From NCBI GenBank assembly GCA_976226885.1, contig OZ320321.1, positions 58,714,001 through 58,778,000 on the forward strand: a stretch of DNA of 64,000 nucleotides. The letters run 5' to 3'. This stretch comes from Iphione sp. A-MEVVRFRX5. Taxonomy: Eukaryota. Both the position numbers and the translations under genes were made by a program. Shown one piece after another: positions 1 to 64,000 of this stretch (positions are counted from its first letter, which is position 1; each line of letters starts with the position of its first letter). Below the pieces are notes generated by a model. The model was not told where the DNA came from, did not search any database, and was given only the letters and a program-made list of their open reading frames with translations.

Positions 1-204
1 TTTCTAGTAGCATTTAAAAAGTATTGTCATGATCTATATTAGGTTAACATTACAGAAGAAGCAGTGAATAGGAATATGGGATAAGTGAGGAGAGGGAGGT
101 ATGGTAGCTAATTTCACTTTAATTTCATACAGAATGTACACATGTTATACATCAAATTAAAGCTGAAAAATCAGACATTCTTATGGTGTATGTTTCTTTA
201 CATT

Positions 205-845
205 ATACCAGTGTGCTTCGCACGATTTTCCATTTTTCATATCTCATACATGAAAAGCGTAACTTTGCCGCATACACAGACTCGCGGTATTTTTACTGCG
301 ACGAATTCACCTGAGTTTCTCGGAAATTACCTTAGATTTGACGCTTTTCTGACGAATTCACCTGAGTTTTCTGGATTTTGGGACGATTATGCCTAAGTTT
401 TGACGACTTTTAGACGAATTCACCTGAGTTTTGATGGTATTTTGGTGGAAATCACCTGAGTTTTTGCTAAAATCTGATTATATTCACGAAAAGCGTAAGT
501 TCGCCGCCAAGCGGGAATTACAATCGTCCTGGTTCCCATACCTTAAGTTCACACGAAATCGAGGTGGGGGTACCAGGAGGAGTTCGGAATGTTACGCAGA
601 GTGTTGTCGAATCGAAATGTATAGACAAAAAGTTAATGGAACCATATCAGAAAGCTGCACTTATGATTTATATAAGTTAATTCTATCTTGGTTTGATCTC
701 AAATGGTCTAATTTCTGCCAATTTTAATGAGCAAAAATCGAATCGACATGGTTACGCCATTTTGAATCGGCTTTTTCACAGTGAATCTCCCAGAATTCAC
801 TTAACCAAACCGGATTTCCGACACGATGCCTTTTTATATAAGTAG
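205..845 (-). mobile_element. Non-autonomous Helitron-like element, copy 1, with internal tandem repeats
   Basis: Both ends are shared with 2981-3185 (ATACCAGTGTGCTTCGCAC at left; ATCTCCCAGAATTCACT...CGATGCCTTTTTATATAA-GTAG at right). On the minus strand the 3' end is a GTGC-GAA-GCAC hairpin followed by CTGG (CTRR-like). Internal GACGAATTCACCTGAGTTT repeats lie at ~300, 351, 414 and 449 (degenerate). Confidence 0.45.
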
Positions 846-2980
846 TGTAATAATATTCTCACTGAATGCTAAAGTATTAGATCTTTATAGTGTTTTAAAA
901 ATAAAAATATATACGGTACCAGTAAGAAAGAAAGTTGCTTCAAACGTTGTAGGAAAGAGCAAGATATTTTCTACTAGACTGCAAATTTCAAGAAAGATCA
1001 CTGCATAGGAAATATTGAGGCTTTTTAGTTAAAGTTACTGTATTTCCATCAGTTTTGGACCGTGATTGAGTCAGGAAACAGGTTGGGTGGATTTCCCCTC
1101 AAAAAACAACTCCACGCATGTTGCTAGCCCAGTTTCAGTAAGACGATAAGGGAAAAAGTGATGTCTACTTTTCATGAAAATACTTATAAGCCTAACAGCA
1201 TGTGGCAAGACCAAGTCCAGAGCAAAGTATGAAGGTGTCTAACAAGTTTTGGTTTCTGAAAGGTTAACGCATCTGTGAGATAACAGGTGGCAGTCTCAAT
1301 GCGCCCTTCTAAATCTGAAAACGTGCCTTCAGAGGGCGCGCCGGGCGGCTGCTGCCAGCATCCCTCCCTACGTCTCGCGCAGCCCATGTTTATCAATACT
1401 GAGAATGCGTCACTGGTGACATGTTAGGCTGGAAACTGCGCCGACTTAAAGTGGATATAAGTTCACGGTAGCCGTATCACACGTCCGAAAGGTAAGTTGT
1501 AGCTTATTTCGTCACGTGGACAACTGAAGCGTGTATAGAACGTCGAATTGTTCAATCAATCGGGTGGAACAATCTTGAATATACTGTTAGCGATGAGCGA
1601 AAACAGGGGATTTTAGTCCACCTGTCATCGCATCCTGCCGAAGGACTACGAGTCTTTCCCAAAAAAGTAACATCGGGAGGCAGACTTCTGATTCAAGCGA
1701 GCTATAGACAGTATCATGACACCGTTTTTATCGTCACACCACAACAAACGAGGGAGCTAAACAAACGAGATGCAGTCCTGACAAACCTCTACCCTGCCAA
1801 GTCGGCGGGAGTCGGTGAGAGAGCATGGGCCGCGGGCAGGGCCAGCCGTCCTGACGGGCGACACGACGTCAGCTCTCTGCTGGTTACAGTATGACTCATC
1901 GGCCATGGGAGTATGCTCCGATGAACAATCTTCGCTATTGCACCATGCCGCAAGAGTGGGAGTCTAAATTACGACATGACCCACGTTCGAACAGCAGTAA
2001 TGTAACTAGATTTGGCATCGTGTTACCGAATCGAGGGTTTGCGGCCGCAAAGCATTACTCCATCAGCAGTTTGCTGACGCCTGAGCGAATTCCGGATATC
2101 GGTGCTGTTCGTGGCGTTATGTAGCGTAATCGATCTACCTTATGTGTTTGTTTATGTGTTTAAGTGATACATTTTATGGCACGATATGACTTTGGCATCG
2201 TTTTATACCACCACCCGACACGACCATTGGAATTGATTTTTTTTTGGGGGGGGGGGGGACCCATGATTTTCAATTGAAAAAAAAGGTATTTTGTCTGCTG
2301 GAAGAGAAGTATATACACGTGCACTGACCAGGTAATGTAACTTTTAATGATGCGGGTCATGGTAAAAAAAAGAGAGACATTTTATGTTCCTTTTTGTTTG
2401 GAGGCTTCGTTTGTATACACAAAAAGGAAGTTATGGGCTATGCAATCCTTCCTAAAACAGATGTGCATGCAGTACGTCCCCTCGAAAATGCAACCACCCT
2501 TGGTTCCAATCTTATTTGGCCGGAATAGGGAGTGGTTGCATTAATAAAGCGTTGTGCATAGGAGTGGTCAGAGTTCCAGGTTATCAGAGAGACACTAGGA
2601 GAGGTTTGGAGCGGTATGGCGATGTGGTAGCTGGGTTAGGGAATAATACAGTTCTGAGATCAGAATGACGCTAAGAGATGTAGGAGGACATATGAAGGAT
2701 ACTATGAGTGGTGTACGAATGTGGTAGCACAATGAGAGGGATTTTAGAGTTCCAGGGTGTAGGGTGTGAATCAGAAGGACAGTAGGAGAGGTATGAGCAA
2801 TGTGGTCAGAGGGTGAGGGAACGTGCTCCAAGAACATGAAGGCGGTCGTTTTCCTGAAGAATGTTCATACTAGATTTTAATGAAAACAAATCTGTTTCTA
2901 TATAGGATAATTGCTTGGAATAGCGAAGTGGATGGTTTATGGAAGTGCTTGCAGGGTGAGGGTTCACTGTATTTAATTAC

Positions 2981-3185
2981 ATACCAGTGTGCTTCGCACA
3001 ATTTTTGATTTTTCATACTTTAACATTTATTTGAACCTCCTCTAATCAAAATTGGAGCATTATAAGTGAAATGGCAAAAAAAAACAACCTCCCATGATGC
3101 AAGTGCAACCCAGAATGCAACATCTCCCAGAATTCACTGAAACCGAACTGGAACTTCCGAAACGATGCCTTTTTATATAAGGTAG
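2981..3185 (-). mobile_element. Non-autonomous Helitron-like element, short copy 2
   Basis: Same two terminal sequences as 205-845 with a shorter, different interior. Confidence 0.45.
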
Positions 3186-4942
3186 TTGACAAGTGAATAG
3201 ATTATGTACAGTTTAGAATTATAAATTGATGAAAAAGGCTGGGAACTCCTGAGAACGGATTGAGTGGCTTTAATAAAAACAACCCAAGTTTAGTTTTGTT
3301 GAGCCATGCTTAAATGCTCATAGATATATCGGAAGTTTATTTTTATATTAAACTTGCTATTCAGCAAGAAAGTGCCGTGCTATTAAAAATGGAGGTGGTA
3401 TGCTGTCAATAAATTACCCTCCAAAAATACGCATTTTTACTTTATATCCGTTCAACCATAGGTAACACATTATCAATAAGGTTACAAGAATTAAGCTTGA
3501 TTTCGCCCTTTCATTTGCGAATTCCACTTTGCATAAAACCCAACACAACTCATTGGCCCTGACGATGTTTGCTATATGTATACATGTACATACATCTACA
3601 TGCAAATTACTCGCATAAATGGCCGAGTTTAGATTTCTGTCAAGAAACAAATGAAACTTCCCCATATATGGAAATAGTTTAGTACTGTATCTTCCAACGC
3701 AGACAAGAGTGTAATCTGTGTTGTCCACGTCCTAGTTTTAAGCGCTTCTTAAGAGTGCGGCTGTCATGATTGACCCTAGGAAGATGGAGCACATGGACCA
3801 TCGGTTACCACCTATTGATATTGAACCATGTGGTGCACCATTTTTTTTGCTAAGGTCAGACTTACACCATTCCCTATCACTTTGCAGCCAGTATATTTGA
3901 ACGGTTATCTTAAATGTGTAGTGAGTAATATTCAGTAATCATATGGGACAGAGCACTACTGAAGACTAGTGAAGACATATGCTCCTGTGTTTTATATAAC
4001 ATTCAATGTTCTCAACATGTTTTTTTTAAATACGGGATATATGTACACTGTACATGTCTATGAATGTTATGTTATACCTCATAAGCATCACGATAGTCAA
4101 CTGTTTTGGGCTAACACAGGAGGATTGGATACCAAGTGGCATGTATCATACTTAAAAAGGTGTTCCACGATGGTACCGAACGATTGATATGATACTGCAG
4201 ATACCAGTGGTTATTGCCCTGGTTGCTGTTGATAAAGGCCAATTTTTTCCAGCAGTCTGGATTGTGGGTCGGGAGCACAGCTCACTCCATGTCTATCCGG
4301 AAACGATGGGCCGGATTTCCGGATTCTGAAGCATTTTTACAGACATGCACAGAATGCGCTGTGTCTCTGGACCGGAATACAGAGGTGTGGATATACATGT
4401 ATAGAAGTAATTCAAGCTGCACCTGCCACCATGTAAGAACTTTTTGTTGAAAATACAGGTCTTTGTGTTCAAGTATGGGTTGTGCATTCACTTCGCCAAT
4501 TAATAGTACATGTACATGATCATACGTGATCATGTATACGTACTTTTCTTGGTGCATTTGATAATGGTATCCAAAGAAATTTGAAGCTCCCTCTCCTAAA
4601 AGTTCGAAAATTGCTCAAGTATTTTGAAAGATAATGACCTAGTCTCCTTTCGTTTCCGCGGCATGGCGGAACTGGAGACCTTCGACCCTTGCGACATATG
4701 TCATCACAGAAATACAACACGTTTTTATGAGTAAAGGTTATCCCTCAGTTTCAAAATGGAGACTTAACGTTGTCAACCTCAAGTCAGTATTTCAGTTAGT
4801 TGCTCATGTGTTCTCGTGATAATTACTGTTGGACTTTCCACAATATGGACAATATGTTTGAAAGCATGATAGATATTTTGATATAATAGCTTTATATTAG
4901 CGGCATAAGATATTTATCGGACGAGGACACGTGTTACTGTTA

Positions 4943-5251
4943 GGCACTATTCATATTTATCATGATTTTTCCGTTCAGTGTCCACACACGGGGCAGATAT
5001 TTTTGCAGCCCTATTTGACTATTGTAGGTATTCACACATGGACGGATTTTTCTGCGTCCACACATGGGGATGGATGTCAAACCATTGAGGATGGGTTTGG
5101 GTCTGGATACATATGCAGATTCCATAGATGCAATGACGAAGTTCCAACTGGTAAACATATGTATTCAATTAAACTAAAGACACTACAGGGGGTTTCTCTG
5201 CATCTGCACACGGGAACCAAATTTTTCCTCAGGCTGCATGTGAAATGCCCG
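4943..5251. mobile_element. PIF/Harbinger-like MITE (family A), degenerate, opposite orientation to the 11977 and 32246 copies
   Basis: Interior GGATGGGTTTGGGTCTGGATACATATGCAGATTCCATAG is the reverse complement of ~32370-32410. Degenerate TIRs; flanked by TTA/TAA. Confidence 0.5.
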
Positions 5252-5349
5252 TAAGGTAGAAACATATATGTGTATGTTATCGGCTGTGTACACATGTACA
5301 TGTATCTGTAAAAAAAAGCCGTGATATACCTCCTGCTGTGTTTATTTAA

Positions 5350-5578
5350 GGCCTTCTGTATACAATACCAGATGTTTTTCTACCACTGGGGTCTATGAGA
5401 AATGGATGGGTGTCCATAAAACTCCATCGCCGATGGATGTACTCTTTACGGGTACAGATCCGTAGCCATAGATATGGCCACATGTGAACTTCTCCCTCGA
5501 TTGTCTATAGAACAGGTATTTTCCTACGTCTACGGACCCTTAGCCATAGTAAAATATGGATGCATGTGTACACGGCCC
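5350..5578. mobile_element. Degenerate Harbinger-like MITE related to the interior of 57573-57814
   Basis: GGCC...GGCCC ends; GGATGGGTGTC is the reverse complement of GACACCCATCC at ~57632. Confidence 0.35.
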
Positions 5579-8162
5579 TACTCAGGTTATGTTATAAAGT
5601 TCTTTGATATTTTTCATTTAACCAACCTAGACCTTATTAAGTATAGTGTATGAGTTCCAGGAAAATATATGTACATGTATCTATTGCTACGTTATGACCC
5701 TAGTACTTTGACGCTGAATATGAATCAAGCTCAGTGAAAAAAACAAAACAAAAAAACTTCCGTAGCAGTCAGTCGCCATATCAAAAATCGGGATTCGATG
5801 CAGAGAAAACCTCACGAGTTTATATAGAAGCTTTCAGTATTCTCGTAATATATTAAATGGCGTGTATGTAGAACGTAGCTTACAGCCGCCTTGCATAAGG
5901 TGGTATGTTCTCTGGAGCTGGACAAGGGATACCCGACTATTATCCGCACGCAGGCCGGTCTGAGGGCCTCAGAGAAGCTCGCGCCCATTGAGACTGCCAC
6001 GCCTGGCACCTCGGACGAGAGGAAAGGCTCATATAAGGAGACTAGCGGTGGCTTGCGTCGGGCAGCATAATAAGTTAGTAGGTGCACATAGGCAGGTCGA
6101 TTGATGCACTCACGGGGCCATTGTTCTCCTCTCGGCTACTCCGGAAGGCATCGGGGGACTGCACTTTCAAGTGCTTTAAAGTATCCTTGGATAGCGAGCC
6201 AGTACTCAAGTGGGCAGCGATCGGGGGGGGGAGGGTCCGGCCTGCAGGTCGAGAAGTCATTGTCCTGGGCTCCTTGGCTGGCACTGACTAGCAAATAGTG
6301 GGCGACGGACCGCACGGAGTGGGCCGTCACCGGAACAACACAGGAGAGACGCAGGTGGAACGCGCGCGCGCGTCGTGCCGGTGGGTGGAGCGCGCGGGGG
6401 CGTATCTCGACAAACCATGGAGGAGGTCCGCATCGTCTAGTTACCCGTATTGCCTCGGTGGGGGCGGGGGGGGGGGAGTGTGTGTATTTGGCTAACCTAT
6501 AAGAGCGTCGCGCTTTTATGTTCACCTCCCCCTCGTCTGTGCGACCACTGCTCTCTGTTCGTGTGTACATGTACTTTCTCTTTGCGCTGTATATTTACAT
6601 GTCGATAACGCACAATACGCAAGCCACCAGTGGTAGTAATGAGCATTGTAATATTTACGTGCACAGGCTTTGGAAGGGTCAAAAGTCTATCTCGAGGTAA
6701 AAGCTTATTGAAGCTTTCTCGTTCTCGGTAAGCTACCAGACACCAAGGAGACACCACAAGGTGGAAATCGTCTTAGTTATATCATATAAGTTCTTTTTCT
6801 AGTGCCTGTCACACTCAGATCTCGCGCAAGCATTGCGTCATTTTCAAGTATATTCATTCTGCCTGCTATGCTTGTTTGTCTTTCATGGCCGCTCTGAATG
6901 ATATCCTTGGCGTCTACAATCAGCAGCACTGTTGGAGGTGGTTGCTATGGCAACAGAATACCGCAGGACAAGGGTCTCGTGCCTGGTGACACCGGAAGGT
7001 GGCGCTAAGGCAGCAGCCACTCTCTGTGGTCGGTTGCCCCGATATAGCGATGACAGTTTTGGGTGGGAGCAAATTCCTCAAGTGTTTATGGAGCTTTTTC
7101 TGCCGTTGTTTAATCTTCACTTTTGCACTACACGCAGTAACCGTTTGGTTAAGTTCTTTTGACTGGCTCCCCGTTGGTCGACTGTTGAGGGTGTTATGTT
7201 ATCGGTAAGTTCCCGACAGGTGGGCTCATAAATTGAAGAAATAAACTTCAAAAAGGGCGAATTACCCTCGAGCTTGCACATGATGCGTATATCAAAGGAT
7301 AGAGGTCTTAGTTGAACTTGATTAAACTCATGGATAGTTACGTGTACAGTGTAGTTTCTCAGGGAACTGACTGTGAATGGCCAGCTTTAACATGCTTCAT
7401 TCAGCAGTGACAGTCCATAATACGCGAGTAAAATCATCAATAATTACATCAGATGAGTGGTTGATCTTCGCAATTTATACTTCACTTGAAGTAAAGGTAA
7501 TGGCTCAGATGCACGTTCCAAACTTAATTGCCTTCTCTTCGCGCTGACAAAATCAGCCGTCCGAGTGTCAATATACAGCATTGGAAAGGAAATGATTTAT
7601 ACTATAATATGCCCTTTTTCACCGAGAACCTGGAATGCTTTTCCGAAGTTAATGCTATATATATAAATCCATATGTATATGTGCATGCATCCATATGATA
7701 TATTGGGCAGAGACAGCACTGAGGTAAAACGACTCTCTTTTTATTCAGTATCGTATACGGAATACCCCACTATGTTTGAGTGATGATAAAGCAGTTATGC
7801 CTCATCGGTAGAAGACAAACACTTGGCATTTGCATGATATTTTGAGCACTCTGTATGAGCCCTCTGTATGCCAGTACAAAACCAGGTGTTTTGTTATCTA
7901 TGTATTTATCCACAAGATACATACTTATATATTATATATCTCATGTACTGTAGACATGAAAGTATTTATTGTGGGAATGTGTCAACATATCTCCCAGGGT
8001 ATCAGGTAAAAAATCAGATTGATTTTTTAAACTAAATATTATGAGCAGTTGATTTGTGTGAGAGATAAACCGTGATGAAAAAAAGGACACCTCCCTGCCA
8101 GTTCGGAATAAGGAACGTGTGGACCACTGGTTCATGACGCAGCAATCAGTGGCTCACAGTTA

Positions 8163-8357
8163 GGAATGAATGCCGGTTGCAATGGCCGCCCATCTTAATG
8201 GCCGATGATCTATATGGCCGCCCATGGTCTCTTATGGCTGGTATTTTTCTGTAAATATGGCCAATCCTAACCCTAACCCTAACCCTAACCACTACAGGAC
8301 ATATTGACTGACCACCCCGGCCATGTAAACCCAGCCATAAGTTACACCGGCCATTCC
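8163..8357. mobile_element. Small MITE-like element with subterminal ATGGCC(G) repeats and a central telomeric tract
   Basis: Imperfect TIR (GGAATGAATGCCGGTTGCAA vs TTACACCGGCCATTCC). ATGGC(C/T) occurs about 5 times on the left arm and inverted (GCCAT) 3 times on the right arm. Confidence 0.4.
8266..8290 (-). repeat. Interstitial telomeric repeat, ~4 x TTAGGG
   Basis: CCTAACCCTAACCCTAACCCTAACC read directly. Confidence 0.9.
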
Positions 8358-11300
8358 AACAGGTGAAAGCACGCTCGACTTAGTTTTCGTCCCTTCTCCG
8401 AGGGAAACATTTTAAGAGCTGATGGCCATCCTCATTAGAGAACACCACCAATAGGCTGCGGTTATAAGAGAAAGTGAGAACACGTTTAGCACGACCAGAC
8501 GGGAGCGTGGCCGGAAGGGACGGCGGGCAGCCAGAAGCAAATTAGACGCAGAGCGGCTATTGTGCACGGCAGAGGACTGTAATAGTCATATACCGGAACA
8601 TCCGACATGCGATTAACCCGACGGGACGCTACCATGGCGTGCTGGCCCCCGGGGGGGGGCGGGGGGGGGGGGAGAGGGGGGGGGAGAGGGGGGGGAGGGG
8701 TCCCCGTGTCCCGCGGATGTGTGCACCGCTGGAATGTGCCTGCCAAACTCGCGTTTATGATCCACCGTGGATATCGACCTTACCCACGAGACCCTGTCAT
8801 CTCTTTTTTTAAAAACTGGATTCATTATCATATTTTAAAAAATAATATCTTTTCGAGAAGAAATTCTGTTGTAATAATGACAGGCCGTCTGCTGATATCT
8901 GTCAGTTGTAGAAAGTCTTGCTCGTACATTATAGATTTATATACATACTGAATATAATACTTACATGTAGGTGAATATAGGTGTATTGAGAGCACTTCTT
9001 CCAGAACTCTAGAATTTATCAGAATTGTGCTGCTCAAAAAACGAAATACATACAGAAGCGGCATCGGAACTTGAAGCCCATTCAGGGCGGTTTGAACTCA
9101 GGCTTAGGATCCTTTGCAATACTGGGGAGATCCATGTATTTTAGTGACAGCGTTCTTGACTTCTGGACAGTCAAGGATTCGATAATCGGTTTGATGTTAC
9201 CAGTTTGCCGTCCAGTTAATGCATACCTCTCTCTCCGCCTTCATTTTACTGTCCGCACGCATTCTTATATCAATGAAGTCATTAATGAATCACTGAATGC
9301 GTGACTAGTCACTCTTTATAGTCGTATATGGATTAGAAACATTATTTATCTACATGTATATAAAGAAGCTTTTCCTTTAAAAAGAATGATTCGTCCGCCT
9401 CGTACGAAACAGGTTTGGACAGAGTAAAGCAGAAGTCTTCGTAAGTTTGAATATTGTATTGAGATGGACCCTAAACCATAAACGAGAGCCGTGCAGTAGG
9501 TCTAGGATCCTGTGGCATTCCTACCTGCACACATCACCTGTCCGGCGTACCTGCCAGGCACAAATGATGCTACTCGTGTCACTTGTCGGGTTTACATTGT
9601 CCACACTCGGACCTGGCCTCTTGCCCAGCCTGGAAGGTTGTCTGTCTGTGTGGTGGAGCGGGAGGGGGAGGGGGTCAGAATGAATCCGTCTCGTAGAGAG
9701 GCAATGGGTTCTCGCTCGCTTCATCAAACTCTCGAGTGTCAGCTGACCTTGGCTGACAGGCAGGAGTTCAATCAAATGATTAAATCCCACCGGCTCGTCA
9801 CCCCTGCATCATTGTAGTGTGGTATACGGTCAGGCTATATGTTTGCTCACTGAGGTTCATAATCAGTTTCCATACACAAGTCCCAGAGGACTTCCTGGAT
9901 GACCTTCCCTGGGCGTAACGCCATTAAACAATTTTGGTTCGTGCTTATTGGGTTATCATGTGCTGGGGGACAGTGAATATTTAAAGGGTGATCCGTGGCT
10001 TACATGCACAATGAATACTTAATGTCGCTATCAGAATTGTATGCAGCGTGTCCTGCCTGAGTCCCTTTTCTGTGATAGTTACAGTGACGATGGTGGCGAC
10101 AAGTCAATTTCCATGTCGTTTCATGTTTAGTGCTTTTGCCTAGAGCGGGTGTTGTAATTGAAGCATAGCAAGAATGGTGTGAATTTCAACCTGACGCATT
10201 TGAAAAAAATACTACTAGGTTTATTCAGACATCCGTATATCCTAGAGGACTTAAATTTTTATTTTATGCAGATTTATTTGATGAACCTGTCGTTTAATGG
10301 GAACATTTAATTTTGTCAGGTTGGCCGACTCGGGGTCAGAAGGTCAACTATGGGTATGTGGGGTTGCATCTTTGAATAACGCGACTTTTTCTTATGGCGT
10401 GTGATACGATTACAGTTATCATCCGAAAATATTCACAGCTTTTCTACACACCATTATTTACATGTACAGACAGATGTAAAAAAAAGTCTATTCGCTGTGG
10501 CTGCCAGAATATTGTCTAGAGTACAGATTTATTCGAAGCACTGAACCGTTATATAATATAAACATTTAAGCTATTGTTACTGCTTATGTTAGGAAACAAT
10601 GTTTAGAGAGCATTGGAAATTGAACATCCGTAGTAGGGAGGTTTGACCAATATGTAAATATATATATATTTCGCGTTGGAGTAGGATTAGGGCTTGGTGT
10701 GCGATGCCAGCGCAGATGTAGGAAGAACCCGCTATAGACGTTATTGATCACAGCCAAAGTTGGAATTTTTATCTGTCCCTCGGATGTCGCAGTGGACTCT
10801 GGTGTTATGAGCGCACGCTGCACCTCTATCCTCCACCTACATTGGGGATGGGTGGCGGTGGGGGGGGGGGCGGATATTGCGATTTTATTCATCTCTTACG
10901 TGAGGACCTTTGCCTGCCGACCGGTTCCACCGCGCCAACATGTTTGATAGAAATGTTGACTCCATTAGGTTATACCTTCTTCTCATACTATTCCCCCCTT
11001 CTTTTTTTGCAAGTATCCCTTCCTTGGCGTGTGGCCCGAATCGGCTCACGACCCCCCCCCCCCCAAGGGGGCGGGACGTGTCATTTACCTTGATGCGGGT
11101 TGAATCGAACCACCACAGGTGGTCATATGACAAGTTATTTATATAACAGTGCAACGACACATTTACTGTGCAGGCCCCTACTGCCAAATAGCAGCAGTTG
11201 GCGGCGACTCGTCCACAGTGTGTGTCACGGACGTGAATATATATATATAGAAAGTATTGGCGAAATTTGATTAACTACGTATCTTCCCGGCCAAACCTTA

Positions 11301-11976
11301 AAACTCGCGGCTCTGCGATAAAGGAAACTTGACCAGCACGCTGGCCGCGGTCACGGCTGAACTTTTAATCCCAATTAGGCCGGCGACGTGTGTCTGTGAG
11401 GTCGATCGATCCGAGGGAATCTGCATAGTCAATGTCTGCTATTCAGTTCGGCCGTGATTAAATCGGCGGGGCGGTCAAGGTACGACCGTCTTTCGAAAGC
11501 AATTATCCAACTGTGTACTTCAGAGACGAACGACATACATCTCAACGGAGCGAACAACCAACAGTTGGGGGTTTTATTTCGTATGCGAGGTTGCTATACG
11601 GGCTGGGAGTGTCCACGGTTTCCGAGCGGACCGATTTTCTCCTCATTTCGTCTCGGATGTTGGTGGGTGGGTGGATTATCAGCGGTTATCGAACACCGTT
11701 TGTGATGTAACAACTCGGAATTGTGGCCAGGGACGGCCCTCGTCCAGCGATACATAACTGTATCGTAAACCGTGCGGCCCCAGACCAGCTGATATCATTG
11801 CACAGCCAGGTTATCAACTTGTATCACACAACTCCGCTACAGCTACTGCACCTGGTAATTACTTTTCTGACCTTTTCCGATTCGGCTCTCTCTAGGAGTG
11901 ATTGCTTCCACTGTATGACACAATGCTGCATATTTTCTAAGCTTCACTTTGCCCGTTTTAGGTACATATGTACTAA

Positions 11977-12285
11977 GGGGCTGTTCACATGTAAGCGGAC
12001 CATAATCTGGCCCCATGTGCAGATGCAGACATCTCCCCTCCAGAGATTGTTAGTTAATTGCTTTCATATGGGTAGCACATGTCTCTTCACCATTGCTTCC
12101 TATGAAAATCCGCGTCCATATCCAGACCAAACCCATCCCAGGTGGTTTTACATGCATCCCCGTGTGGGGATGTGGCTAAATTTGCACATATGTAATTGAG
12201 TACAATGGTAACTGGGGGCTGGGAGAAAATACGTCCCCATGTGCGAACACGGAGCAGATAAATCTGTGTACATGTGAACAGCTCC
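11977..12285. mobile_element. PIF/Harbinger-like MITE (family A)
   Basis: TIR GGGGCTGTTCACATGTA / TACATGTGAACAGCTCC; flanks TAA and TTA (non-identical); interior similar to 32246-32556. Confidence 0.65.
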
Positions 12286-13581
12286 TTAGAGATTCAATTT
12301 CTCAGACATGAGGTTAGAGCTTGTGAATGTATGGTTCAGCTCTTCTTGTATTTTACTCAAGAAGTAGTTATGTCCGCCAATTTTTACCCACAAAGAATTC
12401 TACATAGACACATATTTTAACTATACATGTAGATACAATGTACATGCATTTATCCGGGAATTGTGTGAAAGGTGTTGCACACTTCATGAGAGTTTTACCT
12501 CTTCCCCCCCCCCCGTTCCTGCTGGTTGTTGTCTCTCAACTCTTAATGTTTTGCGTTGATTGATAGCGACATTTCGACTTAGATGAGTAGATCCGAGACA
12601 TTTGCCCCGCTTTTCCCGCGTGACCCTTGCTCTGAGTCATAAATGCGGGTCTCGCGGTACTCAAGGCAGCAATTCTTGCTTGCAGTCCGCTGTATAGTAA
12701 AATTATGCCTATTTATGCCCTAGAATGTACATGTACTTATGTATTATGTATTGTAAAGTGAAGATGACAGTGGTACCGCCAGCATTGCACGTACATGCGT
12801 TCTCTATTCCAAATTCCTAAACATGTACATGTACAGATATACTAGGTGCGTGACATTCCGTAACCTATGATTCAGAGCTTTTTTCTAATACTCTCCACAC
12901 ATAATATTATGTTCTCGAGATTCTGGACTCATTGGATGGAACGCACTGTTTGTTAGATGTTACAAATTTCATAATTATATATGATGTAAATATATTGCTT
13001 ACATATGAAGTTATCGTTATATACCGGTTCTTTTTTCTGTGTGTCTGTCCATTTGTACGTTGCATTTTCTATCTTTCTTTTTGTTTCCTCCATCATTCCT
13101 ACATTTTCCCCTTTGAATTCTTCTGTCTGTCCGTTCATCTCCTCCTCCTGTCTGCCTCCTTCTGTCCCTTTAAAGGTATCTTGGTGTGTTGTTTGTAATC
13201 AACACTTCTGTCTGTTATGACACGATGGCAGTGATACATATCGTGACTTTTTCCCTCTCGCCTGGAGGAGACTTTTCATCCGCCATTATTGGCTCCGTAC
13301 TGCTGGAGGCTGACTGGTCGCCATTGACGATTGCCCCGTCGACTCGGATGCACCATACAGGAGCATGCTGAATGGCCCGCAACCGCGTGGATTTCCATCG
13401 CAGTCATTTACAGCAAAAAAAATCCACCCCGTCCTTCTGGCAATTTATCCTGATATCAAAGGCTGCAGTCGTGCCCTGTCTGTCAACATACAGCGCTTTT
13501 GTTTGTAGAGCCTTTTTCTCACTGGAATTGGAAACCTTCCGAACTGGATGCATTGGCGCTGAATGTTGCTTCATGACCGAA

Positions 13582-13715
13582 NNNNNNNNNNNNNNNNNNN
13601 NNNNNNNNNNNNNNNNNNNNNNNNNNNNNNNNNNNNNNNNNNNNNNNNNNNNNNNNNNNNNNNNNNNNNNNNNNNNNNNNNNNNNNNNNNNNNNNNNNNN
13701 NNNNNNNNNNNNNNN
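13582..13715. other. Assembly gap (N run)
   Basis: Run of N. Confidence 1.
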
Positions 13716-13964
13716 GATTGTCTATGTACTGACCGTATAGCCACCCCTTTGCCCTTGTCACTCTCCAAACGGTCTTTCTGAATTTGACTTATCCATGCAA
13801 ATTCCCCACTGCACTGTTTGCTCGTCTAATTTGTAGTCAACTCTCAGTTCTGTCCCAAAACGATGGGTTAGGTGTTAGAGGGACCGAATAAATTTCAACA
13901 GACAGTATGTCGCTGGGGGACTTGGCCCTGTTTGAAACTTTGGTTTGGAGTCCACAATGAATAA

Positions 13965-13968
<4 letters not shown>

Positions 13969-14003
<35 letters not shown>
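13969..14003. repeat. (TA)n microsatellite preceded by AATAAA
   Basis: GAATAAACCT followed by ~17 TA units; possibly the tail of an old + strand retroposon. Confidence 0.85.
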
Positions 14004-14005
<2 letters not shown>

Positions 14006-14747
14006 TTAACCAAATCCTCCCACCTGGAATTAACGGTCCACCTACCTACGACCTTTCGGGGGTCATGGGAGACGTACATGCCTATATGGAGGAGGCACAT
14101 GGTGGCGGGCCGAGAAGTGATGGATATTAAGTCTTTCTGTCTCCAGCTGCTAGGTCAACTTATGGAGATGGTCTCCGTCCAGATGTGACAGTCACCTGGA
14201 TAATCTGTGTGTGTGTGTATTTATGGTCAGTGTCGCCGTATGGCGGTCGATGTTCTGTGAAACAATCTCCACATACCTATGGAATTATTGTAATTGATAT
14301 TGTTACAGGTTTCTTAATACATCCCCCGGGTCTGGGAGTTCCGTGGGTTCAATAAGTTTTAGAGCATGGTGGTCACAGGTGTTCTCCCAATTTCTAGAAC
14401 ACTTTCCTCGAAACTGTCTTCAAATATGTAGTCAACATAATTATATGTATAGCTTTTGACACGGCGTAGGGCGCTGAACATACACCCAGGCCATATTTAT
14501 TGACCACAGGCTTGCAACCTCTAGGTTGAAACTAGTCCCCCCCGCAACCGTGCCCTCAGTTGTACAGTTTAGACACAGGAACATAGACGGCAGATGTAAA
14601 TTTAATGAGGTCGATAGTATGTGTACTTACAGTTATAAATACAACTAAATGTACTTCAATTGAGAGAAGTTTCGTTTTAAGTTTAGGCGACAGACTGAAA
14701 GTGGGAGAACTGATAAAGGAAAACTCCAGCCCTCCATGATTTAAACT

Positions 14748-14782
14748 TTGAATTGAATTGAATTGAATTGAATAATTTTATT
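14748..14782 (-). terminator. LINE 3' end: AATAAA (14777-14782) followed by (TTCAA)5 tail (14748-14772)
   Basis: Plus strand reads (TTGAA)5-TAATTTTATT; short tandem tails are typical of CR1/L2-group LINEs. Confidence 0.85.
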
Positions 14783-15066
14783 CACGATCTCATTGTACAT
14801 ATACATGAGGTCCCCCAGTGAATGAGAACAAAAATGGTGTAAGATTAAATAGAGGTAATAGAGTATATATGAAGTGGGCTGTACATGTAAAAAAGTATAA
14901 AAATGTATGAAAAGAAGAAGTATAGAACATATAGAACATATTAACTGACTTCTCATAGCCAAAGGCGACAGTTAGATAACAAGTCAAGTTATATCGAACG
15001 ATGATGGGTAACGATGTATGTGTGTTCAAGTATGTCCGGTGTCAAAATTACTATCACTTTTCAAAG

Positions 15067-17868
15067 TCAATCATGGTAGAGTTTCATCTCATTCAATTTC
15101 TTCTTGAATTTTGATATCGAGAACTCGACTTGCATACTTGGCGGGAGTGAGTTCCATGCCTTTACACTTTGATACCAATGGCACTTCTGGCATTTTGAGG
15201 AAGTTGGTTTATACAGTGATATGCGGCGTCCCAGGCTCCTTCTAGTCTCTCGTCTGGGGTTAGAAGAGGGGCACATCCCTTGTCCTACCATTCTGTGCAG
15301 TATCAGAATGCCTTGTCTGTGTCCACACTCCAGAAGACTGGAGATTCCAAGCTGACTTCTCAAAGCCCGGGCCGACTTCTGATGATTACTGGTGCAAAGA
15401 AGGATCCTTCGCAAGAGTCTATTGTACTCAGTCTGCAGGACACTAGTCAGTTTCTTACTGGCATGAACAATGTGGCTTAGGGGATAATCGAAGATTGGGT
15501 CTATGAACGAGCGAAATACCCGTGCTCTATCGCGAAATGAGAGCAAGTATGATATTTTAGATAGCCCAAACCCTCGTTGCCTTGTCCTTTTGTGGATTTC
15601 TTGTGTTTGACTGTGCCAGGTAAGGTTGTCGTCAAGAGTGAAGCCTAGGAAGTTACACTCGTGCTTCACTGCAAGAGAGAATCCATCAAGACATAGATCC
15701 AGGTTGAGTTTAGGACCCTTTCCGAACTGCATGTAAAAGCACTTTGATGGGTTAATGATGAGACCACACGATCTGCACCACTTCACAACGTCCGTTAAGC
15801 CGCGTTGCATCTTTAGGCGGAGTGCAACTAAATTCTTAGCTTGGCAATAGAGTGTTATGTCATCCGCATACAAAAGACACTTCACTATGGCTAGATTCTT
15901 TGGTAGGGAGTTCATCACTATGGTGAAGAGCAGCGGTCCCAAGTGACTTCCCTGAGGTATGCCATGTGGGACCGCTGCTGTAGTGGAGGAAATATCGTTG
16001 CATCCAACAAATTGACTTCTACCTTCTAGGTATGAGGCTACCCAGCTAGTCGTTTTGATACCAACATTCATGTGTGCAAGACAATTCAAAATATATTTGT
16101 GGTTAATTACATCGAAGGCTGAAGTTGGGTCTAGAAAGATCGCCCCGAAGTGGTTTTGTCTGTTGATGGACTCGTAACATTCTCTCATAAGTGCCGCAAT
16201 AGCAGTCGACGTGCCTCTATGTTTACGAAAACCATGCTGTTCTGGCGTCAACTTACCCTGCCCCTCTAAAAAACCGTAAAGTTTGGAATGTACATGTTTT
16301 TCAATGACTTTACCCATGATAGGGACAATTGAGACTGGTCTGTAATTTTGCTTTAAATGAGACGGTCGTTTCTTCAGTAAAGGTGTTACGCGAGAAGTTT
16401 TCCAGGAATTTAAGAATAGGCAATGGAAAAGAGTGAAGTTGATTATGGTGAGGAAGACATTTAAGAAGGAGTGAACAGTATCTTTGAAAACCACCATGGG
16501 GATTCCTTCCATCCCACTTGACTTTCTATCATCTAACTTCGCAACAGACTTTCTTAAATCGTCGTGTGACATGAGGGGAAACTCCCATTCTCTAGTTGAC
16601 TGGTTCACAGATTGATACACCAGACTAGTAGTAGTACCATCTACAAGGGAGTTTACCTTATTCATAAACCAGTCGTTCAGTATTTGAGCACTGTGCTCAG
16701 GGGAAGATGATGAGTTGTCATCTGACAGTACGATCTTATCCCGCTTACTAGACTTGCCAAGGACATCTTTATTTATGACCGTCCAATAGTCACGATTGGT
16801 TTTACACTTATCCAGTTTACCCCGGATGTGTTCCTTCTTGGCTTTTCTTACCATATTTGTGACTAGTCTCCTATAGAAACAACCAATACGATATGAGTCA
16901 ACTGATTTAGTTTTACGATAATCCTTAAAGAAGAAATCCCTGTTTTTTATGGCCTCATATATTGTAGGGGTCATCCATTCATGCTGCTTTTTTACTTTCA
17001 CTACTTTCTTCGGGCATAGATTTTCTGTGGCGGACCTCATAGCATTTTCTACTTCAAGCCAAACAGATTCAATGTTATCTACTGTAGGCAGCGGCAACCT
17101 GTCAATAACCGGTGACAGCAGGTTTCTGAGCTCAGTCCTGCTGTATTTTGAGAAGGTCCTACACTCATACGTCATAGTTTCAGTTATTTCCCTTGGTTTT
17201 TTGTTTCTTATAAATACAGGTAAGTGATCGCTGACACTTTTGTCTAGTACACCTGATTCAGCTATATACAACATATTTGTAAAAATAAGGTCTAGACAGG
17301 AGGTGCTAGACTTGTGGAGAAATGTAGGTTCTTTGATCATCTGATGTAGACCCTTTGATGCCATGAGACTCTCTAAGTCTAACTTGGTCTGACTGTCCTG
17401 TAACCAGTTTGTATTCATATCACCACATACAATTACATCACATTTTCCTGGAAGTAATGTCAAACATGCATGGAAGTATTCGCATACTTTGGAACTATCG
17501 ATAGGTGGGGGGCAATAACAGACACAAAGATAAAGAGGTTTACGATATGGGGATTTTAGTTTGAGCCATAGAGATTCAATCATATCGGACATTTTGTCCA
17601 TATTAAGCAATTCTGTCACATCACAGCTAGAGTGTATATACGCACATACTCCACCTCCTCTTGTCTTATTGCAAGAAGCACGATCCCTACGAAAGAGTTG
17701 GTAATTCGACACAGAGACACTATCTTCGGATACACTTGCATTCAGCCATGTTTCGCAGATACCTAGAACTCATGGTTTACTACAATCGAGATATGACGAC
17801 ACTTCATGTAACTTATGGTAGAGGCTTCTTATGTTCCAAGCAGTTACCGTTCTACCCTTCGCCTTCAT
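15067..17868 (-). pseudogene. LINE ORF2, AP endonuclease + reverse transcriptase (~933 codons) with one in-frame TGA at 17770-17772
   Basis: The track ORF (15067-17712, GTG start) extends in frame upstream to ATG 17868: MKAKGRTVTAWNIRSLYHKL...KP*VLGICETWL. APE motifs WNIRSL, ETWL, FRRDR..GGGV, CGDMN, LDLIF, SDHLPV. RT motifs NYRPVS, QHGFR, FLD...AFD, GIPQGSHLGPLLF, YADD, FLG; C-terminal WNSLP. Confidence 0.93.
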
Positions 17869-17902
17869 GATATTTACACTGAGTAGAGCTCGATTTATGA
17901 AT

Positions 17903-18508
17903 TTAGTGTGGCATTAGATGAGTCAAGTACTCCCCAACATTCTCTGCCCAATTGTAGACAATGTGCTCTGGTAACATCCCGTCAACTTCCAACTCCTCTC
18001 CCCTGAAAATTGCCCTACCCCCTACATATTCATGCAGAGGCCAAACAGTGTCTGGCGTTCGGAAGCCGTTTTGTAGGTTGATCTGCTCGACAGTGAGATT
18101 ATATAGGCATATCCTTAAGTTCTGCAGACCACGCTCTTCTTTGGTGGCATTAGATAACCTGTTCCCATGCACAGGAAGGAAAATAATTGGATGACCGACG
18201 TTCTGTCTGAAATAGTCACTTATGTTTTGTAGCGTGCCCTCTGCTTGTAAGTCCACGTTATCATCACTGCCGTCCTTCATTGAGATGGTTTCTCCTTGGT
18301 ATTCAAAGAACGAGTAGTGCCCTAGCCTAGAGACTGTCAGATCAAAGGGCGCGGATGCAATGTTTGGCAACGACAGCTCCAAGTCAAAGATTGTCCCATC
18401 TTGTACGGCGTGGGTTGTGAAGAAGAAATCCTCAAAAAATCGTTGTCGAATCGTGTCACCAAGCAGGACTCCAGTGTCGTCCGTCAAGTAACGGACCATA
18501 CCATTCAT
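17903..18508 (-). CDS. LINE middle ORF (201 aa), degenerate SGNH/GDSL hydrolase-fold protein
   Basis: Uninterrupted ATG-initiated ORF between ORF1 and ORF2. VLLGDTIRQ resembles block I (GDS; S to T), AVQDGTIFDL block II, SRLGHY block III and DGMLP block V (DGxH; H lost). Recognised by eye only. Confidence 0.6.
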   Translation of the reverse strand: MNGMVRYLTDDTGVLLGDTIRQRFFEDFFFTTHAVQDGTIFDLELSLPNIASAPFDLTVSRLGHYSFFEYQGETISMKDGSDDNVDLQAEGTLQNISDYFRQNVGHPIIFLPVHGNRLSNATKEERGLQNLRICLYNLTVEQINLQNGFRTPDTVWPLHEYVGGRAIFRGEELEVDGMLPEHIVYNWAENVGEYLTHLMPH

Positions 18509-18944
18509 ATCTGGAATAATGTGTGAAAGAGTTTGTTGGAACTAAGTAGTGGTCACGGACCTTTAGGAAAGATAACCGTGTAGTTTCATATGCGCTAGCC
18601 GCAATCGTAAATCACGCCTTTACGTTTGCGGATATATCAGCGCGTCCGTCAGCTAACCGATCCAGTTGTCATTCAGGGAAATTTTACTAAAGCGAATGAA
18701 GGGTATGCATCTTTTAGTTTTCCTTGCTTTTTGAAGAAGACCGGCAGGTAATTCATCAGTGACATTGAGTAAAAACGGACTCCATGCTGGACGGAATTGA
18801 ATATAACAGACTAAGTATATATGCCGCTCTCAATACAATTCATACTGTTCACTAGTATATATTCTTGAAAAAAATCGAAGTACACAATGATGCGACGATT
18901 GTATAGAGTTCACTCAGCTAGGAATGTTCACTCTGTTTGGCATG

Positions 18945-20510
18945 TTACTGTGTGTCCCGTAGCGCTGTACGTAGACGGACCAGCGTTGTACCTATAAGAT
19001 TCTTTCCTGGATATTCGCCATTATGCAATCGTTCGTCGAACAAATGGCACCCACTACCCAGTATTGTGTCTGCACTTACTTCAACTAAGTCCTTGTCTCC
19101 CGTTGATAGAAGCTGGCGACGCAGGTCAGTGTCCTCGAACTTCAATTTCAATATATCATACAGCACACCCTGTTCCTTTCTGTTCCACTTCGATGTCCGA
19201 TCAATTCTGCTACCTATTCTCCTTGCTTCCTGACCATTCCTACTTTGTTTTAACTGTTTTGCCACGGATTCGTCCTCACAAACTAACGCCTTCCTCGCTT
19301 GTAAGGCCTGTTCACAGCTTGGATACTTAATCCCTTCGTATTCTATCTCGGTCGGATACGCTAGCGACAATTTGCAGGTTGCTCCTGGAAATGCAACTAG
19401 GTCCTCGGATTCGTGACTGTTTGCTGCTTCAAGCGATAATCCCTCCGGTAATTGGTCTAATTCGTAGTGTTTCTATTTGTTACCGTCTAGCTTCAATGTT
19501 AGGCCGGTCACGCTTGCTTTGAGGCCTTTTTTTCTACCAAGAGTTGCAATATTTTGTAGATCCTGGTATTTTTGCCTGCAGTTTGAAGGAATATCTTCTC
19601 TTAGAAAAATTCCTTGATAGTCTTTGCTCGCCTTCAGTCTGAATCTTCCCCAATAGACAGTATCACGAACCTGTGATGCATTAAACCCGATCAGAATTGG
19701 GCGTTCTTTGTTTTCTCTGTAGGTGCCGACTCTTTCTATTGTGTAGATATCCTCTTCTTCGATTGATCCATCAAGATAACTAAGGACCCCATAGACGACT
19801 TCATAGAGATCAATGGTTTTGTCCTCGGGTATTCCATGTGCAATGAGATTCCATCGTTTCTCCTTTATCTCTTCTAGCATTACTTCCTCCTGTGAGGTGT
19901 CTGCTGTTTGATTCCTGTCTTCATTGGTGTTATTCGGTATAGTTGCTGTGGGAATTGCGTTTAATCCCTTTAGCTTGTCCTCAAGATTTGTTATGCGCTC
20001 CAGTGCAGAGGTGAGCCGTTCTCTTAGTAGGGTATTGTCACTCATTAACTTCTCAATTAAGTCTCCACTTACTTTTCGGTCCTTTTCAGATTCCTCACGG
20101 ATCGATTTGATCTCCGATAATAGTTGTTTTTCTATTTGTAGAATTTCGACCATCACCTTCGACTGCTGTTGTAGTGTAGTGCTATTGCAGTCCAGTCTTT
20201 CTAGGACCGTGCGGTCCATGTTAGCTGGTAGCGGTCCTTCCCCGCCGTTGTTAACCGGGGTGGTGGGCGATTTTTGGTGACTCCGCCCGTAGTCGTTACC
20301 ATTTGAGTCCTCCGGGGAACAAAGTTCAGTATTTTGGTCAGTTTCCAGGTTCGTGTCCACAATTATGATGTTGTGATCTTTACCAGTACCTTTGCCTTTC
20401 CCGTTTTTGTCCTTATCAGATTGTCTCGTTGTCTTTGACCTTGTCATAATTGACAAATTTTGCTCATGATAGGCCTCTCCGGCCATGCACACGTCCGTTC
20501 GCCACGACAT
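18945..20510 (-). pseudogene. LINE ORF1 (coiled coil + L1/Tnp22-type RRM-CTD) fused to a C-terminal NADAR domain (~521 codons), one in-frame TAG at 19473-19475
   Basis: Track ORFs 19473-20510 and 18945-19370 are in the same frame and joined by ...LKLDGNK*KHYELDQLPEGLSLEAANSHESEDLVAFPGATCKLSLAYPTEIEYEG. RRM motifs NLIAHGIPE, IERVG, RPILIGF, IFLREDI. NADAR motifs YPSCEQALQARKA, LLSTGDKDLVEVSADTILGSG, GKNLIGTTLVRLR. Confidence 0.88.
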
Positions 20511-22448
20511 CCAGCAATAGCCTTAATTTTATTTGGTACTCTATCTGATGCATGTGGCAAGTTTTCCGTATCTTCTGGTATAGGTTTGTCGTCGTAACCT
20601 TATATATACCACACAAGTTGTATTTATCTGTCAGCTATTTAGAACATTTCTCTTCGGCAGTACTGTGCTGTGATGAATTATTCTTCGTCAAGTGCATGTG
20701 TCCCGAGCCTTCTTTTATAATAGAGATATTGGGCCACGTAACGATACAAATAAATGCTGAAGAGATAACGCCTAATACGTTACGTAAACCTCTTTTTTTC
20801 TTTTACATGTAGGTACTTCATAGGTGCCAGACATGGAAACCATGCTGGCCTCCAAATCATACTAATATTCTTAAAAGAATCATCTTTTGAACGACGACGA
20901 CCACCACGGGTTGCCCTGTTCTAATGAAAATATCGTGTGTCTTATGATGGCGATTATTACGACACTGAGCCTTCGTTTTACGTGGAGTGAGCTCGTTACG
21001 AGAAGATGCACTGTTTACAAAGTGCCCCCGTCTGAGGTGGGGGGGGGGGGTCTGTGGGGCGTGGCGCGCCGGCCCGCGCTGGACGGTCGGTCGGTCGGAC
21101 GGAGCGTCGCCGGTGTCAATCGACTGGCTTATCGGTTGATAATGTTGTCGGCGTTGTCTGGTCACCCCCCTCCAGGCCAGTCACTGAGATCGATCAAGGG
21201 GGGATCTTCTTTGGTGCTGCTGCCACAGACGGATGAATGATGATGCGGCGGCGGGCACACCTCCTAGCAACCAGCGTGAAACGGCCGCCAGGTATATCCA
21301 CACACCCATGTATAACGGGAGGGGGGAGGGGGGGGGAGAGCGGCCCTGCGCTAGTATATACATCTACATGTATACGGTCGTTGTGGTCACCTTGGAGCAT
21401 CCCCAGAAACAATGCTTCACTAATGCGTGCAGGTTGGGGAGGTGGAGGGTGGGGGGCCGATGGGGGAGGTTATTATATGTAGACCACGCCATGCAGCAGT
21501 ATAGAGTGACGGGCGGTTCGATATATACTAAAGTGAAGTGGAGGTAGTATGACATATAGGGTGGTGTCATATTGGTCCTCTCACTGGTCGCTCCCTTATA
21601 CAATGCCTTCTATAAATGTTGGTGAAGCAATGGAAGAAAAAACCCTGAACATATACCATGAAAAATATTGTTCATGTATTAACACGAAACGCAGGAAATG
21701 GGTCCTTATGCTGGGTGGGTGTATACGGAATCGCCTTCATCAAGGATGAGAAGCCCCGGGGGTGGGGGTGGGGTGTGGGGGGGCGTGGTAAGGAAGGGGC
21801 TGGGTGGCTGCATGGGATGCGGTGGGGGGAAATTCACCGCGGGATGTGCTGGTGTTCTTGCATAGATGGATCTGGCGTTGCTGGCGCGTCCCCCTTCAAT
21901 TATGTGCCGCAGTATAGGGATCTCCTTGAGATGTCAGGCAGCCCGCTGGACAAACCGGCACGCCAGTATTCCAACCCCCCCCCCCCCCGCTTCCCCACCC
22001 CCCGTCTCGCCGACCAGACAACAGGGCGGCTGACAGGCTCTCGGCCATCCCTTTCTTTGCGCCGCCGCCACCTCCGCCGCTGCTGCAGCAGGCATTGTCA
22101 TGTCTTGTGGGAACCGCACCTCCAGTCCCCCATTGTGTGCAGATCCGCGCTGCTGGCCGGGCGCCTTCGCTTCGCGCCTGATATAGTTATTTCTTCAGAC
22201 TCCCCAGCATTCAGAGGAGAGGCGCGGTTTTGTAGGGGGAAGGTTAAGCGTAATAAATACGATTTTTCTCCCCCAATTCGGTTACTTTTTTTTTACCTCC
22301 TCCTCCCCCGATTATTTACTTTTCCGGTACCTGTGCACACTCATTACACATATCTTTGGCATTGTGTTTATACCTCATGACATTTTGTGTACAGTTGCAT
22401 TACTTCTGCATATTTCCTTCTCTGAAAAAGATGGTGGAGAGGAGGGAG

Positions 22449-22450
<2 letters not shown>

Positions 22451-22505
<55 letters not shown>

Positions 22506-22602
22506 AGAGAGACAGAGACAGAGAAGGAGACAGTGGGAAAGAGAAAGCGATTGTGTGAGTGATTTAGTGAGTGAGGGTGAGTATGTGTGTATAATGAAGT
22601 AC
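22451..22602 (+). repeat. (GA)n microsatellite plus a ~55-bp flank shared with 55293-55344
   Basis: (GA)~26, then CGATTGTGTGAGTGATTTAGTGAGTGAGGGTGAGTATGTGTGTATAATGAAG, which recurs exactly after the gap at 55293. Confidence 0.8.
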
Positions 22603-23540
22603 TGCACATCATGTAAAAAAAAAAGCTATCGCCATTCCACATTAGGTAGATTGCATTTACAAATTAAATAATGTTATTATATTACGTGGGAGAACCGCAA
22701 TGTTCGTTAAACATGTACATTGTATACTCTCTAAATGGGAAATGCATCCGTTTCCGACCATGATTTATTGGACCGTTGTCACTCAGTCGGGCGAGGCGGA
22801 AATTGCCCAGTGCCCTGCCGGCTGGCCAGTTGAATGCTAATGGATAAGTGCGGCCACGAAATGTATTTCTGTCGAATTGTTTCATAAATGTCTAATATCT
22901 TCCAGTGATCTGTCCTCGGGTTCATGGGTGCATGGCCAACTGAGACGCCACAGATCGATGACATTCAGACCCATGGATGGCTGTATCACTCTATTTTTCT
23001 CTATGCTAATTTGACAGTGAAAGGCAAGCCTACATGGTTTAATTCAATGGTTGGAGGGGGAGGGGGCAGTAGGGATAGTTGAATGTAGCCGCGGGTCGCC
23101 TGAAATCAGCTGAGGTCGCCTGAATCAGCTGCGGGTATACTTATTGTTTGCCGGCCCGCATGGAAAAGAGTAGTTCACTGACATTCCAGGAAGACGGCTT
23201 GGTCCCCCTCCGTTCAAATTCCATGCGTACCGGCGATCATATTCATAATTATGAGCCTTTAATTGTAGCCTCTAACATGTGTTGCGGTATTGGCTTGTAT
23301 AGTAGAAACCGCCAGGTCGTGTTCATTGACGTTGAAAGTTCACATATCACGTCACGGAACTGCACATGTGGAGGTCACTCTCACACTGTCATATAGGCCT
23401 AAAGAAGAAAAAAAGATGGCTGTCGTGCTTTAAAGGCTTGTAAATCAAGGTAAAGTGTTTTTTTGTTGTTATGACATACCAATTGTACACTAACTAGTAT
23501 CCCTTTTTAGAAGACCCGCTGCTGTTAGAAATTTGCATAA

Positions 23541-24166
23541 GGCCCGGTTTCCTTATCTGCGGTGGTGTCCGTTGGTATGCGTGTGCGTTTCAGTGCGGGA
23601 AACGCATCAGCAGGTGTTTCCGCACTGCAACGCAGAGGGGTGTCCTCAAGCGGTGCGTGCGTTTGTGTGCGTATATGACTAGAAAATACGAAAAAAACGG
23701 CAAAAAGCTGCCGAAAAACGGCAAATTCCATGCAAACTGTCCCGAAAAATGCATATTTCATGCAAATTCGGCCAAAAAACGGCAAATTTCATGCAAATTG
23801 TCCCGAACAACGCATATTTCATGCAAATTCGGCCGAAAAACGGCAAAAATGTGCGGAAAAATTCGGGGAAAAAACCGCGTTGTGCGGAAATGTGCGGAAA
23901 TGTGCGGTATTCACATCCAAAAGTGAAGAAAAGTGAAAAGTGAAGAAATGTGAAGAAATATGAGTGTGTAGCCCTGCGTTGCTGTGCGTGTGCGTGGAAT
24001 TTATGGGAAGGGTCCGAAAACGGGCCACGCATGGCGACGCACAGCAACGCACACGGACACCACCGCAGATAAGGAACACCCTTCATTAAAATCAACAGGA
24101 CCATAAAATGGGTGCGTTTTCCGCACTCCAACGCACGCATGGCTACGCACATAAGGAAACCGGGCC
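23541..24166. mobile_element. PIF/Harbinger-like MITE (family B) with internal ~61-bp tandem repeats
   Basis: Perfect 16-bp TIR GGCCCGGTTTCCTTAT / ATAAGGAAACCGGGCC; identical TAA TSD at 23538-23540 and 24167-24169. Confidence 0.85.
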
Positions 24167-26457
24167 TAACGCCGTCGTTTAGTGGAGAGAACATATCTGT
24201 AAAACGAATCTGTGTCCAATGGCATTGGTTCAGCTCGATAAAACAAGGGGAGCATTCATTGAATAACGTCAGCCTTTGTTGCGTGTACTTCTACGGGTTG
24301 TCGAGTGCAGGTGCAGTTTTATGTACTGTCCTCTGTGAACACGCTGCATATGTGCAACGGATTAATATTCATATAAATGTACGTGAAATAAGGCTTGCTG
24401 TTGACAGGGAAGGAAGTGCACATTTGGTGGGGATGGGTGGGTGGGAATCCGAGGTAATCTGTTGTGTTCTCTGTTTTGTGCACCGGAGGGTTTCTTATCA
24501 GAGCCGGGGAAAACTTCTCTTGTTTTAATTGGATTCTATTCGTTATAGCTCTGCCCGTCACCATTAGGCAATTTGTTGCCGCTTGTAGCATCTTTGATGA
24601 TGAATATACGGGGTGGACATTTCCGCGTCTCCGCGCGCTCTCGGGCCGCCTTGGCTGCCTCAAGAGAAGCAAAAAAGCCGCCCCCCCGCCGCGGAGCAGC
24701 CATTATCATTGATATTGTCTTAAGATTTGCTGGAATCCGCCCCGTTGTTCATTAAGTCTAATGAGGAGTTTCAAAGGGTTAAATAAGTGCGGGCGCCGCC
24801 TGATTGCATTTAGAATTCCGTATGGATGCTGCCACTCACCAAACGAAGTTTACTTCCTCCACCAGACTCCCTTTCTTCCCCCTTCCATGCGCTGGGCTGC
24901 CTTATGCCGGGAGGCGTTTTATCGTTAATATTTCATTATTAGATTTGGGGTAAATTCATTGCACGCTCAGGACATGTGATCACGAAATGTTGAAAATAGT
25001 AAATAACGAAAAATAAAATGAAAAACGTGGCGCGCTTTGTCTGCCGAATGGCGCACCCAGTGACTCGGAACTCGATTATTTTCTTCCTTACCCGGCTCAC
25101 ATTAACCCGATCGGCCAGGGCCCTTTTTTTCCGGTCAGTTCCCGAAATGGCAAGAGCACAGCCCGAACAGATTTGTTTCTAGTAAAATTCACCCGAAAGA
25201 AAAATGAAGCGTGTTCATTTTTGTTTATGGCATGTTGACCATTAACAGTCTCCAGCTTGCAAGCCTCAACCGAACCAAGCACTGTACATATACATGTATA
25301 CATATATGTCATAAAGAGGTCAGTTGCCGGGGTCAACTGTCACTCAGACTGCTGCAGAATTCGGACGTAACCAGCGGAGTTCAATGGTCCTTTATACATG
25401 CTGGTGCGATCCCTTTACCGCTTTCCATCCGTGTTTCTCATACACTCTGTCCCGATTTGCATCACCTTCGCATTTGTCCGTGCGTATATTCTGGTCAGGC
25501 CGCCCTCACCCCCACTTTCAACCCCACCTACCCCCTCTTCCAACTGATCATGACTTCACCCAATCGGCATTATATTTCCGATAACCACATTCCATTAAAA
25601 GCGGCGCCAGACAGTGCCAAGAGGGGAGGGATGGCAAAAAAAAAGAGGGGGGGGGCGGAATCGGGCCGGTTGGGTTTTAAAAACAACAACAAAACAACAC
25701 AAACACTTGTTCCGTTGAGCAGGCTCGGCGTGTTGCCCCTGCAGCCTCGCGGCGCCTGGGAGTAGTTTCGCTTGTGATCGTGGCCGCATCAGCTTTATAT
25801 GCTGTGTGATCCCCATAGTGGCCGAGGCGGCGCCAGGCCGTGTCTTAGCCCACTAACCAATCTCCCCCCACCCACCTATCCACCCACCCACCAGCTCACA
25901 TTCAGGAATACGCAGCCACGCCCAGAAGTGGGGCGTTCAGTTCTGTATGATTTGTACGACTTCGGGTGTCTTTTGATACCATTGCATGAGAAAACTGGTA
26001 GGTATTCTGAATGCTCTTCGTACTTGGTGTATAGTATAGGTTACATGATGACGTTGGATTAATTATTGGTAATAATATTCCGAGTACATAGCTACCTTGG
26101 CCGTTATAGCGACGTGAAAGGAGTATATTATCTATACTCACATTTGATGATTGTCAAGTGATTACATGTATTTCCCACCGAGAAGATACTCGTACCGCAG
26201 CCCCCCCCCCTTTTAAAAGCACCATTTCACCCATTGAAAACGTCAGTGGCATGGTACGTGGAGAAGCTCTATGGTGCGAACAAAACCACGAGGACAAAGG
26301 AGACCTGTGTCTCCACCCGCTGTCCCATTTTGACTCTTGCTCATATTTCACTCCCTGTGTTTTTGTATTGAAGGGAGCGCCGGTGCAAGTTGAGGATTGA
26401 AGTGATTTTATAATGTAATACTGACAAGGCATGTCCTTCCCGTGAAATTCATGACAA

Positions 26458-26971
26458 GCAGGTTAGGCAGGTGCTTCTTAGCTGTCTGTTAGTCTACAGC
26501 CAGTTGCTCCCCACTTCCAGGCAGGTTAGGGATGCCTATCCGCTATTTGTTAGTCTACAGCCAGTTTCTCCCCCCCCCCCTTCCCGGCAGGTTGGCGACG
26601 CCTATCCACTGTCTGTTTGTCTACAGCCAGTTTCTCTCCCTTCCAGGCAGGTTAGGGATGCCTATCCACTGTCTGTTAAGTATGCAGCCAGTCTCTCTTC
26701 CTTCCTAGCAGGTTAGGGATGCTTATCCATTGTCTGTTAGTCTACAGCCAGTTTCTCCCCCTTCCCAACAGGTTAGGAACACCTATCTGCTGTCTGTTGA
26801 GTATACAGCCAGTTCCTTCTCCTTCCTAACAGGTTAAGGACACCTATCCTCTGTTTGTCAGTCTACAGGCAGTTTCTCCCTCTTCCTGACAGATCAGGGA
26901 CACCTTTCTGCTGTCTGTTAGTCTACAGCCAGTTTCTCCTCCCTCCTGGGCAGGGTAGGAACACCTATCCA
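26458..26971. repeat. Minisatellite, ~8.5 x 60-66 bp
   Basis: CAGGTTAGG...CCTATCC.CTGTCTGTTAGTCTACAGCCAGTTTCTCC units at ~26459, 26522, 26588, 26648, 26709, 26769, 26830, 26890, 26951. Confidence 0.9.
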
Positions 26972-28299
26972 TTTATGGAGCAGACACCCAGTCCAAGTAC
27001 AGATAATGACAGTTTTGGTCTATAATATCACCTGCACTTATCGGTTATTTCATATTTACTCAGTTGTCAGAGGACGAATCAGCTAAACCATAGAACGTTT
27101 TATGGTTAAAAAACCTCTGTAGACGTCGCTGGGCTCATAAAATCAAGGCTACTGGCCACATGAACACATAGATGTATATGTCACTTCGATAATGATGTAA
27201 CCTTGTTAATATTGCCTATCCATGTATGCAGAGTGAAATAAGTAGGGAAACTTGAGTTGATAGTTCACCAAACTTACTCTAGATGCAAACAGCAGCCATA
27301 TCATTGTCGAAAAAGATACTTGTTGGTCGTTGATCCCCAGTAATTGCATTTAATATATTTCTGTTTTTTTTAGATACCTTTGGCCGGGAAGCGTTGCAGC
27401 TGCCTTTAGGTGAGTTATATGCTCTCTGTATCCTCAGACCCTCAGGATTTGTTTCTTTTCAAAAGTACTTGTATTTTATGAAAGCGTATCATTTGAAAAT
27501 TGTGTCTGCCCGGAAATGATTTACCTTGATATCCCTCTATATAGTTATGACTCTTGCTTTTTTATTTAACTGATCACGTGATGTTTGATAACTGCCCGCG
27601 GTCAAGCAGTGGTTGTCGTAGCCCTTGCGGTAGTCGCCAAGCTCGTCTATAGAGAAAGGAGGAATAACTTGTTGCGAGGTCAGTGCCCCCCTCTCCCCCC
27701 AACTCCCCCCCCCCCTCCCTCGGCAGCATCACCGCGTGAAGAATGTTCTAGATGTTAACCAGGTAGGTCAGTATGCAGGTATCCTCTACTACCTGGAGGA
27801 CAGGAATACCACAGGAGGGGGAGGAGGAGCGGAAGGAGGCGGGTCGGCGAGATGAATACCTGGCGAGATAGGCTACCTTGCTCGCCCTTCTCTCCGCTCG
27901 TATTGTACCGTAGTCTACGACGTGAACTTGGGTCAGTTCGCTCATGGTTCTATCCAAAGCCCCTCCAGTTCCTCAATAGCGCTTCGGTCGTTATGTTTCC
28001 ATACTGTGTATTGTCTGTATACATGTGGACAGTATGGCTAGAGAATGAGTGTGTCAGGGTGTGCATCAGGAGTGGGGGGGGGGGATGTTTGTCAACCTCT
28101 GAATGGGTGCTTAATGAGGCGCAGGTCAGACGCATACATGTACATGTTTAGTTGAAGCGGTACGTGTGTGTTGAAGTTAGTCGCTGTTTTATACAATGTT
28201 TTTGTCCTCTCAAGGAATCACCAGTACATCGGTTTTTTTTCTTCACACACGCCCCAAAATACGAACCATACATGTACTACAGAACAAGTTGTCATCTTG

Positions 28300-28535
28300 A
28301 CAAAAAAAATGGCGTTTCAGTGACAAATGCTTGCAGCGCCGTATGAACACGTTGACTTGGCGCTTGGAGCGAGCGAGCGAGCAGCGTAGAGCGCTCGAAG
28401 CGATATTTCCCCTCCATTAAGTTTGGCTGAGGTACAGGTGCGACTATACGCAAGAGAGCAAGGACCCGGGGACGAGGAGGAGCAGTTGATCATAGCGAGG
28501 GGGGAAGAAGGAGAGGCGTTCCAGGAGGTATGTTT
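28300..28535 (+). promoter_or_regulatory. Candidate promoter / non-coding first exon
   Basis: YY1-like AAAATGGCG at 28306-28314, CpG-rich purine-rich stretch, donor-like GAG|GTATGT at 28527/28528. Confidence 0.3.
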
Positions 28536-29118
28536 AGGAGCTGTATTATCCTCGCTGCGACCTTTCTATATCCATCACCCTTTTCGCTTCATCTAGACTG
28601 TATACACTGTATATGTGTATATGGACTGGCCTTTGCGAGTGGAACACGGGGAGCGTATGATTTTATGATTATAACCATTCCTGTTAACTAGGCCGATCGA
28701 CACCGAATCGCGGGAAGTCTAATTGTCAGTCTGAGGAAAGGAAATTGGGATTTGTCGACACTGTTTGTCTCGATTTTTCCCTCCCACGTCTGTTTTTATG
28801 ACATTGATATATGAGACGTCCATAACTGCCGGCATCTGAGCCCGCTTCCGGCCGTCCACTGTCGCTAATTTCATCTGCTCCGTTTACCAAGGCATATTTG
28901 GAGCAAGGGGTGTCATTTACCTTTCGGTTTGGCAGGCAGCGATGGTAATTGTCTCTACCGTTAGTGAATTTTTCCCCCCATACTGGGAGCACCTACATGT
29001 AATGCACGTCCATTATAAATCGCGAGATACCATTGCGGAAAGGATATGAAGACATTTACCTTCTAGCTTGAAATGATCACTCATATCTACTTCCACAAAT
29101 ATGTGCAGTGTACATGTA

Positions 29119-29299
29119 CAGTCAAAACCTCTATTTCCGACCACCCCTTCGGACCAAGCTCAAGTGGTCATATTGACACATTTGGTCGGAAATTGATAAT
29201 TTAGTAATCATAGAGATCAATACGTTGGTTCCTACTTCAGGTGATCCTAACGACAAGAATAGTCAGAAACCGATATGGTCGAAAACAGGGTTTTCACTG
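29119..29299. mobile_element. Tc1/mariner (pogo-like) MITE
   Basis: TA-CAGTCAAAACCTCT ... AGGGTTTTCACTG-TA: TA duplication with CAGT-type TIRs. Confidence 0.7.
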
Positions 29300-30230
29300 T
29301 ATACAAGTACGTGTGTATCAAGTTTAGGAGAGGTTTATAAGGACATGTGAAGTGGCCCTTGGCAGACAGATCTCTTTTCCAGACAGCTTGGCATTGCGTA
29401 TAGCATTAGTGCGAAGTCCGCTCGATTTTTGTTTAAGAACTGACTCGAGGTACCGTAAAACCTCTGTACCTCTCGACTCGGGGAGATCACAACGGAGGCT
29501 TGGACTATGATAAAGGGTTACAGATACCACTTGTTTATGTGTGTGTGTTTCTTTCTGTCTCTCGTTTTTTTCTGTTTCCTTCTCTGATTTGCAGCTTTAC
29601 TCATTTTTTTCTGCCTCTCTTCCTTTCTGTCCACCTTTCAGGCTCAGTCCTCGGTGTCTTTAGCTTTTGTGTCGGGTTCTTTCTGTCTCTCTTGTCTCTG
29701 TTTCCTTCTCTGATTTGCAACCTGTCTCTTTGTTTCCCTAGCATCTATCTCTTCTATTCAGCCTACCTGTTGCCTCGAATCCTCCGTGTCTGCATGTATC
29801 CCCACTTTTCCCGCGTTTCAGTGGGAAGTTTACGGTAGTAGTCTCCTAATGTTCCGAAATTTCCAATGTTGGGCCTTGACCGTGTTGCATGGCGTCGGTT
29901 TACACGCGTGGTCTGAGAGGCTAGACGTGTTCGGCGAGTTTCGCTCGGACCAGGGAATGGAGAGAATTAGTTTGAACTGTTAGCAGTGTTACTCCTATTG
30001 CAACATCAGAAAGGCTGGCCGTGGGCAATCGAGGAAAAGTAATTGGGCTCTAGTAAAAGTGCTTTTGTGAACACAGTTCATGTCCACGTCCATATATGCG
30101 ATGGAGAATGGTAATCCAGAGTACGTGTACTTAAACTGTAGCTGAGGCTGGCGTTGCTGCACAATACATGTACATGTACGTGTACTTGGAACATTCTGCT
30201 CGCATAAACTCGTCATGGAAAGTAATAAAC

Positions 30231-30330
30231 TCATCATGGTTTTGCTTCAGAAAGTAATTTGTGATCTAACTTCAAAACCATCATCATGGTTTTGCTTCAG
30301 AAAGTAATTTGTGCTCTAGCTTCAAAACCA
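30231..30330. repeat. Direct 50-bp tandem duplication
   Basis: TCATCATGGTTTTGCTTCAGAAAGTAATTTGTG(A/C)TCTA(A/G)CTTCAAAACCA twice, 2 mismatches. Confidence 0.9.
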
Positions 30331-32081
30331 TCCATCAGCCTCCTGTAAAACACTACAGTGTACTTCTTCATCAGCCCCCCCCCCAAAAAAAAAAAAAAAA
30401 AAAAATGTGTGTTTCTGGTAACGACCAGCCAAAACCTAGGTAGGGAGTGGGGAGATTTTTGTTTAATTTTTGTCCCACTTTTTTCCTCTGGTTTTCAATA
30501 ATAAGTAGCTTATCGCGCACCAGGAAATTGTGATCAACTGCAAGTTTCTGCCGTTAATGGCACCATTGTGATCGCAGTGCCACCTACAGGCAAGAATAGG
30601 ACCGCATTCATGGCAGGAGAGACTCCGGTGGTAAAAGGTGGGACAGGGCGCACAGGTCAGAAGCTGGACGCGTGTTTGTTGTGTGTAGCCTCTGTGCAGG
30701 TGTGAGAACGAGCCGATTGACAAATACGTACCCATGCACCTGTATACTAGATAGCTTGATGGACAATTGAAGTAGGAGGATACCACCGGCATAATTTCAC
30801 CTGGCAGTTCATGTATGATGCTTTTCGCTTTATCGTGTCAGATTCAATGTTTTTGCGCTGAGCCCGTACACAAGGCCAGTTTCGGAGCAGCTCACGTAAA
30901 GAGGGGGCCAACTTGAGTGTGGGTCAGTTTGGGTATGGTCCATCGCTACTCGAGCTTTCTTAGAGGTTCCTGGCATGCAGTGCCAGGCAGGCCGTGAGTA
31001 GCTCTGAGCGCTACCCGTCAAAGAACTTTGTAAACTTTGATATATCCTGTTCGAATAGGAGGTCATCCCTGTGAGGGCTTTGTTACTCCCGAACACCCGT
31101 CCGTGACACACAGAGAGATGGGCACCAGAAAACGCTGTGTGTCAGCGCCTGGGGGGGGGGGGATAATATCATCAGTTTGTTTTCGTGTTGTTACATTCCT
31201 GTTCGTGTATGTAGTGCAAGGCATGAATATTTCAGTGCGCCGTTTTACCATATCCTGTCCCGTTTGAATCATCGGCGAGGTAATTTGTGTCCCTTCGACT
31301 CCCCCCCCCCCCCCCAACACCACGCGTGAATAATTGATGGCGTGAAATCTGCTCGGGGCTATACATTTTGGAGTCACCAACGATTCACATATGAAGTGGG
31401 GGAGAGTGTGTCTCGCTGGTCCTCTCATCGTATAGCAGGAGCTACTCAGTGGCCTTCCACAAGGGTTAAATATGCTCCCCCCCCTCCCCACGCTCCGTCT
31501 CCATCTGCCATGCTCTCCGCTATTAGGACTTCGTTGATTTTCACCATTCATCGGAGCGGACCGAAGCCCAGAGGGTAAATTCGAGGCCAGGTTGACATAT
31601 TTGACATCGTCGTTTAAGGCTGGTTGTAGACGAGGGGGGGGGGGGAATCCACCTTTATTATACTGTCGCTACGCTGATTCTCTGTCGCTGTTGTGTGGGA
31701 AGTAACAACAGTGCGTGTAGAAGAAATACCCGGACTTTGCCCAGACTCTCTCCTAGCTAGCTGACATTTGGGGTGAATGTCATTACTGGCAAACGTCGTA
31801 ATCAGTTGACAGTCTGGTGAAAGCGGTGAACAGATCGTGCGTCTGCCCTGTTTATTTTCCTGTCGTATTTCTTTCCATTTCCCCGTCCTTTGCCGCCAGT
31901 ATGCCCTGTTATTTACCCTTCCGTTTAATTTTCTCTCTTCGATTTTGTTATCATTCTCTTTCTGCTCATCGGTTCTCTCTTTTCTCTCCTTACTCATCTC
32001 CATGCTCTTCTCTAGTGAACTACTTGTACATTCCACATCCATCTCTCTCCATCTCGTTGTGATACTGTGATTGTTTCTGCC

Positions 32082-32086
<5 letters not shown>

Positions 32087-32148
<62 letters not shown>
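32087..32148. repeat. (TC)n microsatellite
   Basis: ~31 TC units read directly. Confidence 0.95.
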
Positions 32149-32159
<11 letters not shown>

Positions 32160-32245
32160 CTCATATGTTTTCCTGTGTGTTTCCACTGTGATTCCTGGTG
32201 CCTGCCGTCTTGCCTCTCCCAGCCTACAGCATGCAGCCTCTTATA

Positions 32246-32556
32246 GGCCCTGTTCACATGTATCAGGATGAAAAACCCGTACCCATGTGCGGACCCAGAG
32301 TAACCCCCCTGCAGAGATCGTTAGTTAATTGCTGTCATATAGTCACCAGATGTATTTTATCATGGGCTCCTATGGAATCTGCATATGTATCTGGACCCAA
32401 ACCCATCCTGGACAGTTCTACATCTGTCCCAGTGTGCGGACATGGAAAAATCATGAGACATCTGAAGTACTGTACTGCTTAGAATAGGCTGGAAACATAT
32501 CTGTCCCCATGTGTGGACACGGAACAGAAAAAATCCTGACGCATGTGAAAGACGCC
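32246..32556. mobile_element. PIF/Harbinger-like MITE (family A)
   Basis: GGCCCTGTTCACATGTA ... GCATGTGAAAGACGCC-TTA; interior similar to the 11977 copy and the reverse complement of the 4943 copy. Confidence 0.6.
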
Positions 32557-32995
32557 TTACACTCTATATATGTACACGATACCTTCTCCACCGCCGATCA
32601 TGGCGAACTATTCCCCACTTCACATTCGACACTGTTTGCAGGTCGAGCCGAGTGGAGCCCGGTTTACTGTGCGTGCCTGTGGCATATGGGATGATTGCAG
32701 ATGGTCGCGATTGTTGCTTGACGGCCGAAGCTTCTTTATGGCACCTCTAAAACGTTTGCGTGCAGTGCCTCCGCAAGAAAGACATTTGACGCTGCTGCCA
32801 ATCGTGACAGATGGACATGGGAGAGAAACAGGAGGGAAAGGTCAAGCTAGCGGCTCTCCCAAACCTCTCAGACAGGTATCAGTCCCAGCTCACTCGCCTC
32901 TTATTAGCAGTAAATAAATTGGACATAATGATAGCACTGGACCCACTTCATGTGCCCAATCGCCACGGTGATGTATGGCGTCGGCCGAGAGTAGC

Positions 32996-33141
32996 NNNNN
33001 NNNNNNNNNNNNNNNNNNNNNNNNNNNNNNNNNNNNNNNNNNNNNNNNNNNNNNNNNNNNNNNNNNNNNNNNNNNNNNNNNNNNNNNNNNNNNNNNNNNN
33101 NNNNNNNNNNNNNNNNNNNNNNNNNNNNNNNNNNNNNNNNN
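32996..33141. other. Assembly gap (N run)
   Basis: Run of N. Confidence 1.
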
Positions 33142-35172
33142 TTAGATGTAGTGAATGGGTAGAGTGGCTGATCTGCTCAGGTAGACAGAGCACTGAGCAC
33201 CTCCCGGGCTCGCGCCCACCGAGCTCCGTGTAATCATAGGCGGGACACGCCCTGCTGGACTTGCCGACATCTCCCCCCACCCCCCACCCCCAGTCGGCGC
33301 TGCTGTCGGCCTCGGCCATGATGTATGGCCGTGCAGCCATGGCGGGAGGCCATGATTTGCTTTTAAAGTCACAGAGAGGCAGAGCGGCCCCGCCATTTTT
33401 GACATGTGGTTCCAGTCAGTGCATACTAGGAGGGTCTCCTACTGCGATAATGGCGATCTCCCCCCCCCCCCCCCACCATTCCCCTCACGTAAATCGTATC
33501 CACTCTAGAGCGCTCCGCCGTGGCCAAATCAGTCCCGACTCTACATCGAGTTTCTTTCTGTTTGCGCGGGGATTACAGCTGTTATCCGCTTAACTCGACC
33601 ACCCCGTTCTCTCTCCAGGCATGTTGTACATGCGCATATATATGTGTACATATATAGTCGATAAGTCGCCTGTCGTTCCTGTGTATCTTCCTAAAAAGCG
33701 GATCATATATATGAGAATTTTTTTTTATATATAAATATTTTTCTCTCCATGGGTTTTTGTTTGACAGTTGTAAAGAATTGAATCTCAGCTTCTTGATAAT
33801 AGATGGTAGTATGCCACCCCAGGAGGACACGGAAGAACTCTGTCATATGATAGGGGGACATCTAGTTCCTGGTAAAAGATACAATGAAATGAAATAAGAA
33901 TGAATTCAGTAACTTAGCATCGTCATAGAGTATTTTTGTAAGCAATATCTGTCTGGAAACAGCGGCACAAGGGAAAAATGTAGTAAATCAAATAGGAACT
34001 TGATCGATACTTCTGTCCTGTTTTGTACAACTTTACAGATGGGCCTAGGTTGACCGATTCTGTTGATTTTCATATGGAAAATTCACACTTTACCAACTGG
34101 ACATCTAAATGTTGAGCAATAATCATCCTTAACTCCGAAATACATGTACATGTATATGTTCCACAGTTTCGCTTCCGGCTTTATTTCTATAATGTTCGTG
34201 TTGTGTTACTTATATAGCTCCCTACTATACCTCTTAAAAAACCCAAAGCATGGATCCTGTTACTCTGTTTGTATGGCGCTTCAGAAATAAATAGTGGATG
34301 CCAATTAAAATGAGAATGAAATGTTCGTATGGAGCAGTTATTATTTTTTACCCTTCTATATTGAAATAGGATTTGATTATAGTCCGCTTTAGAACCAGTG
34401 GAATTGGAAGTGATGACTTATGACCAGCAGATTTGAGGTGCTTACTTTGTCCTTTGTTTGACTGTGTGGTATGTACTTGTATGATAGCCACACGCTTTTA
34501 CATAGTATCCAATGTACACTTGGTGCCCCGCGCAGACACTCTTAACTGCATCGGCGCCTGTAAAATAAGTACCCCCCCCTCCCTCCTCAGCGCGCTAGGG
34601 ATGCTTACAAAATAGAGATTTCTTGGCGAGTGAGCTGCCTGAGTGTAGATATGAAGGCCTGCTAACTACAAGTAGTAGGGTTCAAAGTTCGTCCGCCGTC
34701 CGCCAGCCCCCCCCCCCCCGCCATCCCACCCCCACCCCCACCGTCGGACGCTCAGTTCCACCGGATGAAAGTAAACTGATTATACATGTACATACATGGT
34801 TTTAGTGCTTTATATTACGCGTACTGTGCAGCTAACGATAAAATAGATCTTATAACAGAATAATAGAAAGAGAAACATGGAGAATAATACATTTCGTCAC
34901 TGAAGACTTGCAGTTGAACCCCAACAGAACCTACTGAGAGGATATGTACGTGTAATAACTCGGTAGGTTGATGTGTTAGTTATGGCCGGGTGCTGGTTCA
35001 TCGGCCGCCGATCTCACCCTGCAGATAAGAGCGTCACCTTGGTTCTTGGCGTGCAGATTATCAGCACTGATTATGTCACTGTCTTGGAATAAGACTGGGG
35101 GTGTGTTTGTTCCAGCAGTGTCAGAGATAAGACTCTACAACACAAGATAGCTACCGAGGTGTCTTGGCTAAC

Positions 35173-35565
35173 TTTTTCCAGTGAAATTCAAGTTTTTATA
35201 TTTTTTCCAGTGACATTCAACAGTTTGTATACTTTTTTCCAGTGACATTTACCAGTTTTTATACTTTTTCCAGTGACATTCACCAGTTTTCATACTTTTT
35301 CTGACATTTACCAGTTTTCATACTATTTTCCAGTGACATTCACCAGTTTTTATACTTTTTCCAATGACATTCACCAGTTTTTATACCTTTTTCCAATGAC
35401 ATTCACCAGTTTTATATCCATTTCCAGTGACATTTACCAGTTTTCATACTTTTTTCCAGTGACATTTACCAGTTTTTTATACTTTTTCTAGTGACATTTA
35501 CCAGTTTTTATACTTTTTCCAGTGACATTTACCAGTTTTCATACTTTTTTCTAGTAATATTCACC
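35173..35565. repeat. Minisatellite, ~13 x ~31 bp
   Basis: TTTTCCAGTGACATT(T/C)ACCAGTTTT(T/C)ATACT units. Confidence 0.9.
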
Positions 35566-36269
35566 TTCATAACATGCCAAGATCATCTCTGCAGAGGTGG
35601 CCTTCTCATAAGATTTGCAACCAACACGCCATTTTAGGTGACGACTTCAGCCAAGGCCGTACACCCAAAGATAAGGTACGGGAAACGAACACCCGGCCAT
35701 TAGTGTGTTTAACTTACTTTTAGATGCAGCTTAGATTCTGGGAAAGTGTCATGACGCATCTCTACTTTAGCGTTTAAAAGTGAGTTGCTTTGTGGATTAT
35801 ACTCATTGCAGTGTTATTGGCCTGCTCGTTTTCAGAAATAAAAGTTTAAACACCCGTCGGAGTTGGATCAAAACACGCGGTGTAAAATGTAGTACGCCTT
35901 GGTCGTGATTTATAGAGACAGTGGGGCTTTTCCTCTACAGGTTAGAGAATGCATATTTACATACTTTACACAGACTCAAGCGAGACCGTTTTAGAGTCAT
36001 ACATGCAAGAATGCCTGCAAGAATATTCATTAGGAGCTTGAGTCGCCTGTAGATATGAATAAAATGTTGCTGAAATCGTTTTTTCCCCCCACTAGCATTT
36101 GGCAGTGGTGGTAGTAGTTGTTACATCTCTAGTCCACTTGTAGGCCTATATATATATCGACTTGCTTTGTAAGGTGGCCTAGCGGCAGATAGGCCTACTT
36201 GTTCGGTAGTAAGTAGGTGGGTGGGTTGAGTGGGTTGTAGCTGCGTAGGCAGGCAGCGGTCGTTGTTTT

Positions 36270-36500
36270 GGGCGGGAAAGTAGTTGTTTTCGGCGCCTTG
36301 CTTGCTCCTCGGCGGTTCGTACCTGACGAATACTCTCTGCGCGGCGTGCCCGCAGAACGACACGGTCCCGCCCCGAGCACTTCGGCCGCCAAATCGTCCC
36401 CCGTCACGCGACGCTCACACAAGGTGGCGCCAGCGTGCCAGCCGGGCGGTGACGTCACGCCACTGGGCGTTATTAACGCTTTGACGGTGTGCAACTAGCG
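36270..36500. promoter_or_regulatory. CpG-rich patch with palindromic CRE (TGACGTCA, 36450-36457) and GC box
   Basis: High CpG density relative to flanks; CCCGCCCC at ~36367; motifs only. Confidence 0.3.
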
Positions 36501-38559
36501 CCGTGTGTTGAGATGACATCATTTGTATCCCTCTCTTGTAAGGAGCTGGGAGAACGCAGGTCTTGAATGCCCCTTCGACGTGGCTCGCCAATTATGGCGA
36601 ACTGTGTTTTGTAGGAGTAGGAAGGACCAAGACACGAACGGGATCTTTAGAGTATATGTCAGGGTTAGACCGTTGTCTGTACGTGCAAGGTGGTTCTTCC
36701 TTTCTTTACAGGTCTGCATTTCATATGCGGGAGAGATTTGCACATTAGTTGTATAAAATGTCCCCCCCCCAAAAAAAAAGGATTCTTAGGCCATACTTAT
36801 TTGATTCGTCCTACATATTTCGAATGTTTCTTTATTCAGCCTAATGTTAGTGTACGCATGTTTTGACAGATGTGTTTGGGATCTGTGGCTTTTTTTTTTA
36901 AGAGGCAATTGTCTTTGAGAGGGAGTGCTTCCATTCATGTGGCTATGTGTGTTCAACAAACACAGAATAACAGACTTTGGGGACATGTCCCGATTGTTAT
37001 GGAGCACAGACCATGTTTAGCATAGTAGTACATGAAAAAAAGAGTCTGTACGAGGCGCATTTCAGGGCATTTAATTAGTTATTTGCCCTGTTGTGCAGTT
37101 TTTCATGAGGTATTTTCCCCTACCTCCTTGAGGAGTGGGGGACCAGGGAATACTGATGTCCGGCCACCCTACCCTCCATCAGTACCTCATGTTTTTTTAA
37201 CGGCCAAACCATTGTATCAGTTTTTAAAAATGTTTTCTGCTACTAGGGTGCTCGGCACTGGGTTGATATCAAAATAAGAGAGAAATTCCCTAGAATCTAC
37301 ACTCACCCATACACTCACACTATCACACACTTTCACGAAAACAAATAGTTTGACGATAAAAAGGCATGAAGCTATGTCATATTGTAGTGCTTACCAAAGC
37401 AGCACTAAGTATAGTTCAGCTTGATTGACTGGCTGATGTGGGATTATTAATAACCTCGCAGATCCAGTTGTTTATGCTATTGTGCACTTTTCATGAGTTT
37501 GTGCTCTGTTGTGCATTTTTTCCATGAATATCTATGAAATATATTTATAGAAAGTAATAGAAATGTAGTAAAACTGGCAGAAGCAGCTAGGGGACTGACA
37601 TATGTGGAAACATGGTTACATGCACATTTGTCTCTGTTTGCCCCTAACCTGTGAATAAGTGTGTCAATGGCCTGGCATGGAAAACATGCACGTTAGTTGG
37701 AGATTCTGCCTCCGGACAGGACAATTACCAGGAGGTAGTGGTTTATGTGTTTGAATCTGCCGGAATCACTCAACTTAATACATGCAGGTGTATATTCCTT
37801 ATCCGGAGGATTAACTTGGAATCGATACATTTTTGGCAGGGAGCTCTAACAAACATGCATCGTGCCATAGCACTATCTTATCAGACAAATTTCGAGTCGG
37901 CATTGAACTCTGTTCATGTATATTGACGAACATCATCATAACAGATTTATTCCAAGTTTTCGCCAGATCACATACCCACCCCACGGACAAAAGCAAACAT
38001 TGAGATTTTCCTGAACGCATACCCAAGACGAAGTGGATTTTTCAAGGGCTATGGGACAGCTTAACAACGGAGATGTTACTAATAAGGCTTTCCCGAGAAG
38101 CTGAAATCACTCTTTCGGCATGATCGTGCGTGGAGTGCTGCAAGGCCGAAACACTTCATGTTGGGAAATGACACAATGGTCGGAGCGTAGGCGAGGTGTC
38201 GGGTGTCTAACCCTTTATTGCCAAATCTGTCCCCAGGGGCATGGTTGACTTGCAGCACGTGCAGCCACGATAGATAGGTCCACGCACGCAGAATACCGCC
38301 GCGAGAGATGGTAGGAGCCCACACGTCCGACTCAAGTAGAACGCAACACCGAGTACAAGGCCAGCGAAGGGCGTCTTTTTTCCCACCGCGCCGTTGGCGT
38401 AGGGAAGTCACGAAGCGACAGCTTTAATATGAAGTAAGGCGACCTTCCTGTAGTAAACGGACCCATTGTTGAAGGGTTACTTATGGCCAACATGACACGT
38501 CCCAATATCCGAGGGTCGCTCTCCCAGAGAGGCTGGCGGCTATGTGATAGTTGGGGTGG

Positions 38560-39350
38560 GGGGCAGGTGGGGGGTACCGTAGTTCTGATTTTTTTTTTTT
38601 TTTGGGGGGGGGCATTTTTTGCTGTTCCTCTCCTGGTATCCTTACGGTGGGGAGAGTATCCCCAGTCTGATGGGTGCGGCCATTTTCGTTGCTCTTCTCT
38701 TGGTATCCTTAATACTGACTCACATTGCAAGGCCCTCATCAACAAGCAAAGACATGGTGGGGGAGGGTGAGTATCCTCGGTCCAGTGGGTGGGGCTGTTT
38801 TTACCCCTCTTCTCCTCATATCCTTACTACTGGCTCACTTTGCAAGGCCCACATCAAAGAGGTAGAAGCATGGTTAGGGAGGGGGCAGAGTATCCTCAGT
38901 CTGATGGGTGGGGCCATTTTTGCTGCTCTTTCCTGGTATCTTTACTACTGGCTCACATTATAAGGCTCTCATCAAAGAGGCATAAACGTGGTGGGGGGAG
39001 TATCCTTAGTCTGATGGGTGAGTCGTTTTTGCTGCTCCACTCCTGATATCCTTACTACTGGCTCACATTGTGAGGCCCTCATCAGAGAGGTAGAAACGTG
39101 TTTTTTTTTGGGTGGGGGGGGGGGAGAATATTCTTTGGCAGGTGGGGCCGTTTTCGCTGTGACTCTCCTGATATTCTTACTACTGACTCACATTGCGAGG
39201 CCCTCATCAAAGAGGTAGAAACATTTTTTTTTTTTGAAGGGGGGGGGGGGGGAGAATATTCTCGGTCTGGTGGGTGGGGCCGTTTTCGCCACTCCTCTCT
39301 TGATATCCTTACTACTGTCTCACATTGTGAGGCCCTCATCAGAGAGGCAA
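38560..39350. repeat. Tandem satellite, ~6-7 x 110-130 bp
   Basis: GAGTATCC..AGTCTGATGGGTG..GCCATTTT...ATCCTTACTACTGGCTCACATTG..AGGCCCTCATCA units at ~38652, 38770, 38889, 38998, 39125, 39255. Length varies through poly-G/poly-T runs. Confidence 0.88.
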
Positions 39351-39765
39351 AGATATGTCGGGTGAACAGCAAGATCGCATTGCCGTCTTCGGCGGGTCAC
39401 CTGCAGGACCATTGCCGTTGCAAGATGAGCTGGAAACACAGCTGCTGATCTTGTTCGTTCCCTTTAGCGTGTGGTTGAGGGGTGGGTGGGTGGCCGGGTG
39501 TGTGGGTGGGAGTGGGCGCTCGTACTGTTGGGCGGGGCAGACGTCTGGTGGAGAACCCCATTAGTTTAGGTGGGCATCGTGGCCGTTCACCTGTCGATGT
39601 AACCACCCGCCATCACGGTGGTTTGCTGAAAACAGGTCTGGTCGTGGTGGTGGTGGTGGTGGTGGGGGGGGGGGGCTTCCATGAACCGTGCCTTTTATTT
39701 GATTGAGTGGGCATGAGAAGGTAAGTGGGTCGGGTGCCAGTTTGATGGATGGTGATGGTACAGGC

Positions 39766-39976
39766 NNNNNNNNNNNNNNNNNNNNNNNNNNNNNNNNNNN
39801 NNNNNNNNNNNNNNNNNNNNNNNNNNNNNNNNNNNNNNNNNNNNNNNNNNNNNNNNNNNNNNNNNNNNNNNNNNNNNNNNNNNNNNNNNNNNNNNNNNNN
39901 NNNNNNNNNNNNNNNNNNNNNNNNNNNNNNNNNNNNNNNNNNNNNNNNNNNNNNNNNNNNNNNNNNNNNNNNNNNN
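39766..39976. other. Assembly gap (N run)
   Basis: Run of N. Confidence 1.
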
Positions 39977-40726
39977 GACAGATACAGACAAGTAGGTTAG
40001 TGGATAGAGACGTTACTGACAATTACCTTTTAGTAAAACGCTGAAATGCATCCTAGAATAACGTGTCTGATAGCATGCTTGATATGGTCAGTGGTTAAAC
40101 GCAGTGAGGGAAGACAGATGGACGTATGGATGACCACGTGATGTCTTAAAAGGTCCCTACCTACCCTAGCATATGTCCCGGGAGGAGAACTTCAAAGACT
40201 TTCCAGCAAGGACCTCACACGACATAGAGTTATATGTCATGGTGGGGGCGCGATGGAGTCCCATTCTTATAGTGAGCCGCCGCATTCCTGGAAGCCTCAT
40301 CGTTCGTATCATTCGATATACTTACACGGATTAGAACAAGCGTCTTCATTTTCAGAGGATGTGCGATGTCGATAGGACACTGCATGAAACAAAATCTTCG
40401 ACGGCCTATTCTTGAGGAGGGATTTATGGCATGTGTGTAATTTATCCTGGAAAGATAAGCGATTCTTGCTGGTCTGTATTTATCTTGCAGTCTCAAGGGC
40501 GGCGATTTCTTGGGTAGTAATGTCGAATCCTGCTTTATGTAGAAAGGAAACAGGGTTTGAGCCTCTCATCGGGAGTACAGCTGATATTTTCATTTGGTGT
40601 ATTATACATGCCTTTGTATTTTAATATACAGGGCGTGGTATTTAAATTCAGGTATAAAATTGCTTTTGTATCTCGTGGAGTATAGTACACCTGATATTTG
40701 ACATTGGCATATAATATGGGTGGGGA

Positions 40727-40864
40727 ATTAGTTCAGTTGGTATGAGTTTTGTTGGCATCTGCCAGGAAAAGACGACAAGCCACGTTTTTCGTAATATTCA
40801 GTTGGTATGAGCGCTGACTAGCCCTGGTCCACTGATTGAGAGGTCGCAGGTACAACCCTGGGCT
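40727..40864 (+). mobile_element. Decayed tRNA-derived SINE head (partially duplicated)
   Basis: TTAGTTCAGTTGGTATGAG (~40728), then TTCAGTTGGTATGAGCGCTGACT...AGAGGTCGCAGGTACAACCCTG (~40797-40860), resembling pol III A and B boxes. Not a foldable tRNA. Confidence 0.35.
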
Positions 40865-43800
40865 TTATATTCTTGATCATAACCACACAGATTTACTGTA
40901 GCCCCAATCCACTGTAGTCCACAACTTTCACAAAAGCCCATAATATATAGGATTCTTTCCCCTATGCACAAAAAGATCCTAGACACCTGATCAAAATAAG
41001 AATAGGGGGCAATCCTGAGTATTCTGGTCTCATAATTTTCAATAATAGCGGTATATCCCCACAGGAGGATAAGGGAGAACAATTGAAAAAGCCGAACATC
41101 TAGTCCCTGATTAAATACATATATACAAAATACATTTTTTTTATATTTTATTTTCTAGATCCCTAAAACTTAGCGAGGACCTGACACAGTACACCCCGTA
41201 TTTTGAATTGGCACGTTGTGTAATCTTGTCTTAATATCTTATGTTACATTTCATGGAGTATTGTAACTTTGTGAATAACGCTAATCTTTGCATCTTGTGG
41301 TACAGTACATCGTGTACTTTGCCTGGTCGGTCCGATTCAAACTTCAGTGTTTAACTCTATTATCTCCTTGCGTGATATAATGAGTGAAACAAGACAAATA
41401 GGGAAAACCGATCGATAGATGTTCATAAAAAAATAAAGAAGTAATTTTAAAGGACTAAAACATACGGACTTAACCGTTGCTGCACGGGAGTTCTTTGTTT
41501 TGGCGTCTTATATTTAAGCAGGTCGTGACATTTCCACTTTCGGTTCTACCCTTCATGTTAATTTGCGACAGGTGAACCTAATCTAAGTTTTAAAAACATT
41601 TCAGAAACACAAACGCTGTATCCGGGTCGTATTTGTCCTTGGTAAAAGGTCACATGTTTCCTTGGAACCTAAACATTGAGACTTGATTACCTACACTGCA
41701 AGGACTTGGTTCTGGTAGTTTTATAAAATGTAGCCATTGGTGATTATTCAAGTGCATGTTTACACTTGGGTACCTGTAGCTCAAACAGACACCATTCATA
41801 AGTAGAAACCTTTGCATAAAATTTGAAGCTAAGTTTCGTGGACATATGCTGTGATGAAGTAATCAAGCTTGGAAAAACTAGGGAAAAATGCAACACAGAA
41901 AACCACACGCTTTAGAGAACGGCATATACATTACATGTACATGTATTATACGTGTAAAGGCTTGATAGAGATAACGTCTACAATAACCAACCCTATTCGA
42001 CTGAATAAATTTTGAAGTGTTCACCCACCCTAAAAGGTTTCTACATTTTTTAACATTGAATCTCGCTCATATATAGGAATTTCCTTCCGTGACACTTCAA
42101 CGCTCACTACTTGTAATTACTGATGCATGTTCAGCAGTCATTCGTGCGTTAGTTCTTGTAGCTGACTGACACCCTTTATTTATTCAGATGGAAAGAGTAA
42201 CAACACACACACAGGAGACAAAACGGAGAGTCCCCGAAAGCCACGACGCCCGTTATTCTACCCGGTATAGCATGACGGTGTTCTGCCGTACTGGGAGAAA
42301 CCTTGTTTGGTGAATGTATTTTGTTGCGTGTTCTTGGCCTTTCAAAATATTCCCTCCCAAACATAAACAGAACTCTTATCAGCTCATGTGTCATTTTAGT
42401 TTGCGTTCTGAAATGAAAGTTACTCCCAAACCATCGAGATGTGTTGAATGTTATTCCAAGTCCTCAAGCATTAGTTCCAAAGTACCAGCAGTCACAACAG
42501 AAGTTCACATAGATGTACCATTTGGAGGAGAATTGTTAAAAGAAGACGCTCTTCTAGTTAATCCATTTACCCAGACTGTATTTGACGTGAGATCATTTCA
42601 TATGCTTTGTTTGTATTAGTTTTTAATCATTTTTTGTTATAGAACTGAGGCAACCCTGTAAGTTCTGTGTTTTATTATGTATTTCCTTCATACACGAAGG
42701 CGCAGACAAACCGAGGTAATGTCGAGAGCACATGTCGTTAACTCGTTGGTCACGAGCCGCTCGTTTTCCATGGAGTTCTTCTACGCCTGAGCACCGACGT
42801 TCAACGCTGGGGTTCTTGAGTTATTCTCTTCTTTGGCTAATTGCCAGGCATTGTCATGGTCGCTTGTCACTGAGCGGAAATATATGTACATGCATACATA
42901 TGTTTCCGCTCAGTGTGTAAATACACATATACAGTTTCGGTTTCCCTGTTCCTCCAAACAAGAGGGTTGTCTTTCCTAGATGCATTTTACTCTTAATCTG
43001 TAAATCATTTTGAGGCAAGATACAACTATACTTTCGGATATTCCACCAGGGAGTACGACCAGTACAGGCAGTGAGAGAGAGTCTCAGTACATGCAGGCGG
43101 GTGTGTGTGTGTGAAGCAGTCAACTGTGTCGGCCAAAGATACCAACATTGCCAAGGAAGCATTGGAGCAAGTGCAGCCCAAATCCCTGCGATGTGTATAG
43201 ATGTATAGACGAATCCATGTTGCTGTCCACGCAGCCGCGAAGCAGCGTCGAGATGGACGCAGACGGTCTAATAGGAAGTTAACCTCAGCGACAAGCCTGG
43301 CTCCTGCCGCCCTTCTCCCACCAGAGGTCTCTCTGTGATTTACTTTCGTCAATCCTGCGCCCTCCAAACCGCTCGATATTTTCAGCGACGAGAGTAACCA
43401 AGCATGAAGCGGTCGTCGTCGAAGGAATCAATACGAGAAGTAGGGGGCCTAATGGTAGAAACGCCCCGTTCCCGGGGATGATCTACCCCCCTAAACGTGT
43501 TCATGCAGGGCCTAGCGCCCCCCCCCCCAAACCCCTCTCCCTTCTCCACTTCCATCTTTCGCACGCCCCAATCTTCCCAATCCTTAAACTCCCCACCTCA
43601 CCCGTTCGTCACCGCAGTCCCCCCCCCCCACTAACCCGACCACAACCCCCCCCCCCCCAACTCGCCCGACCACACACACACCCCTTTTCTTGTATTCGAT
43701 GATTGGGGCATTAGATCGTAAAGGTGACATTGTCCCTCCCGTCTCCGCGCGCTGCCCGTGTTGAAGTAGACATAGTCACGAGATGCGACGCTGTGCAGGT

Positions 43801-44912
43801 TCTTGAAGGCTGCTCGATGACAGATAGGTGCCTGATAGATCGTCATGGCAACGGCTACCTTCCACCTTCATTGAGGGGAGGGTAGTCGCCGGGGGGAGGG
43901 GAGAGGGGGAGAGGGGGGCTGGATGTGTGGTCCAGGGTTTTATTCAGGATTCGTCTGGTATAGATGGCACTACGACCTACGGACGCCCATACCAGCGAGG
44001 GGCAATGAGTGCAGCCCAAAGCCCGGGATGTGTGGGTCGCTGGTGTCGCCCCCTGCGGGACTAGTTCACCTCGGCGGCGGCGGCGGCGGCGGCTGCCCGG
44101 GCGACTAATACCTGCCTGTGATGCTACTCCCGCTCCGCCTCCTCCTCAGGCGGATTGATACCTGTCATCTTGTTCCGCCCTTCCCTATCGATAACCTTAA
44201 GAATCCGGCGACGTGGTCCAGGCGTTAAGTCCCCGAGAGGCTTCATTCATAGCGACGACCTCATCGGTTGCGTATTGATATCACACCCAGTGAGTACGAT
44301 TTCACAGGAATCCGCCAGGAACCAGTGTACATCATGGGATAGCTCATTTTACTGAGGTCTCTTCTTTTCAGATTCCATCTGGGGTATACATGTATATGGA
44401 GCAGTGTCCTTCGCCTGGCCGTATTTCTGGAAGTATTGTTCTCATTTTCTTGATTATCGCTATTACCTTAGTGAGTTTTTTTTTCGTTAGAAGGGAACTT
44501 TAAAATGTAGCAGTGCAACCCCAGACGGTCTGACTATCCACTAAGCTAACCAACAGCCCATACAAACCTTGCAGAACAAAGCAACATACACTTGATGTAT
44601 AATTTGAGTGGATTACATTACATTGCATAGCTGCTACTGCTTGCTGCAAAAGAGTTAACATGGACTGTGCCAATTGACTTGTTTTGTTCCCCAACCATAT
44701 AGGCTAGATGGAACCCTGAAACCCATAAATTCACTTCAGAGACACTTGAAGATACTTGAAATGGTACTGTTTCGTCATACATTATTTTTTATGAAACATC
44801 TTGAGCACAGTATGTTGTCTTGACCATTGCTTGTTAACAGTACCTATATTAGAACTATTATCATATATATATTTATTGAAATCCAATGGATTCCACAAAA
44901 ATAACCCCTGAG

Positions 44913-45122
44913 AGTAGGGGAAAACTGCCGGTTCTGGACCACTTGGTGGTGGGTCCCTCCCTATACATTTCTATAGTAAAACAGCCCCACCACTTAGCCC
45001 CACCACCTGAGGTTGGTGGTGGGTCCCCGGTTATCAGGGAGGATGAGATAAGGGGTTTGACCATGGGTGCCCTTTGACCAGTAGCACAGGTAGGTAGATA
45101 TCTGCATTCAAAAACGTCACAT
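44913..45122 (+). repeat. Left terminal inverted repeat
   Basis: 44913-45101 is the exact reverse complement of the right end; after a 6-nt insertion the match continues to 45122. Confidence 0.95.
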
Positions 45123-45220
45123 TAAACTTAGATGAGGTTGTTAGTTTCATGTGTTTTGAACACATTACTCACAATGCTTACCACGTGAAGGTCACCTCAT
45201 ATCAAGCATATCCCTAACCC

Positions 45221-45295
45221 TCTACTGAGTGGGTCCACCTAATGTTTCCCCCTCATCATCTACTGAGTGGGTCCACCTAATGTTTCCCCCTCTCA
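45221..45295. repeat. 2 x 38-bp tandem repeat inside the Polinton
   Basis: TCTACTGAGTGGGTCCACCTAATGTTTCCCCCTC twice. Confidence 0.9.
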
Positions 45296-45332
45296 ACTGG
45301 AAAGTTCTACTATATACATATGTACAGCTCTT

Positions 45333-45688
45333 TTTCATCCACTATTTATCTGTGGCTTCATTGGATATAGGATATTCATCTATGACTACCAAGGCTCGTA
45401 GACACATGGCACTTTTGCATAGACTTTTTCCTATCCAGCCTATGGATGAAGTTTCATCCACTATTTATCTCTGGCTTCTGTTGGTATAGGATATTCATCT
45501 ATGACTACCAAGGCTCGTAGGCACATGGCACTTTTACATAGACTTTTTCCTATCCAGCCTATGGATGAAGTTTCATCCACTATTTATCTGTGGCTTCTGT
45601 TGGTATAGGATATTCATCTATGACTATCAAGGCTCGTAGGCACATGACACTTTTGCATAGACTTTTTCCTACCCAGCCTATGGATGAA
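45333..45688. repeat. 3 x 119-bp tandem repeat downstream of the integrase
   Basis: TTTCATCCACTATTTATCT...CCAGCCTATGGATGAA units starting at 45333, 45452 and 45571; near-identical. Confidence 0.93.
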
Positions 45689-45759
45689 AACAATCACCAA
45701 TGGTTTGTGGTAGGGACTGATGACAAATATTCTCAGCTTTCTACTGTGATATTCATCAA

Positions 45760-46824
45760 CTATACATCTCGTAGTTCTGATGCTTTTATCCACTGGTTGA
45801 ATTTGTTTGGCCAATAGAGCCATTTGACATATATCTTTTTGTTTGGACCATGACCCTTTTCTTTGATAATTTTTTCTATTTTCCACAAATCATTTTTAGC
45901 TACTTTTTGTAGCTCCTCTTGGTAGAATGTTCCAGATACCTCTTCATCCAGAAAATCAATCAATTTATAAATTGGTAGACCCTTTCTCTTAAAACGTTTA
46001 GATACTCTAAATATTTCTCCCGACCATTTTTCATCATATTCCCGACCGAATGTATTTCTTAAATGAGTGATTCTTACATAATCCCCTATCTGAAATTTGA
46101 ATTTTTTATTTGCTTTCTTGGAAAGATATGGCCAATATAGTTTCCACCACAAGGAGGTTTCGTTTTGCTTATTGACTTCCCTAGGAGTCATACCAATGTT
46201 TCTATGGTAGGTATTATTATAGCTTTCAGCCAAGTCAGGAAGAATGTTAATATATGTATAGGTTTGATTTGCAGTGAAGTATCGATAAATCTTAGATTTT
46301 ATTGTTTTGATAACCCTTTCAGCATAGTTGGCTTTAACTTCATTTTGAGTGACAAAGTGATGAACATTATATTTTTGGAATACTTTTTGAACAAGTTTGG
46401 CTTTAAATTCTTGTCCCTTGTCAGTACGCAAGTACTTTGGATGTCTACCCTCTTTAAAGATATCTTCAAAAGCCTTGGCAACTTCAGGTCCCGATTTTGT
46501 TTTAAGAGGTCTTAGCCAAAGAAATCTCGAAAATATATCAATAGCAACTAACACATAGGCATAACCTCTATTGTATTTACCAAGTCGAGAAAAGTCAATG
46601 AGATCAGCATCCCACTGGTCATCTATACCTCCAACGACTACCTTATTACGAGTAAATTTTCTATTGACTGGTTTATGCAGAGTGTAAGGTTCTTGTTTTG
46701 ACAACCAATGTTTAATCTGTTGAAAACTGTACTTACCTGCAACTGCTTTATACAGTTTTCTTGGTGAGCTGAAAGCTGCTGGATGTTTAGGATCATAATA
46801 GATGCTTGCTAAGTAATCATCCAT
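45760..46824 (-). CDS. Polinton retroviral-like (rve, DDE) integrase with C-terminal chromodomain, 354 aa
   Basis: DDE motifs QWDADLIDF, LRTDKGQEF, ANYAERVIKTIK; KFQIGDYVRI; chromodomain WKIEKII...IYVKWLYWPNKFNQWI; start context ACCATGG. Confidence 0.95.
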   Translation of the reverse strand: MDDYLASIYYDPKHPAAFSSPRKLYKAVAGKYSFQQIKHWLSKQEPYTLHKPVNRKFTRNKVVVGGIDDQWDADLIDFSRLGKYNRGYAYVLVAIDIFSRFLWLRPLKTKSGPEVAKAFEDIFKEGRHPKYLRTDKGQEFKAKLVQKVFQKYNVHHFVTQNEVKANYAERVIKTIKSKIYRYFTANQTYTYINILPDLAESYNNTYHRNIGMTPREVNKQNETSLWWKLYWPYLSKKANKKFKFQIGDYVRITHLRNTFGREYDEKWSGEIFRVSKRFKRKGLPIYKLIDFLDEEVSGTFYQEELQKVAKNDLWKIEKIIKEKGHGPNKKIYVKWLYWPNKFNQWIKASELRDV

Positions 46825-46857
46825 GGTGAGACTGAATGATTGAATAGAATTTAGGTT

Positions 46858-48234
46858 TTATATATCCTCCTCCTCAGACTCTTTCTCCTCTTCTTCTGAC
46901 TCTGAGTCATCACCCTCAAACAGGTCTTGAAACGATGATTTATGTTTCTTTAGAGCTCTTTTAATGGCTCTGGACACATCTACTCCTTTGTTGATGTATT
47001 CTTCAGCTTTGTCTAAAATATCATTAGTAGTTTTGTCGTTTCTTAGATCTATAGCCTGGTCAAGATACCTTTTGTAAATTTTGAAAAACTCTTTTTCTTG
47101 TTGCTCTTCTGCCTCTTTAGCTTCATCCCACATCCATCTAAAAGTGTCATTTTCTGTAATGTCTACATCAGAATCTTCTTCTTCAGTGTCATCATCCTCA
47201 CTCTCAACCTTAGGTTTCTTTAATGGAGGTTCCACCTCACATTTTCTTATGTGTCTGTGAAGGTCAAATAGGCTCGCATACACGAGACCGCACTCATCAC
47301 AGGGATGGAACTCTTTCCTACTACACTCCATGATGTTTACTCCTTGGCTGTCTGAATCTGACTGAGTAACCACTGTTAGTTGTGGGTCTTTTATAGGGTT
47401 TGCTAGTAGTCTGTCCCGAGGAAGCATATTAGGTTTGTTAATGACTACTAAATGTCCATAAGGAATGGAGACTGCTTCTTCATATTTGTGTAAAAGACAA
47501 TCTCGGTTTCCTGGAAACATTTGTTGTGCAATAGTATGAACCTCTTGTCTATCAGCTGGCATGTCAAAGAGTATCATGTAGTGTGAGTTACGCCTGATTG
47601 TTTTTGTCCCTGAACCAAAGAAATTTTGCATGATAGTTATGACAGATAGGTTTTGGTGATGGCTACCCCTGGTATACAGATGACTGATTCTTTGATCTTT
47701 TCCCACCTCTGTCATCAAATCATCTAATACAAGCAAATTTTTAGTGTTTGGATTGAAACACCCATCTTCTAGATCATCCGGTATGCCTTTAACAAATTCC
47801 ACCCCATCCATACACTCATACATGGGCTGCCATTGAGCATAACACCACACCACTCTTTGGGGACATGGTTGAATCCAACATAGTAGGTTTTGAATCAAAT
47901 TATTGATCCAGGTAGTCTTCCCACATTGAGTGGGCCCAGCTATCACCATGGTAAAAGGATGAGTAAATGTGACATCTGGTGTGGGTGTTTCGGGCACTGA
48001 AGCTGCAAGTGCGGGCGCTGCGGCTGCTGCGGCCGCAGGTGCGGGCGTTGCGGCCGCAGTTGCGGGCGTTGCGGCTGCTGTGGCCGCAGGTGCGGGCGTT
48101 GCGGCCGCAAGTGTGGATGTTAGTAGTTCTGCATTGTTGTGTTTGGTTGTATGATATTTTGTTAGATGACGATTGAGATCATGGCGTCTGGTGAACCCAA
48201 TGCTACAAACTTTACAAAAATGATTCTTACCCAT
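46858..48234 (-). CDS. A32/FtsK-like genome-packaging ATPase fused to C2H2 zinc fingers and an acidic helical C-terminal region (~458 aa from ATG 48234)
   Basis: Walker A GPTQCGKT, Walker B LLVLDD, RGSHH and ITIMQN motifs. C2H2 fingers CKVC...HLTKYH (N-terminal) and CDEC...HRHIRKC (post-ATPase). The track start at 48261 is TTG; the first ATG is at 48234. Confidence 0.9.
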   Translation of the reverse strand: MGKNHFCKVCSIGFTRRHDLNRHLTKYHTTKHNNAELLTSTLAAATPAPAATAAATPATAAATPAPAAAAAAAPALAASVPETPTPDVTFTHPFTMVIAGPTQCGKTTWINNLIQNLLCWIQPCPQRVVWCYAQWQPMYECMDGVEFVKGIPDDLEDGCFNPNTKNLLVLDDLMTEVGKDQRISHLYTRGSHHQNLSVITIMQNFFGSGTKTIRRNSHYMILFDMPADRQEVHTIAQQMFPGNRDCLLHKYEEAVSIPYGHLVVINKPNMLPRDRLLANPIKDPQLTVVTQSDSDSQGVNIMECSRKEFHPCDECGLVYASLFDLHRHIRKCEVEPPLKKPKVESEDDDTEEEDSDVDITENDTFRWMWDEAKEAEEQQEKEFFKIYKRYLDQAIDLRNDKTTNDILDKAEEYINKGVDVSRAIKRALKKHKSSFQDLFEGDDSESEEEEKESEEEDI

Positions 48235-48278
48235 GTTGACCGGTTGAAGTCCAAAGGGCAAATGAGAAGGAGGTTTGA

Positions 48279-51200
48279 CTATTGATATGTTTTGTAATGT
48301 CCATAAGCAAGTGTATCACACCCATTGGCTAGAATGTATCGCTTGTCATCATAGGGAGAAAGACTCGTTTTATTGAGCTTTACTGTATATAGCTCATGTC
48401 CAAAACTTCTAATCTGCATCATGCTATGACTTTGTGCCTGTTTTTGAAAGAGTGTGTCTTTGTAGTCCTGATGGGTTATGGTGTTTTTCACTACAGATTT
48501 CTTCACTCCTTTAGCAGTTTTCTTTTCTTTCCCATCATAGAGGAGGCTGTACATTTTAGAACGTAATCCAACAAACTCAGATGGAGGAACCCCAGCACAT
48601 TCATCTTTCATTTTACCCAATACCTTTTTGTTAGCATCACTATATAATGGATGGTCCTCAGGATAGTCTGATGTGTCAAAGAGATGTGCATCTTCAGTCA
48701 TGTCTTGGTAAATGTCACGGGTAGTGATTTCATAGCAAAGACTGTCTGTGTCAGTGAATAACAGTTTGGCTTGGGCCCCATACTTGGCTTTGATGTATGA
48801 ATAATGGAAATCATACATGAGTGTTTTTGACAAATCCAAAATGCTGAACCCCACATAGATAGGCTTATTGAGTTTTAACTTTGTTTTCTTCATTTGAATG
48901 GCAGTCAGATCTTCATTGAAGATTTTGAATTCATGGAAATTTGGCTTGCTTACCAGCTTCTTGACTTTTTCTTCATTATTCGCTAGTTTTACATCGACAC
49001 GTTTCCTTAGATTCTCCATAGTTTTCCCAAACACACTATTATTCATCAGTTTGAAAAAGTCTTTCTCAAAGTCATTTTTAGCCTGTTTGCGCTTTTCCGT
49101 ATTGAAATCGATGTAGGACTTTAACCAAGGGCTTTGCTCGAATGACAGCACTCTATGGACTTTGGTTACCACCAGGCCTAATGAGAGATATTGCTTGAGG
49201 TTTCTGTAGTGAACCACATAATTTGACTTTGATTGAAGGTTAGGAACCAACTTTTCAACATTTGATCCTCCCATGTCTAAAGATTGGCAATAAGGTGACA
49301 GCATGGTCTCATCAATGCTTTTACGTTCTGGGGCCAGGGGATAGTCATTGTGCATGTCGTGAAGGTGTGCTGGATAATCAAGATCAACCTCTAAGATGTA
49401 GCCTGTATCTGAATCATCAGGCACTTGGGTCACGTCCACTGGTTCAGCCCATCTAAAGCCATGAGTGGGGAGCGGTTGAGACATGGCCCACCCATAAAGA
49501 TTATTTGCATCCAAGTACATAATGTATGTGGAGGGTTTGGCGGGATCATAATTTGGAAGGTGTAGATTGTTAGCTTTGGAATACCTATTGGAAATCATGG
49601 AAATACCACCCCTAAGGCCTTTCTCTATGAACAAGTGCATGTCCAAATCAGTCAAAAGCTCTAGTCTCTGACCTGTCATTTTCATACAGGCCTGCCATGC
49701 TAGTCCAGGAGATGTGTAGAAATTGGCTGGATCTAAACCATAATATCGAAGACAAACCTGTCTAAAGTTTTCAAAGACATCAGCTAGGAGAAGCACATCA
49801 GTCAACAGATAGAGATCATGATATTGTCCAAGAGACTGAATATCAAATGTCTCCCATACTTGGCATGCATGTCGGTAATCACTGTCGGAAATGTGTTGCT
49901 CAGTGAGACTGTTGTAGAATGCCTCAGAAGGTGGTAAGACTTTATCAAAGATCTGGGGTCCATCCACATAATCATAGGGGTAAACCCCCTTTCTTAACAA
50001 GAGAGAGAGATGCTCTGTAGGGAAATGTTGACTGAGATGTGCAAATTTAGAAGGGCCTTCCTTGGCCAAGTTAGATACTAAAGCCTCGAGGGAAGAGTTC
50101 ATGAACTGCAGAGAATCAATGAAATCTAAACATCCCATTGAAAAGGAAACATATTTCTCCATGTTGTTTGGTATGCATTCCAGTTTTTTATCTGTCTTCC
50201 CAATAGCCTGCATGATGATGTGAGCATCATAGCCACGAAGATTATGAAACACCACAGGGATACGCTTTCTCAGTCTATAGTTTAAATTACACTCTTTGTG
50301 TGCAGCACCCCTGAAATCCCCAGTGATATGACAATGGTCTCTCACACGATCATCCAGCAGGTCACCCCCACAAATGTGACAAGATACAGCATCTCTGAAC
50401 TCTTTTTCATCCGTTTCAGACATTTCAAGGGGGGTTACATCTGCTAACCTATCTTTCAGGAACTCTTCGACCTGTGACATATGTTCAATGAATGTGTCAG
50501 CCACATTCTCACCTCTGTACACTACAGGTTCTTCATCTAATCCCACAATCTTATAAGCAAAACCAGAGGGAACATGGTGGGTCAACTTCTGAGTATAGGA
50601 TTCAGATGGATCAGGACTGCATGAGTCAATCTTTGTGGCAAAGCTTTCAAAATCAGCATAGACTATGAAAGGAACCTTCAGTTGTTTGGCTATGTCCCTA
50701 CCAGAGAAAGACAACCATTTATCGTTTTCAGTTGGCAATTCAATCTTCTGTGGCCCATGGATACTACAATAGGGTCTATGATCATCAAGCAGTGACTCCT
50801 TAGTAAATCCATGCAGACAGTAATCACAGAAGAAGTGCCTGTGTGTGTTACTTTTCTGGTCATTCAATAAACGATTTAAATCTTTGATCCAACAGTAATG
50901 AGAAACATCAGCACTAGCATACAGAAGACGGTTTACATGTTTTTCATGTCTTTCTTGTGTAATGTGAATTGGAAAGAGTTCCTTTTCATAACCAAACACA
51001 TTGACTGAAATCTCATTTTGTTTTTCGAATTTGGAAATATCTGTTGTCTTCACTGGATAGGATATGCTTAACATGTTAAGAGTATCTCCATACTTTTCAT
51101 ATTGGGAGACCCTATCAGAATGTGTATCTGCTGGGTACAAGGCTGATAGCACCGACCAAAGGAAACATTTATTATCATGGTTCTTGACATTGATGATAGC

Positions 51201-51905
51201 CTTCTTGTTTTGCAACTGAGGTGGTAATGGGATATATGTGGAGCCTCTTAATGGTTTATACCTGGCTATGTGAAGGGTCATATTCATCACATGATCCAAT
51301 ACCCAGTTACTCCCCTCCCTCTGATACTCAGTGAAAGATTTAAAAATCTTCTGGATAGAGGCTTGAAAACCTGACTCTATGTCCCCTTCTTTCAGGGCTA
51401 TATGACAGTGGCCTCTAAAGACAGGCTCTACAGTTTTATCCTCCTTTCTGAAGCAAACCTGTACAGACAAGTACCACTTTATCCCACCTTTAGCCAGCTC
51501 CTTTCTCAGTCTGTCCACCACCTTATCCTTATGTTTACCCAGAAATACCATCGGATCTTTTTCTTTTCCTGCTTTCAAAACAAACTTTTTCAATGATCCC
51601 CTGAGAGCTGCCCTTTCAAAAAACTCTTCACAATTTTGATCCACCTCCATAGGTTCTTCTTCCCTGTTATGTACCTTCATGTGTTTTTTAAGTACATCTT
51701 TCCTACTAAACTTCTTGTCACATATAGGACATGTATGTTTAACCTCATCGTGTGTTCTCACATGTTTAAGGAGAACATCCCTCCTCTTAAACTCCGCCTG
51801 ACAAATGGGACACTTGTATGACTCAGAATGAGACTTTAAATGCCTTACCAGATGTTTCTTGTGCTTGAAGCTCTTCTTGCATTTGGAACAATCAAATGGA
51901 TTCAT
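48279..51905 (-). CDS. Protein-primed family B DNA polymerase (group 2 type) with three N-terminal C2H2 fingers and an Endonuclease-VII-like insertion (~1208 aa from ATG 51905)
   Basis: Exo motifs YADFES, FHNLRGYD, LTDVLLLADVFENFR; pol motifs YLDANNLYG, KLMNNSVFGK, FTDTDSL; EndoVII-like CHIC...RDHCHITGDFRGAAHKECN; GSNW...LRGSTYIPLP. The track start at 52091 is GTG; the first ATG (ACCATG) is at 51905. Confidence 0.96.
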   Translation of the reverse strand: MNPFDCSKCKKSFKHKKHLVRHLKSHSESYKCPICQAEFKRRDVLLKHVRTHDEVKHTCPICDKKFSRKDVLKKHMKVHNREEEPMEVDQNCEEFFERAALRGSLKKFVLKAGKEKDPMVFLGKHKDKVVDRLRKELAKGGIKWYLSVQVCFRKEDKTVEPVFRGHCHIALKEGDIESGFQASIQKIFKSFTEYQREGSNWVLDHVMNMTLHIARYKPLRGSTYIPLPPQLQNKKAIINVKNHDNKCFLWSVLSALYPADTHSDRVSQYEKYGDTLNMLSISYPVKTTDISKFEKQNEISVNVFGYEKELFPIHITQERHEKHVNRLLYASADVSHYCWIKDLNRLLNDQKSNTHRHFFCDYCLHGFTKESLLDDHRPYCSIHGPQKIELPTENDKWLSFSGRDIAKQLKVPFIVYADFESFATKIDSCSPDPSESYTQKLTHHVPSGFAYKIVGLDEEPVVYRGENVADTFIEHMSQVEEFLKDRLADVTPLEMSETDEKEFRDAVSCHICGGDLLDDRVRDHCHITGDFRGAAHKECNLNYRLRKRIPVVFHNLRGYDAHIIMQAIGKTDKKLECIPNNMEKYVSFSMGCLDFIDSLQFMNSSLEALVSNLAKEGPSKFAHLSQHFPTEHLSLLLRKGVYPYDYVDGPQIFDKVLPPSEAFYNSLTEQHISDSDYRHACQVWETFDIQSLGQYHDLYLLTDVLLLADVFENFRQVCLRYYGLDPANFYTSPGLAWQACMKMTGQRLELLTDLDMHLFIEKGLRGGISMISNRYSKANNLHLPNYDPAKPSTYIMYLDANNLYGWAMSQPLPTHGFRWAEPVDVTQVPDDSDTGYILEVDLDYPAHLHDMHNDYPLAPERKSIDETMLSPYCQSLDMGGSNVEKLVPNLQSKSNYVVHYRNLKQYLSLGLVVTKVHRVLSFEQSPWLKSYIDFNTEKRKQAKNDFEKDFFKLMNNSVFGKTMENLRKRVDVKLANNEEKVKKLVSKPNFHEFKIFNEDLTAIQMKKTKLKLNKPIYVGFSILDLSKTLMYDFHYSYIKAKYGAQAKLLFTDTDSLCYEITTRDIYQDMTEDAHLFDTSDYPEDHPLYSDANKKVLGKMKDECAGVPPSEFVGLRSKMYSLLYDGKEKKTAKGVKKSVVKNTITHQDYKDTLFQKQAQSHSMMQIRSFGHELYTVKLNKTSLSPYDDKRYILANGCDTLAYGHYKTYQ

Positions 51906-52094
51906 GGTGACTCCTGCGATGTATGCTACGATGTTGATCCTCCGGCTGTCAGAAGTGAAATGAGGAAATATTATAAAAGAGCTTACCTTTATCGATGAAC
52001 CTATCCCAGAATCCTTTGCAAAATCTATCCCATAATTCCCTGTTGTGCAATCATCTGGGAAGTGATTGCCAAACAATTCTAAATTTTCCACTAT

Positions 52095-53090
52095 CCTGTC
52101 TGCCGCTTCCTGATTGGTGGTACGTTTTGTATTATTACAAGCACGTCAGTAATGATACAGACAAACAGATTTCAGATTTCAGAAGCCCAGAGGATCAGCT
52201 TTCTGTAGATATAAAGTTTATGAAAATAGGACAATTAGAAGTATGGTTTTTAGCTACTTTTGTACACCCACCCTACCATGTGTGTTCACTATTATCCGGT
52301 CGGCAGCATGCTGATTGGTGATACGTTTTGTGTTATTACGGGGACATCAGTACAGATACAGACAAACGGATTTCAGATTTGAAATGCCCAGGCTCTGGGC
52401 TTTTAGGAGATATAAAGTTTGTCTAGATACAATAATTAGAAATGGTCTTTCTGCCTACTTTAGCAGACCCACTATCAAATCCCAGTCAGCCACTACCCGG
52501 TCGGCCGCATGCTAATTGGCATTACGTTTTGTATTATTACGAGCATGTCACTACAGATAGAGACAAACAGATTACAGATTTGAAATGCCCAGAGTGTCAG
52601 CTTTTTGTAGATATAAAGTTTATGAACATCAGACCATCACAACTGGTCTTTCTACTCACTTTTCTAGACCCACTGTCAAACAAATTACATGGTCGGCCGC
52701 GACCCTACCGGCCGCTTGCTGATTGACGATACATTTTCTATTATTACGACTCTTACAGTAGAGATAGAAACGGATGGATTTCAGATTTGAAATGCCCAGA
52801 GTGTCAGCTTTCTGCAGATATAAAATATATGAAAATCGGATAATTAGAAGTATGCTAAATAAATTTCTTTCTAGACCCACCCTACCATGTGTGTTCACTA
52901 TTATCCGGTCAGCAGCATGCCGATCGGCGTTACGTTTTCTATTATTACGAGCACATCAGTCAAGATGCAGACAAACGGATTGCATATTTAAAGAGAGCAG
53001 GGTATCAGCATTCTGCAGATATAAAGTTTATGACAATCGGCCAAGTAGAAGTGGTCTTTCTGCCCACTTTAGTACACCTACCTTGAAACG
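52095..53090. repeat. 5 x ~201-bp diverged tandem array upstream of pPolB
   Basis: Anchor GATTGG/variants at 52112, 52313, 52514, 52721, 52922 (periods 201, 201, 207, 201). Shared TACGTTTT.TATTATTAC, GATTTCAGATTTGAAATGCCCAG and GATATAAAGTTT blocks. Confidence 0.9.
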
Positions 53091-53116
53091 TCCTTCCTCT
53101 CTGGATGCTGGTGTGC

Positions 53117-53320
53117 ATGTGACGTTTTTGAATATCTACCTACCTGTGCTACTGGTCAAAGGGCACCCATGGTCAAACCCCTTATCTCATCCTCCCTGAT
53201 AACCGGGGACCCACCACCAACCTCAGGTGGTGGGGCTAAGTGGTGGGGCTGTTTTACTATAGAAATGTATAGGGAGGGACCCACCACCAAGTGGTCCAGA
53301 ACCGGCAGTTTTCCCCTACT
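53117..53320 (-). repeat. Right terminal inverted repeat
   Basis: Reverse complement of 44913-45122 without the 6-nt insertion. Confidence 0.95.
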
Positions 53321-53463
53321 CCTGAGGATGTATGTAATTAGACCTCAGGTGCATGTTTTGAGGGGCACGTGGAGTATGTTCAGATAGACTGAATATACGT
53401 ACTAAACTGTTCCCAAGTAGTGAGCTGCCAAGAGAGGGATCGTTGTCAGGGGATGGTATTCTA

Positions 53464-53633
53464 CAGTTGAAACCCTCTTAAAGGCCAACGTGCCAAGGGG
53501 AGACCAACCCAGGGCACAGACCAAAATCCCCCAGTCCAAAACTAGCTGTTCACATTAGAAATCAACTTCCAGAAGAGACCAACTCGAGGGATTCTCCGGT
53601 CCCAAGGTTGGTCTCCTACACAAGTTTTGACTG
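53464..53633. mobile_element. Tc1/pogo-like MITE related to 29119-29299
   Basis: TA-CAGTTGAAACCCTC ... CAAGTTTTGACTG; right flank is TC rather than TA. Confidence 0.4.
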
Positions 53634-54174
53634 TCTACGATATCTAGTGCTGAGAGTTTCGTCATCCTCGGAGTGGCTGAAATCGTGTTTGGTAGTCCTG
53701 TTGTCAGACTCTTATTGGTACAGAAAGCCTTCGTTGTTTATGGACTCCTGTTTCGTGGATCGTAGGCTGTAGACAGATATGATCACGATCATTTTATGCA
53801 CAGGATTCAAGCGGTATAAGTCATGACTTTTTTTAAAAGTGTAACTTTAAAAGGATGACGATGGGAGAAACGCTGTTAAAAATAAGAGAGTCTGAGAAGG
53901 CAGTACATTTACAGTAGTTTCTAGACGGGCGTGATTGCCATGGGCCACTCGGGGTTCGGTTTGGCTTCAGTCCCTTGGTATAGGTACCTGCTGGGGTCTA
54001 ACCGGGGAAAGCACATACTGCTCGCTGGCCGTGCTCTAATGGGAAGCCAGATTAGTTTTCAGGAAGTCTCAACAAGCTCGCCCATCGAAGAATGTCTTTA
54101 GTGGTTTCTTTACGATCCGCTGCACATTGACTTTGAGAACTGATGTGTACTGCTGGGATATTTAATGGTTTGTT

Positions 54175-54178
<4 letters not shown>

Positions 54179-54207
<29 letters not shown>
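54179..54207. repeat. (AT)n microsatellite
   Basis: Read directly. Confidence 0.9.
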
Positions 54208-54211
<4 letters not shown>

Positions 54212-55131
54212 ATTTCCTTGTGTGTTATATTCGCTCCGGCTGGTAAATGTTGCCGTCTCGTAAGGCTTCGTTTTCGGTTGTTCAGGAGTGGGAATTTCAG
54301 ACCGCACGGATGAGCACAGCGATGGGGACTAATCACGATGACAGGTCGCTGTTAAATTGAATTGAAAATACATTTGTTGAGTCATGGTGTCACCTGCTAT
54401 AGATGTGTTTTCAACATACAACTCGTTGTTATACATTCCACAAGGTCGCATTCATTATTTAAACAGGGTATTAAACAATATTTCACGGAATTAGAACAGT
54501 TGATTGTCACTATTATAGTAGATTCAGTTTTGCTCATCAGATGCTTATTTGACGTGTACTTCTGTAAGCTGACCTCCATCAAATCCTTTCAATTCGGAAC
54601 AGACAAACAGATGAAAATCAGTTCGCTGAGACTTCTGATATTCCCGTATTTTATACCACATGCATGGGGGTCCGGGGCTTTCATGGAAATCCTTCAAATA
54701 CCACAAGGTTATATTAGATCAGAGTGGGGTTTTGCCAGTGAGTTTCTCCTTGGTTGTTGTCGGTGATGCTGGTCTCGCCTTTAAAGGGTATAAAAGGAGC
54801 AGACGTCTGGCCACCGAGAGCAGACGTGCCGGGCCTGACACCGCAAGCTGAGATGAGCCCCGGGCCCGACGGTCTCTCCCCCCCCTCCCTCCCACCTTTT
54901 TGGGCCCACCCGCAAAGGTTGTTTAATAATTGAAGTCGCCGGTGACGGACGTTGGCGGAGCTGGCCCGGCTCTGTTCACACTGCTGCTCGTATCCGTGGA
55001 AAAGACACGTCCGCCGCTCGCAAACGCTGCCCCGTGGTTTGTTTGGTGGTTGCTATAGTAACAGATTTCTGTTGGCGGCTATTTGGACGTGCGTGAAGAG
55101 AGCAAAAGCTAGCGATCACGCGAGCGAGTGA

Positions 55132-55292
55132 NNNNNNNNNNNNNNNNNNNNNNNNNNNNNNNNNNNNNNNNNNNNNNNNNNNNNNNNNNNNNNNNNNNNN
55201 NNNNNNNNNNNNNNNNNNNNNNNNNNNNNNNNNNNNNNNNNNNNNNNNNNNNNNNNNNNNNNNNNNNNNNNNNNNNNNNNNNNNNNNNNNNN
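55132..55292. other. Assembly gap (N run), possibly a collapsed (GA)n tract
   Basis: Run of N; the right flank is identical to the sequence following the (GA)n at 22451. Confidence 0.95.
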
Positions 55293-57572
55293 CGATTGTG
55301 TGAGTGATTTAGTGAGTGAGGGTGAGTATGTGTGTATAATGAAGGATACTTGCACAAAGAGAGACAGAAATGATTATATATACATTACCAACTCGTGCCT
55401 TGAGCAATTTGAAGCTGCTATTTATCTACTTCTGCTCAATGGAATTGTTTCATATTTGGACACAGTGATATATTTGCCCCAGTATTGAAGACGACGAATG
55501 AATAATCCTCTATAAATCTCGAGGGTTTAGACGACAAAATGTCACCAGAGAGGATGGCAACAGTTGACTATTCTGTCAATTGGCCCAGTGTCTAGGAAAC
55601 AGCGTAACGTAGAGGAGGTATACGGCAGGTACGTACGCCTGTCAAACAATGACGGTGATATTGTATTGCGGAGAAGACCCCTTGTCATGATTTTATCAAA
55701 GCATTGCCAGTCAATTTACGCCTTTAACTGACTGGATGTGACATGTCTGTTGGAGACAGTTCATTCGTCCTTTGTATTGTCGCAGTTAAAAACAATAGAT
55801 ACGTCATACTTGTCTGCGCAGACGACATTGAATGATGTTTATGGCGGTTTTATTTTCTGGCGTCACATCTCGGTCTTCATTGAATGTTAGATGGGGACAT
55901 AATGCGTGCAAAGGTCATCACTGGAACCATTCATAAATGCGTATATACGTCTCCATTTCGAACAGCTCATGAAAGCATCAACTGACAAGTAAATAGTTTC
56001 AGTCCCCTGCAGAAATTGACCTCAGTGACTGTTAGTCACATTGGACGCTGCAGACGCTATCGCTGTATTTTTCGCTCTGACCCACTAACGTCGACTGTGA
56101 ATCTCATAAAGCTTATTATGGCTGCATCGTGCCGACAGATTCTTTTTTTTTTATATGGTTAACCAGCTCGAGGCACTTTTAACACTCACCACCTAAACAT
56201 ACATGTATTGTTCTGCACTTCTGTTTACTGTCTGTGTGTATAGCGCCCAACGTTCTCGCCCAGTTTTCGGGGCATCACAAAAGTAGTGCCGTCTTTTTTA
56301 AAACAGAACCGTGGAATATAGTCACGCTTCCCTCCGGATATTACCAGCAAGACATGCCCCCCCCACCTCTTCCCCTCCCTCCCTCCTTCCCTCCCCCCCT
56401 CCCCGCTCCCCGCCTCCCCGACCGCGGCGGCGCCTGCTCCTGCGGTGGCAATCAGTCGTCGACGGCTCACCTCAGGCGCTCACTCGAGAGAGGGGTTTTA
56501 GCCACACTTACCGGAGCCACTAGGGTTTCTGTGGCGCCCCCCCGTGTTTGAGATAGAGGAGCTCGCTTTATATTGAAGTAGCAACCTGCGAGCTGCTCGC
56601 GATATTGGGAGAGGTCAAATCTCTGCGTCGTCCCTCTCTCCCCGTTGCTTCGGTGGTGCTTCCCATATGTCGCTTTATTTTCTCGCTTGACATCGGGGCT
56701 TCTCAAGTGTTAATTAATTTGCTCGATATTAGCACGGCTAATGTTTTCCATGTTGTTCGAAATAGAAGGTGTGTGTGTGTGTGTGCGTGCGTACGTGCGC
56801 GCGTAGATTGGTACCCTGATTAATCATAAGAGGATAATAAGGCCCTGAAAGTATGCTTGCTTTATTGTAGGCCTACATGTACAAGTCCTAGAAGAGGTAT
56901 TTTCCATTTCAGATTAAATGAGATTTATTGAGTATGAATATGTACATCGTGTGTACGTTATAAGAGACACTCAGACATTTCATTCAGCGAAAAATATACA
57001 TTTTACTATGGATCATTTATATTTAGGTAGAGGACGAAACCCTGTATAACAAAGTCAGCTTTTGTGTATTAAAATTTATGTTGAAATGCTTTACCTGTGA
57101 TTCATTGTCAACACAGATATACCTGGAAATATATATGTATATATACATACATAAATATATATATGTATAGAGAGAGAGGATCTACTTAACACCCTACCTT
57201 CTTCAACGAAATGTGCTCCCAGAGTATCACTTTGAAATTGAAGTAACTAAACTTTGATTTTATATCGATCATTTAGTCATGCAGTCCCTTGACCTTGAAT
57301 GAATGACCCTTGATGCGTCATTCTTGTTTCCTGCTCATTGAAAAGTCCTGAGTCATAGAGATAGATGACCATGGTTGTTACGTGGTCTGTTGGTAACAAC
57401 GTCTGGGGTAGGACTCTTTAAGTCCCCCGTCGTTGTTTGTGTCTTTGTGATCTTTCTCCTAGAGCAGGTTATTTTATTCCTCTCAACATTTCCGGACCTC
57501 GTTCTTCTCGTAAGGAGCCGCAGCCCTGCAACCAGCCAGTACCCTTGGCGGCTATTTTCAAAGCGGGACTCA

Positions 57573-58158
57573 GGGGCTGTTCACATGTATGCGTATATGG
57601 TCTCCGTATTTTTCTACGTCTCCAGACATATAGACACCCATCCTATAGAAATCATGTAGATCATTCAGATGTACACGCACATGTATTTGTCTACGTCTGT
57701 GGATACGTACACGTAGATGACGAACCGGTCCAGGACGGGTTTTCTACATCTATGGATGTGTAGCCCAGAGAAAGCAATAGTACAGAGACATCTGGCTTAA
57801 CATGTGAACAATTAAATACATATCCACAGGGGGGCATCCTACATTACGTAGATGTGTTTTTGGTCCGTGGTTTGTACTGTTGCAACCAGATCTCAACATG
57901 ACTAATGTCCACTCAAAAGGTTAAGTTTGAGGTGTTTATTGTAAGAAATCCAAACCTTAACTGACAACAAAGTCCGCAGGGTGCTGGTATTTATACAGAA
58001 AATGTTATGTGTGGAGCCAAACTAACTGAACAGCTCATGAAGAACAACCTAGAACAGCTCGCGTGGAGCAACCTATGCAGTTCTGAACTTTTGTACTGCA
58101 CTGGCAGAGCGAGTCGGCACTGCTCCGCTACAGTATGTACATACATGTGAACAGCCCC
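57573..58158. mobile_element. PIF/Harbinger-like MITE with TCA TSD
   Basis: Perfect 19-bp TIR GGGGCTGTTCACATGTATG / CATACATGTGAACAGCCCC; TCA at 57570-57572 and 58159-58161. Confidence 0.85.
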
Positions 58159-60243
58159 TCAGCCTATAAGGCAGAGTCACATTACTCGGCCGTGGCCGCC
58201 ATCAGATCATGTGACGAAAGACAATTAGATGTGACAGTGGGCCTACCAGTCCTCAGATGTCACCGGAACTGGCACGTGCTGATAATTCACGGACGCAGCC
58301 AATCTGCACGAGACGACGTTTACCTCGTGTGTGTCCATTTAACACGAACTCGTTCGTTTCTTCGCTGTTTTGGGGTTTAACCACTCGCTTCCTCCCTCCG
58401 AGGCTGGAATAACCATTGTTGCCTCGTTGACTGAAATACCCCCGTCGGCCTGCAGTGGGAAAATGGTTCACTCTCTCGTGATTTAACCTTCACCCACCGA
58501 GTTTGAGGTCACACGCAGGCGGACCGCACTCTGCATACCGTATATAACCCGCGGCACTACCTGCGGATAAAGGTCAACGACATTCTCCTCATCAGGAGAG
58601 TCAGAAAAACAGGCCGGCGAATAGGCAGGCAGGAATCCTCACCCAAGCCAACCATCTTGTAATGAAAGCGGCCGCCTCCCAGCGAAGGCAGCTATAGCCG
58701 TCTTCGTGGGAGTTGGCTGCAGAGCGCTGCCAGGTCCAAAACAGCATGAAAGCTGAAATGATCTGCGTCTAGGTATAAAGCAAACCAAGCACCTTTTTGT
58801 TTTGATTATTTCTTTTTTTTAATGACAGAAAGCCTCATTCTGAGTGGCCTGTCGGTCATATTCTTTGATGTTGAAGTAATAACTATTTGGCCGATTGCTC
58901 TTGCGAATTCTATGGCCATTTATGAAAAGGCCACAAGGCTGTTATGATTAGGTCCGGGGAGATAGGAAAATGAGCAAGACTGCTTTGTGTGTTATCGTAA
59001 CAGTTTCCCTACAGTACAAAGGCGAAATGTTTTCAATAATTCGCAAGTATATGTAAAAACCGAACTGCTCACTCGAAAAAGCTGTCAGCATTTTTCAGTG
59101 TTTATACCATAAAGATCGATAAATAGGCTTAGATTTTCATTAGGTTTATTATTTGTAACATTTCTAGATGATTGCATGTACAATTTACGTGTATAGATTC
59201 CCCCCACGGAGCACGGTCCGTTCATGATGGGTGTGTGGCTTGGTATCTTTGTTTGCAGCTTGACATTTTTTTTTAGCTCATGTATATGGCAGCGCCCCTT
59301 TGCAAGGCAGATTCCTTTGGAATCCAAATATTATAATGATTTGGCAGAAATTCTAGTTAACAGAGGTCGCTTGTAAATGTGTATTGTTCAGACTATATAA
59401 CAAGGTATGATACTCGTGGAAGGAATTTCGATCTGAAGTTACTGCAGTTTCTGACCAATGCAGATACGGGCAGACGGCTTTTTACCTCTAAAAGGGTCCC
59501 TGAGTATTAAGTGGCGTCATTGCTTGACTGGGGGTTCCCTTGACATGGCTGTTTCTGATTTCCTCCAGCAGACCCTGTAAAAAAAAGGTAGTCGGAGGTG
59601 ACGTCAGCCGTCGCATCCAGAGCATGCGCACTGCTGACGAACCTAATCGCAGCGCCCCCTCGGGCCGAGTGGTGGAGCAGAGGTGACTTTTCGGCCGGCA
59701 CCTCTGAGCAGGACCTTTGGTAGCATCATGCCAGCGTCACCTTACAAAGTCTGTAATGTCCAAGGCAAGCCTCACTTTGCCGGTAGAAGAAGGGCAGTTC
59801 CTCACATTAGAACGTAATACGTCACCCGCAGAGAGGCACGTCGAGGATGACATGCTGTGATCAAAGCCAGTATCACGTCTACAAAAAGCGCGGTCTTCCT
59901 CGGTATCGTCCGGACGTTTGTCGTCTGCCTCATTGCACGGTCGGAGAAAAACGATACAATGAAAGGGGCACGTAATACTTGAGATTTATCGCACGTAGCA
60001 ATTCTGTCTGGCCAGCAAAGTACCTCGTATATCTCAGAAAAGGTAGTACATCTGTGTGTAATTTAGTTTACATTTACATGTATATATTTCAGTTTACAAG
60101 TGTTTTGTTTTGTGTGCTAGCGAGCCCGTTTGGGCCAACTGCTTTGGTCTTGTAGTCTTCGTCCGAGATATCCTGGCTATCATACCCGGAGGTGAAATAA
60201 AGCTAATTGAGTCCATGTAAACCTCCGCTGAATAGGCGTCATT

Positions 60244-61222
60244 TTCAGTTCAGTTCAAAATATTTTATTGAGCATAATAGACCCACCTGTACAGGTGTCT
60301 GACACTATACACTCATCCAAGAAACAGTACATCCAACGCGTATCGGCGGTTAAACAAAAATCTCTTAACCCTTACTGGGTCCATCTTAAATAAGCCCTTC
60401 GTAGATAATTTTTGATAAATGGACAAGGTTGTGAGATGATCTCTTTAGGAAGAGAATTCCACCTCCTAGACCCCTTGAATACAAAACTATTCAAGACAAG
60501 ATGTGTATTAGGCTTCACAACAACTAATTGAGTATTACACCCTTGCCTAGTGTTACTCACACTCTTCAACTTCCAGAAGGACAAAGACAGCATGCCTGTT
60601 AGAAGCATTAAGGTTGCATGGCATATTCGTTCTTCTAGATTTCGAATATTCTCATCAGCTATATACTTCAGTATAAATTGTTTACCAGTATATCTCCTGA
60701 AAAATAACAAACGTATTGACTTAATCCAAGCTGTTTCAAGCCTGTCTTTATCCCTCTCACACAATGAGCACAGGAAAGAGATACCATAATCCAGATGTGG
60801 AATAACATAAGCTTGATATAATTTTGATAACAGCTTATTACTCAGCAGATCCTTACTTCTAAATAATAGATAGCTAACCTTCCTTATTTTCATTATTTTG
60901 TGGTCAACCATGCTCTTAAAGAGCAATCGACTATCCAGATGAAAACCTAAAAATTGAAACAAATGCACTTGTTCCAGTATAATACCCTGAAGTGCTATGT
61001 CTAACACAAAATCTCTTGTTTTACCATAACACATAACTTTAGACTTATTCTTGTTGACAATCAAGCCATTATTTCGGCACCAATCACCAATTTTGTGAAC
61101 AGTATGTTGCATCTTTGACCGCAAGCCCAAGGCGTTCGACCCCCATGACAAGATGGTTATATCATCCGCATAAGCCAGAATTTTAGAAAGGAAAGCACAT
61201 TTAAAAATGTCGTTAATATATT
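60244..61222 (-). mobile_element. 5'-truncated CR1/L2-group LINE (C-terminal RT half, 3' UTR, tail)
   Basis: YINDI...ILAYADDITI, DWCRNNGLIVNKNKSKVM, FLGFHLD, LDYG, WNSLP, stop at 60372; AATAAA (60264-60269) then a short (TGAAC)n tail. Homology is lost just upstream of YIND. Confidence 0.88.
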
Positions 61223-61620
61223 TTGTTGCCAGTGGAGAGAACCTGGCGTTGGAATCGCCCACCTCCACCTTCTCGAAACTTCTTCGTGCCTTTCGTGATT
61301 GGGTGGGTTGGTGGGTGGGTTGGGGAAAGGTGAAAGAATGTTGGGTGGCGGCTGTATTAACAGTGACAGTCTCACCTTATAGCTCCAGATAGTCGCCAGA
61401 TGCCATCGATCTCTTCTGCAGCCCCCCCACCCACCACCACCACCACCACCACCACTCACAACCCCACATCTTCTACCTCCTTCTTCCTCCATCCCTCCCT
61501 CCACTGGAGTAATCCTGCCGTATCTGTGCCAAACCCTGGAGGCGGTCAGCGGATCTAGCAGCCAGCCCCTGTCTCTAACGTTTACCAGTCTCCAAGACAG
61601 CGAGCTCGTAGCGAGCGGCG

Positions 61621-61654
<34 letters not shown>

Positions 61655-62479
61655 CGGAGGAGTACTTTTATGGCGGGGTTATTCGACCCTTGCCGCCATT
61701 GTCATGTTCGTGACTCACCGAGATATGTACCTTTAAAACAATCTATTACGACCACAGGACCGCCACCTTGTTGTTGTTTTATTTAGCGAATGGTGTAGAG
61801 TCCACCACAGTGGGGGAAACCAAACAAGTCAATAAGCTGGCACCTGATGACATTATTGCTGTGGGTTTATTGAACGTTGCCGTCTAATCTATCGTATTCG
61901 CAGCAATGCTGCTAGTGTCTGCTAGTGATCACTGGAGCCAGTCCCAAAGCTCGGGCAGCCTTCTAGAGAACCAACACATTAGTTTTAATGTCTTTCACTG
62001 AGGCCTCTAGCCTATGGTACCATTGGACAATGGGTATGAACAGGTATGTACATGTGTCAATGCCAGTGCCAGTGCCCTTATGTACTCAAGAGGTGTATTC
62101 TTGGTAAAACTTCGGTTTTCTGTAGAATGGAAGTCTGATTACAGTCTGTATGATTAGTGAGGCTGTGAGGTCAACCCGTTGCAGTTGGGGTAGTGATTGC
62201 GCCGTCGAACTTCCGCTTTCCCTATCCGCGGACGTCGATGAATCTATAACCGGTGCTGACAAAGAGGAAGACTTTTATTCTATGGTATGGAGCCTGACGG
62301 GCTTTATTCATGTATGCATATATACATATGTATGTATATATGGCCGAATTCGACGTTTCTGGTAGTATGCATCACAGCTCTATACGGTGCAAATTCATTG
62401 CTAGAATATCCATACGTACAATGACAGTTTCAGCAGCCGATATGCCTGGTGGTGGCTTTTTCTGTGGTTGTGTCTTGTA

Positions 62480-62800
62480 CATGAGCTTGCGCATGCGCAG
62501 AAGCCGCGTTCTTGCTTCCGCTAAGTGGCAGCTGACCGAAGCAAGCCGCAGTCTTTTGGGGGACGGTTCAGCCAATGCTGGAAAGCGTGAGGCTGGCGGG
62601 TCGGCCGAGCGGCGATGGGGCCGGGCTTCCGGGGGGGGGAGTCTCTATGGTAGTTCGGAGGCTGCCAGCCGCGAGCGATAATTGGGGAGGACAGAACTGG
62701 CTTAAGGCACGGAGCCCCCAGAGAGCGGCCACCCAATTAAAGTCGGGCTAGACGCGCGCTCGCGGGGCGCGCCGCGCGCGGGGCGGGTTAAAGGGCCCGG
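62480..62800. promoter_or_regulatory. CpG-island-like patch with NRF1-type palindrome and GC boxes
   Basis: TGCGCATGCGCA at ~62488-62499; GGGGCGGG and a dense CGCG cluster at 62750-62790; motifs only. Confidence 0.3.
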
Positions 62801-64000
62801 CGCTGCTTTCTTGGCCTGACAAGACCCTTCAAGGGAATCTGACAGTGCTGTGTCCACCGTGGTTTATGCACCGCCATAACTTTCGCAGACCTCAGGCAGT
62901 GAGTGGAGAGAGAGGGGGACACACACACAAAAAAAATTGCTTTCGTTTCATATACGGGGAAAGTCCGTACCCATAAAAGAATTAGGGACAATCTGATATG
63001 CATATAATTCCTTTTCGCTCATGGAATAGATCTACCAAACGATTGTCTGTATTGTCCCTGTCTTATTGACATCATGTGGAGTTCACATCCACAGAATGAA
63101 CAGCTAAGTACTTCCTTGTGAGGTCAGTCCATGCAGTATTCAAGGTGTTTCTTTTAACATTTTTTCCCCAAAGATATGTCAATAAACTATACACCTTCAC
63201 AATGAATTTTTGGTTGTGCGGTGAAACATGCTTGAGGTTTCCAGTGAGATTTTACTGTGAATAAAACTGTGTGCATGTACAGTAGCAACTCATCTTGTGA
63301 GCAACTCGACTAGGAGAGCAACTTAGGATTAACGGAAAGTTATGCAGATTTGGTTGGTCTCCATTATCTATTCAGATAAGAAGACAATTCACAGTCAAAG
63401 GCAACTTTGTCTGGCCCCTATTGGTGGTCTTAATTCTGCGTTTCTTCTGTATATCTGTTCCGTGTATCTTTATTCACACAGCACTATACATGTACTCATT
63501 TTATTAGTAGGGACTAACCTACCATAGACGAGTAAAGGGATGGAGCCCCACTCCATGCATGGTAGCGCACACGTAGTTACAAGGAAGTGGGGAAAGCTAT
63601 CGGCTTTTACAGGCCAAACATTCTTGAAGATCGCGCTGCTGTAAAGAAAAAAACATGACCACACGATTCGATGCCCCTAAAAGCTCTTTTTGAAGCGAAA
63701 ATCCCGAAAACTAATTACGGATTGGCTCCAGCTGTGTCAGTAAGGCAACTGGTGTTAAGAGGTGGCTTTGTTGTGTGGCTTGGCGGGAGGGTCAGGCGGA
63801 ACACTTGTTTAACACCTGTAACGACAGCTGAGGTCACTAAGGTCACCCGGCAGGCTCCATTCAAGTTCGACTTCGGATATAATCATCTGACCATAGACGA
63901 CCTGTTATGTCCAGAGTTAATTATTACATGCGAGATACTTTTCGTAAATTGCTTGTTCAGATTATGTTGATAGCCTGTTATTAGGTCGGTATAGGTGTGG

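What the first reader, a model, noticed from the sequence alone, without database searches (positions are those of the whole stretch)
44913..53320. Minimal capsid-less Polinton that keeps its packaging ATPase: candidate satellite of a helper polintovirus
Seen: both ends, perfect TSD, TIRs identical over 189 bp and three intact ORFs in 8.4 kb. The remaining space is repeat arrays, with no room for major/minor capsid or adenain-type protease genes. Known: canonical Polintons are ~15-20 kb and usually encode double and single jelly-roll capsids and a maturation protease as well. Inference: an intact packaging motor without a capsid suggests either hijacking of capsids from a full-length Polinton in trans (phage-satellite or transpoviron-like) or repurposing of the ATPase. 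The clean gene junctions and intact ORFs argue for a streamlined lineage rather than a random deletion. It may still be active.
Basis: partly seen in the sequence, partly recalled or inferred. Interest (0 to 1): 0.88.

Follow-up and report, generated by a model that had tools for sequence, protein, structure and literature searches.

The report
Capsid-less mini-Polinton keeping its packaging ATPase
An 8.4-kb, perfectly bounded virus-like transposon (Polinton/Maverick) of a marine-invertebrate type carries only a DNA polymerase, an integrase and a virus-type DNA-packaging ATPase and no shell genes. Such reduced forms are already on record, and whether this one borrows shells from full-length relatives is still untested.

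Summary
Window 44913-53320 is an 8408-bp element with 189-nt perfect terminal inverted repeats, a perfect 6-bp target duplication (CCTGAG), 5'-AG...CT-3' ends and three unbroken minus-strand genes. These are a protein-primed family B polymerase with three N-terminal C2H2 zinc fingers, an A32/IVa2-type packaging ATPase flanked by zinc fingers, and an rve integrase with a chromo-like tail. The remaining 2.3 kb is terminal repeats and tandem arrays, with no room for capsid or protease genes.

The ATPase domain is of the true packaging type: it passes the Pfam Pox_A32 cut-off, and its best fold matches are STIV B204 and adenovirus IVa2. It is as conserved as the polymerase and integrase cores (69-82% identity) in four related lineages. 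In three other assemblies the three genes co-occur in many copies.

The "satellite" reading is not shown. Loss of one block next to the polymerase would give this layout with clean junctions. Capsid-less, ATPase-positive Polintons are already tabulated (P_Pd1.1, P_Gi1.2).

Verdict: a real, young, intact reduced Polinton. It is a new variant of a known kind, of moderate interest.

The parts
44907..44912 (.). Left copy of the 6-bp target-site duplication (CCTGAG)
44913..45101 (.). Left terminal inverted repeat, 189 nt, starting 5'-AG. It holds a 15-nt motif twice (70 nt apart) and an 11-nt motif twice.
45212..45287 (+). 38-nt direct repeat, 2 copies, 92% alike. Each copy carries the heptamer GTGGGTC that also occurs in the TIR.
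45333..45689 (.). 119-bp tandem array, 3 units 93-95% alike, downstream of the integrase stop
45760..46824 (-). Integrase gene, 354 aa, unbroken. The rve core is at 46348-46596 and a chromo-like C-terminal tail at 45766-45885.
   Evidence: Pfam rve 5.7e-12, above cut-off; Chromo weak at 0.011. Relatives 71-77% identical over 100% of the length, and most of them carry PF00665+PF00385.
46858..48234 (-). ATPase gene, 458 aa, unbroken (the ORF is open up to 48261). Layout: N-terminal C2H2 finger (about 48145-48216), Ala/Pro/Thr-rich linker, ATPase domain (47347-47994), second C2H2-like finger (about 47239-47301), acidic stretch, helical part, acidic tail.
48005..48113 (-). In-frame tandem repeat (21-51-bp periods) that encodes the Ala/Pro/Thr-rich linker of the ATPase. 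This linker is the least conserved part of the protein.
48279..51905 (-). [quoted passage not shown] It has three C2H2 fingers at 51657-51902, then the long N-terminal region that stands before the exonuclease and polymerase parts (TP and vOTU domains in polinton polymerases; not tested here), and an endonuclease-VII-like insert at 50283-50387.
52088..53082 (.). 201-bp tandem array, 4.9 units only 65-77% alike, between the polymerase start and the right TIR. Three units carry GTGGGTC on the minus strand.
53132..53320 (.). Right terminal inverted repeat, 189 nt, ending CT-3'
53321..53326 (.). Right copy of the target-site duplication (CCTGAG)

Best explanation
This is a young, structurally complete but reduced Polinton/Maverick of the adintovirus-related clade that is common in molluscs and cnidarians.

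Shown: it keeps the whole replication and integration set, namely the zinc-finger-bearing protein-primed polymerase, the rve integrase with a chromo-like tail, perfect TIRs and a 6-bp TSD. It also keeps a packaging-type ATPase. It lacks every shell gene.

Inferred from what is established for Polintons: the polymerase copies the linear element by protein priming from the TIR ends, and the integrase inserts the copy and makes the 6-bp duplication. The copy is thus self-sufficient for spread within a genome.

My commitment on the ATPase: it is still a DNA-packaging motor. Its sequence is kept by selection acting in the clade as a whole, which I expect to include capsid-encoding members. This copy would then be a derivative that lost the shell-gene block lying beyond the polymerase's 5' end, where the 201-bp array now stands. 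Because it has kept its ends, its subterminal repeats and its own motor, it could form particles only with shell proteins supplied by a co-resident full-length relative. It is helper-dependent by construction, but it is not shown to be a specialised satellite.

Rough odds: identity as a reduced Polinton 0.9; derivative of a capsid-encoding clade rather than an old stand-alone three-gene lineage about 0.5.
For: Identity:
- TIR, TSD and termini as described.
- Polymerase relatives 52-78% identical, found in molluscs and cnidarians, plus a spider adintovirus PolB at 47% identity.
- 15 of 23 relatives hit PF03175 and 23 of 24 aligned sequences hit Endonuclease_7.
- All columns that are invariant in the polymerase alignment are kept in the window's protein. 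By my reading of the sequence they include the Exo I-III and Pol A-C motifs.
- Integrase rve domain above the Pfam cut-off.

ATPase type:
- Pox_A32 25.6 bits against a cut-off of 22.8. 43 of 52 relatives hit Pox_A32 and 22 hit Adeno_IVa2.
- Domain model with pLDDT 92.4.
- Best PDB folds are the STIV/STIV2 B204 packaging NTPases (E 1e-6, TM 0.55-0.62).
- Best viral folds are adenovirus IVa2, A32-like ATPases of giant viruses, an adintovirus FtsK-like protein, and the mavirus and Sputnik ATPases.
- The invariant Walker A and B residues are present.

Constraint: ATPase-domain identity to four related lineages is 76, 82, 82 and 69%. The figures are 75, 79, 80 and 72% for the polymerase exo-pol part and 75, 77 and 79% for the integrase core.

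Youth: the TIRs are 100% identical over 189 nt, while the 201-bp units are only 65-77% alike.

No shell genes: only 2.3 kb is non-coding and all of it is repeats.

One-block loss is enough: a relative's ORF (P0123) joins the polymerase's N-terminal part in frame to the ATPase. The polymerase-then-ATPase order therefore also holds in a relative, as it does in adenoviruses (established knowledge).
Against: - No capsid-encoding sibling was seen. The window holds no second copy and no recognisable capsid or protease ORF, though Pfam is weak on Polinton capsids.
- In three other assemblies, polymerase, ATPase and integrase clusters of matching identity sit on the same contigs and in near-equal numbers (3/3/4, 11/12/15 and 30/26/31 members). 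That pattern would also fit an old, stable three-gene lineage.
- The array that fills the place of the presumed lost block is old and diverged.
- Two capsid-less, ATPase-positive Polintons of 10.8 and 11.0 kb are on record, so the state may be recurrent or stable.
Confidence: 0.5

Rival explanations
1. Specialised satellite lineage. A stable three-gene Polinton lineage has given up shell genes for good and relies on capsids of full-length Polintons in the same host. Its own zinc-finger-bearing ATPase would recognise the element's subterminal repeats and load its DNA into the borrowed shells.
For: - The ATPase domain is as conserved as the polymerase and integrase cores in four lineages.
- The three genes co-occur on the same contigs, in near-equal copy numbers, in three other assemblies.
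- The whole ATPase architecture (finger, linker, ATPase, finger, acidic, helical, acidic) is conserved.
- The heptamer GTGGGTC is over-represented: 19 in the window against 6.8 +/- 2.5 expected. Nine sit mirror-symmetrically in the two terminal regions, inside three different repeat families.
- The repeat arrays are much older than the insertion.
- Precedents by analogy (established knowledge): adenovirus IVa2 binds repeated packaging motifs near one genome end; transpovirons arose by loss of the structural module; phage satellites keep packaging-specificity genes.
Against: - No helper is known and the relatives' gene content is unknown.
- Zinc-finger-decorated ATPases are a trait of a large part of the family: 87 of 153 representatives carry a C2H2-like pattern. 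They are therefore not a mark of the capsid-less state.
- The layout is reachable by a single block deletion.
- At 8.4 kb the element is about half the usual genome length, and it is unknown whether such capsids accept that.
Confidence: 0.25
2. Capsid-independent role. The element is a purely intragenomic self-synthesizing transposon, and the ATPase has been recruited to replication or integration. It might act as a DNA translocase or as a target-handling partner of the DDE integrase, in the way MuB, TnsC or IstB ATPases serve other DDE transposases.
For: - The ATPase sits between polymerase and integrase on the same strand, with spacers of 33-44 bp.
- It carries DNA-binding fingers and a conserved C-terminal extension that short canonical ATPases of about 210-290 aa lack.
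- Conservation without any shell gene in the element.
Against: - Fold and family are those of packaging motors, with no closer match to transposition ATPases.
- The polymerase-ATPase adjacency is also the adenovirus arrangement, so position says little.
- No such role is known for any A32/IVa2-type ATPase.
Confidence: 0.15
3. Chance or assembly artefact: the inverted repeats and ORFs do not bound a real mobile element.
For: None found. The window does hold four N runs, but all lie outside the element.
Against: - A 189-nt perfect TIR, a 6/6 TSD and the family-typical AG...CT ends.
- Three full-length genes whose relatives number in the thousands.
Confidence: 0.01

Closest known systems
Polintons/Mavericks of animals (Orthopolintovirales; adintoviruses, Alpha PolB class)
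   Same: Protein-primed polymerase of the PF03175 family with a long N-terminal region, rve integrase with a chromo-like tail, A32/IVa2-type ATPase, long TIRs, 6-bp TSD and AG...CT ends. The nearest proteins are in molluscs and cnidarians, with a spider adintovirus PolB at 47% identity.
   Different: No major capsid, penton or protease gene. The size is 8.4 kb, against 10.3-49 kb in the 72 elements tabulated by Krupovic et al. 2014. Three C2H2 fingers precede the polymerase and fingers flank the ATPase; I found no paper that describes this.
P_Pd1.1 (Platynereis dumerilii, 10,777 bp) and P_Gi1.2 (Glomus intraradices, 11,019 bp)
   Same: Both are scored MCP-negative, penton-negative, protease-negative and ATPase-positive in Table S1 of PMC4028283. 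This is the same gene-content state, and P_Pd1.1 is from a marine lophotrochozoan.
   Different: I know them only from the table. Their sequences were not compared, and their intactness, ends and relation to this lineage are unknown to me. The source paper (Pritham et al. 2007) is not held.
Capsid-less Polinton derivatives that also lost the ATPase (for example Polinton-1N1_DR, Polinton-2N1_DR, Polinton-1_TV)
   Same: Loss of the morphogenetic genes inside the Polinton frame. Nine of the 13 MCP-less elements lost ATPase and protease together.
   Different: Here the ATPase is kept, intact and conserved.
Adenovirus IVa2 with its repeated packaging motifs (established knowledge)
   Same: The same ATPase fold family, the gene placed next to the polymerase on the same strand, and repeated short motifs near the genome ends.
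   Different: Binding of this ATPase's fingers to the GTGGGTC-bearing repeats is only my inference. Adenoviruses encode their own capsid.
Transpovirons and phage satellites (P4, PICI)
   Same: These are capsid-less replicons that travel in a helper's particles. Transpovirons arose by loss of the structural module.
   Different: The hosts, the replication proteins (pPolB-S1H in transpovirons) and the helpers all differ. No helper is known here. The likeness is functional, not one of family membership.

Membership tests
Polinton/Maverick | [quoted passage not shown] | tested here: met
   The window's protein itself misses PF03175 at E<=10. However, 15 of 23 relatives at 52-65% identity hit it (best 1.5e-19). 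A named adintovirus PolB is 47% identical over 93% of the length. All invariant alignment columns are kept. A PDB sequence and profile search found no polymerase.
Polinton/Maverick | Retrovirus-like (rve) integrase | tested here: met
   PF00665 at 46.2 bits against a cut-off of 32.6. The chromo tail is weak in the window's protein (E 0.011) but scored in most relatives.
Polinton/Maverick | Long terminal inverted repeats, 6-bp target-site duplication, 5'-AG...CT-3' ends | tested here: met
Polinton/Maverick | Major (double jelly-roll) and minor capsid genes and an adenain-type protease, present in most members | tested here: not met
   Only 2.3 kb is non-coding, and all of it is TIRs and tandem arrays. 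ORFs there have no Pfam match. These genes are typical but not defining: 13 of 72 tabulated Polintons lack the MCP.
A32/IVa2-type (FtsK-HerA) genome-packaging ATPase of double jelly-roll viruses | Family profile match, Walker A and B motifs, and the fold of a solved packaging NTPase | tested here: met
   Pox_A32 25.6 bits against a cut-off of 22.8, and 43 of 52 relatives also match. The invariant G-K and D-D residues are kept. The model has pLDDT 92.4. B204 is the top PDB fold match and IVa2 and A32-like proteins top the viral library.
A32/IVa2-type (FtsK-HerA) genome-packaging ATPase of double jelly-roll viruses | Acts on a capsid encoded by the same genome | tested here: not met
   There is no capsid gene in the element.
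Adintovirus Alpha PolB class (OTU domain plus pfam03175 polymerase) | N-terminal OTU-like protease domain before the polymerase | not tested
   The class is defined in PMC8502044 and PMC11161782.
Satellite or helper-dependent element | A capsid-encoding helper in the same host that shares cis signals | not testable with these tools
   The window holds one copy and no helper. The host genome is not at hand, and the window's exact proteins are not in the protein collection.
Satellite or helper-dependent element | The element's DNA is found inside particles | not testable with these tools
   This needs particle-enriched sequence data from the host.
Streamlined three-gene lineage | The same three-gene layout between TIRs in several genomes | tested here: inconclusive
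   The three genes co-occur on the same contigs in three assemblies, judged by contig-length fingerprints. What else lies in those elements is unknown, because the loci were not fetched (referred).

The most novel reading that the evidence does not exclude
A stable, multi-species lineage of three-gene Polintons in marine invertebrates acts as a true satellite of capsid-encoding Polintons. It replicates and integrates on its own. It uses a zinc-finger-guided packaging ATPase and mirror-symmetric subterminal GTGGGTC-bearing repeats to load its DNA into a helper's shells. This would be the first satellite-helper pair among virus-like elements of animals in this virus realm.
Probability: 0.2. Interest if true: 0.85.

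Novelty: new variant of a known kind. Interest (0 to 1): 0.45.

Why it matters
Polintons are thought to sit on a continuum between virus and transposon. Krupovic et al. 2014 read the joint loss of capsid, protease and ATPase genes as a concerted loss.

An intact copy that dropped the shell genes but keeps a packaging motor as well conserved as its polymerase is the informative intermediate. Either the motor has a use without its own shell (piracy of a relative's capsid, or a new role), or such copies are short-lived offshoots of full-length elements.

The three-gene set recurs in several invertebrate assemblies. The question can therefore be settled by comparative sequence work alone.

Tried and rejected
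- Pfam on the window's polymerase: no PF03175 match even at E<=10. Resolved through the relatives.
- PDB sequence search with the polymerase alone and with a 24-sequence profile: only zinc-finger noise, no polymerase.
- PDB sequence search with the ATPase, alone and as a profile: only generic P-loop matches at E>0.004. The fold search was needed.
- Full-length ATPase homologue search: swamped by low-complexity and zinc-finger words, only 5 hits. A domain-only search of every representative replaced it.
- Full-length ATPase structure from a 9-sequence alignment: pLDDT 37.8 and unusable, so the N- and C-terminal extensions stay uncharacterised.
- PHROGs: nothing for the ATPase.
- Cluster look-ups gave no organism names for the nearest relatives, so the host species is not identified. 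The named relatives are molluscs and cnidarians.
- Pritham et al. 2007 is not held. Searches for 'minimal', 'reduced' or 'non-autonomous' Polinton and for Polinton plus C2H2 found no description of this layout.
- Capsid queries were not run. The only capsid sequences I saw listed are in a paper's supplement. Using them would mean pasting sequences of virus-like elements of animals that have no reference, so I left this out.
- Rejected: a larger nested element with shell genes outside the TIRs. ORFs within 10 kb on either side have no Pfam match, and the TSD directly abuts the TIRs.
- One remark on my own conduct. While reading I noted to myself that some relatives' copies carry substitutions in catalytic motifs.
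Full report
**1. The observation**

Between 44000 and 54300 there is one inverted repeat of 30 nt or more. Its arms are 44912-45101 and 53132-53321, 190 nt long and 100% complementary. It is also the longest in the whole window.

Read base by base, the element runs from 44913 to 53320 (8408 bp). It begins AGTAGGGG and ends CCCCTACT. The TIR is perfect for exactly 189 nt. CCTGAG stands on both sides, at 44907-44912 and 53321-53326.

All three large ORFs lie on the minus strand. With the first ATG as start they are:
- polymerase 51905-48279, 1208 aa;
- ATPase 48234-46858, 458 aa;
- integrase 46824-45760, 354 aa.

None has an internal stop. The spacers are 44 and 33 bp, and 6069 of the 8408 bp are coding. 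No gene of the element is broken: zero stops, zero frameshifts.

The window holds no second copy or fragment of the element. Four N runs lie elsewhere in the window and were left alone.

**2. The non-coding part**

On the left, 847 bp hold the TIR, a 38-nt repeat in 2 copies (45212-45287) and a 119-bp array of 3 units (45333-45689, 93-95% alike). On the right, 1415 bp hold a 201-bp array of 4.9 units (52088-53082, only 65-77% alike) and the TIR.

ORFs in these stretches match no Pfam family, and Rfam finds nothing. A major capsid gene alone needs about 1.5 kb, so there is indeed no room for shell or protease genes.

ORFs within 10 kb on either side of the element also have no Pfam match. The other recognisable genes of the window are retroelement parts.

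**3. The three proteins**

*Polymerase.* Residues 64-145 of the ORF are three C2H2 fingers. An endonuclease-VII-like insert lies further in.

The window's own sequence does not reach Pfam PF03175 or any solved polymerase by sequence. Its relatives nevertheless place it:
- There are 1046 hits. The best are 76-78% identical over the full length, and named ones come from Gigantopelta, Haliotis, Mytilus, Pinctada, Pecten, Dendronephthya and Actinostola.
- A spider adintovirus PolB is 47% identical.
- 15 of 23 relatives match PF03175 (best 1.5e-19), and 23 of 24 aligned sequences match Endonuclease_7.
- All invariant alignment columns are kept in the window's protein. By my reading of the sequence these include the exonuclease I-III and polymerase A-C motifs.

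Many relatives also carry the N-terminal fingers.

*Integrase.* The rve domain is above the Pfam cut-off and a weak chromo-like tail follows. Relatives are 71-77% identical over 100% of the length.

*ATPase.* Cut out as a 216-aa domain, it passes the Pox_A32 cut-off (25.6 against 22.8 bits). 43 of 52 relatives match Pox_A32 and 22 match Adeno_IVa2.
- The family is large: 6606 representatives at E<=0.001.
- A model of the domain is confident (pLDDT 92.4).
- Its best solved-structure matches are the B204 genome-packaging NTPases of STIV and STIV2.
- Its best matches among viral models are adenovirus IVa2, A32-like ATPases of giant viruses, an adintovirus FtsK-like protein, and the mavirus and Sputnik ATPases.

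It is longer than the canonical form of about 210-290 aa. An N-terminal finger and an Ala/Pro/Thr-rich linker (encoded by an in-frame tandem repeat) come before the ATPase domain. A second finger, an acidic stretch, a helical part and an acidic tail follow it. The nearest relatives share this whole architecture.

A full-length model failed (pLDDT 37.8).

Finger-decorated ATPases are common in this branch of the family. 87 of 153 representatives have a C2H2-like pattern and 68 are 400 aa or longer. The fingers are therefore not a mark of the capsid-less state.

**4. Is the ATPase decaying?**

I compared the window's proteins with four related lineages. Within each lineage the genes were paired by shared contigs. 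Identity of the ATPase catalytic domain is 76, 82, 82 and 69%. The polymerase exonuclease-polymerase part gives 75, 79, 80 and 72%, and the integrase core gives 75, 77 and 79%.

Only the linkers and extensions are looser, at 48-58%.

This is protein-level evidence only. Even so, it does not fit a relic under relaxed selection along the history of these lineages.

**5. Relatives elsewhere**

The window's exact proteins are not in the protein collection.

The cluster look-ups give contig lengths, which serve as fingerprints.
- In one assembly the polymerase, ATPase and integrase clusters (3, 3 and 4 members) all sit on the same three contigs.
- In a second (11, 12 and 15 members) four contigs hold all three genes and six more hold two.
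- In a third (30, 26 and 31 members) three contigs hold all three and eight more hold two. Only 15 members per cluster were listed.

Many members are fragments, so most copies there are decayed. Six polymerases of the second lineage are full length.

One relative's ORF (P0123) joins the polymerase's N-terminal part in frame to the ATPase, through one internal deletion. This shows that the polymerase-then-ATPase order holds there too.

The three genes thus travel together, in many copies, in at least three other genomes. What I cannot say is whether those elements also carry shell genes.

To see that, I would have had to fetch their DNA. The operators bar fetching a virus of animals by accession, pattern or look-up, and I could not tell whether integrated adintovirus-like copies in other animal genomes fall under that bar. 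I left the step out and referred it.

**6. How it most likely works**

Shown: the parts needed for self-synthesizing transposition are all present and intact.

Inferred from established Polinton biology: protein-primed copying starts from the TIR ends, and the integrase inserts the copy with a 6-bp duplication.

The insertion is young. There are zero differences in 189 paired positions. By a simple Poisson bound this means less than about 1.6% divergence between the arms.

The 201-bp units differ by 23-35%, so the array was part of the element long before this insertion.

Polymerase followed by the packaging ATPase on one strand is the arrangement of adenoviruses (pTP, Pol, IVa2; established knowledge). 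Loss of one block beyond the polymerase's 5' end, where the 201-bp array now lies, would leave these three genes untouched.

I therefore commit, at about even odds, to this reading. The copy is a derivative within a clade whose ATPase is kept by selection for packaging. It spreads inside the genome on its own, and it could reach a particle only with shell proteins from a co-resident full-length relative.

The specialised-satellite reading (0.25) and a capsid-independent role for the ATPase (0.15) remain open.

**7. A possible cis signal**

The heptamer GTGGGTC occurs 19 times in the window, against 6.8 +/- 2.5 expected.

Nine of these lie in the element's two terminal regions and are mirror-symmetric. 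On the plus strand at the left there are two in the TIR and two in the 38-nt repeat. On the minus strand at the right there is one in each of three 201-bp units and two in the TIR.

These copies are not independent events. Even so, three different repeat families share the core.

Both the polymerase and the ATPase carry C2H2 fingers, so a protein-DNA code at the ends is a reasonable idea. It is untested.

**8. What is known**

Krupovic et al. 2014 found the MCP intact or fragmented in 59 of 72 Polintons. They noted that nine MCP-less elements had also lost the ATPase and the protease.

Their Table S1 lists two elements with the ATPase only: P_Pd1.1 of the annelid Platynereis (10,777 bp) and P_Gi1.2 of Glomus (11,019 bp). 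The smallest complete element in that table is 10.3 kb.

The gene-content state is therefore on record, although I found no paper that discusses it. I found none that mentions zinc fingers on Polinton polymerases or ATPases either.

Bivalve genomes are reported to be very rich in Polinton-type regions.

**9. Verdict**

The element is a real, young, intact, reduced Polinton with a genuine and conserved packaging-type ATPase. The satellite interpretation is possible but unsupported by direct evidence, and the state has precedents.

I rate it a new variant of a known kind, interest 0.45. The question it raises can be answered by comparative sequence analysis alone.

Noticed in passing
window 44949-45273 (+) and 52466-53284 (-): The heptamer GTGGGTC is enriched (19 in the window against 6.8 expected). 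Nine copies sit mirror-symmetrically in the element's two terminal regions, inside the TIR, the 38-nt repeat and the 201-bp units. It may be a binding site for the zinc-finger-bearing proteins.
   Followed up: partly
window 48005-48113: An in-frame tandem repeat (21-51-bp periods) encodes the Ala/Pro/Thr-rich linker of the ATPase. This linker is the one part with no detectable similarity to relatives.
   Followed up: partly
window 15067-17712 (-): An 881-aa ORF with endonuclease (Exo_endo_phos_2) and reverse transcriptase domains: an apparently open LINE-type retrotransposon gene.
   Followed up: partly
window 18945-19370 (-): A 141-aa ORF with a clear NADAR domain (2e-24) lies just upstream of the LINE-type ORF, between two unassigned ORFs (17903-18508 and 19473-20510). 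A NADAR domain inside or beside a retroelement is unusual.
   Followed up: no
window 60372-61268 (-): A 298-aa ORF carries the C-terminal part of a reverse transcriptase domain: a fragment of a second retroelement.
   Followed up: no
window 26481-26970, 35191-35549, 38646-39392: Three further tandem arrays (units of about 61-121, 31 and 115-130 bp), unrelated to the element's arrays.
   Followed up: no
window 22426-22550 and 32080-32171: A pair of short-period repeats that match each other in inverted orientation, 9.5 kb apart (many overlapping pairs, 81-97%). It may be low-complexity sequence or the ends of another element.
   Followed up: no
window 13582-13715, 32996-33141, 39766-39976, 55132-55292: Four runs of N, all outside the element. 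They were left as they are.
   Followed up: no
protein P0123 (relative): In a related genome one ORF joins the zinc-finger and N-terminal part of the polymerase in frame to a complete ATPase (one internal deletion). A derivative that dropped the polymerase core but kept the ATPase open.
   Followed up: partly
protein P0434: An integrase relative (51% identity) is filed under 'Solemya velum gill symbiont'. It is most likely DNA of the bivalve host in a symbiont assembly.
   Followed up: no
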